Of a stretch of 64,000 nucleotides of DNA, positions 1 to 64,000 are shown in pieces. This DNA comes from an uncultured virus (IMG/VR IMGVR_UViG_3300048609_000040). Lineage: Duplodnaviria; Heunggongvirae; Uroviricota; Caudoviricetes. Position 1 is the first letter of the stretch. The number at the start of each line of letters is the position of its first letter. The position numbers and the translations under genes were made by a program. Location: IMG/VR virus record IMGVR_UViG_3300048609_000040; one strand, given 5' to 3'. The notes under the pieces were generated by a model. The model was not told the origin of the DNA and searched no databases. It saw only the letters and a list, made by a program, of their open reading frames with translations.

Positions 1-147
1 GGTTACCAAATCTCTGTTACGCGATCAAAGGGTCGTTACTGCTATGCACTGGCTGGTAAAGGCAAGCTTTCGGGACGGCATCGTTGTGGTTTCCGTACGG
101 AAGCAGGTGCGTTGAAAGCGGGAAAGAAACGTACTACAAAACGTTAA
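1..147 (+). CDS. 3' end of a basic hypothetical protein (partial)
   Basis: Frame 1 is open from the window edge to TAA at 145-147, just before the tRNA array. Confidence 0.4.
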   Translation, partial: GYQISVTRSKGRYCYALAGKGKLSGRHRCGFRTEAGALKAGKKRTTKR

Positions 148-150
148 AAT

Positions 151-222
151 GGGGCCATCGTTCTAACGGGAAGACACGGGCTTTGCAAGCCTGGGATCAG
201 AGTTCGATTCTCTGTGGCTCCA
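151..222 (+). tRNA. tRNA-Ala(TGC)
   Basis: Acceptor GGGGCCA/TGGCTCC with G3:U70; anticodon arm CGGGC-TT-TGC-AA-GCCTG; T loop TTCGATT. Confidence 0.95.
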
Positions 223-227
223 CGTTT

Positions 228-313
228 GGAGAGGCCGTCAGGCATCGGTGCCCTGTGCACGCCCGCTAAGCGTGTGGCCGTTAGGTCTGCGGGTTCGACT
301 CCCGCCTTCTCCG
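228..313 (+). tRNA. tRNA-Ser(GCT), atypical D arm, C33
   Basis: GGAGAGG/CTTCTCC, G73; CACGC-CC-GCT-AA-GCGTG; long variable arm; GCGGG-TTCGACT-CCCGC. Confidence 0.85.
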
Positions 314-329
314 TCAAAGTGGAAAACCA

Positions 330-626
330 ATGGAAACACCAGCAGTTGAACCTTCTGACATCCGAACGTCCAAAATAGATACAGCACTCTTTGCTGAGGA
401 GCCGTGTTTCATTTGTGGGCGAGAGTTGTTCGGCAAAAAGCACTACTGGGTGCACACTAAACACGGCGCGTACGTTTATGTAGCAGAACCAACTTGCGAA
501 GAACAAGCAAGCGCGGACTACAGTGGTTTGGTTCCTATTGGAAGCAAGTGTGCCAAAGATTGTCGAGCTATTGGTATTAGTGTTTTGACAGATCGAGAGT
601 TCCAACAATTGATGCAAGGGGACTGA
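330..626 (+). CDS. hypothetical protein with Cys motifs
   Basis: 98-aa ORF filling the gap between tRNAs; CFIC and IGSKCAK motifs. Confidence 0.6.
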   Translation: METPAVEPSDIRTSKIDTALFAEEPCFICGRELFGKKHYWVHTKHGAYVYVAEPTCEEQASADYSGLVPIGSKCAKDCRAIGISVLTDREFQQLMQGD

Positions 627-629
627 TTT

Positions 630-701
630 CGGGGTGTAGCTCAGGAGTAGAGCGCTCGGCCTGGGACCGAGAGGCCGGTGGTGCGATTCCACCTACCCCG
701 A
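630..701 (+). tRNA. tRNA-Pro(TGG)
   Basis: CGGGGTG/TACCCCG; CTCGG-CC-TGG-GA-CCGAG; T loop TGCGATT. Confidence 0.93.
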
Positions 702-756
702 CGATAACAAGACTCCTAACCAGAGAAGTTTCACGTCGACAACAAACGATAACTGA

Positions 757-809
757 TGCGGCACTTCGTCAACGAAGATGAGATGGGTTCGATTCCCGTC
801 ACCTGCTCA
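757..809 (+). pseudogene. degenerate tRNA remnant (Gly-like 3' half)
   Basis: T arm ATGGG-TTCGATT-CCCGT plus acceptor strand CACCTGC-T-CA resembling tRNA-Gly at 1187; anticodon loop collapsed (CTTCG-TCAA-CGAAG); no 5' acceptor strand. Confidence 0.5.
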
Positions 810-849
810 ATGCTTGTAAGGCTTACAACAGTTCGATAGTATCAATGAC

Positions 850-1098
850 ATGGATCTAGAAACTCTGTTTGTGTCGGTAGAGACTGCAATACACAATCAT
901 CCTACTTTGTTGTTGGTGACACATCCTACGAGTCCCTATCTGGTATTGAGTCGAATGGGCAGTACCTTAAAGGTACTGATAAAGCTTCAAGGTAGTCGAA
1001 AGAAACCGACAGAGATTTGGGGTGAAGGTGACACCCCAACAGAAGCAGCAGCCGACTTGATTAGAACATTGGATTTTTGGGCACAATCGATACGGTAA
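850..1098 (+). CDS. hypothetical protein
   Basis: 82-aa ORF; TAGTAT -10-like box 7 nt upstream of the ATG. Confidence 0.6.
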   Translation: MDLETLFVSVETAIHNHPTLLLVTHPTSPYLVLSRMGSTLKVLIKLQGSRKKPTEIWGEGDTPTEAAADLIRTLDFWAQSIR

Positions 1099-1102
1099 CA
1101 AT

Positions 1103-1176
1103 GCCGGCTTCGTTCAATAGAAGGACCCCTGTCCTACACACAGGTGACGGCGGTGCAAATCCGTCAGCCGGTACCA
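1103..1176 (+). tRNA. tRNA-Val(TAC)
   Basis: GCCGGCT/AGCCGGT-A-CCA; CCTGT-CC-TAC-AC-ACAGG; T loop TGCAAAT. Confidence 0.93.
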
Positions 1177-1186
1177 AGTACAATAT

Positions 1187-1257
1187 GCAGGTGTGATGTA
1201 ATGGTAGCATCACTGGCCTCCAACCAGTGCGTGGGTGTTCGAGTCACCTCGCCTGCT
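1187..1257 (+). tRNA. tRNA-Gly(TCC)
   Basis: GCAGGTG/CGCCTGC, U73; ACTGG-CC-TCC-AA-CCAGT. Confidence 0.93.
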
Positions 1258-1268
1258 CCGTTAGGTTA

Positions 1269-1342
1269 GCCCACATAGCATAGCTGGCCAATGCGTCTGT
1301 TTCGTAAGCAGGAGATCGTCGGTTCGACTCCGACTGTGGGCT
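1269..1342 (+). tRNA. tRNA-Thr(CGT)
   Basis: GCCCACA/TGTGGGC; TCTGT-TT-CGT-AA-GCAGG; GTCGG-TTCGACT-CCGAC. Confidence 0.93.
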
Positions 1343-1356
1343 CGCCAAAGTATTGT

Positions 1357-1428
1357 GCCCGGTGTTGGATCACGGTGATCCGTCTGGTTTGTACCCAGAT
1401 TCATGCGGTTCGACTCCGTCACCGGGCT
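1357..1428 (+). tRNA. tRNA-Thr(TGT), 8/4 acceptor/T-stem fold
   Basis: GCCCGGTG/CACCGGGC (8 bp), T stem GCGG/CCGT (4 bp), TCTGG-TT-TGT-AC-CCAGA. Confidence 0.85.
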
Positions 1429-1430
1429 CT

Positions 1431-2033
1431 ATGAACGCTTCAGAAGCAGGAAAACTAGGTTGGAAAGCCACAGCGGTGTTGCACAAGGCACGGCGTGCAA
1501 AATTCCGTGCGGCGTATGACGCGGCACCAAAGCACTGCAAATGGTGTGACAAACCTATTCCTTATGCACGTCGTGAGAATAAGTATTGTAACCGTCACTG
1601 TGCTGGTTTTGGGCGTCCCAGAAAATTAGAAAAACAAGAGAGCGCTACGGAAAGTGCAACATGTGAAGGTTGTGGAAAGGCGTTCATCGTAAAACGGAGT
1701 TGCCTTGGAAAGTATTGTAGCAATCAGTGCCAACAAAACAATAAAAGTCGAAAACTGTTTGAGGCTGGATTAGCAGATCGAAGGTGCGCAAGGCATAATC
1801 TGCTTAAGTCTCACGGCAACGTTTGTTGGATCTGTAAGATAACGCGTTGGCAGGGACAGCCTGTGGCGCTTGTTCTTGACCACATTGACGGGAACTCTGA
1901 CAACAACCAACCGGCAAACCTCCGTATGGTGTGTCCGAATTGTGATGCACAGCTTCCGACGTACAAAGGCAAAAACAGGGGAAACGGACGTGCTTATCGT
2001 CGAGAACGCTACCACCAGGGAAAATCGTATTGA
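1431..2033 (+). CDS. HNH homing endonuclease with Zn-finger repeats
   Basis: LDHIDGNSDNNQPANLRMVCPNC motif and several CxxC; start moved to ATG 1431, after the tRNA. Confidence 0.9.
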   Translation: MNASEAGKLGWKATAVLHKARRAKFRAAYDAAPKHCKWCDKPIPYARRENKYCNRHCAGFGRPRKLEKQESATESATCEGCGKAFIVKRSCLGKYCSNQCQQNNKSRKLFEAGLADRRCARHNLLKSHGNVCWICKITRWQGQPVALVLDHIDGNSDNNQPANLRMVCPNCDAQLPTYKGKNRGNGRAYRRERYHQGKSY

Positions 2034-2056
2034 GGTGGTGTAGACGCTGCTGTTAT

Positions 2057-2128
2057 TCCGGGGTAGTTCAGCGGAAGAACGCCGCACTGTTAATGCGGAT
2101 GACACAAGTTCGATCCTTGTCCCCGGAG
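2057..2128 (+). tRNA. tRNA-Asn(GTT)
   Basis: TCCGGGG/CCCCGGA, G73; CCGCA-CT-GTT-AA-TGCGG. Confidence 0.96.
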
Positions 2129-2147
2129 CCGTAGTGAGAAAATCGTC

Positions 2148-2263
2148 TGGGAGAGGGTGAACCTCCCAAACAGGCAAAGGAGACTGGAATTTCCGCGTGC
2201 CCTGTGAGTATCCAGTCTCGATGGAAAGCCGTGGACCACCAGCACGGTGCCAAATCCTGGTGG
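2148..2263 (+). ncRNA. candidate structured RNA of unknown class
   Basis: Three consecutive hairpins (GGGAG/CTCCC, GAGACTGGA/TCCAGTCTC, CCACCAG/CTGGTGG) between two tRNAs; no ORF. Confidence 0.45.
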
Positions 2264-2268
2264 GCTCT

Positions 2269-2340
2269 CCGCCCATAGTTTAACTAGCAGAACTCGTGCT
2301 CGATAAGCGCGAAAAGATGGTGCAACTCCATCTGGGCGGA
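2269..2340 (+). tRNA. tRNA-Ile(GAT)
   Basis: CCGCCCA/TGGGCGG; CGTGC-TC-GAT-AA-GCGCG; T loop TGCAACT. Confidence 0.92.
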
Positions 2341-2346
2341 CCGAAC

Positions 2347-2418
2347 GGCCCTGTCATCTAGCGGTTAGGATATCGCCCCTTCAAGGCGGTTACACGGGTT
2401 CGAGTCCCGTCAGGGTCA
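2347..2418 (+). tRNA. tRNA-Glu(TTC)
   Basis: GGCCCTG/CAGGGTC; TCGCC-CC-TTC-AA-GGCGG. Confidence 0.94.
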
Positions 2419-2737
2419 CTTACGGCGAATAACAAACTGGCCAGCGTGGTTTGCTAACTCGAATCGATCGTTGCCGCAACGACCCAACTGGATTGTTTGT
2501 CCTGATGTCGGCAGTTTTGAACAGTCCATTTTGATGCCTGCCATATCTAGCGCCATCAAAGCTCCGGGTTGTCCTACTGCAGCATCCTTTACAGGAAGCC
2601 TACGTAACTTACAGATGTCATTCGCCTTTTTCTTCATCAAGATTATTCTACGCTGTTTGCTGCGCTTGTCGTAGCGATCTGTTAAGGTGTGCTCTGTTGT
2701 TTTTGTCTTACGACATCCAGACAAGGAAATAAGAAAA

Positions 2738-3175
2738 ATGGTCAAGAAGGACTCAAGCACACCCAAGAAGAGGAAGACGCGTACTGTTGGCTCGTGGCGG
2801 GAACGCAACGTCCGACGAGTGACGGATGCAATCAAGTTCTTGGAGCGTCTCAACGAAGATCTAGCTCGTAGCGGTGCATCCATCGATGATGGCAAGAGCG
2901 CTGTGGTCTATCTGCAAGGTCTGTTGAAAGAGCTAGAAGCGGTCGACGATGCCTGGAAGCCCAACAAGAAGAGTGGTGGCGGCGGCGCATTGCAGCCAGG
3001 TGTCGTCGTCGCTTTGAAGGACGATTGCGCCGAGGTGTACAACTTCTTGCCCAAGTTGGAAGAGCGTATGGTCGGCGCAGTGGTTCAATCCGTCTTCAGC
3101 AAGACGTCCGTTGTGGTGAAGCTCAACGACGGCCAACAACACCTGTTTCAGAAGTGTCACCTTGCGAGAGAGTGA
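2738..3175 (+). CDS. hypothetical protein (basic N-terminus, possible SH3/KOW-like C-terminus)
   Basis: AAGGA upstream; coherent codon usage; 145 aa. Confidence 0.7.
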   Translation: MVKKDSSTPKKRKTRTVGSWRERNVRRVTDAIKFLERLNEDLARSGASIDDGKSAVVYLQGLLKELEAVDDAWKPNKKSGGGGALQPGVVVALKDDCAEVYNFLPKLEERMVGAVVQSVFSKTSVVVKLNDGQQHLFQKCHLARE

Positions 3176-3184
3176 CACCGTGTT

Positions 3185-3370
3185 TCCTGCCAGGAGCTAG
3201 GACCGCCCACGTTTGGAGTGGGAACGGCCTAGGGCTTGGGACCTCACCCACATCGTCGCTAGACTAGTCGTTGATCAACGCGAAAACTGAGGTTGTCTAG
3301 TCCAGTTTCAGCGAGTAGCAAAGATTGACGGTAGACGATAGAGGTTGGCGGTTCGACTCCGCCCGGATCT
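3185..3370 (+). ncRNA. candidate tRNA-like structured RNA ending in a T arm
   Basis: Nested helices ACCTC/GAGGT, ATCGTC/GACGAT, CTAGAC/GTCTAG followed by GGCGG-TTCGACT-CCGCC. Confidence 0.5.
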
Positions 3371-3442
3371 GACTTCGTAGTGAAATGGATATCACGGCAG
3401 TCTACGGAACTGCAATTGCGAGTTCGACTCTCGCCGAAGTCA
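3371..3442 (+). tRNA. tRNA-Arg(ACG)
   Basis: GACTTCG/CGAAGTC; GCAGT-CT-ACG-GA-ACTGC; A20. Confidence 0.96.
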
Positions 3443-3447
3443 CAACT

Positions 3448-3514
3448 GGGATGCGATCTGGGATCAACGCGGCCTCCAAAATCGCGTGTCGAAGTTCAAT
3501 TCTTCGGCATCCCG
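3448..3514 (+). tRNA. tRNA-Trp(CCA) with miniature D arm
   Basis: GGGATGC/GCATCCC, G73; D arm GATC-TGG-GATC; loop CT-CCA-AA; CGAAG-TTCAATT-CTTCG. Confidence 0.8.
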
Positions 3515-3523
3515 CTACAAACT

Positions 3524-3612
3524 CCGCCTTTAGCACAATGGTAGTGCAGCAGGCTTATACCCTGTAAGCGCTGGACTAGCGCGAGATGAAGGTTCGAGTC
3601 CTTCAGGGCGGA
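3524..3612 (+). tRNA. tRNA-Ile(TAT) with long variable arm
   Basis: CCGCCTT/AGGGCGG; GCAGG-CT-TAT-AC-CCTGT; variable hairpin GCGCT-GGACT-AGCGC. Confidence 0.88.
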
Positions 3613-3630
3613 CAATATAAGCGTGACGTT

Positions 3631-4026
3631 GTGCCCACTAAGATTTGTAAATGCGGTTGCGTAATAGATTGCTCTAAGTACAGAGGCAGCGTGTGTTTTA
3701 CCTGCTTGATGAAGGCACGATATGTCATACGTGAACAGAACATAATTACCCTGGTTGGAAACAGTTGCTGGATATGTGAGTATAGTGTAGATGGCTCTGG
3801 GCTCCGGTTGCTTTGTTTTCATCACATGGATCCAACACAGAAACAGTTTGGGCTGACAAAGCGGGAAATAGGAAATCACACCTGGAAAAAAGTACTGTGC
3901 GAAGTGCAGAAATGTGCGTTACTCTGCTCAAATTGTCATGCCGAAGTTCACGCCGGTTTTCTCGATGTAAAGCGTGTTGATGAGGCTTATAGAAAGCGCT
4001 GGAAGATTGGTGGTCGAAGCTACTGA
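3631..4026 (+). CDS. HNH endonuclease
   Basis: CWIC...FHHMDP...CALLCSNCHAEVH; GTG start after the tRNA. Confidence 0.85.
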   Translation: MPTKICKCGCVIDCSKYRGSVCFTCLMKARYVIREQNIITLVGNSCWICEYSVDGSGLRLLCFHHMDPTQKQFGLTKREIGNHTWKKVLCEVQKCALLCSNCHAEVHAGFLDVKRVDEAYRKRWKIGGRSY

Positions 4027-4072
4027 TGGATAAGTGATCTTGTTTGGCGGATTAGTGTGGTATGTTGAAACC

Positions 4073-4261
4073 ATGCTCACTATGCAGGTGACTGAAGGAT
4101 TTCGCTGTTTGAGTCGACCAGGTTTGCTAACTCTGGGAGCTTCAACACCAGAAGCGGAGAAGGCATATTCTCCGCCTCCACCAAGCAGGTTTTTGGTTGG
4201 TTCTGTCACGTTGGTGCTTGGTTTCCTGATTGGGTACATGGTTGGTGCACCTCGTTGGTAA
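4073..4261 (+). CDS. small membrane protein
   Basis: C-terminal TM segment; TG-G-TATGTT 6 nt upstream of the ATG. Confidence 0.55.
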   Translation: MLTMQVTEGFRCLSRPGLLTLGASTPEAEKAYSPPPPSRFLVGSVTLVLGFLIGYMVGAPRW

Positions 4262-4333
4262 CGCAGGGAGCCTAGGAGGCCAGCGGTCTTCATACGGCCG
4301 ACCGTCGCAGTTCAATTCTGCGCCCTGCGACCA
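4262..4333 (+). tRNA. tRNA-Met/Ile2(CAT) with miniature D arm
   Basis: CGCAGGG/CCCTGCG-A-CCA; D arm GCCT-AGG-AGGC; CGGTC-TT-CAT-AC-GGCCG. Confidence 0.82.
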
Positions 4334-4336
4334 TTT

Positions 4337-4408
4337 GGTGGGTATAGCTCAACGGCAGAGCGCTGGGTTGTGGTCCCAGACATGAGAGTTCGATTCTCTT
4401 TGCCCACC
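4337..4408 (+). tRNA. tRNA-His(GTG)
   Basis: G-1, GTGGGTA/TGCCCAC, C73; CTGGG-TT-GTG-GT-CCCAG. Confidence 0.95.
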
Positions 4409-4417
4409 CTGAACTAT

Positions 4418-4500
4418 GGAGCCATGGTGAAACGGTAGCCACGTTGGCCCTAAAAGCCGATGAGCGCAAGCTCGTGAGGGTTCGAGTCCCTCTGGCTCTA
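4418..4500 (+). tRNA. tRNA-Leu(TAA)
   Basis: GGAGCCA/TGGCTCT; TTGGC-CC-TAA-AA-GCCGA; long variable arm. Confidence 0.93.
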
Positions 4501-4510
4501 CAAGTTGTTC

Positions 4511-4921
4511 ATGAGAAAACTGAGAAAAATTGTCTACAAATCGCCCTGGTTCAATTTAGGTGGTTATCTTGCGTGTACTGTAAAACGTAGTGACGGTACA
4601 CGAGGCACTGTTTTTCAACACTGAGAAGTAGTAGAACAGTGCTTAAATAGAACTCTGAGAAAAAGTGAAATTGTACATCATCGCGACGGCAACAAACGAA
4701 ACAACAAACCGACCAATCTTGAAGTTACTACACTAGCTGTCCATCGTAGGTTACACGCCGAAGGCGTGGAGATGTTGAAGCTTCGTTGTCGGTTTTGTGG
4801 AAAACTGTTTCAACGACCAGCTAGACATGAAAGACATAGGAAGAAGCAAGGAAAAATGGGTCCGTTTTGTGGCAAACATTGTGTGGGAAGGTGGAGTACG
4901 GGATCGTGTCGGAACAGGTAG
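4511..4921 (+). pseudogene. HNH endonuclease with an in-frame TGA
   Basis: Reads ...VFQH*EVVEQ...IVHHRDGNKRNNKPTNL...CRFC; TGA at 4622-4624 sits where the conserved HR arginine is expected. Confidence 0.8.
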
Positions 4922-4982
4922 ACGAGCTGCGCTTAGATCGCAGTGCTCACAAAGCGTGAGAGTTCAAATCTCTCCGATCCCA
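4900..4982 (+). tRNA. tRNA-Leu(TAG)
   Basis: GGGATCG/CGATCCC; CTGCG-CT-TAG-AT-CGCAG; long variable arm. Confidence 0.94.
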
Positions 4983-4986
4983 CTTA

Positions 4987-5073
4987 GCCCAGGTGGCGAA
5001 ACTTATGGTAGCCGCCCCAGCTTGAGGTGCTGGTGGGAGAAATCCCGTGCAGGTTCGACTCCTGTCCTGGGCA
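4987..5073 (+). tRNA. tRNA-Leu(GAG)
   Basis: GCCCAGG/CCTGGGC; CCAGC-TT-GAG-GT-GCTGG; long variable arm. Confidence 0.95.
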
Positions 5074-5728
5074 CTTCTAGTTTATAGAGAAGCAGTGCTC
5101 CTACAGCTCCTCCAATAGCAGCTGTAACAAGCAACCACACCGCAGGATGTATACCTAGACCACGGTCAGTACGATTGGGAAACAACGTGAGACCGTAAGC
5201 AGCTGCCTGCGTAATCACACCGTCTCGATATCCACTTACCTTGACCAACGGCTCGGACGGGACCAGATAGCAGCCTGGTAACGTTCCCTTGATGAGTGGC
5301 GCCTTGGTTGTTGTGGGCCACCCAAAAGTCTGTTTGTAGCTTTGTAGAGCAGTTTCCCCGCAAACGTGGCTGTCGAAGTGTAGGTGTACAGCACCGCCAG
5401 CTCCGCTGTTTCCTGCGTAGCCGATTACAGCTCCTTGACGAACCTTCTGCCCCGTCGCAACGTTAACAGCGTTGAGATGGATGTAACGACTGAGTAGTAT
5501 CAATCCGCCCGGGAAGGTGTGTTTGAGCAGGACGTATTTTCCTGTCTCTCCACTACCTGATCCAGCAGCAACAACTTCACCGGCAGCCACAGCAAGGATC
5601 GGGTCATTCAGATCGTTTGCGAAGTCAAGCGAGCCGTGGATACCTTGCTTCGTACCGATGGTGCGAGAAGATGCCCAACCACTTGTGACGATGGCTTTGG
5701 TGGGTGGCGCTAGACGAGGCCATTGCAT
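5003..5728 (-). CDS. M23 family peptidoglycan endopeptidase with C-terminal TM
   Basis: HGSLDF, RYIHL and HLHF motifs; hydrophobic C-terminal segment; 3' end runs antisense into tRNA-Leu. Confidence 0.88.
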   Translation of the reverse strand: MQWPRLAPPTKAIVTSGWASSRTIGTKQGIHGSLDFANDLNDPILAVAAGEVVAAGSGSGETGKYVLLKHTFPGGLILLSRYIHLNAVNVATGQKVRQGAVIGYAGNSGAGGAVHLHFDSHVCGETALQSYKQTFGWPTTTKAPLIKGTLPGCYLVPSEPLVKVSGYRDGVITQAAAYGLTLFPNRTDRGLGIHPAVWLLVTAAIGGAVGALLLYKLEVPRTGVEPARDFSHQHLKLGRLP

Positions 5729-5752
5729 TCTTCGACGTTAGCATGATTCTAA

Positions 5753-5875
5753 GCTCGGGTGGCGAAACTTGGTAGCCGCGCAGGTTTCAAGGTACCTGTG
5801 GACGAAACGTCCGTGAAGGTTCAAACGACGTAGCTACTCGCAGCTGCAGAAGCGAGACAAATCCTTTCCCGAGCA
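5753..5875 (+). tRNA. tRNA-Leu(CAA) with 36-nt T-loop insertion and 8-nt anticodon loop
   Basis: GCTCGGG/CCCGAGC; CAGGT-TTCAAGGT-ACCTG; GAAGG-TTCAAA[5826-5861]T-CCTTT. Confidence 0.75.
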
Positions 5876-5881
5876 CGAATA

Positions 5882-5955
5882 GCCAACTTAGCCCAATTGG
5901 CAGAGGCAACAGATTCAAACCCTGTTGAGTGAGGGTTCGACTCCCTCAGTTGGCA
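5882..5955 (+). tRNA. tRNA-Leu(CAA) with short variable loop
   Basis: GCCAACT/AGTTGGC, A73; loop TT-CAA-AC; 5-nt variable region. Confidence 0.85.
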
Positions 5956-5993
5956 CTAAATAGCGTAGAATACGCAGAAAGGAGCGTGCTGCT

Positions 5994-6533
5994 ATGGAAG
6001 CCGCGATTCATCTGAGAACTTTGATGTTGTCACAGGCATATGAACCAGTGAAGGTAATCTCGTGGCGCCGAGCCGTAACGCTTCTTTCCTTGGGGAAGGT
6101 CGAAATCGTCGAGGAACACGACTGTTTTGTACGGTCTCCGACGATCGTGATCAAAATACCGGCTGTGGTACGACTTCTGCGTGCGTTCAAGCGCTTTAGG
6201 AAACTGGTGAAATTCTCCAGGATCAATATCTACGCACGCGACAACTATACATGTCAGTACTGCGGAGCCAAGAAACGAATCGCGGACCTGACCTACGACC
6301 ACGTTACTCCTCGTAGTCAAGGCGGAAAAACCACGTGGACGAACATCGTTACTTCTTGCGCAATTTGCAATCGCCAAAAAGGTGGTAGAACGCCGGAACA
6401 GGCAGGTATGACATTACGTAAGAAGCCGGTCGTACCGAGCTGGGTGCCCGTTGTAACAATCAGTGTTAACGGGGACAACACACCGGATAGCTGGAGAGAT
6501 TACTTGTATTGGACGACAGAGCTACAGGAGTAG
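5994..6533 (+). CDS. HNH endonuclease (McrA-like)
   Basis: RDNYTCQYCG...TYDHVTPRSQGG...NIVTSCAICNRQKG; AAGGAG RBS. Confidence 0.93.
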   Translation: MEAAIHLRTLMLSQAYEPVKVISWRRAVTLLSLGKVEIVEEHDCFVRSPTIVIKIPAVVRLLRAFKRFRKLVKFSRINIYARDNYTCQYCGAKKRIADLTYDHVTPRSQGGKTTWTNIVTSCAICNRQKGGRTPEQAGMTLRKKPVVPSWVPVVTISVNGDNTPDSWRDYLYWTTELQE

Positions 6534-6538
6534 TTCTA

Positions 6539-6621
6539 GGAAGGTGAGGGCGGGATGGTCCTGCCGCCTGTCTTGAAAACAGGAAGGCCGAAAGGTCCGG
6601 GTTCGATACCTACACCTTCCG
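6539..6621 (+). tRNA. tRNA-Ser(TGA), 8/4 fold with 7-bp D stem
   Basis: GGAAGGTG/CACCTTCC, G73; D arm GGCGGGA-TGG-TCCTGCC; CCTGT-CT-TGA-AA-ACAGG; long variable arm. Confidence 0.85.
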
Positions 6622-6625
6622 CGAC

Positions 6626-6698
6626 GGTCTCATCGTTCAGCCAGGTAGGACGCTGCCCTGTCACGGCAGAAACACGAGTTCAAATCTCGTTGGGACCG
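6626..6698 (+). tRNA. tRNA-Asp(GTC)
   Basis: GGTCTCA/TGGGACC, G73; CTGCC-CT-GTC-AC-GGCAG. Confidence 0.96.
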
Positions 6699-6881
6699 CT
6701 ACACTGTTTCAATGATCCAGTCGTCAATCTCGTTGAGCAGTACACGCCAACTCGTGAATGTTGGATTCTCTTGTTGTGTGCGTGCACGTACGCGGTGTAC
6801 AAGCGTATCGAGCTGTTTCTCAGACAGACTGATACCTAATGCCACAGCTCGTTGCTTCAAATAGTTGTGTAAGTTGTACAC
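6699..6881 (-). CDS. small hypothetical protein
   Basis: 60-aa helical ORF exactly filling the inter-tRNA gap. Confidence 0.5.
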   Translation of the reverse strand: MYNLHNYLKQRAVALGISLSEKQLDTLVHRVRARTQQENPTFTSWRVLLNEIDDWIIETV

Positions 6882-6904
6882 CTCGACGTAAGTCTACTAC
6901 GTTT

Positions 6905-7065
6905 GCCACGGTAGCTCAAACGGGAGCATGTAGAGCCGATGAATCGGGCGCCAGTGTATTGGCACGAAGGCTCACGAGCGGAGGATACGAGGTTTGAGAC
7001 GAACGGCCGTGACTCTCACAACTTTGCCCTTGCGTATGCAGGTTCGAGTCCTGCCCGTGGCTCCA
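6905..7065 (+). ncRNA. tRNA-like RNA with the anticodon arm replaced by a ~110-nt structured domain
   Basis: Acceptor GCCACGG/CCGTGGC-T-CCA, D arm GCTC/GAGC and T arm GCAGG-TTCGAGT-CCTGC are intact; 6928-7037 holds several hairpins. Confidence 0.8.
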
Positions 7066-7068
7066 AAC

Positions 7069-7141
7069 GCCGCCGTAGCTCAGCTAGTAGAGCGCATCCT
7101 CGGTAAGGATGAGGTCGGAGGTGCAACGCCTCTCGGTGGCT
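7069..7141 (+). tRNA. tRNA-Thr(GGT)
   Basis: GCCGCCG/CGGTGGC; CATCC-TC-GGT-AA-GGATG; T loop TGCAACG. Confidence 0.93.
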
Positions 7142-7162
7142 CTGGTGTGCTAGAATCGTAGC

Positions 7163-7270
7163 ATGGTGATTTTTGCGTGGGGTATCTTCGTTCTGGTTGG
7201 AGTTTTGATTGTTCTTCGCCTCATAGCTGAGATTCCGTCAGTGCGTCAGTGGCTCGAAAAACGGAAATGA
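7163..7270 (+). CDS. 35-aa membrane peptide (not in the ORF track)
   Basis: MVIFAWGIFVLVGVLIVLRLIAEIPSVRQWLEKRK; TG-C-TAGAAT 6 nt upstream. Confidence 0.6.
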   Translation: MVIFAWGIFVLVGVLIVLRLIAEIPSVRQWLEKRK

Positions 7271-7274
7271 TAAT

Positions 7275-7345
7275 TCGGGTGTCGGCTAATGGTAGGCCGT
7301 CAGACTTTGGATCTGATTATGGAGGTTCAAGTCCTCCCGCCCGAG
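7275..7345 (+). tRNA. tRNA-Gln(TTG)
   Basis: TCGGGTG/CGCCCGA, G73; TCAGA-CT-TTG-GA-TCTGA. Confidence 0.95.
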
Positions 7346-7357
7346 CTGAGGTTTCTG

Positions 7358-7843
7358 ATGCGTCGTATTCTGTTTTTGGATTTTGATGGTGTGCTTAACA
7401 GTGTTGCGTTTGCTCAACGCACGACGTTTACCGGTTGGCCAGATGGCCACATCGACCCAGAAGCTATCAAACACCTGAATCGTCTCGTCGCTGAGACGTC
7501 TGCCAAGATCGTAATCTCATCATCGTGGCGGAAGATGCTCAACGACGAAGAGTTGGCAGGTGTGTTATCCCGTGCAGGCTGCGTAGGTGAGGTTGTCGGT
7601 AAGACACCGGACTTCTACCAAGTGCCGATATGGAATCGTTCGTCGCCGATCAATAGACGATTTGTTAGAGGTGATGAAATTCAAGCCTGGCTCGACGACC
7701 ATCCCGAAGTTGAGACGTTTGCGATCCTTGACGATGATGATGACATGGCGCACCTAAGCAACTGGCTTGTTCAAACAAGCCACGAGACAGGCCTTCAGGC
7801 TGAACATGTTGAACGTGCGTTGACGTTGCTACAGGATGGGTGA
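7358..7843 (+). CDS. HAD phosphatase, HAD_SAK_2 (RNA-repair-associated) family
   Basis: LFLDFDGVLN, IVISSSWR, RGDEIQAWL and FAILDD motifs. Confidence 0.88.
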   Translation: MRRILFLDFDGVLNSVAFAQRTTFTGWPDGHIDPEAIKHLNRLVAETSAKIVISSSWRKMLNDEELAGVLSRAGCVGEVVGKTPDFYQVPIWNRSSPINRRFVRGDEIQAWLDDHPEVETFAILDDDDDMAHLSNWLVQTSHETGLQAEHVERALTLLQDG

Positions 7844-7905
7844 TTACGATCGTGATTTATCAACGGGACTCATCAAGCCCGTTGATAAATCATGATTGCC
7901 GTTGA

Positions 7906-8226
7906 TTACGGACCGTGGGGCGCGTCTTTGAAGGCTTCCCAACCAGGGAATTTTTCGATGTGTACTCGTGACTTGCCCCATTTGGACACCCACGCCAATT
8001 TCTTGCGACAACTCATGCATCGCAACACCCAATCGGCGTGGTACCCCAAACAAACGCCTCGGCAGTCGTGCCACCAATATCCTTCATCGATCCATTGAGG
8101 ACGATGTGAAACGCCTTCCTTACCACGGCACCAGGTGCGGGTGTCCTTCCTACGCGACTTCCTAGTAGGCATCACAAGGCATTCAAGAGCGCCTCTCACA
8201 ATCTCCCTCTTGTTATATGTTTCCAA
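7906..8226 (-). CDS. hypothetical Cys/His-rich protein
   Basis: ORF directly downstream of the minus-strand HNH; WCRGK and CMSC motifs. Confidence 0.5.
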   Translation of the reverse strand: METYNKREIVRGALECLVMPTRKSRRKDTRTWCRGKEGVSHRPQWIDEGYWWHDCRGVCLGYHADWVLRCMSCRKKLAWVSKWGKSRVHIEKFPGWEAFKDAPHGP

Positions 8227-8759
8227 TTCTTTCCTCGTAATATATCCTTGAGTGTACCAACTTTTATCCCTGTTTGCAGGACGATGTCTTTTCTTGTTAT
8301 GCCCGCTTGACGTAATCGAATTGCCTTACGCACTTGCGTAGGAGACACCGTAGAATTTCCACGACCCTTAACGGCCATGTCATGCATGTTGGTTGCATGT
8401 GATCCAAGAAACATATGTGCGATCCTTACACACCGAGGGTTATCACATCGATGACATATTTCAAGTGCGGCGGGAATTGGACCTTTTTCTGCTGCCCACA
8501 CAAGACGGTGTACATACGCAATTTTACCTCTCTTACCGACGCCGATAACACCGTATCCCTTGTTGTTGACAGCTCCGGTCCAATTCCAACAAGTTTTTGT
8601 TTTTGTAACACGGGACCAGAGGCGCGGCATAAGCGGCAGGATTACACGAATTGGTTTAGGGGCTTCATTATTGATGTAGATGTGCCGATAATGCGACGCA
8701 CACCACCCACGTGCTAAAACCTTTCGACCACATTTCGGAAAACGACAAATCTTTGACAT
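8196..8759 (-). CDS. HNH homing endonuclease (HNH_3 type) with C-terminal HTH
   Basis: CWNWTGA...GYG...YVHRLVW...ICHRCDNPRCV; start at MSKIC. Confidence 0.92.
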   Translation of the reverse strand: MSKICRFPKCGRKVLARGWCASHYRHIYINNEAPKPIRVILPLMPRLWSRVTKTKTCWNWTGAVNNKGYGVIGVGKRGKIAYVHRLVWAAEKGPIPAALEICHRCDNPRCVRIAHMFLGSHATNMHDMAVKGRGNSTVSPTQVRKAIRLRQAGITRKDIVLQTGIKVGTLKDILRGKNWKHITRGRL

Positions 8760-8809
8760 CACCTTTTCATAACATGTTGGAACATTGAGTGCAAATCGTA
8801 GAAACAGTT

Positions 8810-8885
8810 GGCCCTGTAGCCAAGCTAGCAAAGGCAATGGTCCGCAAAACCATGATCCTCGGTGCGAATCCGAGCAGGGCCTCCA
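8810..8885 (+). tRNA. tRNA-Cys(GCA)
   Basis: GGCCCTG/CAGGGCC-T-CCA; ATGGT-CC-GCA-AA-ACCAT; T loop TGCGAAT. Confidence 0.94.
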
Positions 8886-8915
8886 AGGCTTCACGTGTGG
8901 TACACTCAGCATGTC

Positions 8916-9356
8916 ATGCGCAAACGAAAATCACTAGACGGAGGTGTTGAACAGTCCCCACCAACAGTTGCTGAAGCGGTCGAGGTTCTCGACACCGCTT
9001 ACAGTGAGCTAACCAAGGCGGCATCGAAAATCAAGCGACGTGAAGCTGCTGAGAAGGGCTGGTTGGCCGCGAGGTTACTAGCACAAGCTGTTTTGGCCTG
9101 CGCCAACGAAGATTGGCGGTCGCCTGAAGGGTTGGCGATGCGGCTTCGTCGAACAGAACTCAAACTGGACCCGCATTGTAGACCGTGGCTCGACGAGGCT
9201 ATACGTATAGGACGTGACAGCTTACACGGGCAGTGCTTCTACACAGGTGCTGAGGAAGCCTGTCAAACAAACGAAATCCGTGCAGGGCTTGATAAAGTCA
9301 AACTGGCAATACCACGCGCAAAACGTCTTTGCACAATCGGATCACGCAAGAAGTAG
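8916..9356 (+). CDS. PaREP1/HEPN-like helical protein
   Basis: EAAEKGWLAA and LHGQCFYTG resemble the PaREP1 A.EK.W.A and LH..FY.G motifs. Confidence 0.55.
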   Translation: MRKRKSLDGGVEQSPPTVAEAVEVLDTAYSELTKAASKIKRREAAEKGWLAARLLAQAVLACANEDWRSPEGLAMRLRRTELKLDPHCRPWLDEAIRIGRDSLHGQCFYTGAEEACQTNEIRAGLDKVKLAIPRAKRLCTIGSRKK

Positions 9357-9802
9357 ATCCTGTAGCTGTAGGAGGAAAGCTCGTGAATAAACAGAATCAA
9401 GATTGGGTTTGGGCGTATCACACGACAACCAAAGCTAATTTGGAATCTATTTGTCAGTACGGGTTATGTCCAACCTGGCACGAGCATGTTGAAGACGCAC
9501 CAGTCATCTTTGTAGAGCCCGACGTTGAGGGGTTGGAACCTTACGTCGATGCGGATAGTGTTGTGTTTCGTTTTAAAACACCTGGGTTTGGAACTACGGA
9601 AGATGGAGAAGCTGTAATCTACGGAGGGCCGGGCCGTTCTGGTCGTCCTGATCCTCCGTTTGTTGGTGACGTAGGAAGTGATGGTGTAATACCGCCAAGC
9701 AATCTTGAGATTTTATACAAGCGTCGTTGGGTTAATTTAGGCCGGTACTGTTAACACAACATTAACGTCTCGCTGGCAACACCACACACAAAACGTCTTT
9801 GC
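9303..9802 (+). repeat. 30-nt imperfect direct repeats (9303-9332, 9773-9802) flanking the ART-like gene
   Basis: CTGGCAATACCACGCGCAAAACGTCTTTGC vs CTGGCAACACCACACACAAAACGTCTTTGC (27/30 identical). Confidence 0.85.
9383..9754 (+). CDS. ADP-ribosyltransferase/Tpt1-like fold protein
   Basis: AYHTT...NLESI...GL.P...IFV pattern of the ART fold; GGAGG RBS before GTG. Confidence 0.55.
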   Translation: MNKQNQDWVWAYHTTTKANLESICQYGLCPTWHEHVEDAPVIFVEPDVEGLEPYVDADSVVFRFKTPGFGTTEDGEAVIYGGPGRSGRPDPPFVGDVGSDGVIPPSNLEILYKRRWVNLGRYC

Positions 9803-9805
9803 TTG

Positions 9806-9875
9806 GCCTCGCGGGCCGGATGCCCAGTTACGTCTTCTAAATGTGACGTGCTAAGTTCAACTCTTAGGCGAGGCG
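9806..9875 (+). tRNA. tRNA-Arg(TCT) with miniature D arm
   Basis: GCCTCGC/GCGAGGC; D arm GGGC-CGGAT-GCCC; loop CT-TCT-AA; CTAAG-TTCAACT-CTTAG. Confidence 0.82.
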
Positions 9876-9878
9876 CTT

Positions 9879-9950
9879 GATCCCGTGGCTGAACAGATTA
9901 GGCGCCGCTCCCCTAAAGCGGACTATACGGGTGCAAATCCTGTCGGGATC
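9879..9950 (+). tRNA. tRNA-Arg(CCT)-like with a 6-nt anticodon loop (CCCTAA)
   Basis: GATCCCG/CGGGATC; CCGCT-CCCTAA-AGCGG; Arg-type D loop; T loop TGCAAAT. Confidence 0.7.
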
Positions 9951-9959
9951 ACTTCTTAC

Positions 9960-10289
9960 TCAGCGGCCTTGTGGTGCCTGCGTACGTAGTCTGTGTCTTG
10001 GACAACTGTGTTGTAGGGCTTCCCATGCTCGATCACGCCCTACAAAATCTATGAAGGCTCTCGCAGCGCTGTCTGCGCTGCCATAGTCGTGTTGTTGCTG
10101 CTTAGTAATGAGCGCAAACCACTTTCTACCAACAGCTGTTCGGTACGGTCCTACAGAGACAAGTTGTTTGCCACCGTCAGCACGTGGCTTCACCTTGTGT
10201 ATCATCACCACGCAGCCTTCTTTAATGGCTTGGGCGATTTGATACTTGACTTGTCGAGGAGGTTGACGAGACCGTTGAAAAAAGCTCAT
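9960..10289 (-). CDS. hypothetical protein
   Basis: 109-aa ORF co-directional with the next gene. Confidence 0.55.
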   Translation of the reverse strand: MSFFQRSRQPPRQVKYQIAQAIKEGCVVMIHKVKPRADGGKQLVSVGPYRTAVGRKWFALITKQQQHDYGSADSAARAFIDFVGRDRAWEALQHSCPRHRLRTQAPQGR

Positions 10290-10292
10290 GTC

Positions 10293-10634
10293 CTAATCTA
10301 CAACAACTTCAAGCGGTTCGTCCAAGAAAGTTGGATCTGCTGGGCGTGGTTTTCTGATTGCTTTTCTGCCTTGGATTGGTCGTAGCACCTTTGCGCCGTA
10401 TTGTATCTCTATTGCGACTATTTCTGCATTTGTCATATCTGCCAGTGTTCGACACCGCAGCGTAGCCGGCGTGTAACCTAGTTTCTCCATCCACACTTTC
10501 GCGCTACCACGTTTAGGAGCCCAACTTTTCTTCAGCGCAGGCTTCGGCGGCTCGACCTTGCCATTTTTGGGCTTGCCGTTCTTAGCTTTGCCGTTTTTGC
10601 TTTGTGGCTTGGGAGGCGTTTTTCGCCGTGGCAT
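10293..10634 (-). CDS. Lys/Pro-rich basic hypothetical protein
   Basis: KNGK repeats; start at MPRRK. Confidence 0.55.
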   Translation of the reverse strand: MPRRKTPPKPQSKNGKAKNGKPKNGKVEPPKPALKKSWAPKRGSAKVWMEKLGYTPATLRCRTLADMTNAEIVAIEIQYGAKVLRPIQGRKAIRKPRPADPTFLDEPLEVVVD

Positions 10635-10789
10635 CAATGTGTTAGTAACACATACCGATCGTAGCGGCGATCCAATTTCCCGCTGTTTGTCTGTTGTGGC
10701 CAGATACGGCCGGATTTGACCAGATCGTCTAACCAACTGAGATATTAGATGTATTTACGTTTGTCACTGCTGTGTGGTAGGCTGATTTT

Positions 10790-11095
10790 ATGATCGCTGC
10801 TGTGACCATAAAAGTTCCGCATCAGACGCCAGAGGGCACGATGATCGTCGAGCACTTTCTTGTAGCCCTCGCAGCCAAACCCAAGAAAATCGGCGTGACC
10901 ATTGAGGTGCTAACTGCATGTGGGTGGCACGGCCCAATCAAAGCTAGCGAGTTTCATCTCCACTACTACTTCGCGAAGGAGGGAAAGCCTTCGTTGCCGG
11001 TAGTCAATTGCGGTGCCTGTTACAGTGCGGTGCTTGACGGCACTATCAACCTACCTGCTCAGACAGAACCCGAAGATCCTTCGTCACTCCGTTGA
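10790..11095 (+). CDS. hypothetical protein
   Basis: TG-G-TAGGCT 6 nt before the ATG. Confidence 0.6.
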   Translation: MIAAVTIKVPHQTPEGTMIVEHFLVALAAKPKKIGVTIEVLTACGWHGPIKASEFHLHYYFAKEGKPSLPVVNCGACYSAVLDGTINLPAQTEPEDPSSLR

Positions 11096-11115
11096 CGGTG
11101 TGATAAGTTGTGTTC

Positions 11116-11391
11116 ATGGCAAAGCAACCAAAGAAAGCCGTTCTTGACCTTGGACTTATTCCAGGCACACCAGCTGAGCAGCGTGCTCGTGCTCGCACGA
11201 TGCAGTACCCAATCGTCATCGAGAAGGTTGGCAGTCGTTACCGTATCGATGTTGTAGGCACACCAATCGGTTTCGTTCCTACCAAGAAAGCAGCGTGTAG
11301 CGCCGCACATCAAGTAGGTCGTTACCGTTTGCAACTGGGCGACATGGCTTTCGCGTACGTGAAGGGCTGGAAAGGCTGTGAGCGAGCCTGA
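11116..11391 (+). CDS. hypothetical protein
   Basis: TG-A-TAAGTT 6 nt before the ATG; TGATG overlap with the next gene. Confidence 0.6.
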   Translation: MAKQPKKAVLDLGLIPGTPAEQRARARTMQYPIVIEKVGSRYRIDVVGTPIGFVPTKKAACSAAHQVGRYRLQLGDMAFAYVKGWKGCERA

Positions 11392-11993
11392 TGTTAGGTC
11401 AAGTTGAGCCTTTCCAGCAAAGTACGCAATTCAACTGCTCAGCGGCGTCGTTGCATGCCGTACTCAAGCATTGGGGCCGCGACATCGACGAGTCAGCTCT
11501 GGCACAGTTGCTTCACGTCAGTCCTGTCTTCGGAGCGACTGCCAAGCGTGTAGTAAAGGTTGCACGAGGCCTCGGCTACAAAGCCACTCAACGACATTTT
11601 CGATCGCTAGCCGAACTGAAAAGCCTAACAGACAAGGATGTTCCAGTTATCGCCCGCGTCCTTAGCTTCAAGCATCCTGGGCAGCACCACTTTGTGGTGG
11701 TTACCAGTGTTGATGCTGTTGGCGTGACGTTGATGGATCCAAACGTCGATGGAAATCGACGATGGCTTACACATCAACAAATGAAAGAGCGTTGGGTACC
11801 CAATCGTCTCGGCGTGGTTATCGTTCCGACGTCGACAGCATTTGGTGAAGTTTCGCCATCAGGCTACGTATGGACGTGGCTTGGTGCTGCAGCCGCAGCG
11901 GTTGTTGGTGTTGTAGCTGGGTGGTATTACAGGTCTCACCTTGAGGTGGTGAGTGACCATAAAAGATCTAGACGCGGTCGACCGCCGAACTAG
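11391..11993 (+). CDS. C39-like cysteine peptidase with C-terminal TM
   Basis: QQSTQFNCSAASL, HFVVV and MDP catalytic motifs; TM near the C-terminus. Confidence 0.85.
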   Translation: MLGQVEPFQQSTQFNCSAASLHAVLKHWGRDIDESALAQLLHVSPVFGATAKRVVKVARGLGYKATQRHFRSLAELKSLTDKDVPVIARVLSFKHPGQHHFVVVTSVDAVGVTLMDPNVDGNRRWLTHQQMKERWVPNRLGVVIVPTSTAFGEVSPSGYVWTWLGAAAAAVVGVVAGWYYRSHLEVVSDHKRSRRGRPPN

Positions 11994-12051
11994 GGGTCGC
12001 ACCTTGAGGTGGTGAGTGACCATATGGGATCTAGACGCGGCCGACTAGGGG
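11932..12051 (+). repeat. two-copy tandem repeat, 63-nt period, hairpin-forming
   Basis: GGTC(T/G)CACCTTGAGGTGGTGAGTGACCATA...GATCTAGACGCGG(T/C)CGAC at 11932 and 11995. Confidence 0.9.
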
Positions 12052-12329
12052 AACAGGGGCTCAACTACCTGTTGAGCAGCCACTTCGTGCAGTGGGCGCA
12101 GTCTGAGGTATCTCACGAGCGGCCAGTAGTTCGATGTTTGACCGTTAGGCGTTGTAGCCCGAACCACGTAGCTTTCGTGGTTGCGCGGTCTGGCGGCACT
12201 TTTCTTGGGCTTGAACGTGGTAGGAACAACACCGACCGCCACGATTTCGATGATCGTACCTGTCTTCTCAACCGTGCGACCAGCTGATTGACTCGACCAT
12301 CTGACTTGATCATTCAACTTGAACTGCAT
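12045..12329 (-). CDS. hypothetical protein (SH3-like beta fold possible)
   Basis: FKLNDQVRWSSQ...G.IIEIV...RNHESYVV...YWP. Confidence 0.65.
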   Translation of the reverse strand: MQFKLNDQVRWSSQSAGRTVEKTGTIIEIVAVGVVPTTFKPKKSAARPRNHESYVVRATTPNGQTSNYWPLVRYLRLRPLHEVAAQQVVEPLFP

Positions 12330-12579
12330 ATTGTACTTATAGCAATCCTCGCTCGTTCAGGCAAGTAGCTCCATGCAAATCGTAGACGCTTATTGGACGC
12401 AGATCGTCAACATGCTTGTGATTGTATGTGATTGCGGTTATCGCTTCGACCACCGCGCCGATCGTTGGCGTTTACGTTGTCCGCGTTGCGGTGCATTAGA
12501 TAGACTAGATAAACTGCGTGACCGTTATGTCAACGTAGATGGTTGACAGCTTGTCATACCTCGGTGGTAGACTCCGTCC

Positions 12580-13119
12580 ATGAATTGGGAGACCGTTGAG
12601 CGACCTGGGTACTTCGGGCGTAGGCGTGATCAAAAGATCGCCGGTTATGATGCCAAGTACGGAGTTGGAAACTGGCGCATTGTTCACGTCGTCGAAGGCG
12701 TGGCCTACGAGTTCGTCGACGCCTGCAAGCTCTTCTACGAGGAGAGTTACTATCGGTACCTCAAGGACCGTCCAGCTGACGTGGACTTCATCTGCATGTT
12801 TGGCGAGTGTATAGACAATGCTCCATCAAATATCCAATCAGGTTGCGACTACTCGATTCAAGAGTCCTACTCTTGTCACATACAAGACATTGCGGTGCGC
12901 AACACGTTGAAGCGTCTCGGCCGCTGGTTTACAGCGGAGCGCGAAGAGATCCTCATCATTCGTTCATCTGACACAAACGGCTACCGCTTCGGTCCTGGCA
13001 ACATCCCGTTCTATGATCCTGCACTGATCACGCAGCCTGAAATCCGGCCTGGTTGGGCCAACACAAAATCGGTCGAGGCATTCTATCAAAGCAACAAGAC
13101 ATTGCAATGTCGCAGATAA
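12580..13119 (+). CDS. hypothetical protein
   Basis: 179 aa; extended -10 TG-G-TAGACT 6 nt upstream and TTGACA at 12543. Confidence 0.8.
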   Translation: MNWETVERPGYFGRRRDQKIAGYDAKYGVGNWRIVHVVEGVAYEFVDACKLFYEESYYRYLKDRPADVDFICMFGECIDNAPSNIQSGCDYSIQESYSCHIQDIAVRNTLKRLGRWFTAEREEILIIRSSDTNGYRFGPGNIPFYDPALITQPEIRPGWANTKSVEAFYQSNKTLQCRR

Positions 13120-13364
13120 ATCCCAAAGACGGTGACGTAATCATTAGTTGTGGGCACATCGATACAGCCACCAGTTGGCACTGGTTTCAGTTTGACACCC
13201 CAATCGGTTACATACGTTTTGATGGATCTTCTGGTGTCGCTCAATGGCAAGTTTGTTGTGATGCCTGTTTTGTTTCCGTCGGCGGCGACCCTGATAACAT
13301 TCCTGCGGTAGAAGATCATGTTTGGCAAGGCGACGGTCCTGTTTTCTCACTAGAAAACAACTAG
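13107..13364 (+). CDS. hypothetical protein
   Basis: Overlaps the upstream stop; CGH and CCDAC motifs. Confidence 0.55.
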   Translation: MSQINPKDGDVIISCGHIDTATSWHWFQFDTPIGYIRFDGSSGVAQWQVCCDACFVSVGGDPDNIPAVEDHVWQGDGPVFSLENN

Positions 13365-13438
13365 TCTAGCTGTGAACAACCTGTGGATTGGTAAAGCAAG
13401 CTTGACATACATCATGCGATTGTGAGAAATCCGTGTGA

Positions 13439-13603
13439 ATGAATAGGAACGACAGGCTAGTTGTGGTTCACTTGTTGCTCCGCGAGGAAGACGTAAAGAC
13501 AACGCGTCGCATCGCGAAGAAGCTTGGAACGGCCTATCAGGCACTGTTGCGGTGTTGGATCGCCGAAAAAGTAATCGAAGAATCGAAGCTGTCGATCACG
13601 TAA
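13439..13603 (+). CDS. CopG/ribbon-helix-helix-like small regulator (not in the ORF track)
   Basis: 54 aa, VHLLLREEDV...IAKKLGTAYQALLRCWIAEKV; TTGACA at 13402 upstream. Confidence 0.6.
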   Translation: MNRNDRLVVVHLLLREEDVKTTRRIAKKLGTAYQALLRCWIAEKVIEESKLSIT

Positions 13604-13620
13604 AACAGAGGACGATTAAG

Positions 13621-15513
13621 ATGCCAACACAAGAAAATCTCGGCCCTGCTGAACACATCATCGAGTCGCTGTTGACGTACAGTGGCCACTTGTACCATGG
13701 ACGTTGTGGTGTCGTATCATCCGATCAACGTTTCAGTATCGGAGTTCGGTGGGAGCCTGTCTCCTACAAAGTCGAAGACGGTCAAAAAGTCGTCTACAAG
13801 CTTGAGAAAGTTGGAAAGAAGTCTCGTCGTACTCGTATCGGTGTGCTTACCGAAGACAACAAGGTCATGAACGGCGGCCCTGTGCCGATCGCGGAGTATC
13901 GTCCTGCTGGACTGTTTCCCGAGGTTGCAGCGTGGTTCTACAAACAGGTTGCTGAGGTCTGGACACTAGACAACGAGTTCGCTGCTCGCTGGGCTAGTTA
14001 CGCCTTCGACCAAGAGCACCGTGACCTCAAAGTTGTGCTTGCTGCGTTCATGCTAGTTCAAGCACGCAAAGGGGCCGCTGTCCTAGACGCTGGCAAGATC
14101 GTCTTCCACGACGAGGACTACCGTGACGTCGGCGAAGCGATGATGCTGATCCGCCGCAAAGACGGCAAAGACCTGAATCCGAAGCTGCTGCTGCGTATCC
14201 ACGATGTCCTACGGTTGCCGGCAGTCGCTGCGATCAACCACGATCTTGGTTTTGGGTTGTCTGCGCGTCGTCCTTTCCTGGGACGGTGGCCGAAGACCGT
14301 CGAGAAGTGGTTGCGGCACCGCGAACAGAACCCGAGAATGCTCGACGGGCTCGTCAAGGCAGGCTTCCGCACGACCGTCATGGAGTTGGCGCGTAGAATC
14401 GGCTACAAGCCCGAGACGCCATACTTCTTTGAGGCGCTTCGCTGGAAACAATGTCAGGCCGAAGACGGTCGTCGTACGCTCGCGATCGGCGAGGCCGTCA
14501 AGGCCGCAGAATCTTGGGCAGGACTTAGCGAGATGCAGGTCTGCGAGAAGATCGTAGCCCAAAAACCGGACTGGAAGCGGATAGTGGGCCTTCTGCCTAA
14601 GGACGTCGGCGTAACGCGTGCCGTGGTCGCAGCGGCAATTGAAGCTGCGTGTCTTTCAGACAAAGACTTGATCATTCTAACGCCGACGCTCGAAGAGCTT
14701 GGGTTGCTTGACGTTCCAGATGTTCGTGGGCGGTGGGAACAGGCAGTCAAAGCCTCTGATGATATGCGTGCGGCCAACATCGCCCGCAACGTGCAAAGCA
14801 AACAGGTTGCTGAAAAGCTTCAAGAGGCAGCCGATATAGCTGTCCAGAAGGCAGTCGAGGAGGTCGTTCGTCAACTCCGTGTCTACTTCCTGGTCGACAT
14901 CTCTGGTTCGATGGCTGGATCGATTGATCGTGCGAAGGTCTGTATCGCCAAGTTCTTGCAGGCGTTCCCGCTCAACCAGCTTCACATCGCTGTGTTCAAC
15001 ACGGCGGCTCGTGAAATCGTTCTCAAGCACGCGTCAGCAGCAGGTGTAGAGAACGCTTTTCGCGGCATTCAAGCCAGTGGTGGAACCGACTATGGCGCAG
15101 GCGTAAGGGCGCTTTCAATACATCGTCCAAAAGAAGACGAAGACGCCTTGTTCATCTTTGTGGGCGACGAAGAAGCAGCGTCGTTCACAACCGCGGTGCA
15201 GGCGTCTGGGCTTCGTCCTTTGGCGTTTGGGTTCTTGAAAACTGTAGCGGCAGATGGTGCAGCAGGCTGGCGGGTACGCCAGTACGGTCCTGATCGTAAC
15301 AAGGCCGTTCGTGAAACCGCTACGCAGCTTGGCATTCCGTGCTGCATGCTCGACGAAGCAATGTTTGATGATCCATACGCGATCCCGAGGACATTACAGA
15401 TTTTGATTGCCGCAACGCCTGTTGGTGTTACACAAAACGTACGTACACCGCGTGTAACGTTAATCGATCGAATCTTGAAGACACCGTTATTGCCTAAGCC
15501 CGCATGGGCTTAG
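13621..15513 (+). CDS. vWA-domain protein with a long helical N-terminal region (TROVE/Ro60-like architecture)
   Basis: MIDAS motifs DISGS, GGTD and VGDE in the C-terminal third; helical N-terminus; GAGGA RBS. Confidence 0.8.
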   Translation: MPTQENLGPAEHIIESLLTYSGHLYHGRCGVVSSDQRFSIGVRWEPVSYKVEDGQKVVYKLEKVGKKSRRTRIGVLTEDNKVMNGGPVPIAEYRPAGLFPEVAAWFYKQVAEVWTLDNEFAARWASYAFDQEHRDLKVVLAAFMLVQARKGAAVLDAGKIVFHDEDYRDVGEAMMLIRRKDGKDLNPKLLLRIHDVLRLPAVAAINHDLGFGLSARRPFLGRWPKTVEKWLRHREQNPRMLDGLVKAGFRTTVMELARRIGYKPETPYFFEALRWKQCQAEDGRRTLAIGEAVKAAESWAGLSEMQVCEKIVAQKPDWKRIVGLLPKDVGVTRAVVAAAIEAACLSDKDLIILTPTLEELGLLDVPDVRGRWEQAVKASDDMRAANIARNVQSKQVAEKLQEAADIAVQKAVEEVVRQLRVYFLVDISGSMAGSIDRAKVCIAKFLQAFPLNQLHIAVFNTAAREIVLKHASAAGVENAFRGIQASGGTDYGAGVRALSIHRPKEDEDALFIFVGDEEAASFTTAVQASGLRPLAFGFLKTVAADGAAGWRVRQYGPDRNKAVRETATQLGIPCCMLDEAMFDDPYAIPRTLQILIAATPVGVTQNVRTPRVTLIDRILKTPLLPKPAWA

Positions 15514-15560
15514 ATGCCTAAAGCGACCCTCAATAACACCTGTAGAACAAGGACTCAACT

Positions 15561-15842
15561 ATGCCGACAATCTACGCAGCATACCGAACAAACGCAACAG
15601 ATCCTACGAACGGAATGACGCCGACGAAGTGTGTTGGGGCATCTCAAGAGCTGCTCAAACAACAGCTAAGAGCTGTGCCTGACAGTGACTGGGTGATCTA
15701 CAAACGCGACCTCGGCACAACCAAGGACGTTATCTGTGATCTTGTGGTGGATGCCGACAAGGTGATGAAGTGCGTTGAACCGTTCGAGAGGGTTCGAGTC
15801 AACGTACAGGGTCAGGTGCGTACAAAGCACCCACAAGAATGA
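15561..15842 (+). CDS. hypothetical protein
   Basis: AAGGA RBS; ATGA overlap with the next gene. Confidence 0.65.
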   Translation: MPTIYAAYRTNATDPTNGMTPTKCVGASQELLKQQLRAVPDSDWVIYKRDLGTTKDVICDLVVDADKVMKCVEPFERVRVNVQGQVRTKHPQE

Positions 15843-16102
15843 GCAACAACGATTACTATACTAAGGAGGAGATTGAACGTCGCGTTTACGGTTCACTTTC
15901 CTCTCAAGGTGAGCGTTACGGAAAGCACGAATACCGTCGGCCTGACGATTTTGCCGAAGAGATTATGGCAGCGGCAGCTGTCGGCGATCACGACTTTCTA
16001 CTCCGCGTCGTACATGTTCTTACTCGACGGCTTCAACAGCAGAGCTATGAAAAGGGTATAGAGGACACTAAAGCAAGCTTCCGCGCGAAACTTGGATTGT
16101 AA
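15839..16102 (+). CDS. hypothetical protein
   Basis: Coupled ORF in the operon. Confidence 0.6.
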   Translation: MSNNDYYTKEEIERRVYGSLSSQGERYGKHEYRRPDDFAEEIMAAAAVGDHDFLLRVVHVLTRRLQQQSYEKGIEDTKASFRAKLGL

Positions 16103-16333
16103 ATGCGAAAGTCCCTTCCAGATCGGATACGAGAAGCACAAGATTGCTATGTCCAGGAGATTTTGGAGTTGGACAGTTCATCAGTACCTCTGCAGGAGGA
16201 GCCTTACCAAGCGTGTGAAGATGCTCTTAAACGACAGCTTCACGATCTTAGTCTTAGAAACAGTGATGTGACGTATCATGTACGCGTTGCACACGCCATG
16301 GTAGAAGGTGCTCGTACGCGGCGTGATGGTTGA
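16103..16333 (+). CDS. hypothetical protein
   Basis: Abuts the upstream stop. Confidence 0.55.
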   Translation: MRKSLPDRIREAQDCYVQEILELDSSSVPLQEEPYQACEDALKRQLHDLSLRNSDVTYHVRVAHAMVEGARTRRDG

Positions 16334-16335
16334 TT

Positions 16336-17268
16336 ATGGGGTGGCGTGATCTACTGGCAAAGGAAGATGAGACTGTTGTCTTGCCGTGGGTAGGAGGCAG
16401 ACTTCTGCGTTCTACTACACGTTCCTGGGCGCTTGACAAACTTCCTGTCGAATATGGATGGTACAGTTTCGGATTAGCTGGTCGTGCAGCGGTAGCAAGA
16501 ATGCTTGTCGAGCCACAGCCTGAACAACTTGGCTGGTCTGTCAAAGGATATTTGGTTGGGGACCGGCTTGTTCCAGACAACACCAAAGTAGATCCAGATC
16601 CGAGGCGGATCGTCGAGTTTTCGGAGTGCGTACATCTGTTGGAGGTTGGTCTTGACCGTTTCGTACGTGTCGAGGCTGGCCGTATCTATGAAGGCGGCCC
16701 GCTTGTCTACAAGCAACAAGAAATGCAACTCGGCCCTGAGGATGTTGTGCTCGAAGCCTTCCTGGACCAACATCACAGCGTTGCTGACGTCAAAGACGTA
16801 ACACCGGCACTAGACGCAGCATTCAGAATGGAAACGTGGCAGCGGGCCGAGGCGGATCGTCGACGTCAAGAACTCGAACGGCTGCGGCAAGAGGAGGCTG
16901 AGCGCCAAGCGCGTGAAGAGCGTAGACGACGACTGCTTGGACAGTTGGGAGATGGTGCTTCAAGGCGTGAGCTTGCTGTTATCGATTTTGGTGCAGCAGC
17001 CAAAGCTGCATTGGCAGTCGGCGGTGCCGAACTTCTTGATCATCGTCTTGGACAACGTCGTGGTGAGCACGTTGTGCGTTATCGGCTAGACGGTCGACGC
17101 TTCGAGGCAGTGTGCGATGACAACCTTAGAATCTGCAGCGCCGGTATCTGTTTGACTAGTCACGAGACGGGAGAAAAAGGAGATACGCGGTTTTCCTTGG
17201 AGTCTCTCCCTGCGGTAGTTAGGCAAGCAGATCGCGAAGGCGTACTAGTTGTTCTACGCCATGTGTGA
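16336..17268 (+). CDS. coiled-coil protein with a putative minimal E2-like C-terminal domain
   Basis: Central E/R coiled coil; C-terminal beta-meander then SAGICL, like the E2 G.ICL active-site Cys; lies in the Ubl/JAB/E1 run. Confidence 0.5.
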   Translation: MGWRDLLAKEDETVVLPWVGGRLLRSTTRSWALDKLPVEYGWYSFGLAGRAAVARMLVEPQPEQLGWSVKGYLVGDRLVPDNTKVDPDPRRIVEFSECVHLLEVGLDRFVRVEAGRIYEGGPLVYKQQEMQLGPEDVVLEAFLDQHHSVADVKDVTPALDAAFRMETWQRAEADRRRQELERLRQEEAERQAREERRRRLLGQLGDGASRRELAVIDFGAAAKAALAVGGAELLDHRLGQRRGEHVVRYRLDGRRFEAVCDDNLRICSAGICLTSHETGEKGDTRFSLESLPAVVRQADREGVLVVLRHV

Positions 17269-17309
17269 GAGCGGGTAGCTGTGGTTGCGGGCTATCGAAA
17301 GGAGAAGAC

Positions 17310-17495
17310 ATGAAGTTCGTAGTGAGCATCAGAATGGCTACGCCAGGAGGGTTTGCGCCCCGTCAAATAGAGATCGATCTTCCGCCTGGCATCACTATGG
17401 AGTCCGCCGATCAAATGGTACGTGACGCAATCTTCGAGCGTGGTAGTGTCTCTTATCGGGTTGTCCCTGCTCAAGGAGTAAAGAAACAACAATGA
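17310..17495 (+). CDS. small hypothetical protein
   Basis: AAGGAG RBS before MKFVV. Confidence 0.55.
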   Translation: MKFVVSIRMATPGGFAPRQIEIDLPPGITMESADQMVRDAIFERGSVSYRVVPAQGVKKQQ

Positions 17496-17830
17496 AAACT
17501 GTGTTGGCGTGTATTAGTGTGCTTATCCTACTACTCGGTATCGCTTGGATTGTTCAAGGATCCAACTTCTTCGCGTACAAGTACTTTGCGCCCAAGGAGG
17601 AACAAGTCCGAAGAGAGACTTTTGAACAATCGAAATCCTACAATCAAGGCATGGTACAAGAACTCCAAAACATGGCGTTCGAGTACGTCAAAGCCGAACC
17701 TGCACAGAAGGACGCTCTAGCCTCGATCATCCTACACAGAGTTGCAGACTACGATGTTGAGAAGTTGCCTGCGGATCTACGAGACTTCATCTCGAAACTT
17801 CGTCGGGACCGTTTGGGAGGACAACAATGA
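17492..17830 (+). CDS. membrane-anchored hypothetical protein
   Basis: N-terminal TM; coupled to the downstream lipoprotein. Confidence 0.75.
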   Translation: MKTVLACISVLILLLGIAWIVQGSNFFAYKYFAPKEEQVRRETFEQSKSYNQGMVQELQNMAFEYVKAEPAQKDALASIILHRVADYDVEKLPADLRDFISKLRRDRLGGQQ

Positions 17831-18342
17831 AGACTTTGCTAACGATAGTGGTGGTAGCCGGATTGCTATGTGGCGCATGCGGCAAACGCAGTGACAGCGA
17901 CACGAAACAAACCAAGCAACAAGAAAAGATCCTGGCTGAGGCAACGTCTCAGGTGGGTATGCCTGCCGTCAAGAATTTCCGCGAGCGGAAGCTTCTCAAG
18001 GACATCTACGAGCTACGCGACCAAGATGCGCTGGTGACGTATACGTACCTCGTCGGTGATCACGATGCTAAGCTGGTCTTCTTGTGCGATTCGATCGGCT
18101 ACGGTATCCCGTGTGCAACACAGTTTACGTCACCTGAGAAGCTCGTTTGGCCGAAGGAGGGCAGCTACATCGCTTTGCCACAAGCGGATCCTAACGGGCT
18201 GTTCTCACCAGCGTCCGCCGAAGGTACTTGGGTGTTGTGTAAAGATCCTGGTGGCAAAGACGTGAAAGTGGTCTACGTCGAACCGCGCATCATAGTCTCA
18301 CCGTTCAGATTGAACGTAGATCAAGCGGAGTTGCCAAACTAG
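17827..18342 (+). CDS. lipoprotein
   Basis: Signal peptide and lipobox LCGAC; QADPNGLFSP motif. Confidence 0.75.
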   Translation: MKTLLTIVVVAGLLCGACGKRSDSDTKQTKQQEKILAEATSQVGMPAVKNFRERKLLKDIYELRDQDALVTYTYLVGDHDAKLVFLCDSIGYGIPCATQFTSPEKLVWPKEGSYIALPQADPNGLFSPASAEGTWVLCKDPGGKDVKVVYVEPRIIVSPFRLNVDQAELPN

Positions 18343-18353
18343 TCTGGACGATA

Positions 18354-18471
18354 GGGCGCGGAATGGTTTTCGTGGTGTGCCAAGAAACGGTAATCCTACC
18401 GTTCGAGGCGCAGGGGTTGATTCACGCTGTATAGCTAGACACCATTCTCGGTTCGATTCTGAGAGCGCCCA
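18354..18471 (+). ncRNA. mini tmRNA-like / tRNA-like RNA
   Basis: GGGCGC/GCGCCC acceptor, stemless D-like loop GGAATGGTTTTCG, P2-like TGGTGT/ACACCA, T arm CTCGG-TTCGATT-CTGAG. Confidence 0.65.
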
Positions 18472-18489
18472 CAAGACTGAGGTCAGGTT

Positions 18490-18648
18490 ATGCACAGCAA
18501 GGATTTCCTAGACGGTGTTGACCGAATCGTACGCGCGCTGCAACAAATGACAGACCGGTTAGCGGCGATTGAAGTGGCACTGAAAGAGATAAAAGAGGTA
18601 AGAGGCAGCTTGGCACCGACTGGCTTACCACATCAGGAGCGTCGATGA
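18490..18648 (+). CDS. 52-aa coiled-coil peptide (not in the ORF track)
   Basis: MHSKDFLDGVDRIVRALQQMTDRLAAIEVALKEIK...; ATGA overlap with the JAB gene. Confidence 0.55.
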   Translation: MHSKDFLDGVDRIVRALQQMTDRLAAIEVALKEIKEVRGSLAPTGLPHQERR

Positions 18649-19265
18649 GGGTAATCGAACACGAATTCGACTGGGTTAGGATCGCTGTCACCGACGAGGG
18701 GCATATCCGCATTCGCTTTTCGGGACCACGTGCTGTAGAGCTTTACGATAGGGAAGCCTCACTGTTCATGCAGCCGATCGTGCTCAACGAAGTGGACTTG
18801 CGAACCTTCGTACCTGAACGGGTGCCAGACGACACGGCTGCACGGGTGCTAACAGCTTTTAGAGAACAAAAAGAGAAGCAGAAAGCAGGTAGTATGATCG
18901 AGACCGGTAGCATCATCGGTCTTCGCGGACAGCCTATCTATTGGCACGTCCCGTCATCCAGAACGAGTGGAAGCCTCCCTGACAGTGCCACTCTGTGGGA
19001 GCAGCTTTGGGCCAACCGTGAGAATATTAGCGGTTTCGCACATAGCCATCCTGGCAGCGGTATTCCTAGACCGTCACACGTAGACCTGACAACCTTTTCC
19101 GCGATCGAATTTGGCTTAGGAGAACGGCTTTCCTGGTGGATTGTTAGTGCAGACTGTGTTGTGATCTTGTACTGGGAAGGACCAGGCAAGTATGACTATA
19201 AGCTAACACGGTTGGACAACGAACCAGTATGGGTCGCCGAGCTTAGGCGGCTATCAAACTATTAA
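18645..19265 (+). CDS. JAB/MPN metalloisopeptidase (deubiquitinase-like)
   Basis: JAMM motif AHSHPGSGIPRPSHVD plus upstream Glu (MIETG); the domain may start at ATG 18894. Confidence 0.88.
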   Translation: MRVIEHEFDWVRIAVTDEGHIRIRFSGPRAVELYDREASLFMQPIVLNEVDLRTFVPERVPDDTAARVLTAFREQKEKQKAGSMIETGSIIGLRGQPIYWHVPSSRTSGSLPDSATLWEQLWANRENISGFAHSHPGSGIPRPSHVDLTTFSAIEFGLGERLSWWIVSADCVVILYWEGPGKYDYKLTRLDNEPVWVAELRRLSNY

Positions 19266-19284
19266 CGTACAAAGGAGCCGTGCG

Positions 19285-19533
19285 ATGGATGCGATCTTGA
19301 ACATTACCGTGAACGCTCAGAACGGCGATCTCCAGCAGACAGTGTCATTCGACGCAACCGACGCCGACGTCAAGGCGTGGGCAACGGAAGCTGTTCGTAA
19401 CGGAGACGTGCCCGGAATTGACGCGGATCCCATCGTCGATTTTAGGGACTTCGTGGTTGACCGCTTTGTGCCCAAGGACACCCTTCCAGCGCGTCTGGTT
19501 TTGAGACCGAAGACTCCCTTCGGTTGGCGGTAG
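19285..19533 (+). CDS. ubiquitin-like (beta-grasp) protein
   Basis: 82 aa, beta-beta-alpha-beta pattern, C-terminal LVLRPKTPFG-WR; adjacent to JAB; AAGGAG RBS. Confidence 0.75.
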   Translation: MDAILNITVNAQNGDLQQTVSFDATDADVKAWATEAVRNGDVPGIDADPIVDFRDFVVDRFVPKDTLPARLVLRPKTPFGWR

Positions 19534-19547
19534 CTGTAGGACCAAAC

Positions 19548-20171
19548 ATGGGCACCTTCGATACTGTACACTTCTTAGACAACCTACTGCTTTGTGGTGA
19601 GGGGCACCCACTAGATCGTGAGCTACAGACCAAGGATCTGGGCTGCGAGATGGCTTCCTATTTTGTACTAGGAAGCCGTTTCTACACTTCCCCAGTTGGT
19701 CCTCAACGTTTGTCTGACTGGACGATCTTGACACCTCAAGACTGGCAAGACGGTTCAACGCCACCAACACCATTGACAGCAGCGTTCTCAACGGTTGTGC
19801 AGCCGTGCCGTTTCACAGGCACAATCCGTGTTTACAGTGATTGTGATCAGTGCTGGCCGATTGTGTACTACCACGATACACCTCGACCATCCTATGCTGA
19901 CATGTACCATTCACGACAACCGTGGGTTGAGTGGGAGCTTACAATAGAGGACGGGTTGATAGTAAGCTCCAATGCCGACGGTGTTGAAACCCGTGACCAA
20001 GTAAAAGAGAAACTCGTCTCTGAAGGTTGGCGAACACTCTCTGACGACGATCCTATGGCGATACGACACCTCAAGACTGAACTACTTCAGACGTGGCACA
20101 AACCAGGTCGGTGGTGTCCCAAGGATTGGGCAGACAAGGACTTAGTAAACTCGCGCTACGGCGTGCGGTGA
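19548..20171 (+). CDS. hypothetical protein
   Basis: MGTFD...LQTKDLGC; operonic. Confidence 0.7.
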   Translation: MGTFDTVHFLDNLLLCGEGHPLDRELQTKDLGCEMASYFVLGSRFYTSPVGPQRLSDWTILTPQDWQDGSTPPTPLTAAFSTVVQPCRFTGTIRVYSDCDQCWPIVYYHDTPRPSYADMYHSRQPWVEWELTIEDGLIVSSNADGVETRDQVKEKLVSEGWRTLSDDDPMAIRHLKTELLQTWHKPGRWCPKDWADKDLVNSRYGVR

Positions 20172-20476
20172 TGCGCTGCTTCAAGTGCAGTAAGGAAATC
20201 GTTTCTGAGACGCCCGCTCCTGTTTTCCAACGTTGGCACTACAACCCTGCGTTTGTCGTAGAAGTAATCGGAGGCGGGTGCAAAGGGGACGGTGAAGAAC
20301 GTTGTACAGTCGTTTGTTGGCATTGTCTCAACGAAATCAATCCCGATATGTGGATGTCCGATGAGGGTTGGGACAGCCTGCTACCCGTCGTACCTTTTGC
20401 TAGGTTACCTATCTGTGATCACGACGTCGAGGGTTGGGACGAGGTTGAGACGTACGCCTTCGTCGAGGTTAAATGA
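20171..20476 (+). CDS. Zn-ribbon hypothetical protein
   Basis: CFKC and CWHC motifs. Confidence 0.6.
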   Translation: MRCFKCSKEIVSETPAPVFQRWHYNPAFVVEVIGGGCKGDGEERCTVVCWHCLNEINPDMWMSDEGWDSLLPVVPFARLPICDHDVEGWDEVETYAFVEVK

Positions 20477-21144
20477 TGAGTAAGCCGCTGTCACCTGAAG
20501 AGGCTGCGTGTCAAGTCGAAGCGCTTGCACTCCTAATCGAGGAGTGCGGAGAAGTTGTGCAAGCAGCGGCGAAGATTCTTCGTCATGGACCTGATCAACG
20601 GTATCCAGATAGTAGATCGCCAAGTAACTCTGAGTGGTTATCCACAGAAGTCGGTGACGTTTTCGCAGCCGTTGATATCGCAGCTAAGCAGGGTGTGCTG
20701 AACCGCGACATCATAGAAAACGCCAGACGAAACAAGCTAAGACACATCACACAGTGGTTACACCACATCATAGATTTGCCGTACGCACCTACGTTTCGTA
20801 ACGATTGGGAGTTCTCTTGTGTAGGGTGTGAAGTGAACTTCAACGGTGAGGTGACAGGCGTCGATAACGGAATCCAGACCAGAGAGTGCCCTGATTGTCG
20901 TCAACCGGCACTTGCTACTGTTGACTCCTATGCTAAACAGCTCGCACTAGAACACGCTCGCGCACAACGTTTAGGTGAAAACGTAATGCGTTTGCACGCG
21001 GCGGATAGGATGGCTGCTGCAATTGATGTTATGGTCAAACGGCATGCTATGGACCGGCGTTCTTTGGCTGCCGACGCACGTCTCGACTACGGCGAACCTT
21101 TTGACGAAGACGCAGCTTGGAAGCTGTTGGATGTGGGGCTGTGA
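20473..21144 (+). CDS. MazG-like NTP pyrophosphohydrolase fused to a Zn ribbon
   Basis: EECGEVVQAAAK...EVGDV motif; two CxxC. Confidence 0.8.
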   Translation: MMSKPLSPEEAACQVEALALLIEECGEVVQAAAKILRHGPDQRYPDSRSPSNSEWLSTEVGDVFAAVDIAAKQGVLNRDIIENARRNKLRHITQWLHHIIDLPYAPTFRNDWEFSCVGCEVNFNGEVTGVDNGIQTRECPDCRQPALATVDSYAKQLALEHARAQRLGENVMRLHAADRMAAAIDVMVKRHAMDRRSLAADARLDYGEPFDEDAAWKLLDVGL

Positions 21145-21599
21145 TGGTTTTTGAATGGTGTGGCGACGAAAAACAGATTACTCTTAATATCCCAGACATA
21201 GGAGTCTTGGCCGTCATTGACTACGACGCGGTAATAGGATGTGATTGGGGCTGTCACTGGTCTGTTGTGGTGTATGACGGCAGTACATTAGTGGCTCCAC
21301 GTCGTGTGTTCGATGAGTTAGAAGCCGCAAAACGTTGGGCCGAGTCTGAGATCGTCTCTTGGTTACGCGTGTTGATCGGTGTACAGCAGGACGTGATCGC
21401 ACGATTGCTCTTGCTACCAGGACTTGATGCAGCCTACGCAGAATGGGATCGTCTATATGCTGCTGTCCGTGCCGAGACAGACGACGCCCGCAAACAGGAG
21501 TTGGTACATCAGGCGCTTGAGATTGGTCGCGTGTATAGCCTAGACCCTACCGGAAGACCTGGACTCGTAACCGGAAGCTGGAGGCGGCATGAGCGGTAG
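21144..21599 (+). CDS. hypothetical protein
   Basis: TGATG coupling. Confidence 0.55.
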   Translation: MVFEWCGDEKQITLNIPDIGVLAVIDYDAVIGCDWGCHWSVVVYDGSTLVAPRRVFDELEAAKRWAESEIVSWLRVLIGVQQDVIARLLLLPGLDAAYAEWDRLYAAVRAETDDARKQELVHQALEIGRVYSLDPTGRPGLVTGSWRRHER

Positions 21600-22095
21600 C
21601 AGTGTGTTGGATGCGCATGATGACACGATTGGTTGGAATGGACCGGTCTACGCTTCGGAGGAGGTGGAGGAGAAGGCGCTACGTGTCGCTTTTGACATAG
21701 GTGGTGTGCTCTCCAAGTACCCCGAAGTTTTTCGCCCCTTGATTGTACGGTTGCTGCGAAGCAGCGTTGAGGTCTTTGTCATTACTGACATGAAAGACAG
21801 AGATAGTGTTCTCGAAACGCTACGTCTCAATGCCTTTGATGTGATCCCAAACGATCACGTGTACTCAGCTGACTATGATGTGCACGGGGAAGCCTGTAAG
21901 GCCGTGCTGCTTCGCGATCTCAAAATCGATGTCTTCTTTGATGATTTCATCGGCTACGTAGCACCACACGGTTCGCCCGTACGTTGTCTCGTGATGCCGG
22001 ATGAGACAAGACCTTACTACCATGACGAATGGAAGACAGTTGGTAGCAGTTGGGACGGTGGCCGTTGTAGATATAGTTGTGACAAGAAGATCTGA
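21589..22095 (+). CDS. HAD-superfamily hydrolase-like protein
   Basis: FDIGGVL, IT, K and FFDD motifs. Confidence 0.7.
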   Translation: MSGSSVLDAHDDTIGWNGPVYASEEVEEKALRVAFDIGGVLSKYPEVFRPLIVRLLRSSVEVFVITDMKDRDSVLETLRLNAFDVIPNDHVYSADYDVHGEACKAVLLRDLKIDVFFDDFIGYVAPHGSPVRCLVMPDETRPYYHDEWKTVGSSWDGGRCRYSCDKKI

Positions 22096-22125
22096 TTGGT
22101 GTGTGGTCTGTATGGAGTGAGTCCA

Positions 22126-22530
22126 ATGGATATAGGCCCTAACTCTTGGCGTGTTTGTGTAGAAGTGCCTCCATCGTGGCCAAATGTCGGCATCTACTAT
22201 CGTGCTGATGGAATGATACGATCTGCGTGCGCTGAAGCGCAGCTCTGGAGAACCACCGAAGACTTATCTGATGTCACTGGTCCTATTTGGTGGATTAACC
22301 GCGTGTTGGTTCCGAAAGAGCTTAGAGGAAAGGGGATTGGGCGGGAGTTGTTATGTCGTCTCAAAGGTGCGGTAACTGCACAGGGTGGTAGTGGGATGAT
22401 TGTGACGCCTGGTGGTTATGACATACCACAGGAGGATCAAATCGCTTTCTACCGTGCCTGTGGTTTCGAGGTTGTTCGTGAGGAGGGCGTTGGGGTTTTG
22501 ATGTTGTGGAAAGGTAGAACAGATGCCTGA
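22126..22530 (+). CDS. GNAT acetyltransferase
   Basis: VPKELRGKGIG acetyl-CoA motif and FYRACGF. Confidence 0.85.
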   Translation: MDIGPNSWRVCVEVPPSWPNVGIYYRADGMIRSACAEAQLWRTTEDLSDVTGPIWWINRVLVPKELRGKGIGRELLCRLKGAVTAQGGSGMIVTPGGYDIPQEDQIAFYRACGFEVVREEGVGVLMLWKGRTDA

Positions 22531-22813
22531 CGCGTTCACATACAGATGTAAACTCTGCAACAACCATCATGTTCCAGGAGTGGATTGTGGGCTAATCAAA
22601 TCTTCTCAGACCGTAGAGTTGGAGGAGAGAGCTGAAGAACGGTTCAAGGAGGTGAAGGATTTAAGAAAAGAAAACACCGCCTTGAAAGAACAGCTACTAA
22701 TTTGCAAGTTAGCACTCAAAAGCATCCAAGACTTTCCCGGACGAGATGCCGACATCATCGCCGCAAAGGCTTTAGAAATTGCTGCAAAGGTGTATGAATC
22801 CCGTGGCATCTGA
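22523..22813 (+). CDS. hypothetical coiled-coil protein
   Basis: CxxC..H N-terminus; overlaps the upstream stop. Confidence 0.55.
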   Translation: MPDAFTYRCKLCNNHHVPGVDCGLIKSSQTVELEERAEERFKEVKDLRKENTALKEQLLICKLALKSIQDFPGRDADIIAAKALEIAAKVYESRGI

Positions 22814-22847
22814 ACAGATACTGGAGTTTTGATGCGACAGGTGGAAT

Positions 22848-23315
22848 GTGTTACGGATCAGTGAGCAAATAGACTGGTGCCCTTTTAGGAACGTGTCTTC
22901 GATCAGGGCGTGGCGTTACGTTACAACCTTTTCGATGTCCGATGAGGGTTGGGACAGCCTGCTGAGGCTTGGCAAAACGTGTTGTGTCGAGTTTACGATC
23001 TCATCACGTGGCGGCTTTGTCAAAATCTGGCACCCGTTTGAAAACCGTCGTCTCATTCGTGAAATTGCTGAAGAGTCCCATTGTAAATACCATACTATGC
23101 GAGCAGAGCTACGTGAACCTTGTCCCTACCTGGAGAACAAGTTGTTGTTCCATGAACAATTGGATGACTACGGCTTCGCAAATCTTCCTGGCGACACTAA
23201 ACTTGGATCTGTTATGCGAGGGTGGCAGGAAATTTGGAATGGCGTAGAGGATGCTGCATTCTGGCAGCGGCTACGTACATTTTCACGGCGTCTTGTGAAG
23301 AAGGGGCTGAAGTAA
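22848..23315 (+). CDS. hypothetical protein
   Basis: ORF ending 2 nt before the E1 start; start uncertain. Confidence 0.5.
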   Translation: MLRISEQIDWCPFRNVSSIRAWRYVTTFSMSDEGWDSLLRLGKTCCVEFTISSRGGFVKIWHPFENRRLIREIAEESHCKYHTMRAELREPCPYLENKLLFHEQLDDYGFANLPGDTKLGSVMRGWQEIWNGVEDAAFWQRLRTFSRRLVKKGLK

Positions 23316-23317
23316 AC

Positions 23318-23896
23318 ATGCCTCGGGTTGTTGTTTGCGGTGCAGGAGCACTTGGGTCGCACCTCGTGCTTCTCGTGCGCAACCTACCATGTCATCTCAC
23401 CGTCATAGATTTCGATCGTGTCGATGCTCACAACGTTCTCTCGCAGTTCTACGGCAAGCCAAACGTGGGCAAGCTCAAAGTTGATGCTCTTAAACAAACC
23501 ATGCAGTTTCTCTACGGCATCAAGATTGAAACGGTCTCGAACAAGTTGGTTGAGAACAACGTAGACAAGCTGCTTGGCGGCAGCGGGCTTGTTGTAGACA
23601 CTTTCGATAACGGTACGAGCCGTCGACTTGTTCAGGACTATGTACGTAAGCACAACATTCCTTGTCTGCACGGGGCACTAGCCGCCGACGGTGCCTTTGG
23701 CAGGATTGTGTGGACTGAGAGTTTCGTCGTTGATGACGAGAACGTTGTAGGTGCCGCGACGTGTGAGGATGGTGACCATCTACCCTTCATCGCGATCGTA
23801 GCTGCGTACACAGCACGTGCTATTCAGACGTTCCTCGCAAACAATGCGAAGCATGTAAACTACTACGTTACACCAACCAGTACAGCACAATTCTGA
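23318..23896 (+). CDS. minimal ThiF/E1-like adenylating enzyme
   Basis: GAGALG, DFDRVDAHNVLSQ, K and DTFDN motifs; candidate thioester Cys in ATCEDG; no CxxC Zn site. Confidence 0.92.
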   Translation: MPRVVVCGAGALGSHLVLLVRNLPCHLTVIDFDRVDAHNVLSQFYGKPNVGKLKVDALKQTMQFLYGIKIETVSNKLVENNVDKLLGGSGLVVDTFDNGTSRRLVQDYVRKHNIPCLHGALAADGAFGRIVWTESFVVDDENVVGAATCEDGDHLPFIAIVAAYTARAIQTFLANNAKHVNYYVTPTSTAQF

Positions 23897-23908
23897 TGAG
23901 AGGACGTT

Positions 23909-24643
23909 ATGAGTGAGCGCAAAGTAGAGCGAAAAGAATGTGCTTGCGTCAACGTTGCCGCTGACGCCGCCGAGAAGTGCCCACGTTGCGAACGCGACGA
24001 ACTTGATATTCGGGTCGCTGAACTTGAGGAGACGCTCACAGCCATCGCCAACCTCGGCTATCGCAGCGAGCAGTTCTCGACGCCAGCTCAACTCGTCACG
24101 GTAATTGACGAGGCAATCGACTTGGCGCGGGCTGTACTCGGTTTGAAGGTTTCAGCCAGATACGAGGCGTTATTGGATTCCGCTACAGCGGACGAGGGCA
24201 GCATCGCGATCGTCCAGGCATTGCACAGCGAGATGCTCGGAATCGGACGGCGCCTTGTCGAACGCAATCCCGCGATTCGCGATCATCTTCGCGCTCGGAG
24301 TGCCCCCGAACAGGCTGCTAGGTACTTCTGGGACAACGCTGACCCAGTTGACCAACATGCGGCCTTGGCGGTTGTGGAAGCAGCCCTCTCGCTCGGCACG
24401 ATCCTGTCGGAAGTTCAGGAAGGGCAGTTGTTGTTGGACGGTACTTTCCGCATTGCGGATCGTGTCGTATCAGACTCGTATTTTCACGCGCTTGTGGCAA
24501 GACGCTGCGGTGTTGACATCAACGTTGCTGCTATACTCTGGACGACGTTGGTTGAGTATATCGTTCAAAGCGGCACCGGACTGCCTGGGCTTTCCGTCAA
24601 CATCTCAGACGACACAGTCTCCGTGTTAGTGTCGAAATACTAG
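23909..24643 (+). CDS. hypothetical protein
   Basis: GAGG RBS; 244 aa. Confidence 0.65.
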   Translation: MSERKVERKECACVNVAADAAEKCPRCERDELDIRVAELEETLTAIANLGYRSEQFSTPAQLVTVIDEAIDLARAVLGLKVSARYEALLDSATADEGSIAIVQALHSEMLGIGRRLVERNPAIRDHLRARSAPEQAARYFWDNADPVDQHAALAVVEAALSLGTILSEVQEGQLLLDGTFRIADRVVSDSYFHALVARRCGVDINVAAILWTTLVEYIVQSGTGLPGLSVNISDDTVSVLVSKY

Positions 24644-24651
24644 GGTGCAAT

Positions 24652-24984
24652 TTGAACGACAAATACGTACAGGCAACGCTTGACGCTTCAGCCAACGAAC
24701 TACATGCAATGTGCAAAAAGCTGCCAACAACGTCTCTTATCACAATCCTCGTAGACAACCGCGTTTTAGCATCTGACGGCATTACCTCAGACACCTTACA
24801 ACTAGAGATCGATGAGCTGCCTGAAATACCTGATAGGGGTGATAGTTTTGGGATTGGTACACTTCTCGGACTTCCTAAAGTGGAAGACTTGCGAACAGGT
24901 CAGCGAGAAGTTCAGACAATACAACGACTGAAACCGTTTGTTGTAGCAGAACTCGATCGGCGGTTTCCGATTCCGAAAGACTGA
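24652..24984 (+). CDS. hypothetical protein
   Basis: Operonic ORF. Confidence 0.55.
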   Translation: MNDKYVQATLDASANELHAMCKKLPTTSLITILVDNRVLASDGITSDTLQLEIDELPEIPDRGDSFGIGTLLGLPKVEDLRTGQREVQTIQRLKPFVVAELDRRFPIPKD

Positions 24985-24990
24985 AACAGT

Positions 24991-25275
24991 TTGAGTGCCA
25001 CGACGCATTTTCTTCCCAGAACGCTTCGAGTGCGTATGGAGTGCGTCTCTTTGCCGCTGGGCGGAAAGTACGAACACTATGCCTATCATGAGATACTGAC
25101 CGCCTGCGGAAAGAGACTCACCAGTGGTGGCTATTCTCGAAGAGGTTGGACAGTCACGTCAAACGCTGAAGACGTGACTTGTGGCTGTTGCAAGATAACC
25201 AAAGAGTGGCGATCTGAAATTCGTAGGCTCGTTCGTGTGGGCGTCGTCGACGAGCTTCCGCGTTACATCCCGTAA
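24991..25275 (+). CDS. hypothetical Zn-finger protein
   Basis: TACG...VTCGCC motif. Confidence 0.55.
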   Translation: MSATTHFLPRTLRVRMECVSLPLGGKYEHYAYHEILTACGKRLTSGGYSRRGWTVTSNAEDVTCGCCKITKEWRSEIRRLVRVGVVDELPRYIP

Positions 25276-25285
25276 GGAAAACAGA

Positions 25286-25528
25286 ATGCTGTGTTCTAAG
25301 TGTAAACCACTACAATCACAGTTTTGCTCGCCGATGCATCTAGCTGTTTGGCAGTGGGTCTACATGGTAGATGATCCATCGTCATCGTTGTTCCACACGC
25401 GCCGTTGTCAATGGTGCGGTGGGTTGCTTCACACGTCACATCACGAACCGGATTGCCCTGTTCGCCCCTGCGGGAAGCGTATCCTGAAACAGTTGGTAGA
25501 ATGGTTAGCTGAGACTGGTGAGGTATGA
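25286..25528 (+). CDS. hypothetical Cys/His-rich protein
   Basis: AAGGA RBS; CSKC, CQWC and HEPDC motifs. Confidence 0.55.
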   Translation: MLCSKCKPLQSQFCSPMHLAVWQWVYMVDDPSSSLFHTRRCQWCGGLLHTSHHEPDCPVRPCGKRILKQLVEWLAETGEV

Positions 25529-25605
25529 AGGTGACACAAGCGACAAGAAAAACACAGAAAACGATCAATAAAATCCATCGGATACAACAAAGTGCATGAT
25601 CGTCG

Positions 25606-25634
25606 TTGACAACGTCATACCCCTTTTGTAGACT
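25606..25634 (+). promoter_or_regulatory. sigma70-type promoter of the ncRNA unit
   Basis: TTGACA (25606-25611), 17-nt spacer, TAGACT (25629-25634). Confidence 0.8.
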
Positions 25635-25648
25635 GCTTCTTGCTTCGA

Positions 25649-25780
25649 GCTACCAACAGGGTGACCTAACAAGCAACTATGGGTTCGAGTCCCATCATCT
25701 CAACCAACTGAGACGTAGCCTAATGGATAAGGCACTCAGCTTACACCTGAGCAAAGAATCAAGGTTACTAACTCGGTAGC
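25649..25780 (+). ncRNA. scaffolded, circularly permuted tRNA-Val(TAC)-like RNA
   Basis: Order is T arm, 3' acceptor strand + ACCA, AC linker, 5' acceptor strand, D arm, anticodon arm; enclosed by GCTACC/GGTAGC and GGTGACCT/AGGTTACT. Confidence 0.85.
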
Positions 25781-25790
25781 AGAAGTATTA

Positions 25791-25835
25791 GGTGGGTGAG
25801 GTCGCAGCAAACTGGTTCGACTCCAGAACCCACCA
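25791..25835 (+). ncRNA. tRNA minihelix-like element
   Basis: GGTGGGT/ACCCACC-A plus CTGG-TTCGACT-CCAG, joined by a 14-nt linker; no D or anticodon arm. Confidence 0.65.
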
Positions 25836-25840
25836 CTAAA

Positions 25841-25960
25841 GAGGTCTGCAAGAAGTGCTAACAAGCTAATCGCCCAACGGTAGGGCATCAGTCTACGGAA
25901 CTGACCAATGCGGGTTCAAGTCCTGCTTAGCACTCCAACTCAGCGCTTCAACTCGACCTC
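25841..25960 (+). ncRNA. scaffolded tRNA-Arg(ACG)-like RNA
   Basis: D, anticodon (TCAGT-CT-ACG-GA-ACTGA) and T arms plus TCCA, enclosed by GAGGTC/GACCTC and GAAGTGCT/AGCGCTTC. Confidence 0.85.
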
Positions 25961-25970
25961 TTGTCTCTTC

Positions 25971-26006
25971 GCAAAAGCCGCCGTCACAGGCGGCTTTTTG
26001 CTTTTC
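25971..26006 (+). terminator. intrinsic terminator
   Basis: AAAAGCCGCC-GTCACA-GGCGGCTTTTT-GCTTTT. Confidence 0.9.
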
Positions 26007-26080
26007 TAGAGAAGAAAACGTGGGTCGCAACCGTAAAACGTACGACAAGATTTGATCTACTTACTGATTGGGAGGCGACA

Positions 26081-27484
26081 TTGGCGGGACAACAACACAC
26101 CGCGGCGTCAGTAACGCCGTCAACGACTACCGACACCACATCCACTACTAGCCAGCCTGGCAAGCAAACAAACGTCGCCAAGCGCTACGGCGAGCCTGGA
26201 ACAGCGCAGGCCGCAGCGCAGCCACAACCAGGCGTAGCCGATCAGCTCATGACTGAACGTAGAAAGACGGCGGACTCGTTCGGTCTCTTGTTCGGCAACT
26301 ACGTAGAAGCTGTGCACCACTGGGAGGGGCGAGCACTTATCACCAGCTCACCTAGCCCGGATTGGAAAGATCTGTTGGTTGCGATTGGTAGTGTAGCGTT
26401 TGGGCAAGTACTAGCCAACATATGGAAAGTAGCAGAAAAGCCTCTCAACAGGACACAGGAAATTCTCGACGTAGGAGAAAAGGCGCCTGCTGTATTTTAT
26501 GGACATGGTGAACAGGTTGCTCGCCTGGTTGTAAACACCACCGTTGCAGGTGTTAGCAGTCAAATGTCGTCGCTGGCTAGAACCGCAATCCAGCAAGGGC
26601 TCGCTAGCAGCAACGACAAGGACAAACAAGCGGCGATTCTGTCTTTCTGTTTCTTGCAAGCTGCTGCCATGAACCTGGCTGAGTACCAAGCTAGGAGTAT
26701 CTTCGAGGATCAAGCCCACGCCTTGAATGTTGATGACATGCGGCGGATTCGTGCAGCCAACGAAGCGGCAGCAAATCCGAGCATTGCAAACGCTGTTGTC
26801 GAGCGTGAGATGTTGGTAGCTTGCCTAAAGATGTTCGGTGGTAAAAAAAAGATGTTCGGCGGTGACAGGGATGTCATCGCTGCGGCAGACAAGAACTCTC
26901 TTGGCAACAAGGGAACGCTCGGAATAGAAATTGTTGGTCGCAACAGTAAACCAACAAAAATCAGCCGTGTTCGCGTAGCTGGGATCGGGCCGTTGATACT
27001 AGAGACCCTAAAAGGCAAGAACGTATCATACTTCTACGGGCAAGAAGGACGTGATGGACAGATGTCGGGCCTCAACATCGTGATGGTGACCAGGCAGAAC
27101 GACTACCTGATGAGCCCTGCCGATCACGAAGTACTGTTGCAAGCTGGTGTGTGGGGTAGCGACGCACGTGGGTGGCAGAAGCAGCAACGGGACAACGAAG
27201 ACGCACGAGGTCTTGTATCCGACGCGTGGGCCAAGCACGAACACGAAGAAGCACGGGTGATCCCTGAGAAGGCTGCACATCTAGGCTCAGTCAACTTCGG
27301 GATCGGGCGCCGTGTCGATGGTAGTTTCGAGTTCAGCGACGGCGTCGACGGCTGGCTGCCGATGGACAATACCTGTGCTGGTTACAAAGCAGGACGGTAC
27401 TTCTTGGAGAACGTCATGCCAGTTTCTGACCTTTTCCATGCTGTTGGTGCGCTAACGATCCCAAACATTGAGATAGCGGGTTGA
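26081..27484 (+). CDS. hypothetical protein, possible secreted effector/toxin
   Basis: GGAGG RBS then TTG start downstream of the terminator; T/Q-rich N-terminus with PGKQT. Confidence 0.65.
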   Translation: MAGQQHTAASVTPSTTTDTTSTTSQPGKQTNVAKRYGEPGTAQAAAQPQPGVADQLMTERRKTADSFGLLFGNYVEAVHHWEGRALITSSPSPDWKDLLVAIGSVAFGQVLANIWKVAEKPLNRTQEILDVGEKAPAVFYGHGEQVARLVVNTTVAGVSSQMSSLARTAIQQGLASSNDKDKQAAILSFCFLQAAAMNLAEYQARSIFEDQAHALNVDDMRRIRAANEAAANPSIANAVVEREMLVACLKMFGGKKKMFGGDRDVIAAADKNSLGNKGTLGIEIVGRNSKPTKISRVRVAGIGPLILETLKGKNVSYFYGQEGRDGQMSGLNIVMVTRQNDYLMSPADHEVLLQAGVWGSDARGWQKQQRDNEDARGLVSDAWAKHEHEEARVIPEKAAHLGSVNFGIGRRVDGSFEFSDGVDGWLPMDNTCAGYKAGRYFLENVMPVSDLFHAVGALTIPNIEIAG

Positions 27485-27485
27485 C

Positions 27486-28016
27486 ATGCTGCGTACTGCA
27501 TTTTTGGCGGCTGCGTTGGTGCTGTCTTCGTGCAGCAACAAACCTTCACAGTACAGTGGGGTTGTTTGTCCAAAAGGTGCTTGGATCGAGGTCAACACGA
27601 AACAGTATGCGGGCGCTGTAATTGCGTACTGTACAAACGACAGCTTTCACCGCCATGGCCCATACGCGATTTGGGATCGTGTAGATCAGTATGACGATTT
27701 GTCTGTACTCAAGCTACAACGGCTTGAGGGAAGTGATGAATTGTTTGTCAAGTCTGTAGAAGGTTTCTACAGAGGCGGCTACCGCTGCGGCAGACACACG
27801 ACCTACATAAACGGTCGTGCGAGTGAAATCGAATTCTACGACTATTTTGAGAACCTCACAGACAATAGGTTTTTCTATGATGAGAAGGGAGTGCTTCGAC
27901 AGGTTGGAGCGATCGAAAAGGGTGATGTTGACGAGATTGAGTGGCAACGACTAGCGGCTACCGCCCCAACAATCGGTGTGATAAGTGCTGAAGAACTAGC
28001 GTACTGCGCTGATTAA
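27486..28016 (+). CDS. lipoprotein with MORN/YwqK-like repeats (immunity-like)
   Basis: Lipobox LSSC; HGPY..W, EGFYRGGYRCG and YDEKG repeats. Confidence 0.6.
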   Translation: MLRTAFLAAALVLSSCSNKPSQYSGVVCPKGAWIEVNTKQYAGAVIAYCTNDSFHRHGPYAIWDRVDQYDDLSVLKLQRLEGSDELFVKSVEGFYRGGYRCGRHTTYINGRASEIEFYDYFENLTDNRFFYDEKGVLRQVGAIEKGDVDEIEWQRLAATAPTIGVISAEELAYCAD

Positions 28017-28122
28017 CACTTCATAGTGCATCACAAGAGTGATCGCTATTGCGATCACTTCATTGTAGTTGCGTGCGTCAGCCTTCCTTTGATCGAAACT
28101 GTGATCATGTTAGGCTGGTTGC

Positions 28123-31100
28123 GTGGCAACTATCCTCAAACAGATCATCAGCTTCGTCAATGTGCCAGCTGGTGGGCAGGCAACGCTCCCACATGGACTG
28201 AACTGGCAAGGTCGTCCTGTACGACCAGATGAAACGAAGCCGTCCGATTCAGCTTTTTCCCGCGTTCTAGCCTTGACTGATACGGTCAATTTGACCGTGC
28301 AAAACAACGGCGCGGTGATGGCTAGCTGCGACGTCTTGGTCGAAGCATGGCACACCATCGAGCGCGCCTTCGGTCCAGATACCACCGTAGCACTACCGAT
28401 CCAACCCTTCGAGGCCGGATCAGGCGGTGGTGCTGGAGCCGGAGTTGCTGCATCAGTGCTTGTTTTTCGGCCAGGTGGTGTAGCAGCAGGAAACATCTAC
28501 ACGACGTGGCCGACTTTGATGGCGGCGCTGATTACGCTGGATGGTCCTCGGACGATTGAATTTGATGATTCCATCGTATCGCCGTGTGTGATCCCCGCTG
28601 GTGGTCCGTATGACATGACGGACACACTTTGGCGGGGTCTTGAGGGACGTGTTGTAGGAAGCTACATCCAGATCGCCAACGGTGCCAGCTTCACAGGGCT
28701 TCGACGTTTTCAGCGTAACCTGTTCATCGAAAACACCAATGCTGCTGTCTCTCCGGTCGCGGATCTTGCGAACTTTGACATGGTCGAGATCCTCGACAAC
28801 GTTGATGTCTATTCCGCAGCTGCAACAGTGCCTTTCTTCTCGTGTGCGGGACTCATTGCCGGTCAAGTTGTAGCATTCAAACTTGATCGTGTTGCCACTC
28901 TTGGCTTCTTCAATCCGGGCCAGGTGGTTATCGGAGGCGTGCCCAATAACGCGGCCTTGTATCTAGGCATCGGAGAGTTTTCTACTGTCTACCAAGGCAC
29001 GCTGGCAGGTGCTGCACTTGCTACGAAGGTTCATCAGTTCGTTGCTGAGTCTGCACGTTTCGCGAACCCACAAGCTGCGTGGCTCGGGGCGACGACGTGG
29101 GACACGTATCAGGACCAAGCATTCAGGATGAACCCTGCGCCTGGTGTTGCACCTGCTGTAGCGGGTGTTGCAGCTGGTACAGGACAATTCATTCGACTCG
29201 ATGCCACGGCTGGTTCTATTACGCAGGTTCTGCCTGCAATCGGCGGAACGGTGTTCGCCAGCCCAGGTCGGTGGGTGCTCGTCAAAGAGACGTCGGGCCT
29301 CAACACAGTCGTCATAGACGGCTTCGGTGCTGAGACCATCAACGGCGCAGCCAATTTTACGATTCCTCCTGGTGGGTCAGCGCTACTTGTAAGCGACGGT
29401 GTCAGCAACTGGACGCTGACATACGATCCGCAGGCAAATCTACCAGCAACCGCATTTGTATTCCGTCCTGGTGGTGTGGCCAATCCTTTACAGGGGATCT
29501 TCACAACCTGGCCAAGCCTCTACGCTGCACTGATTCTACGCGATGGCCCCAAGATCATCGAGTTCGACGGCTCGATCGTGAACCCGTGCGTGATCCCGGC
29601 GCCGACGGTTCCTGGGCCATACGACATGACCGACGTCGTGTGGCAGGGCGTCGTTGGCGCAGGCGTCTACGTTGGCATCGACATCTCCGATGGCGTCAGT
29701 TTCACGAAGCTGCGCTGCATCCGCAATTACATCTATGTCCGCAACTACGCGACTGTGAGCCCGTGCATCCTGGCGCGCTGGGACAGCGTGACGCTGGAGA
29801 ATTATGTCGATGTGTCGTCCTACGGGGCGGCGGCGCCCATGTGGACGACGGCTGGAATGCTGAACGGCCATACCTGCTCGTTCCAACTCCACAACTACAG
29901 CACGCTCCAGTGGTACGGTCCGGCCGGTACTCCCGTCATCACCCATCCGGCTGTCGGCGCGCGGATCTACGTCGCCTGCTGGGACCTGGCGTGGTTGACC
30001 TCCTGCATCAGCGGTGTGGTTGGGGCGCTGATCACCCTCAACCGCTACGGGATCGGGTCGCAGATCTATGCCCAGCCGCTGTTTCTGGGAACGCTCTCCT
30101 GGGCGCAGGTCACGTCCCAAGTGTTCTCCTCCAACCCAGCCTATCCGGCTGTGCCGGCCGTGGCAGCGGTGACGGCGCAACACGGCCAGTGGATCCGGCT
30201 CAACGCGACTGGTGGCGTGATCACCCAGCCGCTACGCCGAATTGCGAATGTCGCCGATCCGGTGAGCAGTGGCGCATGGACCTGCGTCGTCGAAACGTCC
30301 GGGCTCAACAGCGTGATCGTCGATCCAGCAGGCGCCGATACGGTCAACGGTGCTCTGCTCTATACGATTCCGCCCGGCCGTTCCGCCATGTTTATCTCCG
30401 ACGGCGTATCGAACTGGACCGTCGTCGTAGATCCGAGCGCTGCTCTCTCGAACGTGTTTGTATTCCGTCCAGGTGGTGTGGCCAATCCGAGCCAGAACAT
30501 CTTCACGACGTGGGCGAGCCTCTACGCTGCACTGATTCTACGCGATGGCCCTAAAGTCATCGAGTTCGATGGTACTTTCGGCGCGTGTCAGATACCGGCT
30601 GGTGGTCCTTATGCAATGCTCAACGTCGAGTGGCGTGGTATGCCCGGTGGTACGGGTGGCGCACGTACGCAGGTAGACATTCTTGATGGGGCCTCTTTTA
30701 CCAATCTACGCACCTTCCGAAACATCGTAGTTGGGCATCAGTGTACTGTCACACCTCCAGTCGCAGATCTCGGCAATGGAGACATCATCGAAGTTGTCGA
30801 TGACAGTGATCTCTATTCTAGCCCTGGAACGGTTGCGTTCTTCCGTTCAACTGGTGCGCCTGGCACCCTCGTCTACTTCCATCTGGAGAATTCAACCATC
30901 GGGTTCTACAACCCGAACATAGTAGTGATCGACGTACCACTAGTGCATGGGCTGTATCTCATCCTTGGTGACAACTCCGTCATCTGGAACGGCGTCCTCC
31001 AGGGTATCGGTACCGCCACGAAGTTCCATCGGTTCAACTCTCCCAGCGCCCAGATCATGGAGCCGCAAGCGGCGTGGCTCGGCAACACGACGTGGGAGAA

Positions 31101-31818
31101 CGTCCAGGACCAAGCACTGCGACTCAACCCTGCTCCTGGTGTCGCTCCCGGCGGTGCCGTTGCTACGCCAGCGCACGGTAGTTTCATTCGCGTTGATTCG
31201 ACCGCTGCCATCATAACGCAGGCACTGCCGCAACTTGCCGGTGCTGCCGTGTTCGACGGTGCGGGACGTTGGTGCGCCATAAAGGATGTGGCAACCAACG
31301 GACTCTACGGTGTCACGGTCGATGCCTTCGGTGCGGAGACGATCAACGGTGCCCTGACATATGCTATTCCACCCGGTGGGGCGGCTTTGTTTGTTGCCGA
31401 TGGTGTGTCCAACTGGACCGCTATCGGCATCGACATGAACCATGTCCTGAACCGATTGAACACGTTTGCGCGGGCACAAGGAACAGCTCAAGTCGCAGTT
31501 GTAGACAACGTTGCCGGCATCGTTATCGATACAACGTTGTCAAACACCTTCCGCATCCCGCTTGGGGCAGTCGCTGGCGACACGCGCCAGTTAGGTATTC
31601 CAACGGGAATGGTTGCGGGATTCACTTACCTGATCGAGATCGTACAGCCTACAGCACCAACTGCTGTACAAGCGTTGACCTATGATGTCGTATGGAAGTT
31701 TCCTGGTGGCGTTCTACCAGTGCTTACCGGTACTAACGACGCTGTAGATATTCTCACTGCTTACTACGATGGTGTGGCAATGCGGTGCGTGTTCCAGGGT
31801 GACCTCCGCAACCCATAA
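28123..31818 (+). CDS. 1231-aa virion/fibre-like protein with three ~330-aa repeated modules
   Basis: FRPGGVA...TTW..L.AALI..DGP..IEFD and I.PG..A....DGVSNWT recur three times; G/A/V-rich beta composition. Confidence 0.75.
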   Translation: MATILKQIISFVNVPAGGQATLPHGLNWQGRPVRPDETKPSDSAFSRVLALTDTVNLTVQNNGAVMASCDVLVEAWHTIERAFGPDTTVALPIQPFEAGSGGGAGAGVAASVLVFRPGGVAAGNIYTTWPTLMAALITLDGPRTIEFDDSIVSPCVIPAGGPYDMTDTLWRGLEGRVVGSYIQIANGASFTGLRRFQRNLFIENTNAAVSPVADLANFDMVEILDNVDVYSAAATVPFFSCAGLIAGQVVAFKLDRVATLGFFNPGQVVIGGVPNNAALYLGIGEFSTVYQGTLAGAALATKVHQFVAESARFANPQAAWLGATTWDTYQDQAFRMNPAPGVAPAVAGVAAGTGQFIRLDATAGSITQVLPAIGGTVFASPGRWVLVKETSGLNTVVIDGFGAETINGAANFTIPPGGSALLVSDGVSNWTLTYDPQANLPATAFVFRPGGVANPLQGIFTTWPSLYAALILRDGPKIIEFDGSIVNPCVIPAPTVPGPYDMTDVVWQGVVGAGVYVGIDISDGVSFTKLRCIRNYIYVRNYATVSPCILARWDSVTLENYVDVSSYGAAAPMWTTAGMLNGHTCSFQLHNYSTLQWYGPAGTPVITHPAVGARIYVACWDLAWLTSCISGVVGALITLNRYGIGSQIYAQPLFLGTLSWAQVTSQVFSSNPAYPAVPAVAAVTAQHGQWIRLNATGGVITQPLRRIANVADPVSSGAWTCVVETSGLNSVIVDPAGADTVNGALLYTIPPGRSAMFISDGVSNWTVVVDPSAALSNVFVFRPGGVANPSQNIFTTWASLYAALILRDGPKVIEFDGTFGACQIPAGGPYAMLNVEWRGMPGGTGGARTQVDILDGASFTNLRTFRNIVVGHQCTVTPPVADLGNGDIIEVVDDSDLYSSPGTVAFFRSTGAPGTLVYFHLENSTIGFYNPNIVVIDVPLVHGLYLILGDNSVIWNGVLQGIGTATKFHRFNSPSAQIMEPQAAWLGNTTWENVQDQALRLNPAPGVAPGGAVATPAHGSFIRVDSTAAIITQALPQLAGAAVFDGAGRWCAIKDVATNGLYGVTVDAFGAETINGALTYAIPPGGAALFVADGVSNWTAIGIDMNHVLNRLNTFARAQGTAQVAVVDNVAGIVIDTTLSNTFRIPLGAVAGDTRQLGIPTGMVAGFTYLIEIVQPTAPTAVQALTYDVVWKFPGGVLPVLTGTNDAVDILTAYYDGVAMRCVFQGDLRNP

Positions 31819-31826
31819 CCTTAATC

Positions 31827-33914
31827 ATGCACACCAACCCAATTGGTCATTGGTCAGGTGGAACTCGCCCCCTCTATACGTGGGCTCCTGGTGACGCGAC
31901 GGCGGTGCCACCGCAACTGCCGCCGGACAACTCCCAGTTCCAGTTCTTCGACACGGCCGCCGCCCTCGTAGCTGCTGGCGTTCCAGCGCCGACGTATCTC
32001 TGGCCGTGCCAGGAGGCGGCGGGCGCGGGCGTCATCGCTGATGCTCAGGGCGTGGCCAACCTCGTAGCAGCGGGCGACGTAGCCCAAGGCCAGCGCACGC
32101 CTGGCATCTGGAACCCGGTAGCCAAGAACTTCGCTGGTCTTTATCGCAAGGCGGCGGCGTGTTCTAATGCTCTGGCCACGCACGGGTTTGTTTGCGCCGA
32201 CCCAGCGATCGGCGAGCTTGGCATGAACAGCCTTGCGTTCGTGGCCTGTTTTCGCATCGCATCGTACAACACGAGTCTGCGCGGACTACTACAAAAATGC
32301 ACCGGCACTCTCAGCACCAGCAACGGCTGGTCAATTCAGGTAGACGACAGCCAGGTAAAGTTGCAGATCCGCGACGGTGTGACCTACAAGTACATGCTGT
32401 CGGCAGCGGAGCAAGTCTTCCAGGGCAACGTTATCGTTGCACATGGGTACGCCAACAGGACTACCGGATTCGGTCGCGTGTGGACATCGTCGGGCGGATG
32501 GGGAACCGCCAACGATATTTCAGCACTGGTCAATCCCATTACCGCGCCGGCAATCCCGCTCCAGATGTTTTCAGGTGGCGGGGCTGGGTATCTGGCTGCC
32601 GATGGCCAGATCCTGTGGGCAGCCCTGTGGGTAGGCGGTGACGCGGAAACGCTTGGGAACGGGTGGACCGCAACCTATCGGCCGATCTTCTACCCACTCT
32701 GGACCGTGACCGACTGTCCACCCAACAATTCAGAGGTTGGGCGTGCGCTGTATGGATATTCATCCGCTAAATCGTATGCCCTGGTTGCTCGCGATCTGAC
32801 CTCTGGTCTATCAATCGGCTCGTTCCGGCGCTACATATCAAGCGCCGTACCGGGCTCGTTTGCGTGGGCGTGGAGCGACCAGATCAACCGCCTGGTGATG
32901 CGAGCTGAGAATGGCAGCCGCACGAGCCTTGTCGCCTACACCGACGCATTCGACGTTGCATCGTGGACCAAGGTGAACGTCGCGGTAGCGGCTGCGTGGT
33001 CGGACCGGATCGAGGCTCCAGATGGGTTCCTCACGGCTCGCAGGCTGACAGCAACAGCAAATGCGGGATACGCCAACTACACGGCGACCGTCACCGCAGG
33101 CGCGAACTACGTGATGAGCTTCCTGCACCGACGACGTGCCGGTGGCGCAGATGTCGCCGGTCGGCTCGTCGCGTACGACAACACGGTCGGTGCAGAGCTC
33201 GCGTCGGTCCCGTTTGTCGCTGGTGCTCTCTGGGAGATCTCGTACCTGGAAATCACGGTGCCAGTGGGGACCGTTTCGGTCGCCATGCGGATCGAGATCA
33301 CCACCAACGGAGATATTATCTATCCGTACCGTGCGAACTTCTACACGGGCAGCTACCAGCGGCTGGTGCTCTACCGCCACAACAACACCTACGCTGGCGG
33401 AGCGTGTCGGCCGTTCAGGCAGTACGTTGACCCCAGCGAGGCCATCGACAACAGCCGTGGCGAGATCGAGATCAAGTACTGCCGCGACTCGAACGTGAAT
33501 CTGCTGCAACAGCGGATTCTTATACGAAGCGGTGGCGGTTGGTACGATGCGTCGATCGGTACGGCCGATGAGCGGCTGATCTATTTTGATGCCGTTACGA
33601 ATCACCTGATGGCGCAGGTCCGAGACAACGTTGGCGTCGGCGCAGTCGTCGCCTTGATCGATGGCGGCCTAATCGACTTCACGGTCGAGCACAGGATCCA
33701 GCTCCGTTGGGACGTCGGCGGGCTGCCGAGCGGCAACACGATCGAGCTGATCGTTGATGGCGGGATTCCGATCTCGGGCAGCGTCGTGCCATGGGCGTGG
33801 TCGAACTATGCCTCGCGGTACTACTGCTGGCAGTGCCGGACGGTGGATGGTTCGACGTACTACCAACCCGAGGGCTACGTGCGGTACATCAAGATCTGGG
33901 CGGATCCTCAGTAG
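31827..33914 (+). CDS. lectin/LamG- and CBM-like multidomain virion protein
   Basis: Beta-rich, Trp-rich; N-terminus MHTNPIGHWSGG. Confidence 0.65.
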   Translation: MHTNPIGHWSGGTRPLYTWAPGDATAVPPQLPPDNSQFQFFDTAAALVAAGVPAPTYLWPCQEAAGAGVIADAQGVANLVAAGDVAQGQRTPGIWNPVAKNFAGLYRKAAACSNALATHGFVCADPAIGELGMNSLAFVACFRIASYNTSLRGLLQKCTGTLSTSNGWSIQVDDSQVKLQIRDGVTYKYMLSAAEQVFQGNVIVAHGYANRTTGFGRVWTSSGGWGTANDISALVNPITAPAIPLQMFSGGGAGYLAADGQILWAALWVGGDAETLGNGWTATYRPIFYPLWTVTDCPPNNSEVGRALYGYSSAKSYALVARDLTSGLSIGSFRRYISSAVPGSFAWAWSDQINRLVMRAENGSRTSLVAYTDAFDVASWTKVNVAVAAAWSDRIEAPDGFLTARRLTATANAGYANYTATVTAGANYVMSFLHRRRAGGADVAGRLVAYDNTVGAELASVPFVAGALWEISYLEITVPVGTVSVAMRIEITTNGDIIYPYRANFYTGSYQRLVLYRHNNTYAGGACRPFRQYVDPSEAIDNSRGEIEIKYCRDSNVNLLQQRILIRSGGGWYDASIGTADERLIYFDAVTNHLMAQVRDNVGVGAVVALIDGGLIDFTVEHRIQLRWDVGGLPSGNTIELIVDGGIPISGSVVPWAWSNYASRYYCWQCRTVDGSTYYQPEGYVRYIKIWADPQ

Positions 33915-33932
33915 GTAATTGCGAGTCGCAAG

Positions 33933-34724
33933 ATGCACACGAACCCCATATGCCACTTCTCGGGAGGCGCCGCTGGTCCAAGCAAGTGGATGAAGAATGG
34001 CCAGAGCGACTCGCAGGCCATTCTCGGCGTCGATTCCCAGGCAATCTGGTGCCCTGGCGACTTCGCGGTTGGTCCCCTCGTGGACAAGGTTGCGGCTGCT
34101 CAACTGGCCACCGTTTCGACGCCGCAATTCGGACAGGTGTTCGACGGTCTGCCAAACGATCCGCTGGCCGTTCAGTTTGACTCCGACCTTGATGGGTTCG
34201 CCGCGGGCTCCGCTGCTGTAGCAGACCCCGGAGCCCACGCTTCCTGGCTCGTCCTGGTCGCATTGAGATTCACCGCCGTGCCAGCCAGCAACAACCGGTA
34301 CGACATCGTGTCCCGAGATGGCCCGGTCAACAATGGCTGGTACTTCGTAATCCGCGACGACTTCTTCGGTACCGGCAATTTCGAGTTCAACGGCTATATC
34401 AACGGCGACGGGGGGGCGGACATTATCGCCCAGATCACAGCTACACCGTTCGACGCGAATCCGCACTACTTTGCGATCTGGCATCACTTCGGGAATGCCC
34501 AGCAGGGAGTGTCGTCGGACGTCGGGACCTGGTTCAGCGCAGTCGATATCGGTGGGATGACTCCTCCGGCCACGGTGAGGTTCCGCATCGGAGATGCGCT
34601 GGCCTACGTGGCCGGACGAATAAAACAGTCACTGGTTGTTGCTCTGGACGGAGTACGGGCAGAAACGATCATCGACGACATCAACGGGCCGAATCTGATC
34701 CTGCCAGATTGGTGGGCAATGTAG
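33933..34724 (+). CDS. LamG-like virion accessory protein
   Basis: N-terminus MHTNPICHFSGG shared with the upstream gene; beta-rich. Confidence 0.6.
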   Translation: MHTNPICHFSGGAAGPSKWMKNGQSDSQAILGVDSQAIWCPGDFAVGPLVDKVAAAQLATVSTPQFGQVFDGLPNDPLAVQFDSDLDGFAAGSAAVADPGAHASWLVLVALRFTAVPASNNRYDIVSRDGPVNNGWYFVIRDDFFGTGNFEFNGYINGDGGADIIAQITATPFDANPHYFAIWHHFGNAQQGVSSDVGTWFSAVDIGGMTPPATVRFRIGDALAYVAGRIKQSLVVALDGVRAETIIDDINGPNLILPDWWAM

Positions 34725-34969
34725 GCATATGTCACTGGTCGGGAGCGGCAGTTCCTCTACCGCCAGTTGTAGCTACCTGAGCAACCCCCAATAAGGAGTA
34801 TATGCATGATCCCTGGACAATTCGTACTAGTTTGCGATCAGTGTCGTTGCTACCGCCGTGTCTGGAAAAAAGACGATGTTGACTTTGTTGCTGTCCACGT
34901 AGCTTGCAACCCAGCTATGGGTGTGCGGGCTGTGCAAGGTCCGTACGTGCCAGCCGGCTACGTGAAGAA

Positions 34970-35821
34970 CTAGTCATGTTGTATGTTGAATGTCTTGATG
35001 GCGTCGATCAAGTGTAGTGATTTGATAACACTTGCTACGTCACAGCCTTTTTCATCACTTACAACACGCCGGTAAACCTCTTTGTGCAGGTTAGACATTT
35101 TGTCTGACACGTCGAGTGAAACCGGCCCAACAGTAAACCGGCGGTGCACAGCTGCTGGATCGTCGACGATCGCCAACCGCCACGTAACGCGGGCGTGCTC
35201 GGTCTTAAAGACACCGTGAGCTTCGTGCGAAGCAACCTCTGCGGCTTCGATGTCGACGACATTTCCGGTCAGGTAGACAGCAAGGTCGAAAAGGTGAATC
35301 CCAATATTGACTAGGATCCCGCCTGACAACTTTGACTGACCTTTCCAGGACTCGTCGTACCACGGTCCGCGACACACTACATAATCGATGTCTAAAGTAG
35401 TACAATGTCCATCGATGGCCGTACGGAGCGTTGCTACTTCAGGGTGATAACGAAGCTGTACGACTGGGTAAACACGCCCAGCGTATTGTTGTATGTCAGT
35501 GATGAATCGACTGCCAGATTCGTGACTGAGTGCTAATGGCTTCTCGATGACGACGTTCTTACCGTTTTTCAGTGCCGTAATGGCTTGGCCAACGTGCTGC
35601 CAGCTTGGAGTGCACAGTACGACAGTGTCAATCTCGTGGATGTGGTCTTGCCAAAAGACCTCATCGCGTGTTGTAAACATGCAGCGTGGAGCGTAACGAT
35701 CTAACTGGCCTACAGAATCGCTCAAATCACACGCAGCGACGATTTGGCCGCCAACAGCTGTGATTGCTTCCATGTGTTTTCTAGCTACGTAGCCACCAAC
35801 TCCTAAAATACCAAAGCGCAT
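34970..35821 (-). CDS. Gfo/Idh/MocA oxidoreductase (WbpB/WlbA-like nucleotide-sugar dehydrogenase)
   Basis: GVGGYVA, EKP and RGPWYDESWKG...SGGILVNIGIHLFD motifs. Confidence 0.88.
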   Translation of the reverse strand: MRFGILGVGGYVARKHMEAITAVGGQIVAACDLSDSVGQLDRYAPRCMFTTRDEVFWQDHIHEIDTVVLCTPSWQHVGQAITALKNGKNVVIEKPLALSHESGSRFITDIQQYAGRVYPVVQLRYHPEVATLRTAIDGHCTTLDIDYVVCRGPWYDESWKGQSKLSGGILVNIGIHLFDLAVYLTGNVVDIEAAEVASHEAHGVFKTEHARVTWRLAIVDDPAAVHRRFTVGPVSLDVSDKMSNLHKEVYRRVVSDEKGCDVASVIKSLHLIDAIKTFNIQHD

Positions 35822-35881
35822 CCACGTAGCATCGCGCTTTTGCCGTTATACTTCAAGTAATTGGACTGATCGCTGTTGTGA

Positions 35882-36643
35882 TCACGCCTTCGGGCGGTAC
35901 GGCTCTTCGGGATTGTGGTTCTTCAGGTCCAGAATTTTGTGTCCAAGTTCGGTACCGAACCAGTCAATCAAGACGCGCGGATCAAAGTGCTCAACGTTGT
36001 TCTCGAATTGAAGCGGTGAACTCAACGTTTGATGGAGCTTAATGCCTAGATGCTTGAGATCGGTGTGGCGCATACAAGTGAAACGATCCTTATGCGTCAC
36101 AGTTTTGAGATGTTGTGTAGCACTGTAATCGAGGCTGTTTGACAGTTCTCTATCCCAAAGTTGCCAGTCGAGTTTGGAGAGCAACTCACGACTGTAGCAT
36201 CTGCCGCTACCAATCGGCTCGCCTTCGCGTGGCCCCTTGTAGCCAGGCCAATGAACCAGTGTCCAGTAGTGTGGATTGAACTGGTAGTGATCGTAGATTC
36301 CTGTGTAGTCTATTCCGTCGCGTAGTGCCTGGACCCATTGCACGAAGAGTGCATCATTGGCCATGTTGTCGCTACCCAAGGTCATGACTGCATCAGGATC
36401 CAGTGTTCGAGCACAGGTTAGGCCATACTGCCACTTGTTTCCTAGCGGCTCATTCGGAAACTCCACATAAGCGGCGCCGCAAGACTCTGCCAATTCGCGG
36501 CTTCGGCTACCTTCTGAACCGATTGTCAGAGGAATCAAATTTACTGTGTCGACGAGTCTGTGCCGCTGCTCTACCAAATGCTCCAACACAACTTTCACGG
36601 TGGGGAACCGTCCCCAAAACGCTGTGATGACAACTATTTTCAT
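35882..36643 (-). CDS. GT-A fold glycosyltransferase-like protein
   Basis: VVITAFWGR, PNEPLGNKW and LGSDN motifs. Confidence 0.7.
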   Translation of the reverse strand: MKIVVITAFWGRFPTVKVVLEHLVEQRHRLVDTVNLIPLTIGSEGSRSRELAESCGAAYVEFPNEPLGNKWQYGLTCARTLDPDAVMTLGSDNMANDALFVQWVQALRDGIDYTGIYDHYQFNPHYWTLVHWPGYKGPREGEPIGSGRCYSRELLSKLDWQLWDRELSNSLDYSATQHLKTVTHKDRFTCMRHTDLKHLGIKLHQTLSSPLQFENNVEHFDPRVLIDWFGTELGHKILDLKNHNPEEPYRPKA

Positions 36644-37269
36644 GGGTGCAACGTCCAGCTAGGATCGAGGCTGCCGGTTAGAAACAGCTCTTGAGCTTTT
36701 CTAGCCTTGTTGTAGACGCGTTCCACTTTCAATGATGTTGTCAGACCCAACGTCTTAATCTCCTTCTCCAACTGTGTTTGTGACGTATAGGTGTCGTAAC
36801 AACCATCGTCTCGTCGTTTGGGGTTGTGCATTGGCTCGTCGGTTACATAGCTGATGTCCATACCGATAGCACGGCCACAACGGAATGCCGCTAGTACCAT
36901 CGGCAACCAATGGGCCTGATGGCATAGAACTGCTTGGCTGATGACCAATTCTGCAGGTACTATTTGACCTGCAGCAAGCATATCCATGAAGTTTCCTTGA
37001 ACGGCGTGTACATTGGGGTGACTGTTGTCGAACGTTATTGGACCGTTTGAGATGTCGATGCCGAGATAATTCTTCCCGTTCCAACCTCGTTTGACTAGCT
37101 CTTTGCAAAAGTGTCCATAGCCACAACCGATCTCAATGATCGTTGACGCCTTTAGACAGGCTGTCAACAGCCGTTCGGTTATCTTCTCACCTTCCCGCGT
37201 CTTCCACATCCAATCCCAAAACGTGGTTGGTTGTTTCTGCCAAACTTCGCCGTATTCGCCCATCTTCAC
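36640..37269 (-). CDS. class I SAM methyltransferase
   Basis: IIEIGCGYG and YLGIDIS motifs. Confidence 0.85.
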   Translation of the reverse strand: MKMGEYGEVWQKQPTTFWDWMWKTREGEKITERLLTACLKASTIIEIGCGYGHFCKELVKRGWNGKNYLGIDISNGPITFDNSHPNVHAVQGNFMDMLAAGQIVPAELVISQAVLCHQAHWLPMVLAAFRCGRAIGMDISYVTDEPMHNPKRRDDGCYDTYTSQTQLEKEIKTLGLTTSLKVERVYNKARKAQELFLTGSLDPSWTLHP

Positions 37270-37874
37270 TTCTCCAGTTCGCCGACCAACAACACTGGTT
37301 GATAGACACCTGCTGTGATTTGCGTGGCCGCCATGTTTAAACCAGGAAACAGTTTCTGATACCGCTCCAACGGTCTCCGTGTTGAGTGTCCTAGGCGAGA
37401 CTTATGAGGTGGTCCTACAGCATCACACACGATCATGTAGCTTCCTGCCCTCAACACGCGTCTGATGTCCTTGCATAAGGCTTCGACGATTGCATCAGGG
37501 ACGTGCTGTATGACGGCATAGATGAACAACCCGTCAAACCTTTCGTTTTTGAAGGGGAGTGTGCAACTGGGAGCGACATGCTGCACGAGATTTTTGCTCA
37601 TTTCGCACATCGTACGAGAGCTGTCGACAGCTGTAACACGATGTGTTTTTAGTAGACGTTGTGTGAAGCGTCCCCAACCAGCACCGAAATCAAGTACCTC
37701 TCCTCGATAATGTTGCGTGAGCGATTGGAGTACTTTCCACGCAGCTTCGGTGTCTACATGAAACTCTTGATTGGAGCTGTCTAGGTGTCCTACAGCCTGT
37801 AGGCCACGAGTAGCGGCTCTGTCGTTCCAATATTCCTCACCCAATTCATATTTTTCGATCACCACAATTTCCAC
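37266..37874 (-). CDS. class I SAM methyltransferase
   Basis: VLDFGAGWG, LPFKNERFD and RVLRAG motifs. Confidence 0.88.
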   Translation of the reverse strand: MEIVVIEKYELGEEYWNDRAATRGLQAVGHLDSSNQEFHVDTEAAWKVLQSLTQHYRGEVLDFGAGWGRFTQRLLKTHRVTAVDSSRTMCEMSKNLVQHVAPSCTLPFKNERFDGLFIYAVIQHVPDAIVEALCKDIRRVLRAGSYMIVCDAVGPPHKSRLGHSTRRPLERYQKLFPGLNMAATQITAGVYQPVLLVGELEK

Positions 37875-38545
37875 TCCTTCACACGACTCAACGCTCGTAT
37901 CTGTGGTTTATCGCTGTCGCGTGTCATACGAGCCCAGATGGTATCGGCGGGCTGTGGTCGTGCCTCTTTTAGCCACTTTTCCTCATGTGGAATGGAGAGT
38001 AGAGAAACTTGTTGGTACTGCGCCTGCAAGGCAAACCATACATCAGCCATAAAACCGTTTTCAAAATGTTTCCAACTGAGTTGTATAGTAGATGAGTGAA
38101 AGGCAAGTGTTCCAGTTCCTAGCTGGTGTTCTTTACGGACATCTTGTACGGCAGGCCCCAAACACCGTCGTACGTCACGATCGGATCGATAGTTACGGGG
38201 TGGGCTACAACGAAACCTAGCAGCATGCACTCCAACAGCCGCCTTTGGAGTGGCTTTCAGATAATGAAGCAGTTGGGCGATGTAGTCATGAGGATAAATG
38301 ATGTCATCGTCGCAAGTGAACAAGTAACCTGTTGCCCCTTGACAGGCCAGTGTGAATTTAGACGCGTCTCCTCTATCTACGACACGGCTTACGTGTACAC
38401 CAGCCGGTGGTGACCATGAAAACTCCTTGTCGCCGTTGATACATATGTGCAGTTCGTCTACTTGCGGCAAGAGGGATTGTACGGCTTGTCCGATTACTTG
38501 TTCCCTACCCGGAAATGTCGCAATACACGCAAGTCGTTTACACAT
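37859..38545 (-). CDS. glycosyltransferase family 2-like
   Basis: IATFPGR, TCDDDIIYP and GTG motifs. Confidence 0.8.
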   Translation of the reverse strand: MCKRLACIATFPGREQVIGQAVQSLLPQVDELHICINGDKEFSWSPPAGVHVSRVVDRGDASKFTLACQGATGYLFTCDDDIIYPHDYIAQLLHYLKATPKAAVGVHAARFRCSPPRNYRSDRDVRRCLGPAVQDVRKEHQLGTGTLAFHSSTIQLSWKHFENGFMADVWFALQAQYQQVSLLSIPHEEKWLKEARPQPADTIWARMTRDSDKPQIRALSRVKEWKLW

Positions 38546-39236
38546 CGATCCACCGCACTGTCGTGAATGGGTACTTAGCTCTGCCGATCGGATTCATCAT
38601 AGACACAACACCAAGATGCAGTGTAAGAGACTGCCACGAGCGGAACATCCGTAATGCTTGTTCGTGCAACCGCCGCGTTGCCTGACTCCACACACCAGAT
38701 CCCATTGGGACACCAGCAGAGAGAGTGTCCCAACGAGTCAGAATCGGGTGTATTTTCCAGTCTAGCTTCTCGAAGAAAGCCCTCTCCGCATAGAAGCACC
38801 CGTCAATCCACCAAGTCTCTTCTACGAGCGTGTTGTAGCGTACAGGCAGTCTACAAGTCCAATTGGCCTGTCCCGCTCGATGATCCACAAATAGGTTCAG
38901 AGCTATTTTGTCATTGGGGAGTGTTTGCCACCGCTCTTCACACCGATCCAAAAAGTCCTTACACAGTTTCATGTCGTCAGGCAGAAAGACGTATCTATCG
39001 TAAACAGGACGTACACGAAGCTCCTCGAAAATGTGGTTGATCCACTGCCAAAACAGTTTCTTGCCGTGGTTGATTGAGGCTACGTGGTGCTCAACAACAG
39101 GTGCGAGATTGTTTGTTGTGTCTGGATCGTCATCGAATACGACGATGTCTATATTCATGTATCCTGTGAGCTGCTTTAGTAGCTGTTGAAGCAGCTCGGG
39201 TCGTTTGTATGTAAGTACGACGACTAAGGTCTTCAT
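38538..39236 (-). CDS. glycosyltransferase family 2-like
   Basis: VLTYKRP, VFDD and FLPDD motifs. Confidence 0.78.
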   Translation of the reverse strand: MKTLVVVLTYKRPELLQQLLKQLTGYMNIDIVVFDDDPDTTNNLAPVVEHHVASINHGKKLFWQWINHIFEELRVRPVYDRYVFLPDDMKLCKDFLDRCEERWQTLPNDKIALNLFVDHRAGQANWTCRLPVRYNTLVEETWWIDGCFYAERAFFEKLDWKIHPILTRWDTLSAGVPMGSGVWSQATRRLHEQALRMFRSWQSLTLHLGVVSMMNPIGRAKYPFTTVRWIDV

Positions 39237-39889
39237 GTCGGCAGCCAAAGATGTGTTGGCGTAGCGCAGTAACATCCTGCATGTTGGTATCCCGCCTTCA
39301 CCAGGATGCTTTCTTGGTCAGCTGTCTCTTTGGGTGTTTGTGCCTCTACGATTACGACAGGTCTGTCACGTGTCAGCAACTGCTGTGCTCCCAGTAGGGC
39401 TGGTACCTCAAAGCCCTCGATGTCCATCTTCAAGACGGCAACTTTCACACCAGCAGTAAGTTGGTCAAGGGAGAACAGGGGAATGTCGCCAGTTGAGGCC
39501 TCTGCGTAACGGTTCATGCCTGAGTTGTTCGGAGTCTCAGAGATGAGTTGTGCGTGGTTCGCAGATCGACCGATTGCGCAGCGGAATGGGAACACGTTCT
39601 TGATGTTGTTGGTTGCTAGATTGGCCACAAGGCACTGGAAGGTGTTACCAGCGGGCTCAAAGGCCCAAACCTCAGTCGCGTCACAGAAACACGAGAAGTA
39701 CACAGAGTGGTTACCGACGTGTGCGCCAGCGTCCAGATACAGACCTTGTAGGTGTAGGTCACGAACACGTTGCAAAAGTGGTGTCTCATAGAAAACACCT
39801 GCAGCGTGACTTTTGGCGATGTGGTCGTTCTCTAGCGGGTGGTGGAAGCTGAAGGTGTGCCCTTCATACTGAAAGGTTTTTTCTTGCAC
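39233..39889 (-). CDS. FkbM family methyltransferase
   Basis: LDAGAHVGNHS, AFEP and KMDIEGFE motifs. Confidence 0.92.
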   Translation of the reverse strand: MQEKTFQYEGHTFSFHHPLENDHIAKSHAAGVFYETPLLQRVRDLHLQGLYLDAGAHVGNHSVYFSCFCDATEVWAFEPAGNTFQCLVANLATNNIKNVFPFRCAIGRSANHAQLISETPNNSGMNRYAEASTGDIPLFSLDQLTAGVKVAVLKMDIEGFEVPALLGAQQLLTRDRPVVIVEAQTPKETADQESILVKAGYQHAGCYCATPTHLWLPT

Positions 39890-39924
39890 GCTTCAACGTA
39901 ACACAAACCGGTTGTAGCTTCAAA

Positions 39925-40600
39925 TTACAGCTCGTAATCACCCTTCCGGTAGCGTTCATACGAGAAACGGGTCTGGGTTGGGTGATGCGTTACGACGCCT
40001 CGCTGCATTGCGACGGTCCAGGTCTTGTCAGACCGTTCTCCGGTCCCGACCTGTGCCTTACGGTCACGAGCACGTTCAGTAGCAACTCTTTGTTGTTTCT
40101 GCTCCCACAGCTTGGCCCGCAAAAGGGATAATGCTGATTGGCGATTTTGATGTTGTGACCGTTCTGATTCCACACGGACGATCAATCCAGTCGGCTTGTG
40201 TTTGATTTGTACCGCGCTGTCTGTGACATTCCTATGCTGCCCACCTGCACCTGAACCACGAGTGGTTGTCCATTCTAGGTCTCGATCGTCGAGATGAAAC
40301 TCGACCTCGGTTGGCTCGGGAAGCACAGCAACGGTTACTGTGCTGCTGTGGACACGGCCGTGTTTTTCAGTTTCGGGGATGCGTTGGAAGCGGTGGCCGC
40401 CTGGTTCGTCTTTGAAGGATTGCCAAGCTTGATCACCGACTACTCGGAAGGCAATGAACCCAGGACGCTCTTCGAGAAGCTCGACGCTAAAGACCCCTCC
40501 GTGAGGCACGTCGCGTGTAGATAACGGCCTGTTCTCGAACAAGTCCTTTGGCGTCTAAGCCGCCTTCCCCACCGCGAATTTCGACAATGCATGTACGCAT
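39925..40600 (-). CDS. truncated RF1-like peptide chain release factor, expressed via +1 frameshift
   Basis: Frame 0 (40600-40487) MRTCIVEIRGGEGG...Y.RRASRRGL*; +1 frame has HRFQRIPETEKHGRVHSS (PxT) and GAGGQHRN; ~224 aa when joined. Confidence 0.88.
40486..40500 (-). promoter_or_regulatory. prfB-type +1 programmed frameshift signal with UAG
   Basis: GGAGG-GGT-CTT-TAG-C: internal SD, 3-nt spacer, slippery CUU-U, stop codon. Confidence 0.85.
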
Positions 40601-40678
40601 AACGTGACGGTAACTGCTTAACGCGACAACCGCAACTCCAAATCTTGCTAATAACGTAGGTGCGTGTATTATCTGTGA

Positions 40679-41182
40679 ATGGGTAAGAAAAAATCAGAAC
40701 CACCCATCAAACGGCGTTTTGTAGCACAGAAAGGATCGCGCCGTGTTGAAGGCGTGGGCGAGGTTGACACTGGCGCAACAGCCTCAAACTTGAGTCGTAC
40801 AGTCATGTGTCAGCTTGTTCCAACACTGCCCAACCCAAACACATTTGCTACCACCAGCGGAGGAGATGTAGGCGGTAACTTGATCGAAGTCTTGCTGCGT
40901 GTAGGCAAGCGTAAAGCACGGATCAAAGCATTTGTTCCTGCTGTGTTGTACCTGTTAGATGGATCGACACAAGACATCGAAGGACACAACCTCATCGGAC
41001 TCGACTTTCTGCGTACGACAAAGGCTGTGCTCGATTTTAGACGTCGTCGTGGTAGTGAATTACTACAAGGTTTCAATCCTGATACTGGTCACATAATCTC
41101 GTTTCGTCCAATGACCAAACGAGAAGCGGCACTAGCCGCCCACGTGCGTTGTCCAAAAACCAAGACCAAAAGCACACGGTAG
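40679..41182 (+). CDS. retropepsin-like aspartyl protease
   Basis: VDTGAT and LIGLDFL motifs. Confidence 0.8.
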   Translation: MGKKKSEPPIKRRFVAQKGSRRVEGVGEVDTGATASNLSRTVMCQLVPTLPNPNTFATTSGGDVGGNLIEVLLRVGKRKARIKAFVPAVLYLLDGSTQDIEGHNLIGLDFLRTTKAVLDFRRRRGSELLQGFNPDTGHIISFRPMTKREAALAAHVRCPKTKTKSTR

Positions 41183-41187
41183 CAGGG

Positions 41188-41397
41188 CTAGGACCGCAAC
41201 TCTTCCGCGATCTGCGCGAGTTGTTCAGCGGCAGATACGTAGCTGCCAACCACGTGCGCAACGGTTCTTGGGTCTTCCTCGTGTTCTAGTTCCTTCGCGA
41301 GGATGGCTGCGATAGTAGCCAACCTGTCGACCACTTCAGCGAACCCTACCTCTTCGATGATGCTGAACAGTTGATCAATAGCTCGTTTGCGCTTCAT
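41188..41397 (-). CDS. small helical hypothetical protein
   Basis: GAGGA RBS before MKRKR. Confidence 0.5.
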   Translation of the reverse strand: MKRKRAIDQLFSIIEEVGFAEVVDRLATIAAILAKELEHEEDPRTVAHVVGSYVSAAEQLAQIAEELRS

Positions 41398-41578
41398 GTC
41401 GAAGTTCCTCGTCAGGTATTGGCCGTCGCCAATCCGCAACACACATGCAAAAAGTAGGTACTGTGGTGGACCCGTGGAGAGTAGCCAACAACGCCGTTGT
41501 TAGAACAGGGCGTCCACATCTTCCACAGTAGCGAACAAGGATCAGCGGACTTGCGGTAGTTGCGGTATACATATGTTG

Positions 41579-42097
41579 TCACTTGATGGGTTGTGGTGGC
41601 CATCCTGCTACAGGCGTAAAAGGAATACCATCATCGTCGACAAGTGGAACTTCAACACCTGCTGCATGTAGTGTGTGTATGTGCATCCCAGCAACAGGAA
41701 TTGAGGCGTAACCACAATTCGCCCTTACAAGCGAATCGATGACGTTGACCTCATCCGTTATGATGGCGATAGCGGTAGGCTCTGATACACCAGCCTCAGT
41801 AAGCACTTTAAACATTCCTGCAATTCTCGTAACACGATCTTCAGCCTTGGCCCAAGGATCACCTGGTAGCGGTCCTGATTCTATGTGCGCGGGCGAGCTT
41901 GTCAGCGGCGGATGGAATTGGAATGCAGTGTTGTCCCCCAGAATATGATCGATCTGGGCCTCGATAGTAGAAATGTCTCGGTCTGTCAGCCAATCTCGTA
42001 GTCGTCGTGCGACTCGCTCAGGCAGCAGTGGCAGGATTTTCCGTATCCGCTCTGGTAGCAGGTGGTCGTCGGTCGGGTTGCCGGTATATTTGTACAC
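41579..42097 (-). CDS. hypothetical protein
   Basis: GGAGG RBS upstream. Confidence 0.6.
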   Translation of the reverse strand: MYKYTGNPTDDHLLPERIRKILPLLPERVARRLRDWLTDRDISTIEAQIDHILGDNTAFQFHPPLTSSPAHIESGPLPGDPWAKAEDRVTRIAGMFKVLTEAGVSEPTAIAIITDEVNVIDSLVRANCGYASIPVAGMHIHTLHAAGVEVPLVDDDGIPFTPVAGWPPQPIK

Positions 42098-42117
42098 TTA
42101 CACCTCCACCACAAGTA

Positions 42118-42879
42118 TTACCACATAGGTGTGACAGGTGTTTGTTGCGTACGCCAAACAGGTTCGATGTAAACAGCTGTTGTATATGCCACTCCAAGCC
42201 CTACTGCGAGCGCGAGAGCAGCAAAAAGCGGGACTGGCATTCTCTTAGTCGTGGTTGTTGCTAGTGCTAGCACTTGTTGAACGTAGTGCAGTATGGCAAG
42301 CCATTCGGCGTTGATTTTCTCTGGTGTGTCTGTGTACCAACCATCACGGCCAAGTTGTGCCATGTAGTCAAGGTCGCCGCTGCGAAGTTTCTTGGCGGCG
42401 TTGGCATATCGAGAACCCTCGCGTGTGAGCATTTTCAGGTGGTCAGAGACCACACCGTCGTAGCTCTCGTAGACGCGCCAGATGGCCCACTCCCGATACG
42501 GTACACCGTTTTCGTACTCGGTGGTCATAGACCGTATGACAGGACCAGGCCATGTTTCCTTGTTAGTGCCTTTGATCCCGAAAGCGTTGTGTACGTATCT
42601 TGACAAAATGGAACGCCCGTAGCCGGTTGATAGTGCAGCATGCGCTGTCACGAAGGCGTCGGTTGGACGAGGTTTGAGCCCGTATTTCGGAGCCACGCGA
42701 CGGACAGCGCGAGCGAACTCAACAATCCACTGATCCCGTTTACCGTCACGTATCCAACGATCACGTCCATCTGCTGCGAGATACGGATCAGCTACTCGTG
42801 CTTTTTCAATTAGCGCTTCCAGCGCATCGTCAACTCGTGGGTCGCTTGGAGGCGTTGGAGAGTAGCCAAAAACAATCAT
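42118..42879 (-). CDS. GH73/FlgJ-like glucosaminidase/muramidase with C-terminal TM
   Basis: HNAFGIKG, TTEY, WRVYESY and GWYTD motifs; the ALESGWG position reads ALSTGYG. Confidence 0.8.
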   Translation of the reverse strand: MIVFGYSPTPPSDPRVDDALEALIEKARVADPYLAADGRDRWIRDGKRDQWIVEFARAVRRVAPKYGLKPRPTDAFVTAHAALSTGYGRSILSRYVHNAFGIKGTNKETWPGPVIRSMTTEYENGVPYREWAIWRVYESYDGVVSDHLKMLTREGSRYANAAKKLRSGDLDYMAQLGRDGWYTDTPEKINAEWLAILHYVQQVLALATTTTKRMPVPLFAALALAVGLGVAYTTAVYIEPVWRTQQTPVTPMW

Positions 42880-43035
42880 AAATTACACAACCTTCAGCTA
42901 GCTTGTACGCATGCTCCAATCTACCACAAATACACGTCTCGTTCGTGGTTATCCCTTTGATCACAGCTACGATCTCGTGGTAGGTTTGGGAAACCACACG
43001 GACTTTTGTCCGAGACCACCAACTGTGAGGCACCC

Positions 43036-43767
43036 ATGATCGTTATCCAAGGAATCAACGGCCGTGCTCTTGGACAAGAAAGTACTGTAGGCATGTTGCA
43101 GCAACGTGTTGACTTCAACTGCAAGACCGCCTGCTGGGGAATTGGAGCAGCTCGGCACAGCCTGTTCAAAGATCTTCAAGCTGCCCTCAATCGCTATTCA
43201 GGCACCCTCAAGGTGCAGTATGGCGGCAGTTCATATGCTGCTACAACCTTTGAACCAATTGTTGATGACGGATTCATCGGGCCGTCAACAGTCGCAGCAG
43301 CACAAAAAGCACAACAAGTGCTCGCGTCTGTGTTGCCAAGCGGCAATGTTGTCGACGCGGCAAAAGTTGCGAGCAAGGAAGCAATCGCTGCCAACGCACC
43401 GATGTTGGTAACTTGGTTCAAAGCTGGCGCAACCACACTGGGATTGTCTGCCGTAGCCGCGCCCTCAAAACCCCCAACAGTTGCTGAAAAAGACGCGCAT
43501 GACGAGGCTGCTGCGGGACAACAGGAAGATGGTGGTGGCGGTGAGGGTGGTGGCGGCTGGATGTGGTGGGTGTTGGGTATCGTCGCCGTCGCAGGCATCG
43601 GAACAGTCGGCTACTTGACCTGGAAACGTAACCAGGCCGGTGGCTACGAAGAAGACGACTACTCAGAAGGTCCCGTGAGAAGCGTAGCAGGCCCACGCAT
43701 ACGGCACAGCGCTGCCCACATGGCAGGCCCGCGTATGAGCTACGCTCGTCGTGCAGCACGGTACTAA
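43036..43767 (+). CDS. PG-binding-like, tail-anchored membrane protein (paralog family)
   Basis: FKDLQAALN...DDGFIGPST; C-terminal TM. Confidence 0.65.
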   Translation: MIVIQGINGRALGQESTVGMLQQRVDFNCKTACWGIGAARHSLFKDLQAALNRYSGTLKVQYGGSSYAATTFEPIVDDGFIGPSTVAAAQKAQQVLASVLPSGNVVDAAKVASKEAIAANAPMLVTWFKAGATTLGLSAVAAPSKPPTVAEKDAHDEAAAGQQEDGGGGEGGGGWMWWVLGIVAVAGIGTVGYLTWKRNQAGGYEEDDYSEGPVRSVAGPRIRHSAAHMAGPRMSYARRAARY

Positions 43768-43802
43768 GCGTGTAGAAGCTGTAATCACAGCGAGGTTGCA
43801 GA

Positions 43803-44426
43803 ATGCTCACAGTTGAAGGCGTCTATGGTTTTAGCGGCCTTGGTTTTGTGAAAGGCGTAGACTTTTCCTGCACCAACGTCTCGCCTAGCGTGTATCGCTG
43901 TGTGGCGAAGATTGGAAGTGGCGCCTTAGCAGTCTACAAAGATCTGCAAGCGACGGTCGCGGCGATTTCGGCGCAGATGAGTGCTGCAAAAGTACTGAGC
44001 ATGCCTTCGCAACTAGCGGCGCTAGAAATCGATGGGCAACCAGGAAACACTACAGCCATCGGGGTTCTGTTTATCGGGGCTGCCTTCCTAGCAGCAGTCC
44101 CGCCAACTGATCCCGTTCTCATAGATGCATTGACGTCCAGTGGAGACGCCAAAGCAGACATCGAAAAGATAGCTGCTAACGCCGCTGAGATCACAGCCTA
44201 CTTCAAAGATGTACTAGTCAACCATCCTGAAGCTCTGCGACCACCGCCACAAGTGGTCGAGAAGATCATCGAGAAAGAGAAAATCATCCAGAAAGAATTT
44301 GGCACCAAGTTTCGCCCGATTGGCGCCTTGGTGATTACAGCGGCGTTCCTTGGGGCTCTTGGGCTCGCTGCTGCTAGTGCATACTTCTTGAGTCATCCCG
44401 ATGAGGGTGCCAATCAGGAGTTCTAA
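43803..44426 (+). CDS. PG-binding-like, tail-anchored membrane protein (paralog family)
   Basis: YKDLQATV...IDGQPGNTT; C-terminal TM. Confidence 0.6.
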   Translation: MLTVEGVYGFSGLGFVKGVDFSCTNVSPSVYRCVAKIGSGALAVYKDLQATVAAISAQMSAAKVLSMPSQLAALEIDGQPGNTTAIGVLFIGAAFLAAVPPTDPVLIDALTSSGDAKADIEKIAANAAEITAYFKDVLVNHPEALRPPPQVVEKIIEKEKIIQKEFGTKFRPIGALVITAAFLGALGLAAASAYFLSHPDEGANQEF

Positions 44427-44427
44427 G

Positions 44428-45069
44428 ATGTTCAACCTTCAAGGCGGTCCAGCTATTCTGTCTCTTGCCGATCAGCTGAGCGGCAACGGCGCAAACGTCG
44501 AGAGCCAGCTCGATGTGAATCCGTTTCTAGAAAAGCATTGTTCACGGTTCAACACTGGGACGTCCTGCAAAGCGGATACGGCTGATGGAGTGGCTCTCTT
44601 TGAGGGTGTCCAACGCGCAATTAACGCAGCCAGTACAGAATTAGTATTACAAATTGAGGAATTGGAAATCGATGGGATTATCGGGCCAAAAACCGCTGAC
44701 GTAGCCTATTCCGTGTTGAAGGCGGTTGGACCAGAAGATCCGAACGCCAAAGTATGGCTCGAAGATCCTCGAAGCGCGGCGTTTGAATCGATGGCCCCGC
44801 TTTTAGCATCTCAACCACAGTTTGCCCATGACACTTTCAGTGCAATTGCTTTCGCTGCGGAGACAAGCAAAATACGCGACGATGTTGAAAAAACGTCGCC
44901 AGATACACCGGTATCGCCTCCACCCGTAACCGTAACCGTACCGTCACCGCCAGTAATTCCTCCTAAAGTGTTCTGGACGCGGCGGAAGAAGATCATCGCG
45001 GTTGTTGGTATTAGCGCAGTAGTTGTTGGGGTTATTGGGCTGCTACTTTGGAGAGGAAACAATGGCTAG
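44428..45069 (+). CDS. PG-binding-like, tail-anchored membrane protein (paralog family)
   Basis: FEGVQRAIN...IDGIIGPKT; Pro-rich linker and C-terminal TM. Confidence 0.65.
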   Translation: MFNLQGGPAILSLADQLSGNGANVESQLDVNPFLEKHCSRFNTGTSCKADTADGVALFEGVQRAINAASTELVLQIEELEIDGIIGPKTADVAYSVLKAVGPEDPNAKVWLEDPRSAAFESMAPLLASQPQFAHDTFSAIAFAAETSKIRDDVEKTSPDTPVSPPPVTVTVPSPPVIPPKVFWTRRKKIIAVVGISAVVVGVIGLLLWRGNNG

Positions 45070-45409
45070 GAAAAAAGAGATTTTATCGACGTTTGCTCTG
45101 CATCCTCGAAGTGGTGGCATACCTATACCGAAGAGTGATGTTGAGTTTTGTACTAAACGAGGTCGCTACGACGTGACCGCGCGTGTTCGGCGCGTAATAG
45201 GACTAGGCCCCTTTGCCACAACGTTACCCAAAGACCTTTCGTTAGAAACAGTAGTCGACGGTCGCCGTGTCGTAATCAAGAAGAGCGGTAAGACCGGTGA
45301 GAAAAAGCACCGCATGTTTATCGAGACGAACAGCGGGAAGCTTGTACCTACGGGACGACTGCATCAAGCTGTGTGTAGTCCAGAGCGACGCTACCGACGC
45401 CACTCCTAG
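45062..45409 (+). CDS. basic hypothetical protein
   Basis: GAGGA RBS; overlaps the upstream stop. Confidence 0.6.
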   Translation: MARKKEILSTFALHPRSGGIPIPKSDVEFCTKRGRYDVTARVRRVIGLGPFATTLPKDLSLETVVDGRRVVIKKSGKTGEKKHRMFIETNSGKLVPTGRLHQAVCSPERRYRRHS

Positions 45410-45452
45410 TGCAACCAAGTTTGTCACTACGGTGTGCTAAGAGTCAGATCAC

Positions 45453-46004
45453 GTGCAGCAAAGAAGACTAACAACAGCGGCAAAACGTCGCTTGGCTGCA
45501 CGCCGTGCGGCGAAGAAGAAGTATCAAAACGACCTTGAACGTATGCAACGCCTCGGGGTGGCTTTGCGGCGCAAACTGTCCATTCCCCCCCGATCAGCAA
45601 GTGTAGTAGAGCACCCCGAGGCGGTCCTCTCACAACCCGAAGTTTTGGCGACAGCCCCTGTCGAGCTTTACGGATCATTTGCCGAAGCACGTGCGGCTGC
45701 TGCAACCGTACGACACCAAGAGCTTCTAGCCGAGCTACAGGGACGGTCGAGCAGTTCTGGAATTGGTCTGGGCCTTGCCATCGGGTTGTCTGTCGTAGCC
45801 GTTCTAGGACTGGGAGTTCTTCTCTGCTACGTCCTGTTCCGTCCAAAAGAAACTGCTGGGCTGGCCGCCGCTCCTGTTGTCTATCAGCTTCCATCAATGA
45901 TTGCTCCGACGGTCCTGCCGTCTACGCCTGCACCGCCCACCAAACCTATCGAAAGCGCTGCCGAGGCGATTCTTGAATACTTCAAGAACGCCAAAAAATC
46001 CTAA
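45453..46004 (+). CDS. membrane protein
   Basis: Basic N-terminus, TM segment, Pro-rich tail. Confidence 0.6.
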   Translation: MQQRRLTTAAKRRLAARRAAKKKYQNDLERMQRLGVALRRKLSIPPRSASVVEHPEAVLSQPEVLATAPVELYGSFAEARAAAATVRHQELLAELQGRSSSSGIGLGLAIGLSVVAVLGLGVLLCYVLFRPKETAGLAAAPVVYQLPSMIAPTVLPSTPAPPTKPIESAAEAILEYFKNAKKS

Positions 46005-46018
46005 TCGGAGATGTTTTC

Positions 46019-46444
46019 ATGCGTACTCAGCTAGCCTTGCCGGTCGTTGTCGTCTGTTGTCTTCTAGCGTCTTGTGGACCTAGCGCAAAGCAACGCACGT
46101 TGCGTACGACACTTGTCGGACTCAACGCTGCCCGTGACGGCTTCGTTGCTTGGGATTATGCCCATCAGCAAGCGATCGTAGATGATGCTACCAGCCTTGA
46201 AGACGGTAAGGCCAAGCTCAAGGAATACCGCCAGAAACGAGAGAAGGTACTCGTCTCGTTCGAGATCGCCTATCGGGCTCTTGCAGTTGGCGCACTAGAC
46301 ATGTCGGTTGCCAACATAGGTGAAGCGTTGCGTGCCGCTGATGACCTCTATGCTGCTGTCAAAGACTTGAAGGCTGCGTTGACGGATAAGCCAGTAGACG
46401 CGCTTGTACCAGCAACGGCACTACCTGCACTAACAAATCCGTAA
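46019..46444 (+). CDS. lipoprotein
   Basis: Signal peptide and LLASC lipobox; helical body. Confidence 0.7.
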   Translation: MRTQLALPVVVVCCLLASCGPSAKQRTLRTTLVGLNAARDGFVAWDYAHQQAIVDDATSLEDGKAKLKEYRQKREKVLVSFEIAYRALAVGALDMSVANIGEALRAADDLYAAVKDLKAALTDKPVDALVPATALPALTNP

Positions 46445-46449
46445 CATCT

Positions 46450-46974
46450 ATGAGTACTGACGTTCCTCGGGACAACTACTTCTGTCGCATACGCGGCACG
46501 TTCCCAGGATCCGATACCGGACCGTCTTACTGTACGCCCAACACAACACAGGCGGCAGACCGGTTTCGTTTGTTCAAACAGTTTGTGAATGGTGCTGCCA
46601 AAGCGATGGTGGTGCCGCACGATGTCGACGCAACCAATGCGAACATCGACGAGGCTACCTACCGACTCATCATTCTCGTCACACAACGTCTTGTCGATTT
46701 ACTGCAACGCCGACAGAAAGCTGTTCCTGAACTAGCAGACAAGCTTGCCACTGCTAACTCTGACAATTTTCAGTTGTTGGCTGACAATCTGGCCGATGTG
46801 GAGTTGTTGGTAGAAAAGATCAGTAATAGCGAGTTTGGCTTGTGGGTACCTCCACCCAAAGTCAAATATAGGCTTCAACGCGGCGGGTTGGTGGTCATAT
46901 TTGGAGTGGGTCTACTTTTCTCTGTGGCTTTGCTGTTGATACCTAAGGAGTTGACCTCATGGGACTCGAACTAG
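46450..46974 (+). CDS. tail-anchored membrane protein
   Basis: C-terminal TM. Confidence 0.6.
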   Translation: MSTDVPRDNYFCRIRGTFPGSDTGPSYCTPNTTQAADRFRLFKQFVNGAAKAMVVPHDVDATNANIDEATYRLIILVTQRLVDLLQRRQKAVPELADKLATANSDNFQLLADNLADVELLVEKISNSEFGLWVPPPKVKYRLQRGGLVVIFGVGLLFSVALLLIPKELTSWDSN

Positions 46975-47267
46975 CTAAATTTGACATTGGAAAATTCGAT
47001 CCGAGTGATGCAGACGAATTTGTCGAGACTGCTCTCGTTGGACTCTCTGCAATCAGCACCATACTCGGAGCTGGCACAGCAGGATCGGTGATTACTGGCG
47101 TCGTAGCAGTAATCCAATCGATTCTACAGTCTCTCCAAGCCGCTTATGACGGCAAGGTACCGTTCGAGCAGGTACGTGCCGAGTTCGAGAAGCTTGTGGC
47201 CAGCATCAACACCAACGATGCATTGATCGACACAGCTCTCGACGACAAGTTCAAAGCCAAAGACTGA
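46959..47267 (+). CDS. membrane-associated hypothetical protein
   Basis: AAGGAG RBS; hydrophobic hairpin. Confidence 0.65.
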   Translation: MGLELAKFDIGKFDPSDADEFVETALVGLSAISTILGAGTAGSVITGVVAVIQSILQSLQAAYDGKVPFEQVRAEFEKLVASINTNDALIDTALDDKFKAKD

Positions 47268-47390
47268 TCGTAAATACGATCACACCATCTGTTCTCCTTC
47301 GATCGTTACTACGATCGTTGATCCAACGTTTCAATCTCGTGTATGCTGCAACTACGGGGATGACCCCGGGTACAGCTTAAGGAGAACATC

Positions 47391-47861
47391 ATGGCACTTA
47401 CAGCAGCTCTAGTTGAAAGCACCGCCAACCGTCTTCGTTATCTGCTCACCAACGTCTCGCCGCCGACTACCACAGTGACGATCCCCAACGACGGTGGTGT
47501 GACACCTGACCTGCTCACGGATCTCGCAACCGATCCTTCTGGACCGTTGCGTCGGATCATTCGTGCGCGTCTCGATGGTATCGGCACCATCGCGGCAGCC
47601 ACACCGCTGACTCAGGCACAGGCGCGGGACATCCTGAATGACGACGGCACGGCCACGGTAGGCAACAACAACGTCCCTCGCGCAATCTGCACCGTCACCG
47701 GCCGCACCGTAGGTCTCAACGGTCTTGTTCCGCCGTGGGCGGTAGACGTCAACGTTGACGGTGGTGGTGACCCCGTCATCGTGGTTCGTACCCTGGGCGC
47801 GAACTACTCTGGTGCCACCGCGTATCTGGACGTTCACGTTCAGCACTCGATCGTCCGGTAA
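47391..47861 (+). CDS. probable abundant structural protein
   Basis: TAAGGAG RBS; upstream TATGCT box and hairpin; strongly biased codons. Confidence 0.65.
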   Translation: MALTAALVESTANRLRYLLTNVSPPTTTVTIPNDGGVTPDLLTDLATDPSGPLRRIIRARLDGIGTIAAATPLTQAQARDILNDDGTATVGNNNVPRAICTVTGRTVGLNGLVPPWAVDVNVDGGGDPVIVVRTLGANYSGATAYLDVHVQHSIVR

Positions 47862-47873
47862 CCGGTTGGGGCG

Positions 47874-48242
47874 ATGCTGACGGCTGTGCGGCTAGGTGCT
47901 GTTGAGGCGCAGGATGTTGTAGACCTCCTGCCGGCACTCATCAATGCAAGCACAGCGGTGTCTACAGCTGTGGGGACGATGTCGACGACGGTAACGGGCG
48001 CGATGGATCACGTCACGACCGCCGTCGACCGTCTCGCAGCACTTCCAGCACAATTCGTCAGGGAAGCCCGAACAGGTGTTCAAGACGTCGGTTACGTGGC
48101 TGGGAAGAGCTTTGGGCGTGGCGTTGGTTGGGGCCTGCTGCCGTCAGTGCTTATCGGCACGGGCATCATTCTGACGGGTTTGCTTGCGTATCGCTACGCA
48201 GCCGTACGTGTTGAGAAACGCGCCGAGCTTGTTCCTATCTAG
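47874..48242 (+). CDS. tail-anchored membrane protein
   Basis: C-terminal TM. Confidence 0.6.
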   Translation: MLTAVRLGAVEAQDVVDLLPALINASTAVSTAVGTMSTTVTGAMDHVTTAVDRLAALPAQFVREARTGVQDVGYVAGKSFGRGVGWGLLPSVLIGTGIILTGLLAYRYAAVRVEKRAELVPI

Positions 48243-48307
48243 TCAAAGCCTTACAAAACACTGCAAAAACAGCTTGTGTACAGCTAGCTACAAGCTATGC
48301 TAGCGGT

Positions 48308-48778
48308 ATGAAGTCGCGCGTAGTTTTCAAAGATGTTCTTACTGGCTGGACAGCCGAAGGCCCAAGTCACGGCGCAGTCCTTTCTATTGGTCTTCGTGTT
48401 GGCAAAAAACGAAAAGGCGCAATTCTACAGCGCGTGGGCGAAGTCATCGGTCCTGACGTCGCGACAAAAGAGCTTATTGCACTTCGTACACGTCAAGTTG
48501 GTAGAAAGGCTGCGGCAGCAACAATCACACGGTGCGAAGGACGGTGGATGGACCAGCCCGAACCGACGCTTGTATGTGAGATCAAATTCTTTCCATCCCC
48601 ACGAGAAACACATACAACAAGTTTTGAACGTCATGTGAGCATGCTTGCTGAAAAACTCGCAGAGCGTCTGGGACAACAAGAAGTCATTGTCGAAATGAAC
48701 GGACAAACGTATCGGGCTAATGCCCCAAACGAGCGTGGCCCTAAACCTCTTCGGCCGCACGGAAAGCGGATTCGATGA
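48308..48778 (+). CDS. hypothetical protein
   Basis: TATGCT 6 nt before the ATG; LGQQEVIV motif. Confidence 0.65.
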   Translation: MKSRVVFKDVLTGWTAEGPSHGAVLSIGLRVGKKRKGAILQRVGEVIGPDVATKELIALRTRQVGRKAAAATITRCEGRWMDQPEPTLVCEIKFFPSPRETHTTSFERHVSMLAEKLAERLGQQEVIVEMNGQTYRANAPNERGPKPLRPHGKRIR

Positions 48779-49014
48779 AGCGAGAACGTGTCTTATTTGT
48801 GCGCCTCTCTGACGACGAGCAGGAAATCATTACCACAGCAGCGCGTATGCGTGGCTTGCCCGCCGCTGTGTATACGCGGATGGTACTTCTCGATGCTGCA
48901 CGAGATTTACAAGCGTCAAAGCCACGAGGTAAAAATGGGAGACATTCGCAAGTTCGGGCACTTTCGGCCGCGCAAGACACCGGTTGTTGTGCACGCGGCA
49001 ACACTCAACAGTAG
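48775..49014 (+). CDS. ribbon-helix-helix (MobC/CopG-like) DNA-binding protein
   Basis: LFVRLSDDEQEIITTAARMRGLPAAVYTRMVLL. Confidence 0.7.
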   Translation: MKRERVLFVRLSDDEQEIITTAARMRGLPAAVYTRMVLLDAARDLQASKPRGKNGRHSQVRALSAAQDTGCCARGNTQQ

Positions 49015-49458
49015 GTTCGTGCTGCCGAGAGGGCAGTGAGGTCAGCGTGACATCGATCGCAGCCGCGAACCACGGCGGTGGCCTCGATCTCGATCTCGAC
49101 CCGCCCCCGCCAGCGTCGGTGCCGCCAGTGGCAGCTCTGGGCCTGGGTGATAGTGGCGACCTCGGCAACGGCTGACGCGTTGTCATCGCCGATCAGTCGG
49201 CGAAGGCTGGCCGCCGTGGCTTGGCCTTGTGCGCAACTACGGGACAAGCACATCGTCGATTCGACGCTAGAGGCACGATGGTCGCCGAGGATAGAGAAGC
49301 GGCGGATTCCGATCATGCTCCCTGGAGACGGACAGCGCCCCGCGCCTCATGCAACAATGATGAGCCGATGGTCGATGTGAGCGAGGAGATAGAGCGTGAG
49401 CTTCAGACACTGAAGGACGATCTAGCGGCGCCTCCCGAGAGCCTCTCGGACCAACGAC

Positions 49459-49899
49459 TTGACGAGGAGATCTCGATCATCGTTTAACAAGCACGATTCC
49501 CACAAGCAGAAGGAAGCTGCGCTCACAGAAATGAAGTCGGCGCAGAGCGAACTCGCAAGTGCCCACAACGAGCGAAACCAGAAGACGAAGCAGGACATTC
49601 AGGCGACTTTCGGGTTCGGATTGGTCGCCCTCGGGGGACTATTGTGTCCGCCGCTGGCAGCAGCAGGACTGGGGGCAGTGTACTTTGGTGCTCGCTCGTC
49701 CCATCGTGGCGTAGTCGATTCCAAAAGAGAGACCGATGCCCAAGAGCAGATCGCAGCTATCCGCTTGCGACTTGACGACGAGGAGAGTCTCTTCCGCCAG
49801 CTCGACATCCGGCTGGATTTGCTGCGCAACGAGAAGGAGCGTCGATTGGGACTGCGCCAAGAGGCTCAAGCTAGAGGGATCAGTGACTTAGACACCTGA
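49459..49899 (+). CDS. coiled-coil membrane protein (start uncertain)
   Basis: Hydrophobic hairpin between coiled coils; GC-rich segment. Confidence 0.5.
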   Translation: MTRRSRSSFNKHDSHKQKEAALTEMKSAQSELASAHNERNQKTKQDIQATFGFGLVALGGLLCPPLAAAGLGAVYFGARSSHRGVVDSKRETDAQEQIAAIRLRLDDEESLFRQLDIRLDLLRNEKERRLGLRQEAQARGISDLDT

Positions 49900-49979
49900 G
49901 CTGGGGACCGCGAGGACAACATGCTTGTCGCAAACAACGGGATTGATGGCATACTTGAGACAGAAGCCTGGGAGCGTCG

Positions 49980-50372
49980 ATGACTAATGGAAGTGGTGTG
50001 CCTGCCCTTCGTAGCTCCTCCTCGCTTTCTAACAGCTCGATTCCGAGTGCAGAATGGTATGTACGGAGGCTTGCTCGCGACGGTGCGGTTAGCGGCGTTG
50101 GTGGGGTACTTCTAGGCCTTCTAGTCCTAGGTGCTCTTGTCTGGGGTGGTGTGTCTGTAGCTCTAGGAATGGGCTTTGGGGCGGCGATTGGTGTTGCTAC
50201 TGGATTTGGAGTGGGCATGTGCACCAGTCGGGCCTTTCATCGCAAGCACGCAGAGGAGCTGGCACTGCAGGGTGAACTGCGAGTTCAGCAGCTTGAGCGA
50301 ATCCGTTGCGCTAGGCGTGCGTTGTCAAAAAAGCCATCCAGGACTCAGAGCACGGCTTTGATCGGCGGCTGA
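49980..50372 (+). CDS. membrane protein with Gly-rich TM hairpin
   Basis: GGAG RBS; two TM segments. Confidence 0.55.
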   Translation: MTNGSGVPALRSSSSLSNSSIPSAEWYVRRLARDGAVSGVGGVLLGLLVLGALVWGGVSVALGMGFGAAIGVATGFGVGMCTSRAFHRKHAEELALQGELRVQQLERIRCARRALSKKPSRTQSTALIGG

Positions 50373-50726
50373 CAAGACCCGGCAGGGACATCGATCTCGG
50401 CCACAGCGACGTGACCCTCGGGCTCGACCTCGACCGGATCAGTGCCGGGATCCGCGACGACTGACCTCGTAGATACCAGCCCCAGCCAGGAAGATCGCTG
50501 TCCCGATGCCGCCTTCGACGACCAAGGGCAGGTCGGCCACGGCTGCGAACGTCAGGGCCAGGATGAAGCCCAGGGCGGCCGCGAGGATCCCGACCCGTCG
50601 AGGCACGCGCAAGGAGTGGCTGCGTTCGGTGTGGGAGGAGCCGGCTGAGCAGTTAGCTTTACCGCAACTCGTCGCGGAAAGAAACTTCGAGGCGCAGCGC
50701 TTGTTGACAGTGGTGCAGCTACTACA

Positions 50727-51167
50727 ATGTTTGGCCTACATGATGCTTGTCGGCTCGGGCTAAACTTAGAGAAGGCACCCAAAGTAGATCGAGAAACCGC
50801 TGGCGGATTGTTGCTTACCGGTCTTCGACTTACAGGTGTACACGTAGAAGCAAACGGTCGAAAGGCTATACTAGACGACGTTTTTGTACCTATTGCGCAA
50901 GTTGTCAAGGTTCGCGATAAGACAGGTAAGATCAACACGAAAACTAAAGCAGTTGTGCGAGATCAGGAACCCTTGCTAGGACAAGACTTTCTGCAAGCGT
51001 CAGGATCTTTCCTTGATTTCGCTACGGACAGTTTGCGTGGTGTCGAGTCTCTCGGACCACCTATACGCCTCACACGGAAGTTTCGTGTTCGCCCAGCCTC
51101 ACGTAGAAGCCTAGAACTGATTCGTGCGCTGGCTAGTTGTCCGACGCGAAAACAACGCAAAAAGTAA
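50727..51167 (+). CDS. degenerate aspartyl-protease-like paralog of 40679..41182
   Basis: Shares the LLGQDFL...LDF and C-terminal CP+basic pattern but has no DTG motif. Confidence 0.45.
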   Translation: MFGLHDACRLGLNLEKAPKVDRETAGGLLLTGLRLTGVHVEANGRKAILDDVFVPIAQVVKVRDKTGKINTKTKAVVRDQEPLLGQDFLQASGSFLDFATDSLRGVESLGPPIRLTRKFRVRPASRRSLELIRALASCPTRKQRKK

Positions 51168-51172
51168 CGCAG

Positions 51173-51586
51173 TTATTTGTATGATCGCCGTGCCCACACG
51201 AGGGCAACCGGTGGTGAGGCAGGCCACAACCATTCAGGTACAGCAGCCGGCTTGTAGGATACAGCGGCAACGTAGGCAAAAGCCTTTCCAAGAGGCCCCG
51301 CGGCTGCGGCAACACCAGCCGTGTCATAAATCACTCCGCGAAAAGCGTGACGTATAGATTCGATGTTGAGGGCTAGTTCCATTGTTGTCATTACTGTTTT
51401 CGGTCCGATTTTGCCGTCCACAACAAGCTTATCTATATACAAGCCGAGTTTGGGGTTTATCGGTCCCGTGTCTGTAACACGACTAGCATCGAGAACATCG
51501 TTGATGGCTCGTTGTAGGCCCTTGAAGATGCCTACCTGCGCCAAGTCTCTAGGAAGACAAATATCGTTCTTGCAGATGTAGCTCAT
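51173..51586 (-). CDS. PG-binding-like protein (paralog family)
   Basis: FKGLQRAIN...VDGKIGPKT; C-terminal PEWLWPASP...WARR. Confidence 0.65.
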   Translation of the reverse strand: MSYICKNDICLPRDLAQVGIFKGLQRAINDVLDASRVTDTGPINPKLGLYIDKLVVDGKIGPKTVMTTMELALNIESIRHAFRGVIYDTAGVAAAAGPLGKAFAYVAAVSYKPAAVPEWLWPASPPVALVWARRSYK

Positions 51587-51588
51587 TG

Positions 51589-52365
51589 TTATGTCCTACT
51601 AAGCAGGTAGGCTGCTTCGTACTTGGCTAGCGCACCGTCCATCAAGACATTCAAGTCGTCTTGCCAGGGCTCCCAAACCGGATCCAGTGAAGCGGTCAAA
51701 CTGGAAACGTTGTTCGAGACGTTGTCACCATGAGAAAACACGACGTAGAGATAGGGCGGCTGTTGTAGTCTTGCCAGCTTCGCCTTCTTCTCGACGAGCA
51801 ACTTGTAGACGAATCCGTCATCACTACCTTGTGCTTGAGCAGGGAAACCGCCGACCGCTAGTCCTAACTGGCGGCGAAAGCACATCGTTCCAGAGACCAA
51901 GTACTGTGGAGGATTGTTTGCTCCTGGAAATTGGTAGGCTCCTGTGAATCGTTTCTTGTCGCTCAATACGTGCAGCAAGAAGGTCCAATCGCCGACCACA
52001 TCGACCTCTGAGCTGATCAGTTCTACAGTCTTTTCTAATCGCGTTGGAGCATGCCAGTCATCGTCGGCCCACAAAGCAACCCACTCGTGTTGAGCAACTG
52101 TGATACAGGCGTTGTACTTTTCTCCGAGTGTTCGTTCGCCTTGTAGGTAGACGTAGCGAACCCGTGGATCGGCGAGTGGGACCAGATTCGAGATGTGTTC
52201 TTGGGCACCATGAGGGTCGAACGGGTCAGCTGGTACATAAGGATCGCCATCGACAACAACTACTAGTTCGCTGTCGCTAAAGGTTTGATGTTGCCAGCAT
52301 TCGATCGCCAAAGGCAAGCACCACCAACGGCGAGCTGTTGTAGGACATACACAGGAGATCTTCAT
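51589..52365 (-). CDS. glycosyltransferase family 2
   Basis: ISCVCPT, VVVDG, WADDDW and GSD motifs. Confidence 0.88.
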   Translation of the reverse strand: MKISCVCPTTARRWWCLPLAIECWQHQTFSDSELVVVVDGDPYVPADPFDPHGAQEHISNLVPLADPRVRYVYLQGERTLGEKYNACITVAQHEWVALWADDDWHAPTRLEKTVELISSEVDVVGDWTFLLHVLSDKKRFTGAYQFPGANNPPQYLVSGTMCFRRQLGLAVGGFPAQAQGSDDGFVYKLLVEKKAKLARLQQPPYLYVVFSHGDNVSNNVSSLTASLDPVWEPWQDDLNVLMDGALAKYEAAYLLSRT

Positions 52366-52369
52366 GATC

Positions 52370-52804
52370 TTAGCCAAGTTGACGCCGAAGAACGGTTGTG
52401 ACTGGGTTGTCCTTGATCTCAACAATGCAAGGTAGTTGTCGTCCTAAAATCTTCGCAGCCGTGTATCGATGGTGTCCATCTTCCAACTCGAATCGGCCAT
52501 TGCGAAAACTTACTTCGCAAGGTTCTTTAAAGCTAACTGCGGCGGCCCAGCGGTGCGGTGAGATTCCTTGACGACGGGCAGACTCGATTTGGCCGTATGG
52601 ATTGACAAGATCATCAGGGTAAATGATTGCTATCTCTTCTGGACAAAGATCAAGAAGCGTGCCGCTCTCAAAACCAAACGCCAGACGGTCAAGTACGTCA
52701 ATAGGCAGCTCAATCAACTCTTCTTCGGTCCAGATTCTTGTGAGTTTTTCGTACCGCGGACGCGGACGGGTTTTTCCACAGGACGGTCTGGACGTCTTCT
52801 TCAT
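52370..52804 (-). CDS. ParB/Srx-like N-terminal domain protein
   Basis: LEDGHHRYTAA motif. Confidence 0.75.
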   Translation of the reverse strand: MKKTSRPSCGKTRPRPRYEKLTRIWTEEELIELPIDVLDRLAFGFESGTLLDLCPEEIAIIYPDDLVNPYGQIESARRQGISPHRWAAAVSFKEPCEVSFRNGRFELEDGHHRYTAAKILGRQLPCIVEIKDNPVTTVLRRQLG

Positions 52805-52992
52805 GTGCGATCTAGCTTACATTGCGTCTTTGGGAATCACAAGTTGTTTTAGTGGGTTGCAAGATTTGTGTGTAGCATAGTTGGTAGTTGAATATTTTGT
52901 AGGGTATAAAGTCTTACTGTTTGAAGGCCCCGAGGGGCGACGACAGCTTCTGGTGAGAGAAATGCTTCACTTTCAAGTATTCCGAACAGAGA

Positions 52993-53469
52993 ATGAGTGG
53001 TTTTTTGTGGGTGTGTGCCAGCGGTGCGGTGCAGTGGCGTCGAGCATCATCGATGGTGGGGACGCCACTAGAAAAGCGGCAGAGCTGTGCAAGTGCAACT
53101 CGTCTCGCTGTTCGTCTTGCCGATGTTCGTCTTGTAGATCCTGTCACCCACGAAACGTTACTTTTTGAGGAACCGCACCAAATGGGTGGTGGTACTCAGA
53201 TATTGGGCGGAACACGGGAGCTTTGGCTCAACGTCACGTACAACTATTCCACTCATTTTGTACGTGTCCTCGGCGAGGGTGGCATCCGTTGCATCTACGG
53301 TAGAACGGGCGCCGAGGTGATCCCCGTTCTTAAGGCGGGGGCAGCAGCACTCGGTAACGACATCGGTAAAGACTATTGGGAGGCTACTGAAGGCAACGCA
53401 AAACGTGCGTTGCTACAACTGCTAGCTATGGCCTACATGCGGCCGGATGGTGTGTTCCAGGGAGACTAG
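52993..53469 (+). CDS. hypothetical protein
   Basis: NVTYNY...DYWEATEGNA; start uncertain. Confidence 0.6.
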   Translation: MSGFLWVCASGAVQWRRASSMVGTPLEKRQSCASATRLAVRLADVRLVDPVTHETLLFEEPHQMGGGTQILGGTRELWLNVTYNYSTHFVRVLGEGGIRCIYGRTGAEVIPVLKAGAAALGNDIGKDYWEATEGNAKRALLQLLAMAYMRPDGVFQGD

Positions 53470-53674
53470 TGTTATGCCTGAACGAATCGTTTAGAGGTTC
53501 GATTGGTGACAAGTTTTGGTCGGTCGGCCGGCCAGTGAGCGAGCGTCTGCTAAATCCTGGTTGGAATATGAAGAAACGATGGAGGAGGCGCGTCAAAACA
53601 GAATCGACGGCTAGTTGCTACTGTCAGACCTGTGTGTTAGATAGGTAAAAGGCTCCGAGGAGCTGTAAGGCAGC

Positions 53675-54790
53675 ATGTCCAACAAGAACCTGATTCCGGT
53701 ATTGAATTACCGACAAACAGCAGCTGCCGTAGCTTGCTGCATTCGTGCTCGACGGACCGCGTTGTTGGTTGGTGCTCCGGGTGTTGGTAAAACTATGTGC
53801 GTCCGTGATGCGGCAGCTGCAGTAGGGCTACCCTGCTACGATCTCATCGCGTCGAATATGGATCCGACAGACATTGCCGGCCTGCCCTATCGTGACGCCC
53901 GCACGGGTCATGTATGTCGCGAGTTGTTTCCCGAGATCCGTGCAGTGGTAGAAGAAGCGGCGGTCCTGTTCCTCGACGAGGCAACCACGATGCCAAAGTC
54001 CGTCGAAGGGCCGTTGCTTCGTCTCGCGTTGGAGCGCAACGCAGGCGGGGCGCCGTTGCATCCTGGCAGCTCTGTGATTATGGCGTGCAACCCGCCTGAC
54101 CAAGCACCAGGCGGTATCGAACTGTCTGCGGCAATGATCAACCGTGTGGTGGTTCTTCGATACGCGCCTGACCTGGCCGAGATCATCAGCTATTTCAACG
54201 GTGAACCTGTTCAAGCTATGCCGAATGTTCTCGATGAAGACGAGTTCCAGAAGGCGTGCAAGACAGAGTTTTCGGACTTCGCGGCGACGGTGTCACACGT
54301 CACCGATTTGGTCACCTACGATCCGCCTCCTGCATCCATCGACCAGGGCGAGCCATGGGCCTCTCCTCGTGCGTGGGAGATCGGCCTTTCGTGTCTTGCC
54401 GCTAATGGTGGTGTCGAAGACGACGTTGGTGCTGCGCTGCTCGCCGGAGCGGTCGGTCCTCTTTCGGCCGACGCCTACCTGGCCATCCGCAAGCTACGGG
54501 CCAAACTGCCCTCCATCGAACAGATTCGAGGGAATCCAGTCAAGGCAACCGTGCCAGCCGAGATGGACTATCAAATCGCGGCGTTGGGTGTGCTCGCACG
54601 TGTAGCACAAACAGATGTGTGGGCTGCTTGGATCTACGCAGAGCGGCTACTACCCGACATTGGTGCTGCCGCAGGTAGTTTTCTACAGCACAAACACGTG
54701 CCGTCATACAGCAAATGGGCTGTACTTGGGCAAAAAGCACAGGTCGCCTTGCTGGAAGCTGTCCACATCCGAACGTCCATCGCATGGTAG
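53675..54790 (+). CDS. MoxR-like AAA+ ATPase
   Basis: Walker A GAPGVGKT, Walker B LFLDE, ACN sensor, SPRAW. Confidence 0.92.
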   Translation: MSNKNLIPVLNYRQTAAAVACCIRARRTALLVGAPGVGKTMCVRDAAAAVGLPCYDLIASNMDPTDIAGLPYRDARTGHVCRELFPEIRAVVEEAAVLFLDEATTMPKSVEGPLLRLALERNAGGAPLHPGSSVIMACNPPDQAPGGIELSAAMINRVVVLRYAPDLAEIISYFNGEPVQAMPNVLDEDEFQKACKTEFSDFAATVSHVTDLVTYDPPPASIDQGEPWASPRAWEIGLSCLAANGGVEDDVGAALLAGAVGPLSADAYLAIRKLRAKLPSIEQIRGNPVKATVPAEMDYQIAALGVLARVAQTDVWAAWIYAERLLPDIGAAAGSFLQHKHVPSYSKWAVLGQKAQVALLEAVHIRTSIAW

Positions 54791-56004
54791 CAACACTGAA
54801 AACTACTTCGCAGTTGATCACGCGGGCTCGAAGTTGCTTTCAAACTTTGGCCTGGCAGCATCCGTTTTTCGGCCTGCCGGCCGCTCGTGTGTGTATTCGT
54901 GTCGCTTCCGTCGTGGGAACCACCGTTGTAAACACAGCAGCTGTCGACGATCGCGGTACTGTGTACCTGAACCCTGTGTTTTGTTGGAAACTTACAAAGC
55001 CAGAGTTTATGTTCGTCCTGGCGCATGAAATCATGCATCTGTTGTTGTTTCATTTTGCTCGGCAGCAGGGTCGCAAGGAGAAACGTTGGAATCGCGCTAC
55101 AGATCGCGCGATCAATTTTGGGTTAGTACATATCGGTCTTTCCCGACCTGCAGTGGGATTGATGCCTCTTGATCAATCACACAACGGGTTTACTTCTGAA
55201 CAACTATACGAAGTCGAACCCGAGATCGAAAACGATGCTGGAGGCACAGCGCTACCACATGTAACAGGCGGATGTGGTGTAATCCCAGCGCCGATAGCTG
55301 GCCCGCCTGGAGAAGGTGAAACACCTACGCCGCGAAGCGCAAGTGAAGTCCGTCGTAACTGGCGTGAAACGGCAAACGCTGCAGTTCGTGCTGCTATGAG
55401 CGCCGGTGATCAGGCTGGTGATACGCTTGGAAACGTTCTGCAAACGCCGCCAAGTCGCGTGAAGTGGTCACATGTCCTTCGGAGTGCTTTCTCTCGTGCA
55501 CTTTCTGCACACGGTTGCGACGACGTAAGCTACACACGACGACACCGTCGCAGTTTCGACAGCATGTTCATTCTGCCAGGCGGAATCACATACAAAGCGT
55601 TAGTCGCTGTTATCGTAGACACATCTGGATCGGTAAGTGATGAGTCTCTTGCACAAGCTGTCAGTGAGGTTGAAGCGATTGCCAAGCAGCAATCTGTAGC
55701 AATCTTCTTGGTCACACATGACGCGATAGTGCAGCATGCGAAGTGGTTACTACCTGGCGTGTCACGGACGGTGATAGCAAAGACCATGATTGGGCGTGGC
55801 GGAACGTTGTATACACCCGCGTATCAAGCGGTCGAAAAAGCTGCTAAGAGATTTGATCATGTCGTGCATCTGACCGATGGAATGCCTTGTGAAGCCTGGC
55901 CCGCACGGCCAAAAAACTGCCGCTGCCTCGTAGTCGCGTTGATTGGTTGCAAGCAAGCCAACGCGGTACCCATCAACGCCCGTGTGGTCGAGGCCGAAAT
56001 ATAG
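54784..56004 (+). CDS. metallopeptidase-vWA (DUF2201-like) partner of the AAA+ ATPase
   Basis: HEIMH zincin motif; VDTSGS, GGT and LTDG MIDAS. Confidence 0.9.
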   Translation: MVATLKTTSQLITRARSCFQTLAWQHPFFGLPAARVCIRVASVVGTTVVNTAAVDDRGTVYLNPVFCWKLTKPEFMFVLAHEIMHLLLFHFARQQGRKEKRWNRATDRAINFGLVHIGLSRPAVGLMPLDQSHNGFTSEQLYEVEPEIENDAGGTALPHVTGGCGVIPAPIAGPPGEGETPTPRSASEVRRNWRETANAAVRAAMSAGDQAGDTLGNVLQTPPSRVKWSHVLRSAFSRALSAHGCDDVSYTRRHRRSFDSMFILPGGITYKALVAVIVDTSGSVSDESLAQAVSEVEAIAKQQSVAIFLVTHDAIVQHAKWLLPGVSRTVIAKTMIGRGGTLYTPAYQAVEKAAKRFDHVVHLTDGMPCEAWPARPKNCRCLVVALIGCKQANAVPINARVVEAEI

Positions 56005-56032
56005 AGGCCGAAATATAGTCCCCGAGGGGAAC

Positions 56033-56848
56033 ATGAAAAATACGAAAACTCGTCCCTTGTCCAGCAAGGAAAAGCAACGTCGCGATGACTTCCGCAAGCG
56101 TATTGGGGTACGGCCTGGATACATAGTCATCGACTCGTCCACTCCTTCGGGTGGGGTCAAATATGTACGTGCGCAGAAGCGTAAAAAACTACCCAAAGGA
56201 GCAGCAAAAGACGATCTGTACATCACACGTACAATCGACAACGTCCAGGTTGTGACAGCAATCGATGCCCTACGGAAAAAGGTAGATTACGCGTGCCGGC
56301 GTCATTGTACGCGAACTGTGTTCGGGTGGTACTGCGACGACATTTCACGTGCAGCTTTGGAGACGGAGATCAACGGTCTGCGAGAAGAGGCAGCCGTTTT
56401 GAACGTCCTAGCAGAGGCAGTTGGTTCCACCCGTCGAATTCCTGTCCATGTCGTATTCGCGCGGTTGGTGCGTAGTTACTCGGCGGCCAGTGAGGTTGCG
56501 CGAACAATCCGAGAGGTCTTCACGGAGGCTCTTGTAGCCTTGCGTACGGGACAGGTTAGGAACACGTTGAACACGAAAAATCAGCTCCACGCACCGCTTC
56601 TCAAATTACCAGGCCTTGAAAGCCTTACAGATGGAGAGCTGGTCCCGAAGGCCATAATGTGCATTGCTGCAGCTAAGACGCAATTACTTCATACGATTCG
56701 TACCAAAGGGAATCTGGCTGTTGTAGCGGCTAGGCTGGAGCTGTCGCCGTTGGAAGAGGCGATTTCGTTTTTTCAAGAGGACGGAATTGCGCTGCAAGAC
56801 ACACAACAGAGGCGTATTGCTAAGAAGTTGCGTGCTTTGAAAGGATAA
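56033..56848 (+). CDS. hypothetical protein
   Basis: GAGGGG RBS; operonic. Confidence 0.7.
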   Translation: MKNTKTRPLSSKEKQRRDDFRKRIGVRPGYIVIDSSTPSGGVKYVRAQKRKKLPKGAAKDDLYITRTIDNVQVVTAIDALRKKVDYACRRHCTRTVFGWYCDDISRAALETEINGLREEAAVLNVLAEAVGSTRRIPVHVVFARLVRSYSAASEVARTIREVFTEALVALRTGQVRNTLNTKNQLHAPLLKLPGLESLTDGELVPKAIMCIAAAKTQLLHTIRTKGNLAVVAARLELSPLEEAISFFQEDGIALQDTQQRRIAKKLRALKG

Positions 56849-56850
56849 AC

Positions 56851-57132
56851 ATGAATCCGTACGAATGGCCTGTTGATGTCAACAGTGATTCTTGGCGCAT
56901 CGCACCAAACGGTAACCGTGTGAAGCTCGGCTACGGCGTGACGCTCGGCGACGACGTGCAGCTCGGCTACGTCGTTCGTGTAGGGTACCGTCCCGAGTGG
57001 GTGGGGCTCTGCCCAGCCGATCATGACTTGATCTGTTTGCGTGTTCGTGTACGTGTCGAGGACGTGCTCTTTGCGGGGCTTCCAACCATGGATGCAAAGC
57101 TTCGCGTACGTAAGCTCGAAGTCCTGGATTGA
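56851..57132 (+). CDS. hypothetical protein with hexapeptide-like repeats
   Basis: VKLGYG VTLGDD VQLGYV. Confidence 0.55.
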   Translation: MNPYEWPVDVNSDSWRIAPNGNRVKLGYGVTLGDDVQLGYVVRVGYRPEWVGLCPADHDLICLRVRVRVEDVLFAGLPTMDAKLRVRKLEVLD

Positions 57133-57139
57133 ATCTGCT

Positions 57140-57631
57140 ATGAAGGATTTTACTCGTGATTTCTTCGACGACAACGACGCTGTAAGCGCGTTGTATGACT
57201 ACTGCCTAGCGCTTCGTTTGACGCTGCAGACGGCCCGCTGTGCAGATTATGACCGTCTAGACCTTGCCGGTGCTTGTCGAGATGCGGCGTTGCTTGTTTG
57301 TCGCTACGTACAGGCCCACGGCGGCGTTGCTGAATTGATTGAAGGCACTATCGTCATTGAAGATCTGCACGGTAAAACGAGGGGAGACTACCATTGTTGG
57401 TCTCGCGTAAAGTACGTCGGAGGGGACAGGCTCATCGTAGACATCACGGCAACGCAGTTCAGCGACTCTGTTCCACCTGTACTCATAGTTCCCGAGCGCG
57501 AAGCTAGACGCCGATACTTGTATCGACCGTCCAGTACACTTGCGCCTATCTACACGAATTTGAACGGACTTACGGTACACCAAGCACGGAATGCTCAACG
57601 ACGCGCACTACGCCTTGTAGGAGATCTATGA
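57140..57631 (+). CDS. transglutaminase/papain-like fold protein
   Basis: GAC...HCW...IVDITATQF (Cys-His-Asp). Confidence 0.6.
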   Translation: MKDFTRDFFDDNDAVSALYDYCLALRLTLQTARCADYDRLDLAGACRDAALLVCRYVQAHGGVAELIEGTIVIEDLHGKTRGDYHCWSRVKYVGGDRLIVDITATQFSDSVPPVLIVPEREARRRYLYRPSSTLAPIYTNLNGLTVHQARNAQRRALRLVGDL

Positions 57632-58206
57632 ATCAAATAGTACAAACACCGATTCAAGCAATCGTAGCGGCCGTCGAGGCGTTCTTCAGTGAAATGGCTG
57701 TTGACGTTCCTGACGCTACCCAACAAGCCCAGGAGAACCGTACACTAGCTAACGGGGCCGTCGTCCAAGCTATTCATGCGGTGGAGGCGGCCCTACAGGG
57801 AGCGTTAGCAGGGAACGCTATACGAGGGCTTAGGAATCTAGGACACAGCACTGACCCCCTTTACGCGGCACGCGTGCGCGGTAAGCCTGACAGTCGTGTA
57901 GCGTGGCCAGACGAGGCGAACGACAGTGTAGAAACACTTGTCTTGACAGTCTCGGGAGCACTACGTATGGCTGTGTGTCGTACAGACGGCCAAAACTATA
58001 TGCTGCCGATGGTCTTGCGGGAGGTACGGGATGATGATATTGAGGCCGAAGACCTGGAACATCTGCTACGCACTCTGATCGAAATCATTCCACGTACCGT
58101 AAATTATGCAGATCGTGGCAGTGAACGCTATGCTGCACTTCGGCAGCTGGCAGTAGACGCTATGAAGCTGTTTGTTGGTGTTGGGAAGGACGAGAGGGAT
58201 AGTTAA
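57628..58206 (+). CDS. hypothetical protein
   Basis: AGGAG RBS; ATGA coupling. Confidence 0.65.
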   Translation: MNQIVQTPIQAIVAAVEAFFSEMAVDVPDATQQAQENRTLANGAVVQAIHAVEAALQGALAGNAIRGLRNLGHSTDPLYAARVRGKPDSRVAWPDEANDSVETLVLTVSGALRMAVCRTDGQNYMLPMVLREVRDDDIEAEDLEHLLRTLIEIIPRTVNYADRGSERYAALRQLAVDAMKLFVGVGKDERDS

Positions 58207-58225
58207 CATCCTGCCTTGAGCAGTC

Positions 58226-58684
58226 ATGAGAGAGTGTACGGGATATATCTGGGACTGGATCGGTCGTGCCAAGGTCGTTGTTACGACCAACATCGGTTGG
58301 CGAGCTAACGGCGCGAATGTCATGGGGGCAGGCCTCGCCAAGCAGGCCGCCGGCCGCTACCCAGGCATCGCTATCTGGTACGGCACATGGTGTCGCGGCC
58401 ACGCGTCCGAGTCCTGCGTCATCGAACATCCACAATATCCACTTATCTTCTTCCCGACTAAGCGTTTGAACCCGCGTGTCCCACATCTGTCGTGGCAATA
58501 TGATTCAGACCTCGACACGATTCGTCGGTCGCTTGCAGACCTTGCTCGGTGGTCTGGTGACGGCCTAATCGCCTTACCGCTCGTCGGCTGCCAAAACGGC
58601 AACCTGAAGGAAGCTGCTGTTCTACCCGTACTTCGTGAGTTTCTTGTCGGCGATCGTTTCGTTCTCGTGAGGAGAGCACCGTGA
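58226..58684 (+). CDS. macrodomain (ADP-ribose processing, Poa1p/DarG-like)
   Basis: TTN...VMGAGLAKQ...FPTK...LPLVGCQNGNL. Confidence 0.85.
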   Translation: MRECTGYIWDWIGRAKVVVTTNIGWRANGANVMGAGLAKQAAGRYPGIAIWYGTWCRGHASESCVIEHPQYPLIFFPTKRLNPRVPHLSWQYDSDLDTIRRSLADLARWSGDGLIALPLVGCQNGNLKEAAVLPVLREFLVGDRFVLVRRAP

Positions 58685-58727
58685 AGCCGACGGCTTTAAA
58701 AGGTGTTTAACACCAGAAGGATAAACA

Positions 58728-58946
58728 GTGAGAACTACCATACAAGCGTTCGCGGATGCGTTAGGCGCTGATTACGCCACTACTAGCAGCCTTCTTCGAT
58801 CGTTGGCTACACTCAAACTCGTACAAGCTGTTGGTGTCGACAAGAAGGACTGCAAGGGAAAGGGCAAGCTCGTCTATGAGATCGACGTGGGTGTAGGCGC
58901 TCAGCTTGATTGGTTGTTCGCTGCTGCATTAGACAAGCTGGCATGA
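58728..58946 (+). CDS. small winged-helix-like protein
   Basis: TIQAFADALG...GKGKLVYEI. Confidence 0.5.
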   Translation: MRTTIQAFADALGADYATTSSLLRSLATLKLVQAVGVDKKDCKGKGKLVYEIDVGVGAQLDWLFAAALDKLA

Positions 58947-59890
58947 CTAGAAAGGCAGAGATCAAGCTGCTAGACGGGAGGTACGTCGTCTTCGACGATG
59001 ACGTACCGATGCGAGAACGGTGGGCCGCCCTGGCACGGTTGAATCTAAGGCACGCAGATTTCCTTGAAGGTGACTACACTGGCTTCGATCTGACAGGTCT
59101 CGATCTGTCCTATGCCAATCTTCGTGGTTGTTGTTTTATGGAAGCCGACCTGTCTGGTGCTGTACTCGAACACGTAGACGCATACGGTACGGTTTTCACC
59201 TCCGCCAGGATGCGCGGTGCAAAGCTCAATTTTGCTGTGTTGGAAAAGGCGGTCTTCAGTGCTGCTACACTAGAAAACGCGTCATTGCACATGTGCTGTG
59301 GTCCGCAAGCAGTTTTTGATCGTGCGGTTTTGCACGGCGCGCACATGAATGAAGCAAACTTTGCTGGTGGACACTTTCTTGACGCGCAGATGACTGATGC
59401 TGACTTGTCAAAGTGTGACTTCACTGAAGCTGTATTGGACGGGGCCACGCTTAACAACACAAAACTAGTTGCAGCAAAGTTCGTTGGTGCGTCTCTCCGT
59501 AACGTGCTTTTGCACAAAGCTACAATCTCTGAGACGTCCTTCGCCAACGCCGATCTTTCCTTTGCAGATTTTCAGGGGTTGATCGCGCGGAGTCAGAAAA
59601 ACGACTTTACCGGTATGCGATTAAGAGGCGCCAAGAACATAGCCAACGACCTCTATTCGTTTGGCTACCTACAAGACTTGGCGCCGTTAGTACGACGTTA
59701 CGAAGCATACTATGACAAGGACGCTCTAGCTTATGACGTCCAACAGGTGCTTGCACGGCTGTGGTTTGAGCGTTCTATCTCAGGTACAGATGTATTACTA
59801 GAACCTGTTGAATCACTTATTGCGGCGGCGAAAGCACTAGCAGTGACGTTAAGTATTGAGGAGTCCAAGAAGAGGGGATCGAAATGGTAG
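58943..59890 (+). CDS. pentapeptide repeat protein
   Basis: Long A(D/N)L/F-xx repeat run. Confidence 0.92.
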   Translation: MTRKAEIKLLDGRYVVFDDDVPMRERWAALARLNLRHADFLEGDYTGFDLTGLDLSYANLRGCCFMEADLSGAVLEHVDAYGTVFTSARMRGAKLNFAVLEKAVFSAATLENASLHMCCGPQAVFDRAVLHGAHMNEANFAGGHFLDAQMTDADLSKCDFTEAVLDGATLNNTKLVAAKFVGASLRNVLLHKATISETSFANADLSFADFQGLIARSQKNDFTGMRLRGAKNIANDLYSFGYLQDLAPLVRRYEAYYDKDALAYDVQQVLARLWFERSISGTDVLLEPVESLIAAAKALAVTLSIEESKKRGSKW

Positions 59891-60588
59891 AGATCAAAAA
59901 CGAGGAACTGAAATTGGCGTTAATCAAGGCTCAGATAGACGCTGATGTTGTACTGCTAGCATTGAACCGTATCGACGAAGACGATAAGTTTAGAGACGCG
60001 CTCGCGGCCTTGATGGCAACAAACGTGCCCGACAAGACAACCGTGATAGCCAACTTTGTGAACGGCCAAGCATCAAGCACTTCCGCCGAGCTGACTGATC
60101 TAACACCGGAGATCACAACTAAAGAATTGGTTCATGTGCTCAACACAAAAGCGGTGCAAACCGCCGCAAGGTTGCTAAAAACCGATGCGTTAAAAGAACA
60201 CATCCAGACGATGGTTTCTACACGTGTAGATGAGTTGATCGGCATCGTACTAGGTTACAAAAAGCGATTTAACCAGTGGGAAATGGATTATACCAACGAT
60301 CGTCACTCGACGGCCCGTAATGCCATCGAGACCTTTGTGGCTAGTCATGTAGGGCCTATGCTGCAGCGAGCAATCGCTGAACAGGAAGACGTGTTGGTGG
60401 CACATGTAAAAGCGTGGGTACACGATACAATGGTGCGAGCCACTTCCACCTATTACAAGGAGGCGTGTGAACAAGCCATTAAGAAACAGGTTAGACAATG
60501 GATGGAGAATCGTGCACAGCTCGACATTGAGAAACTGTTTGCCGAGCTTGACGGCAAACCGGTTGCTCCTCTACGCGACTTGACGTAG
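59884..60588 (+). CDS. helical hypothetical protein
   Basis: GAGGGG RBS; overlaps the upstream stop. Confidence 0.65.
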   Translation: MVEIKNEELKLALIKAQIDADVVLLALNRIDEDDKFRDALAALMATNVPDKTTVIANFVNGQASSTSAELTDLTPEITTKELVHVLNTKAVQTAARLLKTDALKEHIQTMVSTRVDELIGIVLGYKKRFNQWEMDYTNDRHSTARNAIETFVASHVGPMLQRAIAEQEDVLVAHVKAWVHDTMVRATSTYYKEACEQAIKKQVRQWMENRAQLDIEKLFAELDGKPVAPLRDLT

Positions 60589-60664
60589 AGACCGGCTATT
60601 GAGTTGACTACGCCCTGAAGATCTCCTACTCTGTAGCAATTCTGTAGAGAGTACGATGTAGCTC

Positions 60665-61006
60665 ATGTGCAAAATAACAGCCTTGTCCGAAGACACCTTT
60701 GACAGCTTCCTAGCCGATGCTAAGTTGCCTGTCTTGATTGACTTTACAGCGACCTGGTGTCCGCCCTGCAAGACGATCGCACCGTTCCTCAAAGCGCTCG
60801 CGACCAAATACGCCGACAAGCTCGTGGTGGGAAAAGTTGATATCGACAAGAACCCCAAGATTACTAGCCGTTATCATGTGGATGCAGTACCAACACTGCT
60901 TCTCTTCAAACGGCGAAAAGTGGTTGAAAAGCTGATCGGCGCCTATCCGAAAGCTACAATCGAAAAGACGCTGAAAAAGCACGTAGGGCTGAGTAGTGCT
61001 GCCTAG
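60665..61006 (+). CDS. trxA: thioredoxin
   Basis: DFTATWCPPC and VPT cis-Pro motif. Confidence 0.93.
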   Translation: MCKITALSEDTFDSFLADAKLPVLIDFTATWCPPCKTIAPFLKALATKYADKLVVGKVDIDKNPKITSRYHVDAVPTLLLFKRRKVVEKLIGAYPKATIEKTLKKHVGLSSAA

Positions 61007-61325
61007 AATCGAGAACTGGTCAGTTAGCCAGCAGAACGCTAATCCCTATCAGCCGCCAGAGGCGGCCTGTCTTGTCGTGTATGGGCTGGTCTATGGACAT
61101 CCTAGGCATAAGGACGGCAGGTCTATCAAGACCTCAGCAGTCATAGCTGCTAAAGGACGTCGGATCTGGACCGAACACACTGTGTATGATCTTGGGCGAA
61201 TCAGCCCTAAATATCGTCAATGGCTTCACAAGAACCGTCCCAACTGGGATTGGCGCAACCCGATTACGATGCCGCTACCATCGAAGGAGATGGAGCTGAG
61301 CGTGGACAAAGAACCCTTGTTGTAG
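60996..61325 (+). CDS. hypothetical protein
   Basis: IENWS...G.VYGHP...DG..I.TS pattern. Confidence 0.7.
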   Translation: MLPRIENWSVSQQNANPYQPPEAACLVVYGLVYGHPRHKDGRSIKTSAVIAAKGRRIWTEHTVYDLGRISPKYRQWLHKNRPNWDWRNPITMPLPSKEMELSVDKEPLL

Positions 61326-61336
61326 TTGAGGAGACC

Positions 61337-61627
61337 ATGGCTGAGTACGTAGACCAGAATCTAGTTTGTGTCGATTGTCATAACCCCTTCGTGTTCGAGG
61401 CTGGCGAGGCAAAGTTCTTCGCTGAGCGAGGGTACGATACCCCGAAACGGTGCAAGGCATGCCGTGACATAAAGAAGGCCCAGCGAAACGGGCAGTCACA
61501 GCCACAGTCTGCTCAAGGAAACGAGGGACCTGTTCAAGTCTTCCGTGAGGATCCTCATCAGCGCAGCTACAAAGACACGTGGGAAGATGATCAGGCTCCG
61601 CGAAGACGTCGCGGACGTCGTCAATAG
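61337..61627 (+). CDS. zinc-ribbon (CxxC...PKRCxxC) protein
   Basis: LVCVDC..FVFEAGEAKFF.ERG..PKRCKACR; GAGGAG RBS. Confidence 0.85.
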   Translation: MAEYVDQNLVCVDCHNPFVFEAGEAKFFAERGYDTPKRCKACRDIKKAQRNGQSQPQSAQGNEGPVQVFREDPHQRSYKDTWEDDQAPRRRRGRRQ

Positions 61628-61635
61628 GAACAGCA

Positions 61636-61953
61636 ATGCCAACCGATACAATTTCGCGGAGGGATCTGCTCCCCCGTGTCGCTAAGCTCTATTGTGACGC
61701 TGTGGAGCTATTAGAAGAACTAGGCACGGGTTCTGCTGTCGCTTATGGAATGTTGAAGGCAACAACCATCATCCTGTTCGGGATAACGCAGCAATTGGCT
61801 ATACCCTCTTGTGAAAAGCTGCCGGACATCAATGAGGGATCACTGGAAGGGACGACACCTGTATTTCCAGGGACGACACCTGCATTTGCTTGTCAGTGCA
61901 AGAGTTGTGTAGATGCACTCGACGCCCAGTACGGCGATGACAACAAGGACTGA
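61636..61953 (+). CDS. hypothetical protein
   Basis: Operonic ORF. Confidence 0.55.
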   Translation: MPTDTISRRDLLPRVAKLYCDAVELLEELGTGSAVAYGMLKATTIILFGITQQLAIPSCEKLPDINEGSLEGTTPVFPGTTPAFACQCKSCVDALDAQYGDDNKD

Positions 61954-62170
61954 TCCAATCGAACCTGTACAAGCTATCTTGCTTGTACAGAGTTGGGCAG
62001 GCCTTACGCGGCACCCGATCGAAGTCGTCGGTGAAACACCGAAGAGGTATCGCGTTCGTCATCTCGATGCTGCGTTTCGCGGAAACCGAGGGTGGAAAGT
62101 TGGTGATGTTCGCCTCGTGCCACGGTGCGCAGTAAGGTTCGGAAAACGATAAATCGAAGAAGAACATTTC

Positions 62171-62506
62171 ATGGAACACGAGCAATCTGATTGTCCACAT
62201 ACTATCTGCTTCATTTGCGACACTGATGTCGTGCAGATTATGCCAGCACCCGACTACCGTGTCTGGTGGCTTAACGACGAAGATCAAGTGTGGAGCGAAC
62301 CGTTACTGGCTTGGGGGCTGACACGGGGCGGTGACGTAGTACCATTACAAAACGACGTAAACGGCAGCGTTGAGACGCTAAACGCCCGCGGAACGTTTCC
62401 ACAACTTGTAGCAGTACAACATGTCAGTCTAGGCACACCGTCAGGAACAGTCGTCGAAGAGGCCATTACACGTTGCGGGGCTTGGAGATCGGAGTGGCCA
62501 CGTTGA
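62171..62506 (+). CDS. hypothetical protein
   Basis: QIMPA...PLLAWGL motif. Confidence 0.55.
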   Translation: MEHEQSDCPHTICFICDTDVVQIMPAPDYRVWWLNDEDQVWSEPLLAWGLTRGGDVVPLQNDVNGSVETLNARGTFPQLVAVQHVSLGTPSGTVVEEAITRCGAWRSEWPR

Positions 62507-62561
62507 AATGCTAATTGGAATGGTAGAGGACACGCTTCCCTGAAACTGCTATGTTCGACGT

Positions 62562-62990
62562 ATGCAGATAACTGTTGGTGAGCTACGTTTCGACCTTCGC
62601 GAGAAGGCTGGCTATGCTGTCGCCGTTCCCATGACCTGGAAGACGGCAGGAGAGTTCAAGCGGCTTCAGCGGATCATCAATAACGTGGCCGGCAAGCAGC
62701 CTACTTGGAAGGCGGTAACTGTCGACGGTCAAATCGGTCCCGCCACTGCTCGTACTGCTTTTGAGATGGTAAGACATTTTGTAGGCGTAGAGAAATCTGT
62801 CCCTGCATGGGACATGACGACCCCTGAACAGGTAGAATGGGTGGCTAAGAACGTCTTGAGTGTAGCCGCTACACTTGCTCGTATAGCCGGTGACGAGCTT
62901 GATGATTACAGCAACAGTAACGCACCAGCGTGGCTTCTTGTTGTGTCGCCGGTCGTTTGGGGTTGGTACGGCAGACGCGCATTGATGTAG
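62562..62990 (+). CDS. PG-binding-like protein (paralog family)
   Basis: FKRLQRIIN...VDGQIGPAT; C-terminal PAWLLVVSP...YGRR; leaderless-type promoter. Confidence 0.65.
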   Translation: MQITVGELRFDLREKAGYAVAVPMTWKTAGEFKRLQRIINNVAGKQPTWKAVTVDGQIGPATARTAFEMVRHFVGVEKSVPAWDMTTPEQVEWVAKNVLSVAATLARIAGDELDDYSNSNAPAWLLVVSPVVWGWYGRRALM

Positions 62991-63199
62991 GACGACAATG
63001 TCAAAGTCTGCGTGGCGTGTGTGGTCGATGATGTGTGATAGAACCTGGATAGTGGCAAGCTTTGCGTACTCGAAGAAAGATGTTGCAGACGCCCACTGCG
63101 CCAAACTCCCAGTCGGGTACAATTTTCTGAAGCACGAGGTCCGAGAAGAACTGCCAGGACCCGAAGTTCTCGTTCTTGATACCATCACTTGAGGATTTT

Positions 63200-63574
63200 A
63201 TGGGTGCAGGAACGTATTACGCAGTCGTGTACGGCTGTCCTGATGTTACAGATGGTAACGCGGACAAGTTACACGACGATAATGTTGCTTACGCATTGCA
63301 CAGAGTCCTCAAGGATCTAGACATCGCGACAAGTTATGAGAACGGGATGCAGTATGCGGGTATTGTCTTGAGTACAACGTTGGAACATCATCGTTATCAG
63401 CTCCCTGACGGACCTATGAGCATCGACGCGCTGCCCACAGCAATCCGTGCGGGCATTCAGCCTGAGAGGCTTGCTGCTGCGGAGAAGACCTGGGAGAAGG
63501 CACGCAAAGCCGCTGCCGAGGTTGGGTTGACGCTGCCCGAAGGTGAGTTGCTCTGGCTCGCAGATCATGATTGA
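63200..63574 (+). CDS. hypothetical protein
   Basis: GAGGA RBS. Confidence 0.6.
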   Translation: MGAGTYYAVVYGCPDVTDGNADKLHDDNVAYALHRVLKDLDIATSYENGMQYAGIVLSTTLEHHRYQLPDGPMSIDALPTAIRAGIQPERLAAAEKTWEKARKAAAEVGLTLPEGELLWLADHD

Positions 63575-63583
63575 CCGCTAGCT

Positions 63584-64000
63584 ATGAACTCCGTGAAGAC
63601 TACGACTGTGACGCGTCAGATTGGTTCGCTGAGCATGTTGTCCCGCCGATTGTTTACGTTGGACTGCATCCAAGAACAGCTACTACTTTTCTGGAATCCG
63701 ATTTACCCACGGGATAATCGTCCACACCTGTTGGCGTCTGCTGCAGCTGAGTATCTCTTGAGCAACAAGGAACGGGTGAATCTAGAACGCGGTTACTATT
63801 GGGCCGACCTACCATCGGCAACCCTACTTCGTGCCGCTGAGGCAGAAGCTTTGGCTAGTAGGGCTATTGCCTCTCGCAATCGACTTTGGGGCATTGACGA
63901 CGGGCTAAGCGCTGAAGAGTTGCTGACAGCGCTGCAACCCGAGTTGGCCTTTCGTGCCGTTGCTGCAGTTACAGATTTTGCTGAATACGTGGATGTTGTG
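63584..64000 (+). CDS. partial hypothetical protein (Imm5-like motif)
   Basis: Frame open to the window end; DCI...YPRDNRP resembles the Imm5 P.D.RP motif. Confidence 0.4.
   Translation, partial: MNSVKTTTVTRQIGSLSMLSRRLFTLDCIQEQLLLFWNPIYPRDNRPHLLASAAAEYLLSNKERVNLERGYYWADLPSATLLRAAEAEALASRAIASRNRLWGIDDGLSAEELLTALQPELAFRAVAAVTDFAEYVDVV

What the first reader, a model, noticed from the sequence alone, without database searches (positions are those of the whole stretch)
6905..7065. tRNA frame with a ~110-nt multi-hairpin domain replacing the anticodon arm
The acceptor (7 of 7 pairs, U73, encoded CCA), D arm and T arm are intact, so this does not look like decay. The insert has its own helices: GAGCC/GGCTC, GCCAGT/ATTGGC and TGAGA/TCTCA. 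It is too short for a group I intron, and I cannot rebuild an anticodon loop by removing one segment. It may be a tRNA-scaffolded functional RNA, chargeable via a Thr-like acceptor, or an unknown small intron type.
Basis: partly seen in the sequence, partly recalled or inferred. Interest (0 to 1): 0.72.

Follow-up and report, generated by a model that had tools for sequence, protein, structure and literature searches.

The report
Anticodon-less tRNA-shaped RNA in phage
Inside a large phage's cluster of tRNA genes sits a 161-base gene that keeps a tRNA's ends and corner but has two long hairpins where the decoding arm should be, so it most likely makes a tRNA look-alike RNA of unknown job, a kind of thing seen before in phages.

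Summary
Window 6905-7065 (+) has a perfect 7-bp acceptor stem, U73, an encoded CCA, a 4-bp D arm and a 5-bp T arm with a UUCGAGU loop. These surround 109 nt (6929-7037) that contain no anticodon hairpin. Rfam's tRNA model scores it 31.8 bits against a cut-off of 29, with the anticodon arm replaced by an insertion.

It lies in a phage-like soil-metagenome contig, in an array of 24 ordinary tRNA genes. It folds as a five-armed, class-II-like cloverleaf with two long hairpins. No single excision gives a credible tRNA.

The insert matches no Rfam family. It is not repeated in the window. It has no homologue in GenBank phages, IMG/VR or three related huge phages.

Related phages in groundwater metagenomes keep it nearly unchanged: 2 differences in 165 nt, against 148 in 1,739 nt of neighbouring coding DNA.

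Best reading, confidence 0.5: a functional, non-decoding tRNA-like RNA, cut out like a tRNA, whose hairpins are the working part. Rivals are a rearranged tRNA relic (0.25) and an insert-bearing tRNA with an unknown kind of intron (0.15).

The nearest classical analogue is T4 rnaC. Similar insert-bearing tRNA frames occur in other phages. Expression and function were not tested.

The parts
6905..6911 (+). acceptor stem, 5' strand (GCCACGG)
   Evidence: Pairs 7/7 Watson-Crick with 7055-7061.
6912..6928 (+). U8 A9, D arm (GCTC / AAACGG / GAGC) and A26
   Evidence: Aligned to the D arm of RF00005, with two D-loop positions missing. The stem is 4/4.
6929..6975 (+). hairpin A, in the place of the anticodon arm. 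It has GU/AC plus GAGCC/GGCUC at the base, internal loops, GCCA/UGGC at the tip and the loop GUGUAU. It has no 7-nt anticodon loop.
   Evidence: Pair probabilities are 0.7 to 0.92 with the frame held fixed. No hairpin of 5 pairs with a 7-nt loop and U33 exists anywhere in the element.
6976..7037 (+). GA linker, 58-nt hairpin B (6978-7035) in the place of a class-II variable arm, then AU linker
   Evidence: The central 12 pairs have probabilities of 0.91 to 1.0. A class-II tRNA-Leu(CAG) of a related phage reads AUGCAGGUUCGAGUCCUG at its own arm-to-T-stem junction, the same 18 letters as here.
7038..7054 (+). T arm (GCAGG / TTCGAGT / CCTGC)
7055..7065 (+). acceptor stem 3' strand (CCGTGGC), discriminator U73, encoded CCA
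6699..6881 (-). 60-codon ORF on the opposite strand, directly upstream. It belongs to the block that is conserved with the element in relatives. Whether it has any link to the RNA is unknown.
   Evidence: ORF list. Relatives carry an in-frame 3-nt deletion at 6876 and cover 6662-7143 in one piece. No Pfam or NCBIfam family. No relative in IMG/VR.
7069..7142 (+). tRNA-Thr(GGU), 3 nt downstream, with the same acceptor-end type (GCC...GGC-U)
   Evidence: ARAGORN. Rfam 51.8 bits.

Best explanation
This is a gene for a tRNA-derived RNA that cannot decode.

Inferred steps:
- It is transcribed with the neighbouring tRNA genes.
- It is cut out by the enzymes that mature tRNAs: RNase P at the 5' end and trimming back to the encoded CCA at the 3' end.
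- It folds into a tRNA-like 'top half and elbow', made of the acceptor/T helix and the D-loop/T-loop corner.
- This tRNA frame gives processing, stability and recognition by tRNA-binding proteins.

Shown from the sequence:
- Two long hairpins of 47 and 58 nt stand where the anticodon arm and a class-II variable arm would be.
- There is no anticodon loop, so it cannot read codons.

The hairpins are taken to be the functional cargo. The most likely roles are to bind or titrate a tRNA-recognising host or phage factor (a decoy in the tRNA-centred conflict between phage and host), or to act as a protein-binding small RNA. Expression, processing, charging and target were not tested.
For: Frame:
- It is intact and beyond chance: RF00005 31.8 bits, the only strict long frame in the window with 0 in 100 shuffles, and 158 of 20,000 shuffles for a matching 5' half.
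- The tertiary-contact letters are present: U8, A14, G18G19, the UUC of the T loop, and an A15/U48 pair.
- The CCA is encoded. By my reading, 5 of 26 frames in the window have one.

Fold:
- The cloverleaf plus two self-contained hairpins is the minimum-energy fold without constraints. It dominates the ensemble when the frame is fixed.

Replacement, not insertion:
- The 109 nt replace the anticodon arm rather than interrupt it. No removal of one segment restores a good arm, and there is no anticodon-type hairpin.

Not a repeat:
- The insert is not a repeated or mobile sequence in the window or in the loci held at that point.

Conservation:
- A 165-nt contig of run X9 covers 6883-7047 with 2 differences.
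- A 54-kb contig of run X2 and a 1.4-kb contig of run X6 cover 6662-7143 with 15 differences and a 3-nt deletion.
- Four neighbouring coding pieces differ at 148 of 1,739 positions. Fisher p = 2e-4.
- The blocks on both sides of 6662-7143 are replaced in the relative.

Context:
- The element sits in a phage tRNA array: 24 ARAGORN calls and one more from Rfam, 24 of the 25 within 1-9952.
- An RNA-repair-type HAD gene lies next to it (PF18143, E 1.8e-32).

Precedent:
- T4 carries stable RNAs of unknown function in its tRNA cluster, and rnaC has a T arm.
- Other insert-bearing frames exist in IMG/VR phages and in related huge phages.
Against: - No expression data exist. No RNA run holds the sequence.
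- The conservation evidence is shallow. It rests on one close lineage, and the positions of the 2 differences were not shown.
- The whole block 6662-7143 is little diverged (15 of 482). The contrast with the adjacent ORF alone is weak: 2/165 against at least 10/221, p = 0.08. That comparison also assumes that runs X2 and X9 hold the same variant.
- No covariation can be shown.
- The fold energy is no better than that of shuffles, z -0.79.
- Three related huge phages (VWA protein 63-65% identical) have no counterpart. The element is therefore young or dispensable.
- The D loop lacks two usual positions, A21 among them.
- No partner protein or target was identified.
Confidence: 0.5

Rival explanations
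1. Relic of rearrangement. A former tRNA gene lost its anticodon and variable region to unrelated sequence by recombination or by endonuclease-driven repair in a very fluid tRNA array. It is now a non-functional pseudogene that has not yet decayed.
For: - HNH endonuclease genes lie in the array at 5994-6533 and 8196-8912.
- In the relative, the segments on both sides of 6662-7143 are swapped for other DNA (joints table).
- Orphan T-arm pieces occur elsewhere in the window, at 25666-25695 and in the second half of 25725-25860.
- There is no counterpart in three related huge phages.
- The low divergence may only reflect a young or recently exchanged block.
Against: - The replacement keeps every frame helix perfect and keeps the junction letters.
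- The new sequence forms exactly two closed hairpins that sit where arms belong. A random replacement would rarely do this.
- It shows 2 of 165 differences against 148 of 1,739 in flanking genes.
- Phage genomes are under pressure to shed useless DNA (general knowledge).
Confidence: 0.25
2. Insert-bearing tRNA. About 89 nt are removed from the transcript by an unknown mechanism, as proposed for the 'enigmatic' roughly 93-nt introns of Lak megaphage tRNAs. This leaves a small working tRNA.
For: - ARAGORN's intron mode models a 72-nt tRNA(UGC) with an 89-nt intron between the 5' strand of the anticodon stem and the loop.
- Lak phages are reported to have conserved tRNA introns. I read passages of PMC6784885 and the start of its Table S6, where a tRNA-Tyr has a possible intron at 37-129.
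- An IMG/VR phage contig (L116) has a Thr-like frame, GCCGCCU/AGGUGGC-U-CCA, with about 80 nt at the same place. By my reading, the remainder gives a 4/5 stem, the loop CAGGUAA and the variable loop AGGUC.
Against: - The only arm that can be rebuilt is UGUAG/UUGCG, with 3 G-U pairs. It has C at position 37 and a 3-nt variable loop.
- Anticodon UGC would need G3:U70 for alanine identity (recalled). Here the pair is C3-G70.
- A normal tRNA-Ala(UGC) already exists at 151-223.
- No group I family or other ribozyme family matches at E up to 10.
- The size is far below known group I introns (recalled).
- I saw no bulge-helix-bulge at the junctions by eye. The peptidoglycan hydrolases (M23, glucosaminidase) point to a bacterial host, and bacteria are not known to have a splicing endonuclease (recalled).
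Confidence: 0.15
3. Miniature tmRNA-like or Y-RNA-like (YrlA) molecule.
For: - A reading frame in the insert starts with GCC and runs 20 codons (ADESGASVLARRLTSGGYEV) to a UGA at 6995-6997.
- Rfam YrlA gives a sub-threshold match at 7031-7096: 26.6 bits against a cut-off of 69.
Against: - ARAGORN's tmRNA mode finds nothing, and the Rfam scan of 6800-7160 returned no tmRNA match.
- There is no G3:U70. A normal D stem is present where tmRNA has none (recalled). The tag does not end like known tags (recalled).
- The YrlA match is made of this element's T arm plus the next tRNA's D arm. That is a by-product of two adjacent genes with similar acceptor ends. The element itself is not circularly permuted.
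Confidence: 0.03

Closest known systems
Bacteriophage T4 rnaC and rnaD (species 1 and 2 stable RNAs of the T4 tRNA cluster)
   Same: - They are small stable RNAs of unknown function encoded among phage tRNA genes (annotation).
- rnaC (139 nt) carries a T arm, CCGGGUUCGAAUCCCGG, near its 3' end. Its ends pair, and long hairpins lie in between.
- The size is similar, and the presumed maturation is the same (recalled).
   Different: - There is no sequence similarity. A blastn search of the element against 50,697 phage records gave only T-arm-sized matches, with 0 of 726 matching records covering 80% or more of the query.
- rnaC lacks the perfect 7-bp acceptor and the canonical D arm found here, and Rfam tRNA does not match it.
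Canonical tRNA (Rfam RF00005), class II type
   Same: - It has an acceptor stem, D arm, T arm, elbow letters, discriminator and CCA.
- It has five arms, with a second hairpin between the 'anticodon' arm and the T arm. The linkers are 2 nt long, as in class II tRNAs.
   Different: - It has no anticodon loop.
- The arm in the anticodon position is 47 nt instead of 17.
- The arm in the variable position is 58 nt, against about 13-21 nt in class II tRNAs (recalled).
'Enigmatic' tRNA introns of Lak megaphages (Devoto et al. 2019, PMC6784885)
   Same: - They are phage tRNA genes with conserved inserts of about 90 nt of unknown type (passages and start of Table S6 read).
   Different: - There, the authors' tRNAscan-SE prediction places the possible intron just after the anticodon of an otherwise standard tRNA-Tyr(GTA) model.
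- Here no credible tRNA remains after removal.
YrlA / bacterial Y RNA tRNA-like module (Rfam RF02553)
   Same: - It is a tRNA mimic that cannot decode. It is linked in the literature to RNA repair and surveillance (recalled).
- An RNA-repair-type HAD gene is adjacent here.
   Different: - YrlA is circularly permuted, in the order T arm, closed acceptor, D arm. This element has the normal order and open ends.
- It scores 26.6 bits against a cut-off of 69.
- No Ro60 family appeared among the ORFs I scanned. The scan did not cover every ORF.
Engineered 'tRNA scaffold' for RNA expression, and natural t-elements (tRNA-like processing signals)
   Same: - The design is the same: cargo RNA in place of the anticodon arm, with the frame giving processing and stability (recalled).
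   Different: - The scaffold is man-made.
- t-elements flank mRNAs or rRNAs as cutting signals. Here the upstream gene is on the other strand, so no message needs cutting.

Membership tests
tRNA (RF00005) | 7-bp acceptor stem, D arm and T arm in cloverleaf order; score at or above the gathering cut-off | tested here: met
   31.8 bits against 29 in a 361-nt search. The whole-window gathering run did not report it, and default ARAGORN did not call it.
tRNA (RF00005) | Anticodon arm: 5-bp stem and 7-nt loop with U33 and a purine at 37 | tested here: not met
   No such hairpin exists in 6905-7065. Infernal replaces the 17 positions with a 93-nt insertion.
Intron-containing tRNA (any type) | Removing one segment leaves a canonical tRNA | tested here: not met
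   I tried every split that leaves 20-23 nt. The best is UGUAG/UUGCG with 3 G-U pairs, a 3-nt variable loop, and U33 only together with C37. ARAGORN -i gives the same model.
Group I intron in tRNA | Catalytic core (P3-P9), size of about 200 nt or more | tested here: not met
   No Rfam intron family matches at E up to 10 in 6800-7160. The insert is 89-109 nt. The size limit is recalled.
Archaeal-type bulge-helix-bulge intron | Two 3-nt bulges 4 bp apart at the junctions; a splicing endonuclease in the host | tested here: inconclusive
   I saw no such motif by eye around 6933/6934 and 7022/7023. No dedicated program was run. The host looks bacterial (M23 peptidase, glucosaminidase).
tmRNA | tRNA-like domain without a D stem, G3:U70, tag reading frame, pseudoknots | tested here: not met
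   ARAGORN -m finds nothing. The Rfam scan returned no tmRNA match. The pair is C3-G70 and a D stem is present.
YrlA (RF02553) | Permuted order (T arm, closed acceptor hairpin, D arm) inside a long terminal stem | tested here: not met
   26.6 bits against 69. The match spans two adjacent genes, 7031-7096.
127-150-nt long tRNA frames of related huge phages (my model R2, six members) | Full-length match to model R2 | tested here: not met
   Only the T arm matches: 7031-7054, 12.3 bits, E 0.24. The six members score 97-122 bits.
T4 rnaC-like stable RNA | Sequence or model similarity to rnaC | tested here: not met
   blastn against 50,697 phage records gave no match beyond T-arm length. The likeness is one of design only.
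Aminoacylatable tRNA-like RNA (Thr-like) | Charged by an aminoacyl-tRNA synthetase | not testable with these tools
   The acceptor end equals that of the three tRNA-Thr genes of the array. The anticodon determinants are absent.

The most novel reading that the evidence does not exclude
Large phages may carry a natural 'tRNA scaffold' device. A tRNA top half ensures precise excision, CCA maintenance and stability. It may also allow threonine-type charging. The two long hairpins that replace the anticodon and variable arms would capture or mislead a host factor that recognises tRNAs, for example an acceptor- or elbow-directed defence nuclease or modifying toxin. This would make the RNA a dedicated anti-defence decoy, co-inherited with tRNA-Thr(GGU) and a small upstream ORF.
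Probability: 0.15. Interest if true: 0.75.

Novelty: new variant of a known kind. Interest (0 to 1): 0.45.

Why it matters
- Phage tRNA clusters are now seen as weapons against host defences that destroy tRNAs. Non-decoding tRNA look-alikes in the same clusters are almost unstudied; T4 rnaC and rnaD have gone unexplained for decades (recalled).
- This element is a clean case. It has a perfect tRNA frame, no anticodon and two well-defined hairpins, and it is kept in related phages.
Together they suggest that large phages repeatedly build small RNAs on a tRNA chassis.
- If even one of them has a defined target, it would open a new class of phage counter-defence or regulatory RNAs. It would also give a natural template for RNA expression scaffolds.
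- Taken alone, this is one more orphan member with unknown function.

Tried and rejected
Homologue searches that found nothing:
- megablast of 6500-7500 against GenBank phages.
- tblastn of a 507-aa ORF against the same collection.
- Four exact patterns from the element in IMG/VR.
- The same 20-mer in GTDB genomes. It gave one hit, in a Bacteriovorax MAG, with no tRNA nearby and no flanking similarity. About one chance hit is expected by my estimate.
- 91 loci around HAD_SAK_2 relatives in IMG/VR and metagenomes. All were 47% identical or less, and ARAGORN -i found no intron-type tRNA in them.
- The 60-aa upstream ORF in IMG/VR.
- An exact protein look-up of six small ORFs over and around the element, and a homology search with the 55-aa ORF across the insert. 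These were attempts to recover the relatives' sequence indirectly. Neither found anything.
- A single-sequence covariance model R1 on three related huge-phage records. It gave only an 87-nt class-II tRNA at 18.9 bits.

Expression:
- No RNA holder was listed by the look-up of sequencing runs, so expression could not be examined.

Conservation detail:
- The letter-by-letter table of read laying was cut before the element.

Other checks:
- The sigma-70 promoter scan of 6400-7500 found none on either strand.
- Motif ideas were examined by eye and dropped: hammerhead core, kink-turn, sarcin-ricin-like, SD-like GGAGGA followed by a TTG ORF at 6994-7161, and a tmRNA tag.
- No whole genome is held for the window.
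- Literature searches gave no report of this RNA. Only the Lak phage intron report was relevant.

Full report
**What is there.** Window 6905-7065 (+) reads as follows:
- acceptor 5' strand GCCACGG
- UA
- D arm GCUC-AAACGG-GAGC
- A
- a 109-nt block (6929-7037)
- T arm GCAGG-UUCGAGU-CCUGC
- acceptor 3' strand CCGUGGC
- discriminator U
- CCA

All three frame helices are perfect Watson-Crick. The letters that build the tRNA elbow and core are present: U8, A14, G18G19, the UUC of the T loop, and A15 with U48.

Rfam's tRNA model aligns positions 1-71 to 6905-7062 at 31.8 bits (cut-off 29, E 5.6e-5). It puts 93 nt in place of the 17 anticodon-arm positions and deletes two D-loop positions. The whole-window gathering scan missed it, and also missed several normal tRNAs. 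Default ARAGORN missed it too.

**Is it more than chance?**
- A scan for long frames found only this element in the window. The scan asked for a T arm, a 7/7 acceptor 97-299 nt apart, T8 and a 4/4 D stem. It found nothing in 100 shuffles.
- For this particular T arm, a fitting 5' half arose in 158 of 20,000 shuffles of the upstream 276 nt.
- Neither half can be completed into an ordinary tRNA with sequence inside the insert, by my reading.

**Setting.**
- The window is phage-like, with many small ORFs. Family matches include HNH endonucleases, M23 peptidase, glucosaminidase, a VWA protein and an AAA ATPase.
- ARAGORN tRNA genes, and Rfam adds one at 1103-1173. Of these 25, 24 lie in 1-9952.
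- No whole genome is held. The only run with all sampled words is a soil metagenome.
- The nearest IMG/VR relatives are contigs of 372-497 kb. Their VWA protein is 63-65% identical to that of 13552-15513, so the window is probably part of a huge phage.
- The element lies between tRNA-Asp (6626-6699) with a 60-codon minus-strand ORF (6699-6881) on one side and tRNA-Thr(GGU) (7069-7142) on the other.
- Next come a 35-codon ORF, tRNA-Gln, and a gene with the HAD domain of 'Swiss Army Knife' RNA repair proteins (PF18143, E 1.8e-32).

**The insert.**
- With or without constraints, the RNA folds as a five-armed cloverleaf.
- Hairpin A (6930-6975) has GU/AC and GAGCC/GGCUC at its base, two internal loops, and GCCA/UGGC closing a 6-nt loop.
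- A GA linker follows, then hairpin B (6978-7035), about 24 imperfect pairs around a 14-nt tip, then an AU linker.
- Pair probabilities are 0.9 or more for the core helices.
- This is the topology of a class II tRNA, with hairpin A in the anticodon position and hairpin B in the variable-arm position.
- The 18 letters AUGCAGGUUCGAGUCCUG, running from the AU linker into the T arm, are identical in a class-II tRNA-Leu(CAG) of a related phage.
- The fold energy is not better than that of shuffled sequence, z -0.79. The fold alone proves nothing.

**Can a tRNA be rebuilt?**
- No hairpin with a 5-bp stem, a 7-nt loop and U33 exists in the element.
- Over all single excisions, the only 5-pair stem is UGUAG/UUGCG with three G-U pairs and a 3-nt variable loop. 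Its loop has U33 only together with C37.
- ARAGORN's intron mode returns this model as 'tRNA-Ala(UGC), 89-nt intron'.
- It lacks G3:U70, and a normal tRNA-Ala(UGC) stands at 151-223.
- The 109 nt are therefore a replacement of the decoding part, not a simple interruption.

**What the insert is not.**
- No Rfam family other than tRNA matches 6800-7160 at E up to 10, apart from a YrlA match of 26.6 bits (cut-off 69). That match is assembled from this element's T arm and the next tRNA's D arm.
- ARAGORN finds no tmRNA.
- The insert has no second copy in the window or in the loci held at that point.
- blastn against 50,697 phage records gives only T-arm-sized matches. None of the 726 matching records covers 80% of the query.

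**Relatives.**
- Four exact patterns found nothing in IMG/VR.
- One 20-mer hit in a GTDB MAG is a chance match.
- Laying Logan contigs of four metagenome runs on 5000-9000 was informative.
- A 54-kb contig (run X2) and a 1.4-kb contig (run X6) cover 6662-7143 with 15 differences and an in-frame 3-nt deletion at 6876.
- A 165-nt contig (run X9) covers 6883-7047 with 2 differences. This stretch holds the whole insert and 143 of the element's 161 nt.
- The same contigs differ from the window in four coding pieces:
  - 48 of 668 positions at 5096-5763
  - 53 of 466 at 5881-6346
  - 29 of 185 at 7376-7560
  - 18 of 420 at 7751-8170
- The blocks 6346-6618 and 7143-7376 are replaced by other DNA in the relative.
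- 2/165 against 148/1,739 gives Fisher p = 2e-4. Against the adjacent small ORF alone (at least 10/221, if X2 and X9 hold the same variant) p = 0.08.
- The element is therefore kept about as well as the neighbouring tRNA genes. It travels as a block with the small ORF and tRNA-Thr(GGU).
- Limits: the relatives form one close lineage, the table that would show the two variant positions was cut, and no covariation can be claimed.
- Three more distant huge phages have no counterpart by BLAST or by a covariance model of the element.

**A wider habit.**
- The related huge phages carry at least six other long tRNA frames of 127-150 nt. Each has a perfect acceptor, a T arm, a D-like hairpin, a 17-nt anticodon-like hairpin and a variable region of about 60 nt with conserved flanks.
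- They align with compensatory changes in all frame helices: 19 of 26 pairs.
- A model of them (R2) matches the present element only at its T arm: 12.3 bits, against 97-122 bits for the members. This element is not a member.
- A degenerate frame pattern found 5 places in IMG/VR. Two are tandem tRNAs. Three (L112, L113, L116) are further insert-bearing frames.
- One of them, L116, has a Thr-like end (GCCGCCU/AGGUGGC-U-CCA) and about 80 nt after the 5' strand of its anticodon stem.
- The window holds another acceptor-plus-T-arm RNA at 18354-18471, and orphan T-arm pieces at 25666-25695 and within 25725-25860.
- Earlier notes of this scan describe several independent anticodon-less tRNA-shaped RNAs in phages, with T4 rnaC as the nearest known thing. 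Those notes are leads, not evidence.
- I checked T4 myself. rnaC (139 nt) and rnaD (119 nt) are annotated as small stable RNAs in the tRNA cluster. rnaC folds with a T arm near its 3' end and paired termini. Rfam tRNA does not match it.
- Lak megaphages are reported to have conserved tRNA introns of unknown type, about 93 nt in the one example I saw (PMC6784885: abstract, passages and start of Table S6 read).

**Reading.**
- Most likely (0.5) this is a functional, non-decoding tRNA-like RNA. The frame would give excision by tRNA-maturing enzymes, stability and recognition. The two hairpins would be the cargo. A decoy or protein-binding role fits the tRNA-centred arms race and the adjacent RNA-repair-type gene. 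All of this is inference.
- A rearrangement relic (0.25) is favoured by the fluid, endonuclease-rich array and by the absence from more distant relatives. It is disfavoured by the exact preservation of the frame and the tidy two-hairpin replacement.
- An unknown kind of intron (0.15) is disfavoured by the poor product.
- tmRNA- or YrlA-like readings (0.03) fail their defining features.
- The remainder is left open.

**Verdict.** This is a new, so far orphan variant of a known but unexplained kind: tRNA-like RNAs in phage tRNA clusters. Interest is moderate. It would rise sharply with proof of expression and a target.

Noticed in passing
window 18354-18471 (+): A second tRNA-like RNA candidate lies in a 300-nt gap between ORFs. 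It has a 6-bp terminal stem GGGCGC/GCGCCC and a T arm CUCGG-UUCGAUU-CUGAG, with internal hairpins. Fold z is -2.53. It gives a weak full-length match to my model R2 (14.8 bits) and no Rfam match.
   Followed up: partly
window 25590-25860 (+): Orphan tRNA pieces lie upstream of tRNA-Arg (25863). One is a T arm preceded by ACAAGCA, as in the long frames of related phages (25666-25695, R2 local match 16.5 bits). The other, in the second half of 25725-25860 (R2 local match at 25812-25826), is a minihelix: GGUGGGU, 14 nt, T arm CUGG-UUCGACU-CCAG, then AACCCACC.
   Followed up: partly
window 7069-7142, 4987-5074, 3524-3613: Several array tRNAs are unusual. tRNA-Thr(GGU) has C at position 33 (loop UCGGUAA) and a T loop UGCAACG. 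ARAGORN's 'tRNA-Lys(CUU)' at 4987-5074 reads better as a class-II tRNA-Leu(GAG) (CCAGC-UUGAGGU-GCUGG). The 90-nt 'tRNA-Ile(UAU)' at 3524-3613 has a long variable arm.
   Followed up: partly
window 39925-40542 (-): A 205-aa ORF matches release factor 1 over positions 164-325 of 361 (TIGR00019, 197 bits, below the cut-off of 423; Pfam RF-1 and part of PCRF). It is a truncated phage-borne RF1-like protein. It matches PrfH less well, at 78 bits.
   Followed up: partly
window 7289-7843 (+), probably starting after tRNA-Gln (about 7358): This gene has the HAD domain of 'Swiss Army Knife' RNA repair proteins (PF18143, E 1.8e-32; phrog_1818). Among 91 loci with relatives of it, 4 hold 3 or more tRNA genes.
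   Followed up: partly
L107 3846-3972 and 4145-4271 (+); L109 6890-7021 (-); L110 15892-16024, 15731-15879, 15078-15207 (-): This is a family of 127-150-nt long tRNA frames in two related huge phages. Each has an anticodon-like hairpin and a variable region of about 60 nt with conserved flanks. 19 of 26 consensus pairs show compensatory changes. Default ARAGORN did not call them, and Rfam tRNA did not report them.
   Followed up: partly
L093 15910-16002 (+): A bacterial small SRP RNA (RF00169, 57.7 bits, cut-off 40) is encoded inside the tRNA array of a 497-kb phage contig.
   Followed up: no
L095 18520-18575 (+), and L112: These show a permuted, YrlA-like order: T arm, closed acceptor hairpin (UUUUCC / GGAAAA), then D arm. 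The Rfam YrlA score is 23.8 bits (cut-off 69). The arrangement is nested among other tRNA-like pieces. A similar arrangement (CGGCCU / GGGCCG) is seen in L112.
   Followed up: partly
L116 294-448 (+); L113 301-448 (-): These are two further phage tRNA frames with inserts of about 73-80 nt in or beside the anticodon arm. L116 has a Thr-like end with an encoded CCA.
   Followed up: partly
window 18645-19265, 23222-23896, 11391-11993, 58910-59890: The window also encodes a Prok-JAB domain protein, a ThiF-family (E1-like) protein, a C39 peptidase and a pentapeptide-repeat protein.
   Followed up: no

Follow-up and report, generated by a model that had tools for sequence, protein, structure and literature searches.

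A putative prfB-type +1 frameshift site in a family of short, phage-borne RF1-like release factor genes

Introduction

Why would a phage write the gene for a release factor in two reading frames, with a stop codon at the point where the first one ends? The question is raised by a locus in a stretch of 64,000 nucleotides, hereafter called the window, which is part of a ~145-kb phage-like contig (145,149 bases); both the phage and its host are uncultured. Frameshifting by +1 at a CUU-stop sequence is the textbook property of one gene, prfB. UAA codons are read by both RF1 and RF2, UAG codons by RF1-type factors and UGA codons by RF2. The initial annotation of the locus described an RF1-like gene with a prfB-style site in which the stop is UAG. 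It proposed that the circuit of prfB had been rebuilt with its stop codon matched to the specificity of RF1, the viral factor being made only when UAG termination fails. Here, we describe the gene and its slip site, their conservation among relatives and the explanations that can be given for the interruption.

Results

Organization of the gene and of its slip site

All the features of the gene lie on the minus strand. ORF1 (40487..40600, frame 0) runs from an ATG at 40600-40598 through 37 codons to a TAG stop at 40489-40487. Its translation, MRTCIVEIRGGEGGLDAKGLVREQAVIYTRRASRRGL, corresponds to the start of release factor domain 2 and includes the segment EIRGGEGGLDA (40582-40550), whose aligned counterpart in RF1 is EIRPGTGGEEA. 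In RF1, the helix tip within that counterpart presumably reads the first base of the stop codon. Near the end of ORF1, an internal SD-like GGAGG (40496..40500) stands 3 nt 5′ of the slip codon, the spacer being GGT (40495-40493). The slip site itself, CTT TAG C (40486..40492), is composed of the leucine codon CTT that would occupy the P site (40492-40490), the TAG and a C at 40486.

ORF2 (39925..40488) lies in the +1 frame. It begins with AGC at 40488-40486, reads SVELLEERPG... and extends over 187 codons to a TAA at 39927-39925, encoding the rest of domain 2, domain 3 with its GGQ, and domain 4. A P-E-T tripeptide (40369..40377) occupies the position of the RF1 PxT motif, presumably the ‘anticodon’ tripeptide of RF1, and is aligned to the PVT of Thermotoga and Thermus RF1. 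The G-G-Q (40237..40245), the peptidyl-tRNA hydrolysis motif, is invariant in the alignment of the relatives (alignment A1). The 37-codon frame, the succession GGAGG-GGT-CTT-TAG-C and the +1 continuation SVELLEER... with PET and GGQ are thus all found as first annotated. The joined product had been expected at ~224 residues; when the slip site is translated as one four-base step, the protein obtained (P0001) is 224 aa long and is colinear with RF1 domains 2-4 over the junction.

The 14-base string GGAGGNNNCTTTAG has its one copy in the 64-kb window at the slip site, and none of 100 dinucleotide shuffles contains it. Beyond the GGAGG and the slip site, the +1 frame offers no ATG, GTG or TTG within reach. 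The RNA fold at the slip site is not significant (z +1.41) and the site has no Rfam match, as is expected of a prfB-type site. A reading of TAG as a sense codon was ruled out at this site, since it does not restore the release factor frame. A second CTT-T is present within ORF2. The assembly contig of the probable source run has no indel across the slip site at depth 18, an agreement that does not count as independent support. In the other runs, the contigs do not extend over the slip site. The database gene call for the contig of the window is just 133 aa long.

An RF1-like factor that lacks domain 1

In Pfam, the matches of P0001 are to the C-terminal half of PCRF (profile positions 100-194 of 194) and to the RF-1 domain over its full length. 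Its highest score among the NCBIfam models is that with prfA (216 bits), which leads prfB (143 bits) by 72 bits and is followed at a greater distance by prfH (80 bits); this ranking agrees with the RF1-like identity assigned at the outset. Because the protein covers model positions ~104-325 only, these scores lie below all three model cut-offs: the RF1 equivalog models TIGR00019 and NF001859 give 215.5 and 215.8 bits for cut-offs of 423 and 400, and the PrfH model TIGR03072 gives 79.8 bits for a cut-off of 166.65. Among solved structures, the top matches are all RF1 (E 8e-48 to ~1e-37), and in the alignment to Thermotoga RF1 residues 88-307 (E 8e-48) the junction between the two frames is crossed without a gap. 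Codon 37 of P0001 aligns to RF1 residue ~140. Over domains 2-4, identity to RF1 is ~45%, and the PxT itself, its flanking Q and HSST, and the GGQ all align to RF1. The Glu of the RF1 GG-x-E segment is replaced by Asp in the P0001 family. As the top matches are all RF1 and the alignment over the junction is gapless, we classify P0001 as RF1-type, restricted to domains 2-4. Judged by these alignments, the gene product is a short class-I release factor of the RF1 type made up of domains 2, 3 and 4, with PxT and GGQ, and the predicted ORF1 peptide is an integral part of domain 2 and not a disposable leader.

The absence of domain 1 noted in the initial annotation is borne out: the protein begins at about RF1 residue 104, its relatives begin at the same point, and no upstream ORF in the window resembles RF domain 1. 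On the strength of this absence, the initial annotation also proposed that the protein may be a backup or rescue factor against host translation shut-off, a role that stays hypothetical. The likeness to PrfH (RFH) suggested on this basis holds only in part. The phage factor is also short and without domain 1, but it scores below the PrfH cut-off, it retains PxT and it has no RtcB partner adjacent to it in the window; among 81 loci, no flanking family is common to more than 10.

Conservation of the slip site among relatives

A protein search of the databases gave 119 relatives besides the gene’s own 133-aa call. Coverage of P0001 is at least 93% in 32 of them and 72-89% in 87, which correspond to the part after the break. 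In 74 of the 119, the called ORF carries at its N-terminal end an out-of-frame signature, xF[DESN], often as GG-x-F-D/E/S/N.

At the DNA level, 96 loci were compared, namely a set of 83 (the window, 80 viral loci and two metagenomic ones) and 13 further contigs. The viral loci are the best 80 of 335 IMG/VR stretches and lie mostly on 50-600 kb contigs. Conservation of the arrangement SD-NNN-CTT-stop had been named as a check on the annotation, and the site is indeed kept: a slippery codon with a stop at the same codon and a +1 frame open over ~185 codons was found in 77 of the 96 loci, including the window’s own. The slippery codon is CTT in 76 of them and TTT in one. These counts include near-duplicate contigs, and six pairs are identical in ORF2, so that the independent number of sites is somewhat below 77.

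Within the set of 83, a +1 shift is needed between the EIRxxEGG motif of ORF1 and the frame of the GGQ in 68 loci, 67 of which have CTT followed by a stop; L038, a shift-requiring locus, looks degenerate. The position of the site is nearly constant: counted from the first residue of EIRxxEGG, it lies exactly 31 codons on in 66 of the 67 CTT-stop loci, and in L072 it is four codons nearer the motif. The +1 frame remains open for 182-193 codons in the relatives. The other members of the set are 10 uninterrupted genes (seven plus L028, L031 and L060), three with an in-frame stop at the same codon, one with an in-frame stop elsewhere, and L066, an ordinary full-length RF1. The 13 further contigs comprise ten that share this site, with CTT in nine and TTT TAG C in the tenth, an open one and two that are unclassifiable. 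The TTT TAG C locus, L367, is preceded by cggaggtca.

The surroundings of the slippery codon are also shared. An exact GGAGG at 3-nt spacing precedes it in 35 of the 68 frameshifted loci, at least four of five SD-like bases at 2-3-nt spacing are found in 52, and the SD-like element is weaker in 16. Next to the stop, on its 3′ side, stands C in 53 of these loci, G in 13 and A in two; all 16 TAG sites have C. At the slip position of in-frame members, the codon is TTA, TTT, CTC, TGG or GTC, and never CTT, in nine of 11, L031 and L354 being left out.

A tblastn search of 50,697 phage records matched 97 of them. LR745208.1, an unannotated 485-kb record of an uncultured phage, has the short frameshifted form, with a 37-codon ORF1 ending in cggaggggt CTT TGA C. 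The other rows among the matches listed are mostly uninterrupted, with 33-46% identity and many on contigs of a few kb. In scans of genome and metagenome contigs, nearly all the matches listed are canonical bacterial RF1 (39-47% identity), and the members of the P0001 family among them are L162 and L163.

Since ORF1 is conserved in frame 0 and ORF2 in the +1 frame, both parts appear to be under selection. Since the homologs conserve a prfB-style cassette, no other reading accounts for the site nearly as well as a programmed +1 frameshift. Homologs that are in frame at this position, which would have pointed to an indel or to recent pseudogenisation, form a minority only (11 of the 96 DNA loci and 32 of the 119 database proteins). 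The 11 uninterrupted loci suggest that the gate is dispensable.

Stop-codon identity, decoding motif and phylogeny

The stop at the 77 frameshift sites is TGA in 56, TAG in 18 and TAA in three. In a tree of ORF2 from 79 family members and nine bacterial RF1 sequences, the P0001 family forms a clade of its own with respect to the nine RF1 (SH-aLRT 100). The base of the family tree is occupied by the uninterrupted L073, L079 and L080, and the frameshifted state fills a clade of 75 rows. On this tree, TAG arose several times from TGA neighbours. Parsimony gives 13 changes for the TAG state, well-supported branches force at least four, and the stop differs even between tightly paired relatives (L042/L050 versus L024 and L039/L040; L163 versus L062; L029 versus L047). 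The closest relatives of the window gene are L074, which also has TAG, and L038.

There is no covariation between the stop and the decoding tripeptide. Among the 14 TAG-type genes, the tripeptide is PxT (8), SPT (2), PPN (2) or SPL (1), the loop being absent from one; among the 44 TGA-type genes, it is PxT (28), PxN (14), SPT (1) or PPH (1). SPF is found in none of the family members examined, and no alignment column is tied to TAG versus TGA after correction (best p 0.0011 in 1,161 tests). Stop identity is thus independent of the tripeptide, an outcome that speaks against the rule of a stop matched to its factor. The same rule is contradicted by the predominance of TGA and by the repeated switching among close relatives. 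In the window’s own phage, which combines a UAG sensor with a PET factor, direct self-feedback is possible.

The PxT loop is absent in L008, L042, L050, L248 and P0115 (e.g. HRWQEKSGGRMQTS and HRVQRTSNGRIHSS), and other members have SPT or SPL at this position (L029, L049, L056, L059 and L045/L046). SPT resembles a mix of the RF1 (PxT) and RF2 (SPF) motifs. Codon reading may possibly be altered or relaxed in the members that are loop-less or have SPT or SPL.

In-frame stops, tRNA genes and genomic surroundings

At the slip codon, three relatives carry a stop that is in frame with the downstream part: L004 in G001 (TAT TAG A), L007 in G002 (CTA TGA C) and L008 in G003 (CTC TGA C). These genes would need readthrough and not a frameshift. 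In G001, the tRNA array that houses the release factor gene also includes a tRNA whose anticodon is CTA; G002 has a tRNA(TTA), and G003 has a tRNA(CTA) and a tmRNA; of the three, only G001 has a suppressor that matches its own in-frame stop. In G001 (L242, ~14405-15064) and in G002 (L257, ~9435-10100), the short release factor gene is part of the tRNA array, where it is flanked by tRNA-Glu(ttc) and tRNA-Glu(ctc).

In the window, the release factor gene is ~30 kb away from the tRNA array. The window has 24 tRNA genes, 23 in a 10-kb array (151-9952) and one tRNA-Arg (25863-25937), and none of the 24 is a suppressor. The array includes a tRNA-Leu(tag), which can read CUN codons. Crude counts of ORF coverage and of split ORFs under other codes gave no clear sign of recoding in the window and were non-discriminating for the window and for G001-G003.

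The release factor gene comes first in a series of minus-strand genes, the others being of methyltransferase, glycosyltransferase and oxidoreductase type. Directly downstream of it (34970-39889, minus strand) are encoded an FkbM-type methyltransferase, a weak GT2 match, two class-I methyltransferases and a GFO/IDH/MocA oxidoreductase, a run that looks like a sugar-modification cluster. The upstream neighbour of the release factor gene has no family match. Apart from an endolysin-like glucosaminidase, few phage families are recognisable in the window. Positions 53675-56004 encode an AAA (MoxR-like) ATPase and, after it, a DUF2201 metallopeptidase/VWA protein, and there are a further VWA protein (13552-15513) and a pentapeptide-repeat protein (58910-59890). 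A 54-kb contig from a groundwater run of another study (X2) matches positions 39600-40023 with 7 differences and diverges inside the release factor gene, which suggests a recombination boundary within or beside the gene.

Discussion

In this study, we describe an RF1-like gene of a phage that is divided between two frames at a site resembling that of prfB. We consider it probable that a prfB-type programmed +1 frameshift gates the phage factor by termination efficiency. The mechanism that we propose is borrowed from prfB because the elements of the slip site are those of prfB: an internal SD-like sequence, a 3-nt spacer, a P-site CUU and a stop with C after it, all ordered and spaced alike, in a gene whose product is also a class-I release factor. 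The two systems differ in that the phage gene family is RF1-like, lacks domain 1 and is carried by phages. They differ also in the position of the site, at codon 37 and the start of domain 2 in the phage gene and, as we take it, near codon 26 and within domain 1 in prfB. Finally, the phage family uses all three stops.

From the sequence comparisons, we infer the slip, its sensitivity to release factors and the codon specificity of the factor. The ribosome would halt with its A site over UAG and its P site occupied by tRNA-Leu paired with CUU. The upstream GGAGG would pair with 16S rRNA and hold the ribosome, the very short spacing stimulating the shift. Termination at UAG-C would be slow, the tRNA-Leu would re-pair on UUU, and reading would resume in the +1 frame. 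The yield of full-length protein would thus go down when termination at the sensor stop is efficient and up when it is slow. At the UAG sensor of the window, host RF1, and plausibly the phage factor too, would repress output in a direct negative feedback. To say that only a failure of UAG termination lets the factor be made is to go beyond what can be deduced. The UGA sensor of most relatives would be read by host RF2, and output would go up when RF2 is scarce. Speculatively, the loop could then be closed indirectly, an RF1-type helper taking over UAA termination. As most sensors are UGA, read by host RF2, the logic of the family is not strict self-matching and is best read as that of a gauge of termination capacity. 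In a crude set of 95 window ORFs, the stops are TGA in 38, TAA in 30 and TAG in 27, from which 60% of the phage’s stops would need RF1-type activity.

Other explanations of the interruption have to be weighed against a programmed, termination-sensitive frameshift. The gain of one T within a short stretch of Ts is a frequent type of sequencing error, and the gene’s own database call has 133 aa. Nonetheless, a sequencing or assembly error, or a recent pseudogene, is hardly credible: in the 76 other loci, drawn from numerous samples, this codon is likewise a stop, the flanking elements are shared and both frames are intact, and so recurrent a site excludes such an origin. At depth 18, the sequence of the window is reproduced in the contig of the probable source run, and the public record LR745208.1 argues against an artefact of a single pipeline. 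We give just as little weight to the proposal that the locus makes two products, a 37-aa peptide and a 187-aa protein re-initiated at the internal GGAGG. While this GGAGG could serve as a ribosome-binding site, no start codon in the +1 frame follows the slip site, the constancy of CTT would be left unexplained, and the ORF1 segment aligns to an integral part of RF1 domain 2.

It is also conceivable, though rather unlikely, that the site is a rescued indel or fixed attenuator, in which constitutive slippage at a one-base insertion gives a low and roughly constant output and senses nothing. The basal in-frame members have GGT TTT GAG and GGA TTT GAA, and a single C inserted into the former gives GGT CTT TGA G, which may equally be how a programmed site originated. 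The stop has drifted among TGA, TAG and TAA while the protein shows no corresponding change, which also favours an attenuator of this kind. Yet the site has been kept over a deep clade (~50% amino-acid identity) together with an SD-like element and, next to the stop, a C or G that makes for a weak context, and few lineages have undergone the one-base deletion that would restore the frame. Furthermore, the same elements in prfB tie the shift to the release-factor level, according to the accessible text of PMC12421855 and PMC5009743. A different doubt concerns what the gate reports. It might respond to host factors only, the phage protein being inactive on its own sensor, even in UAG-type genes, perhaps because it is slow, rescue-specialised or altered in specificity. 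This possibility, which we regard as real if somewhat doubtful, would fit the UGA sensor of 56 of the 77 sites, the members that lack the PxT loop (the five named above) or have PxN or SPT, and the Asp that stands for Glu in the GG-x-E segment of the family. In the window protein, however, the PxT, its flanking Q and HSST, and the GGQ align to RF1 and give no hint that UAG reading has been lost.

Canonical RF1 (PrfA) is the best match of the phage factor over domains 2-4, where PxT and GGQ are present; the phage factor differs from it by the loss of the ~100-residue domain 1, by a score of 216 bits for cut-offs of 400-423 and by its own clade. In the accessible text of a survey of 8,164 genomes, there is no prfB motif with TAG and no programmed frameshift in prfA (PMC12421855, 2025). 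The release factor gene of giant viruses (Mimivirus/Megavirus) is described, in the part of the source that is accessible, as expressed via readthrough and frameshift (PMC3521657; cited in PMC5009743). It is likewise a virus-borne class-I release factor gene that needs recoding, but its product is a eukaryote/archaeal-type eRF1 of amoeba viruses, whereas the factor described here is of the bacterial RF1 type, belongs to phages and has a prfB-like cassette. A preprint on recoded phages (10.1101/2021.08.26.457843) reports full-length phage RF1 and RF2 genes, which are likewise phage-encoded and thought to tune termination during infection; its accessible text lacks the word ‘frameshift’ and mentions no loss of domain 1 for these factors. 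Phage RF1 and RF2 are mentioned in the huge-phage paper PMC7162821, whose accessible release-factor passages are without frameshift. In the text at hand, PMC6514570 and PMC7824862 do not contain ‘frameshift’, nor PMC6514570 ‘phage’, and PMC3711429 lists only prfB. Supplements aside (e.g. Table S2 of the preprint and those of the huge-phage paper), we found no description of a frameshifted phage RF1-like gene in the literature.

More tentatively, codon 37 might be viewed as an evolvable termination sensor, one that lineages would retune among UGA, UAG and UAA +1 sites and that in a few phages would be a readthrough stop, as in G001, where the array includes an amber-suppressor tRNA. If true, it would link the control of phage termination capacity to phage suppressor tRNAs. 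It would also provide the RF1-type, in-frame-stop counterpart of prfB regulation, a counterpart that a 2016 review, in its accessible part, called unknown.

The finding bears on annotation, as gene callers split or truncate such genes: the window’s own call has 133 aa and 87 of the 119 database relatives have 72-89% coverage. Altogether, the conserved site would represent a prfB-type device in a large phage RF1-like family, at another position and with all three stops. The family thereby offers a natural set of variants that bears on how the identity of the sensor codon sets the controlling release factor, and also on why phages bring their own terminator devoid of domain 1.
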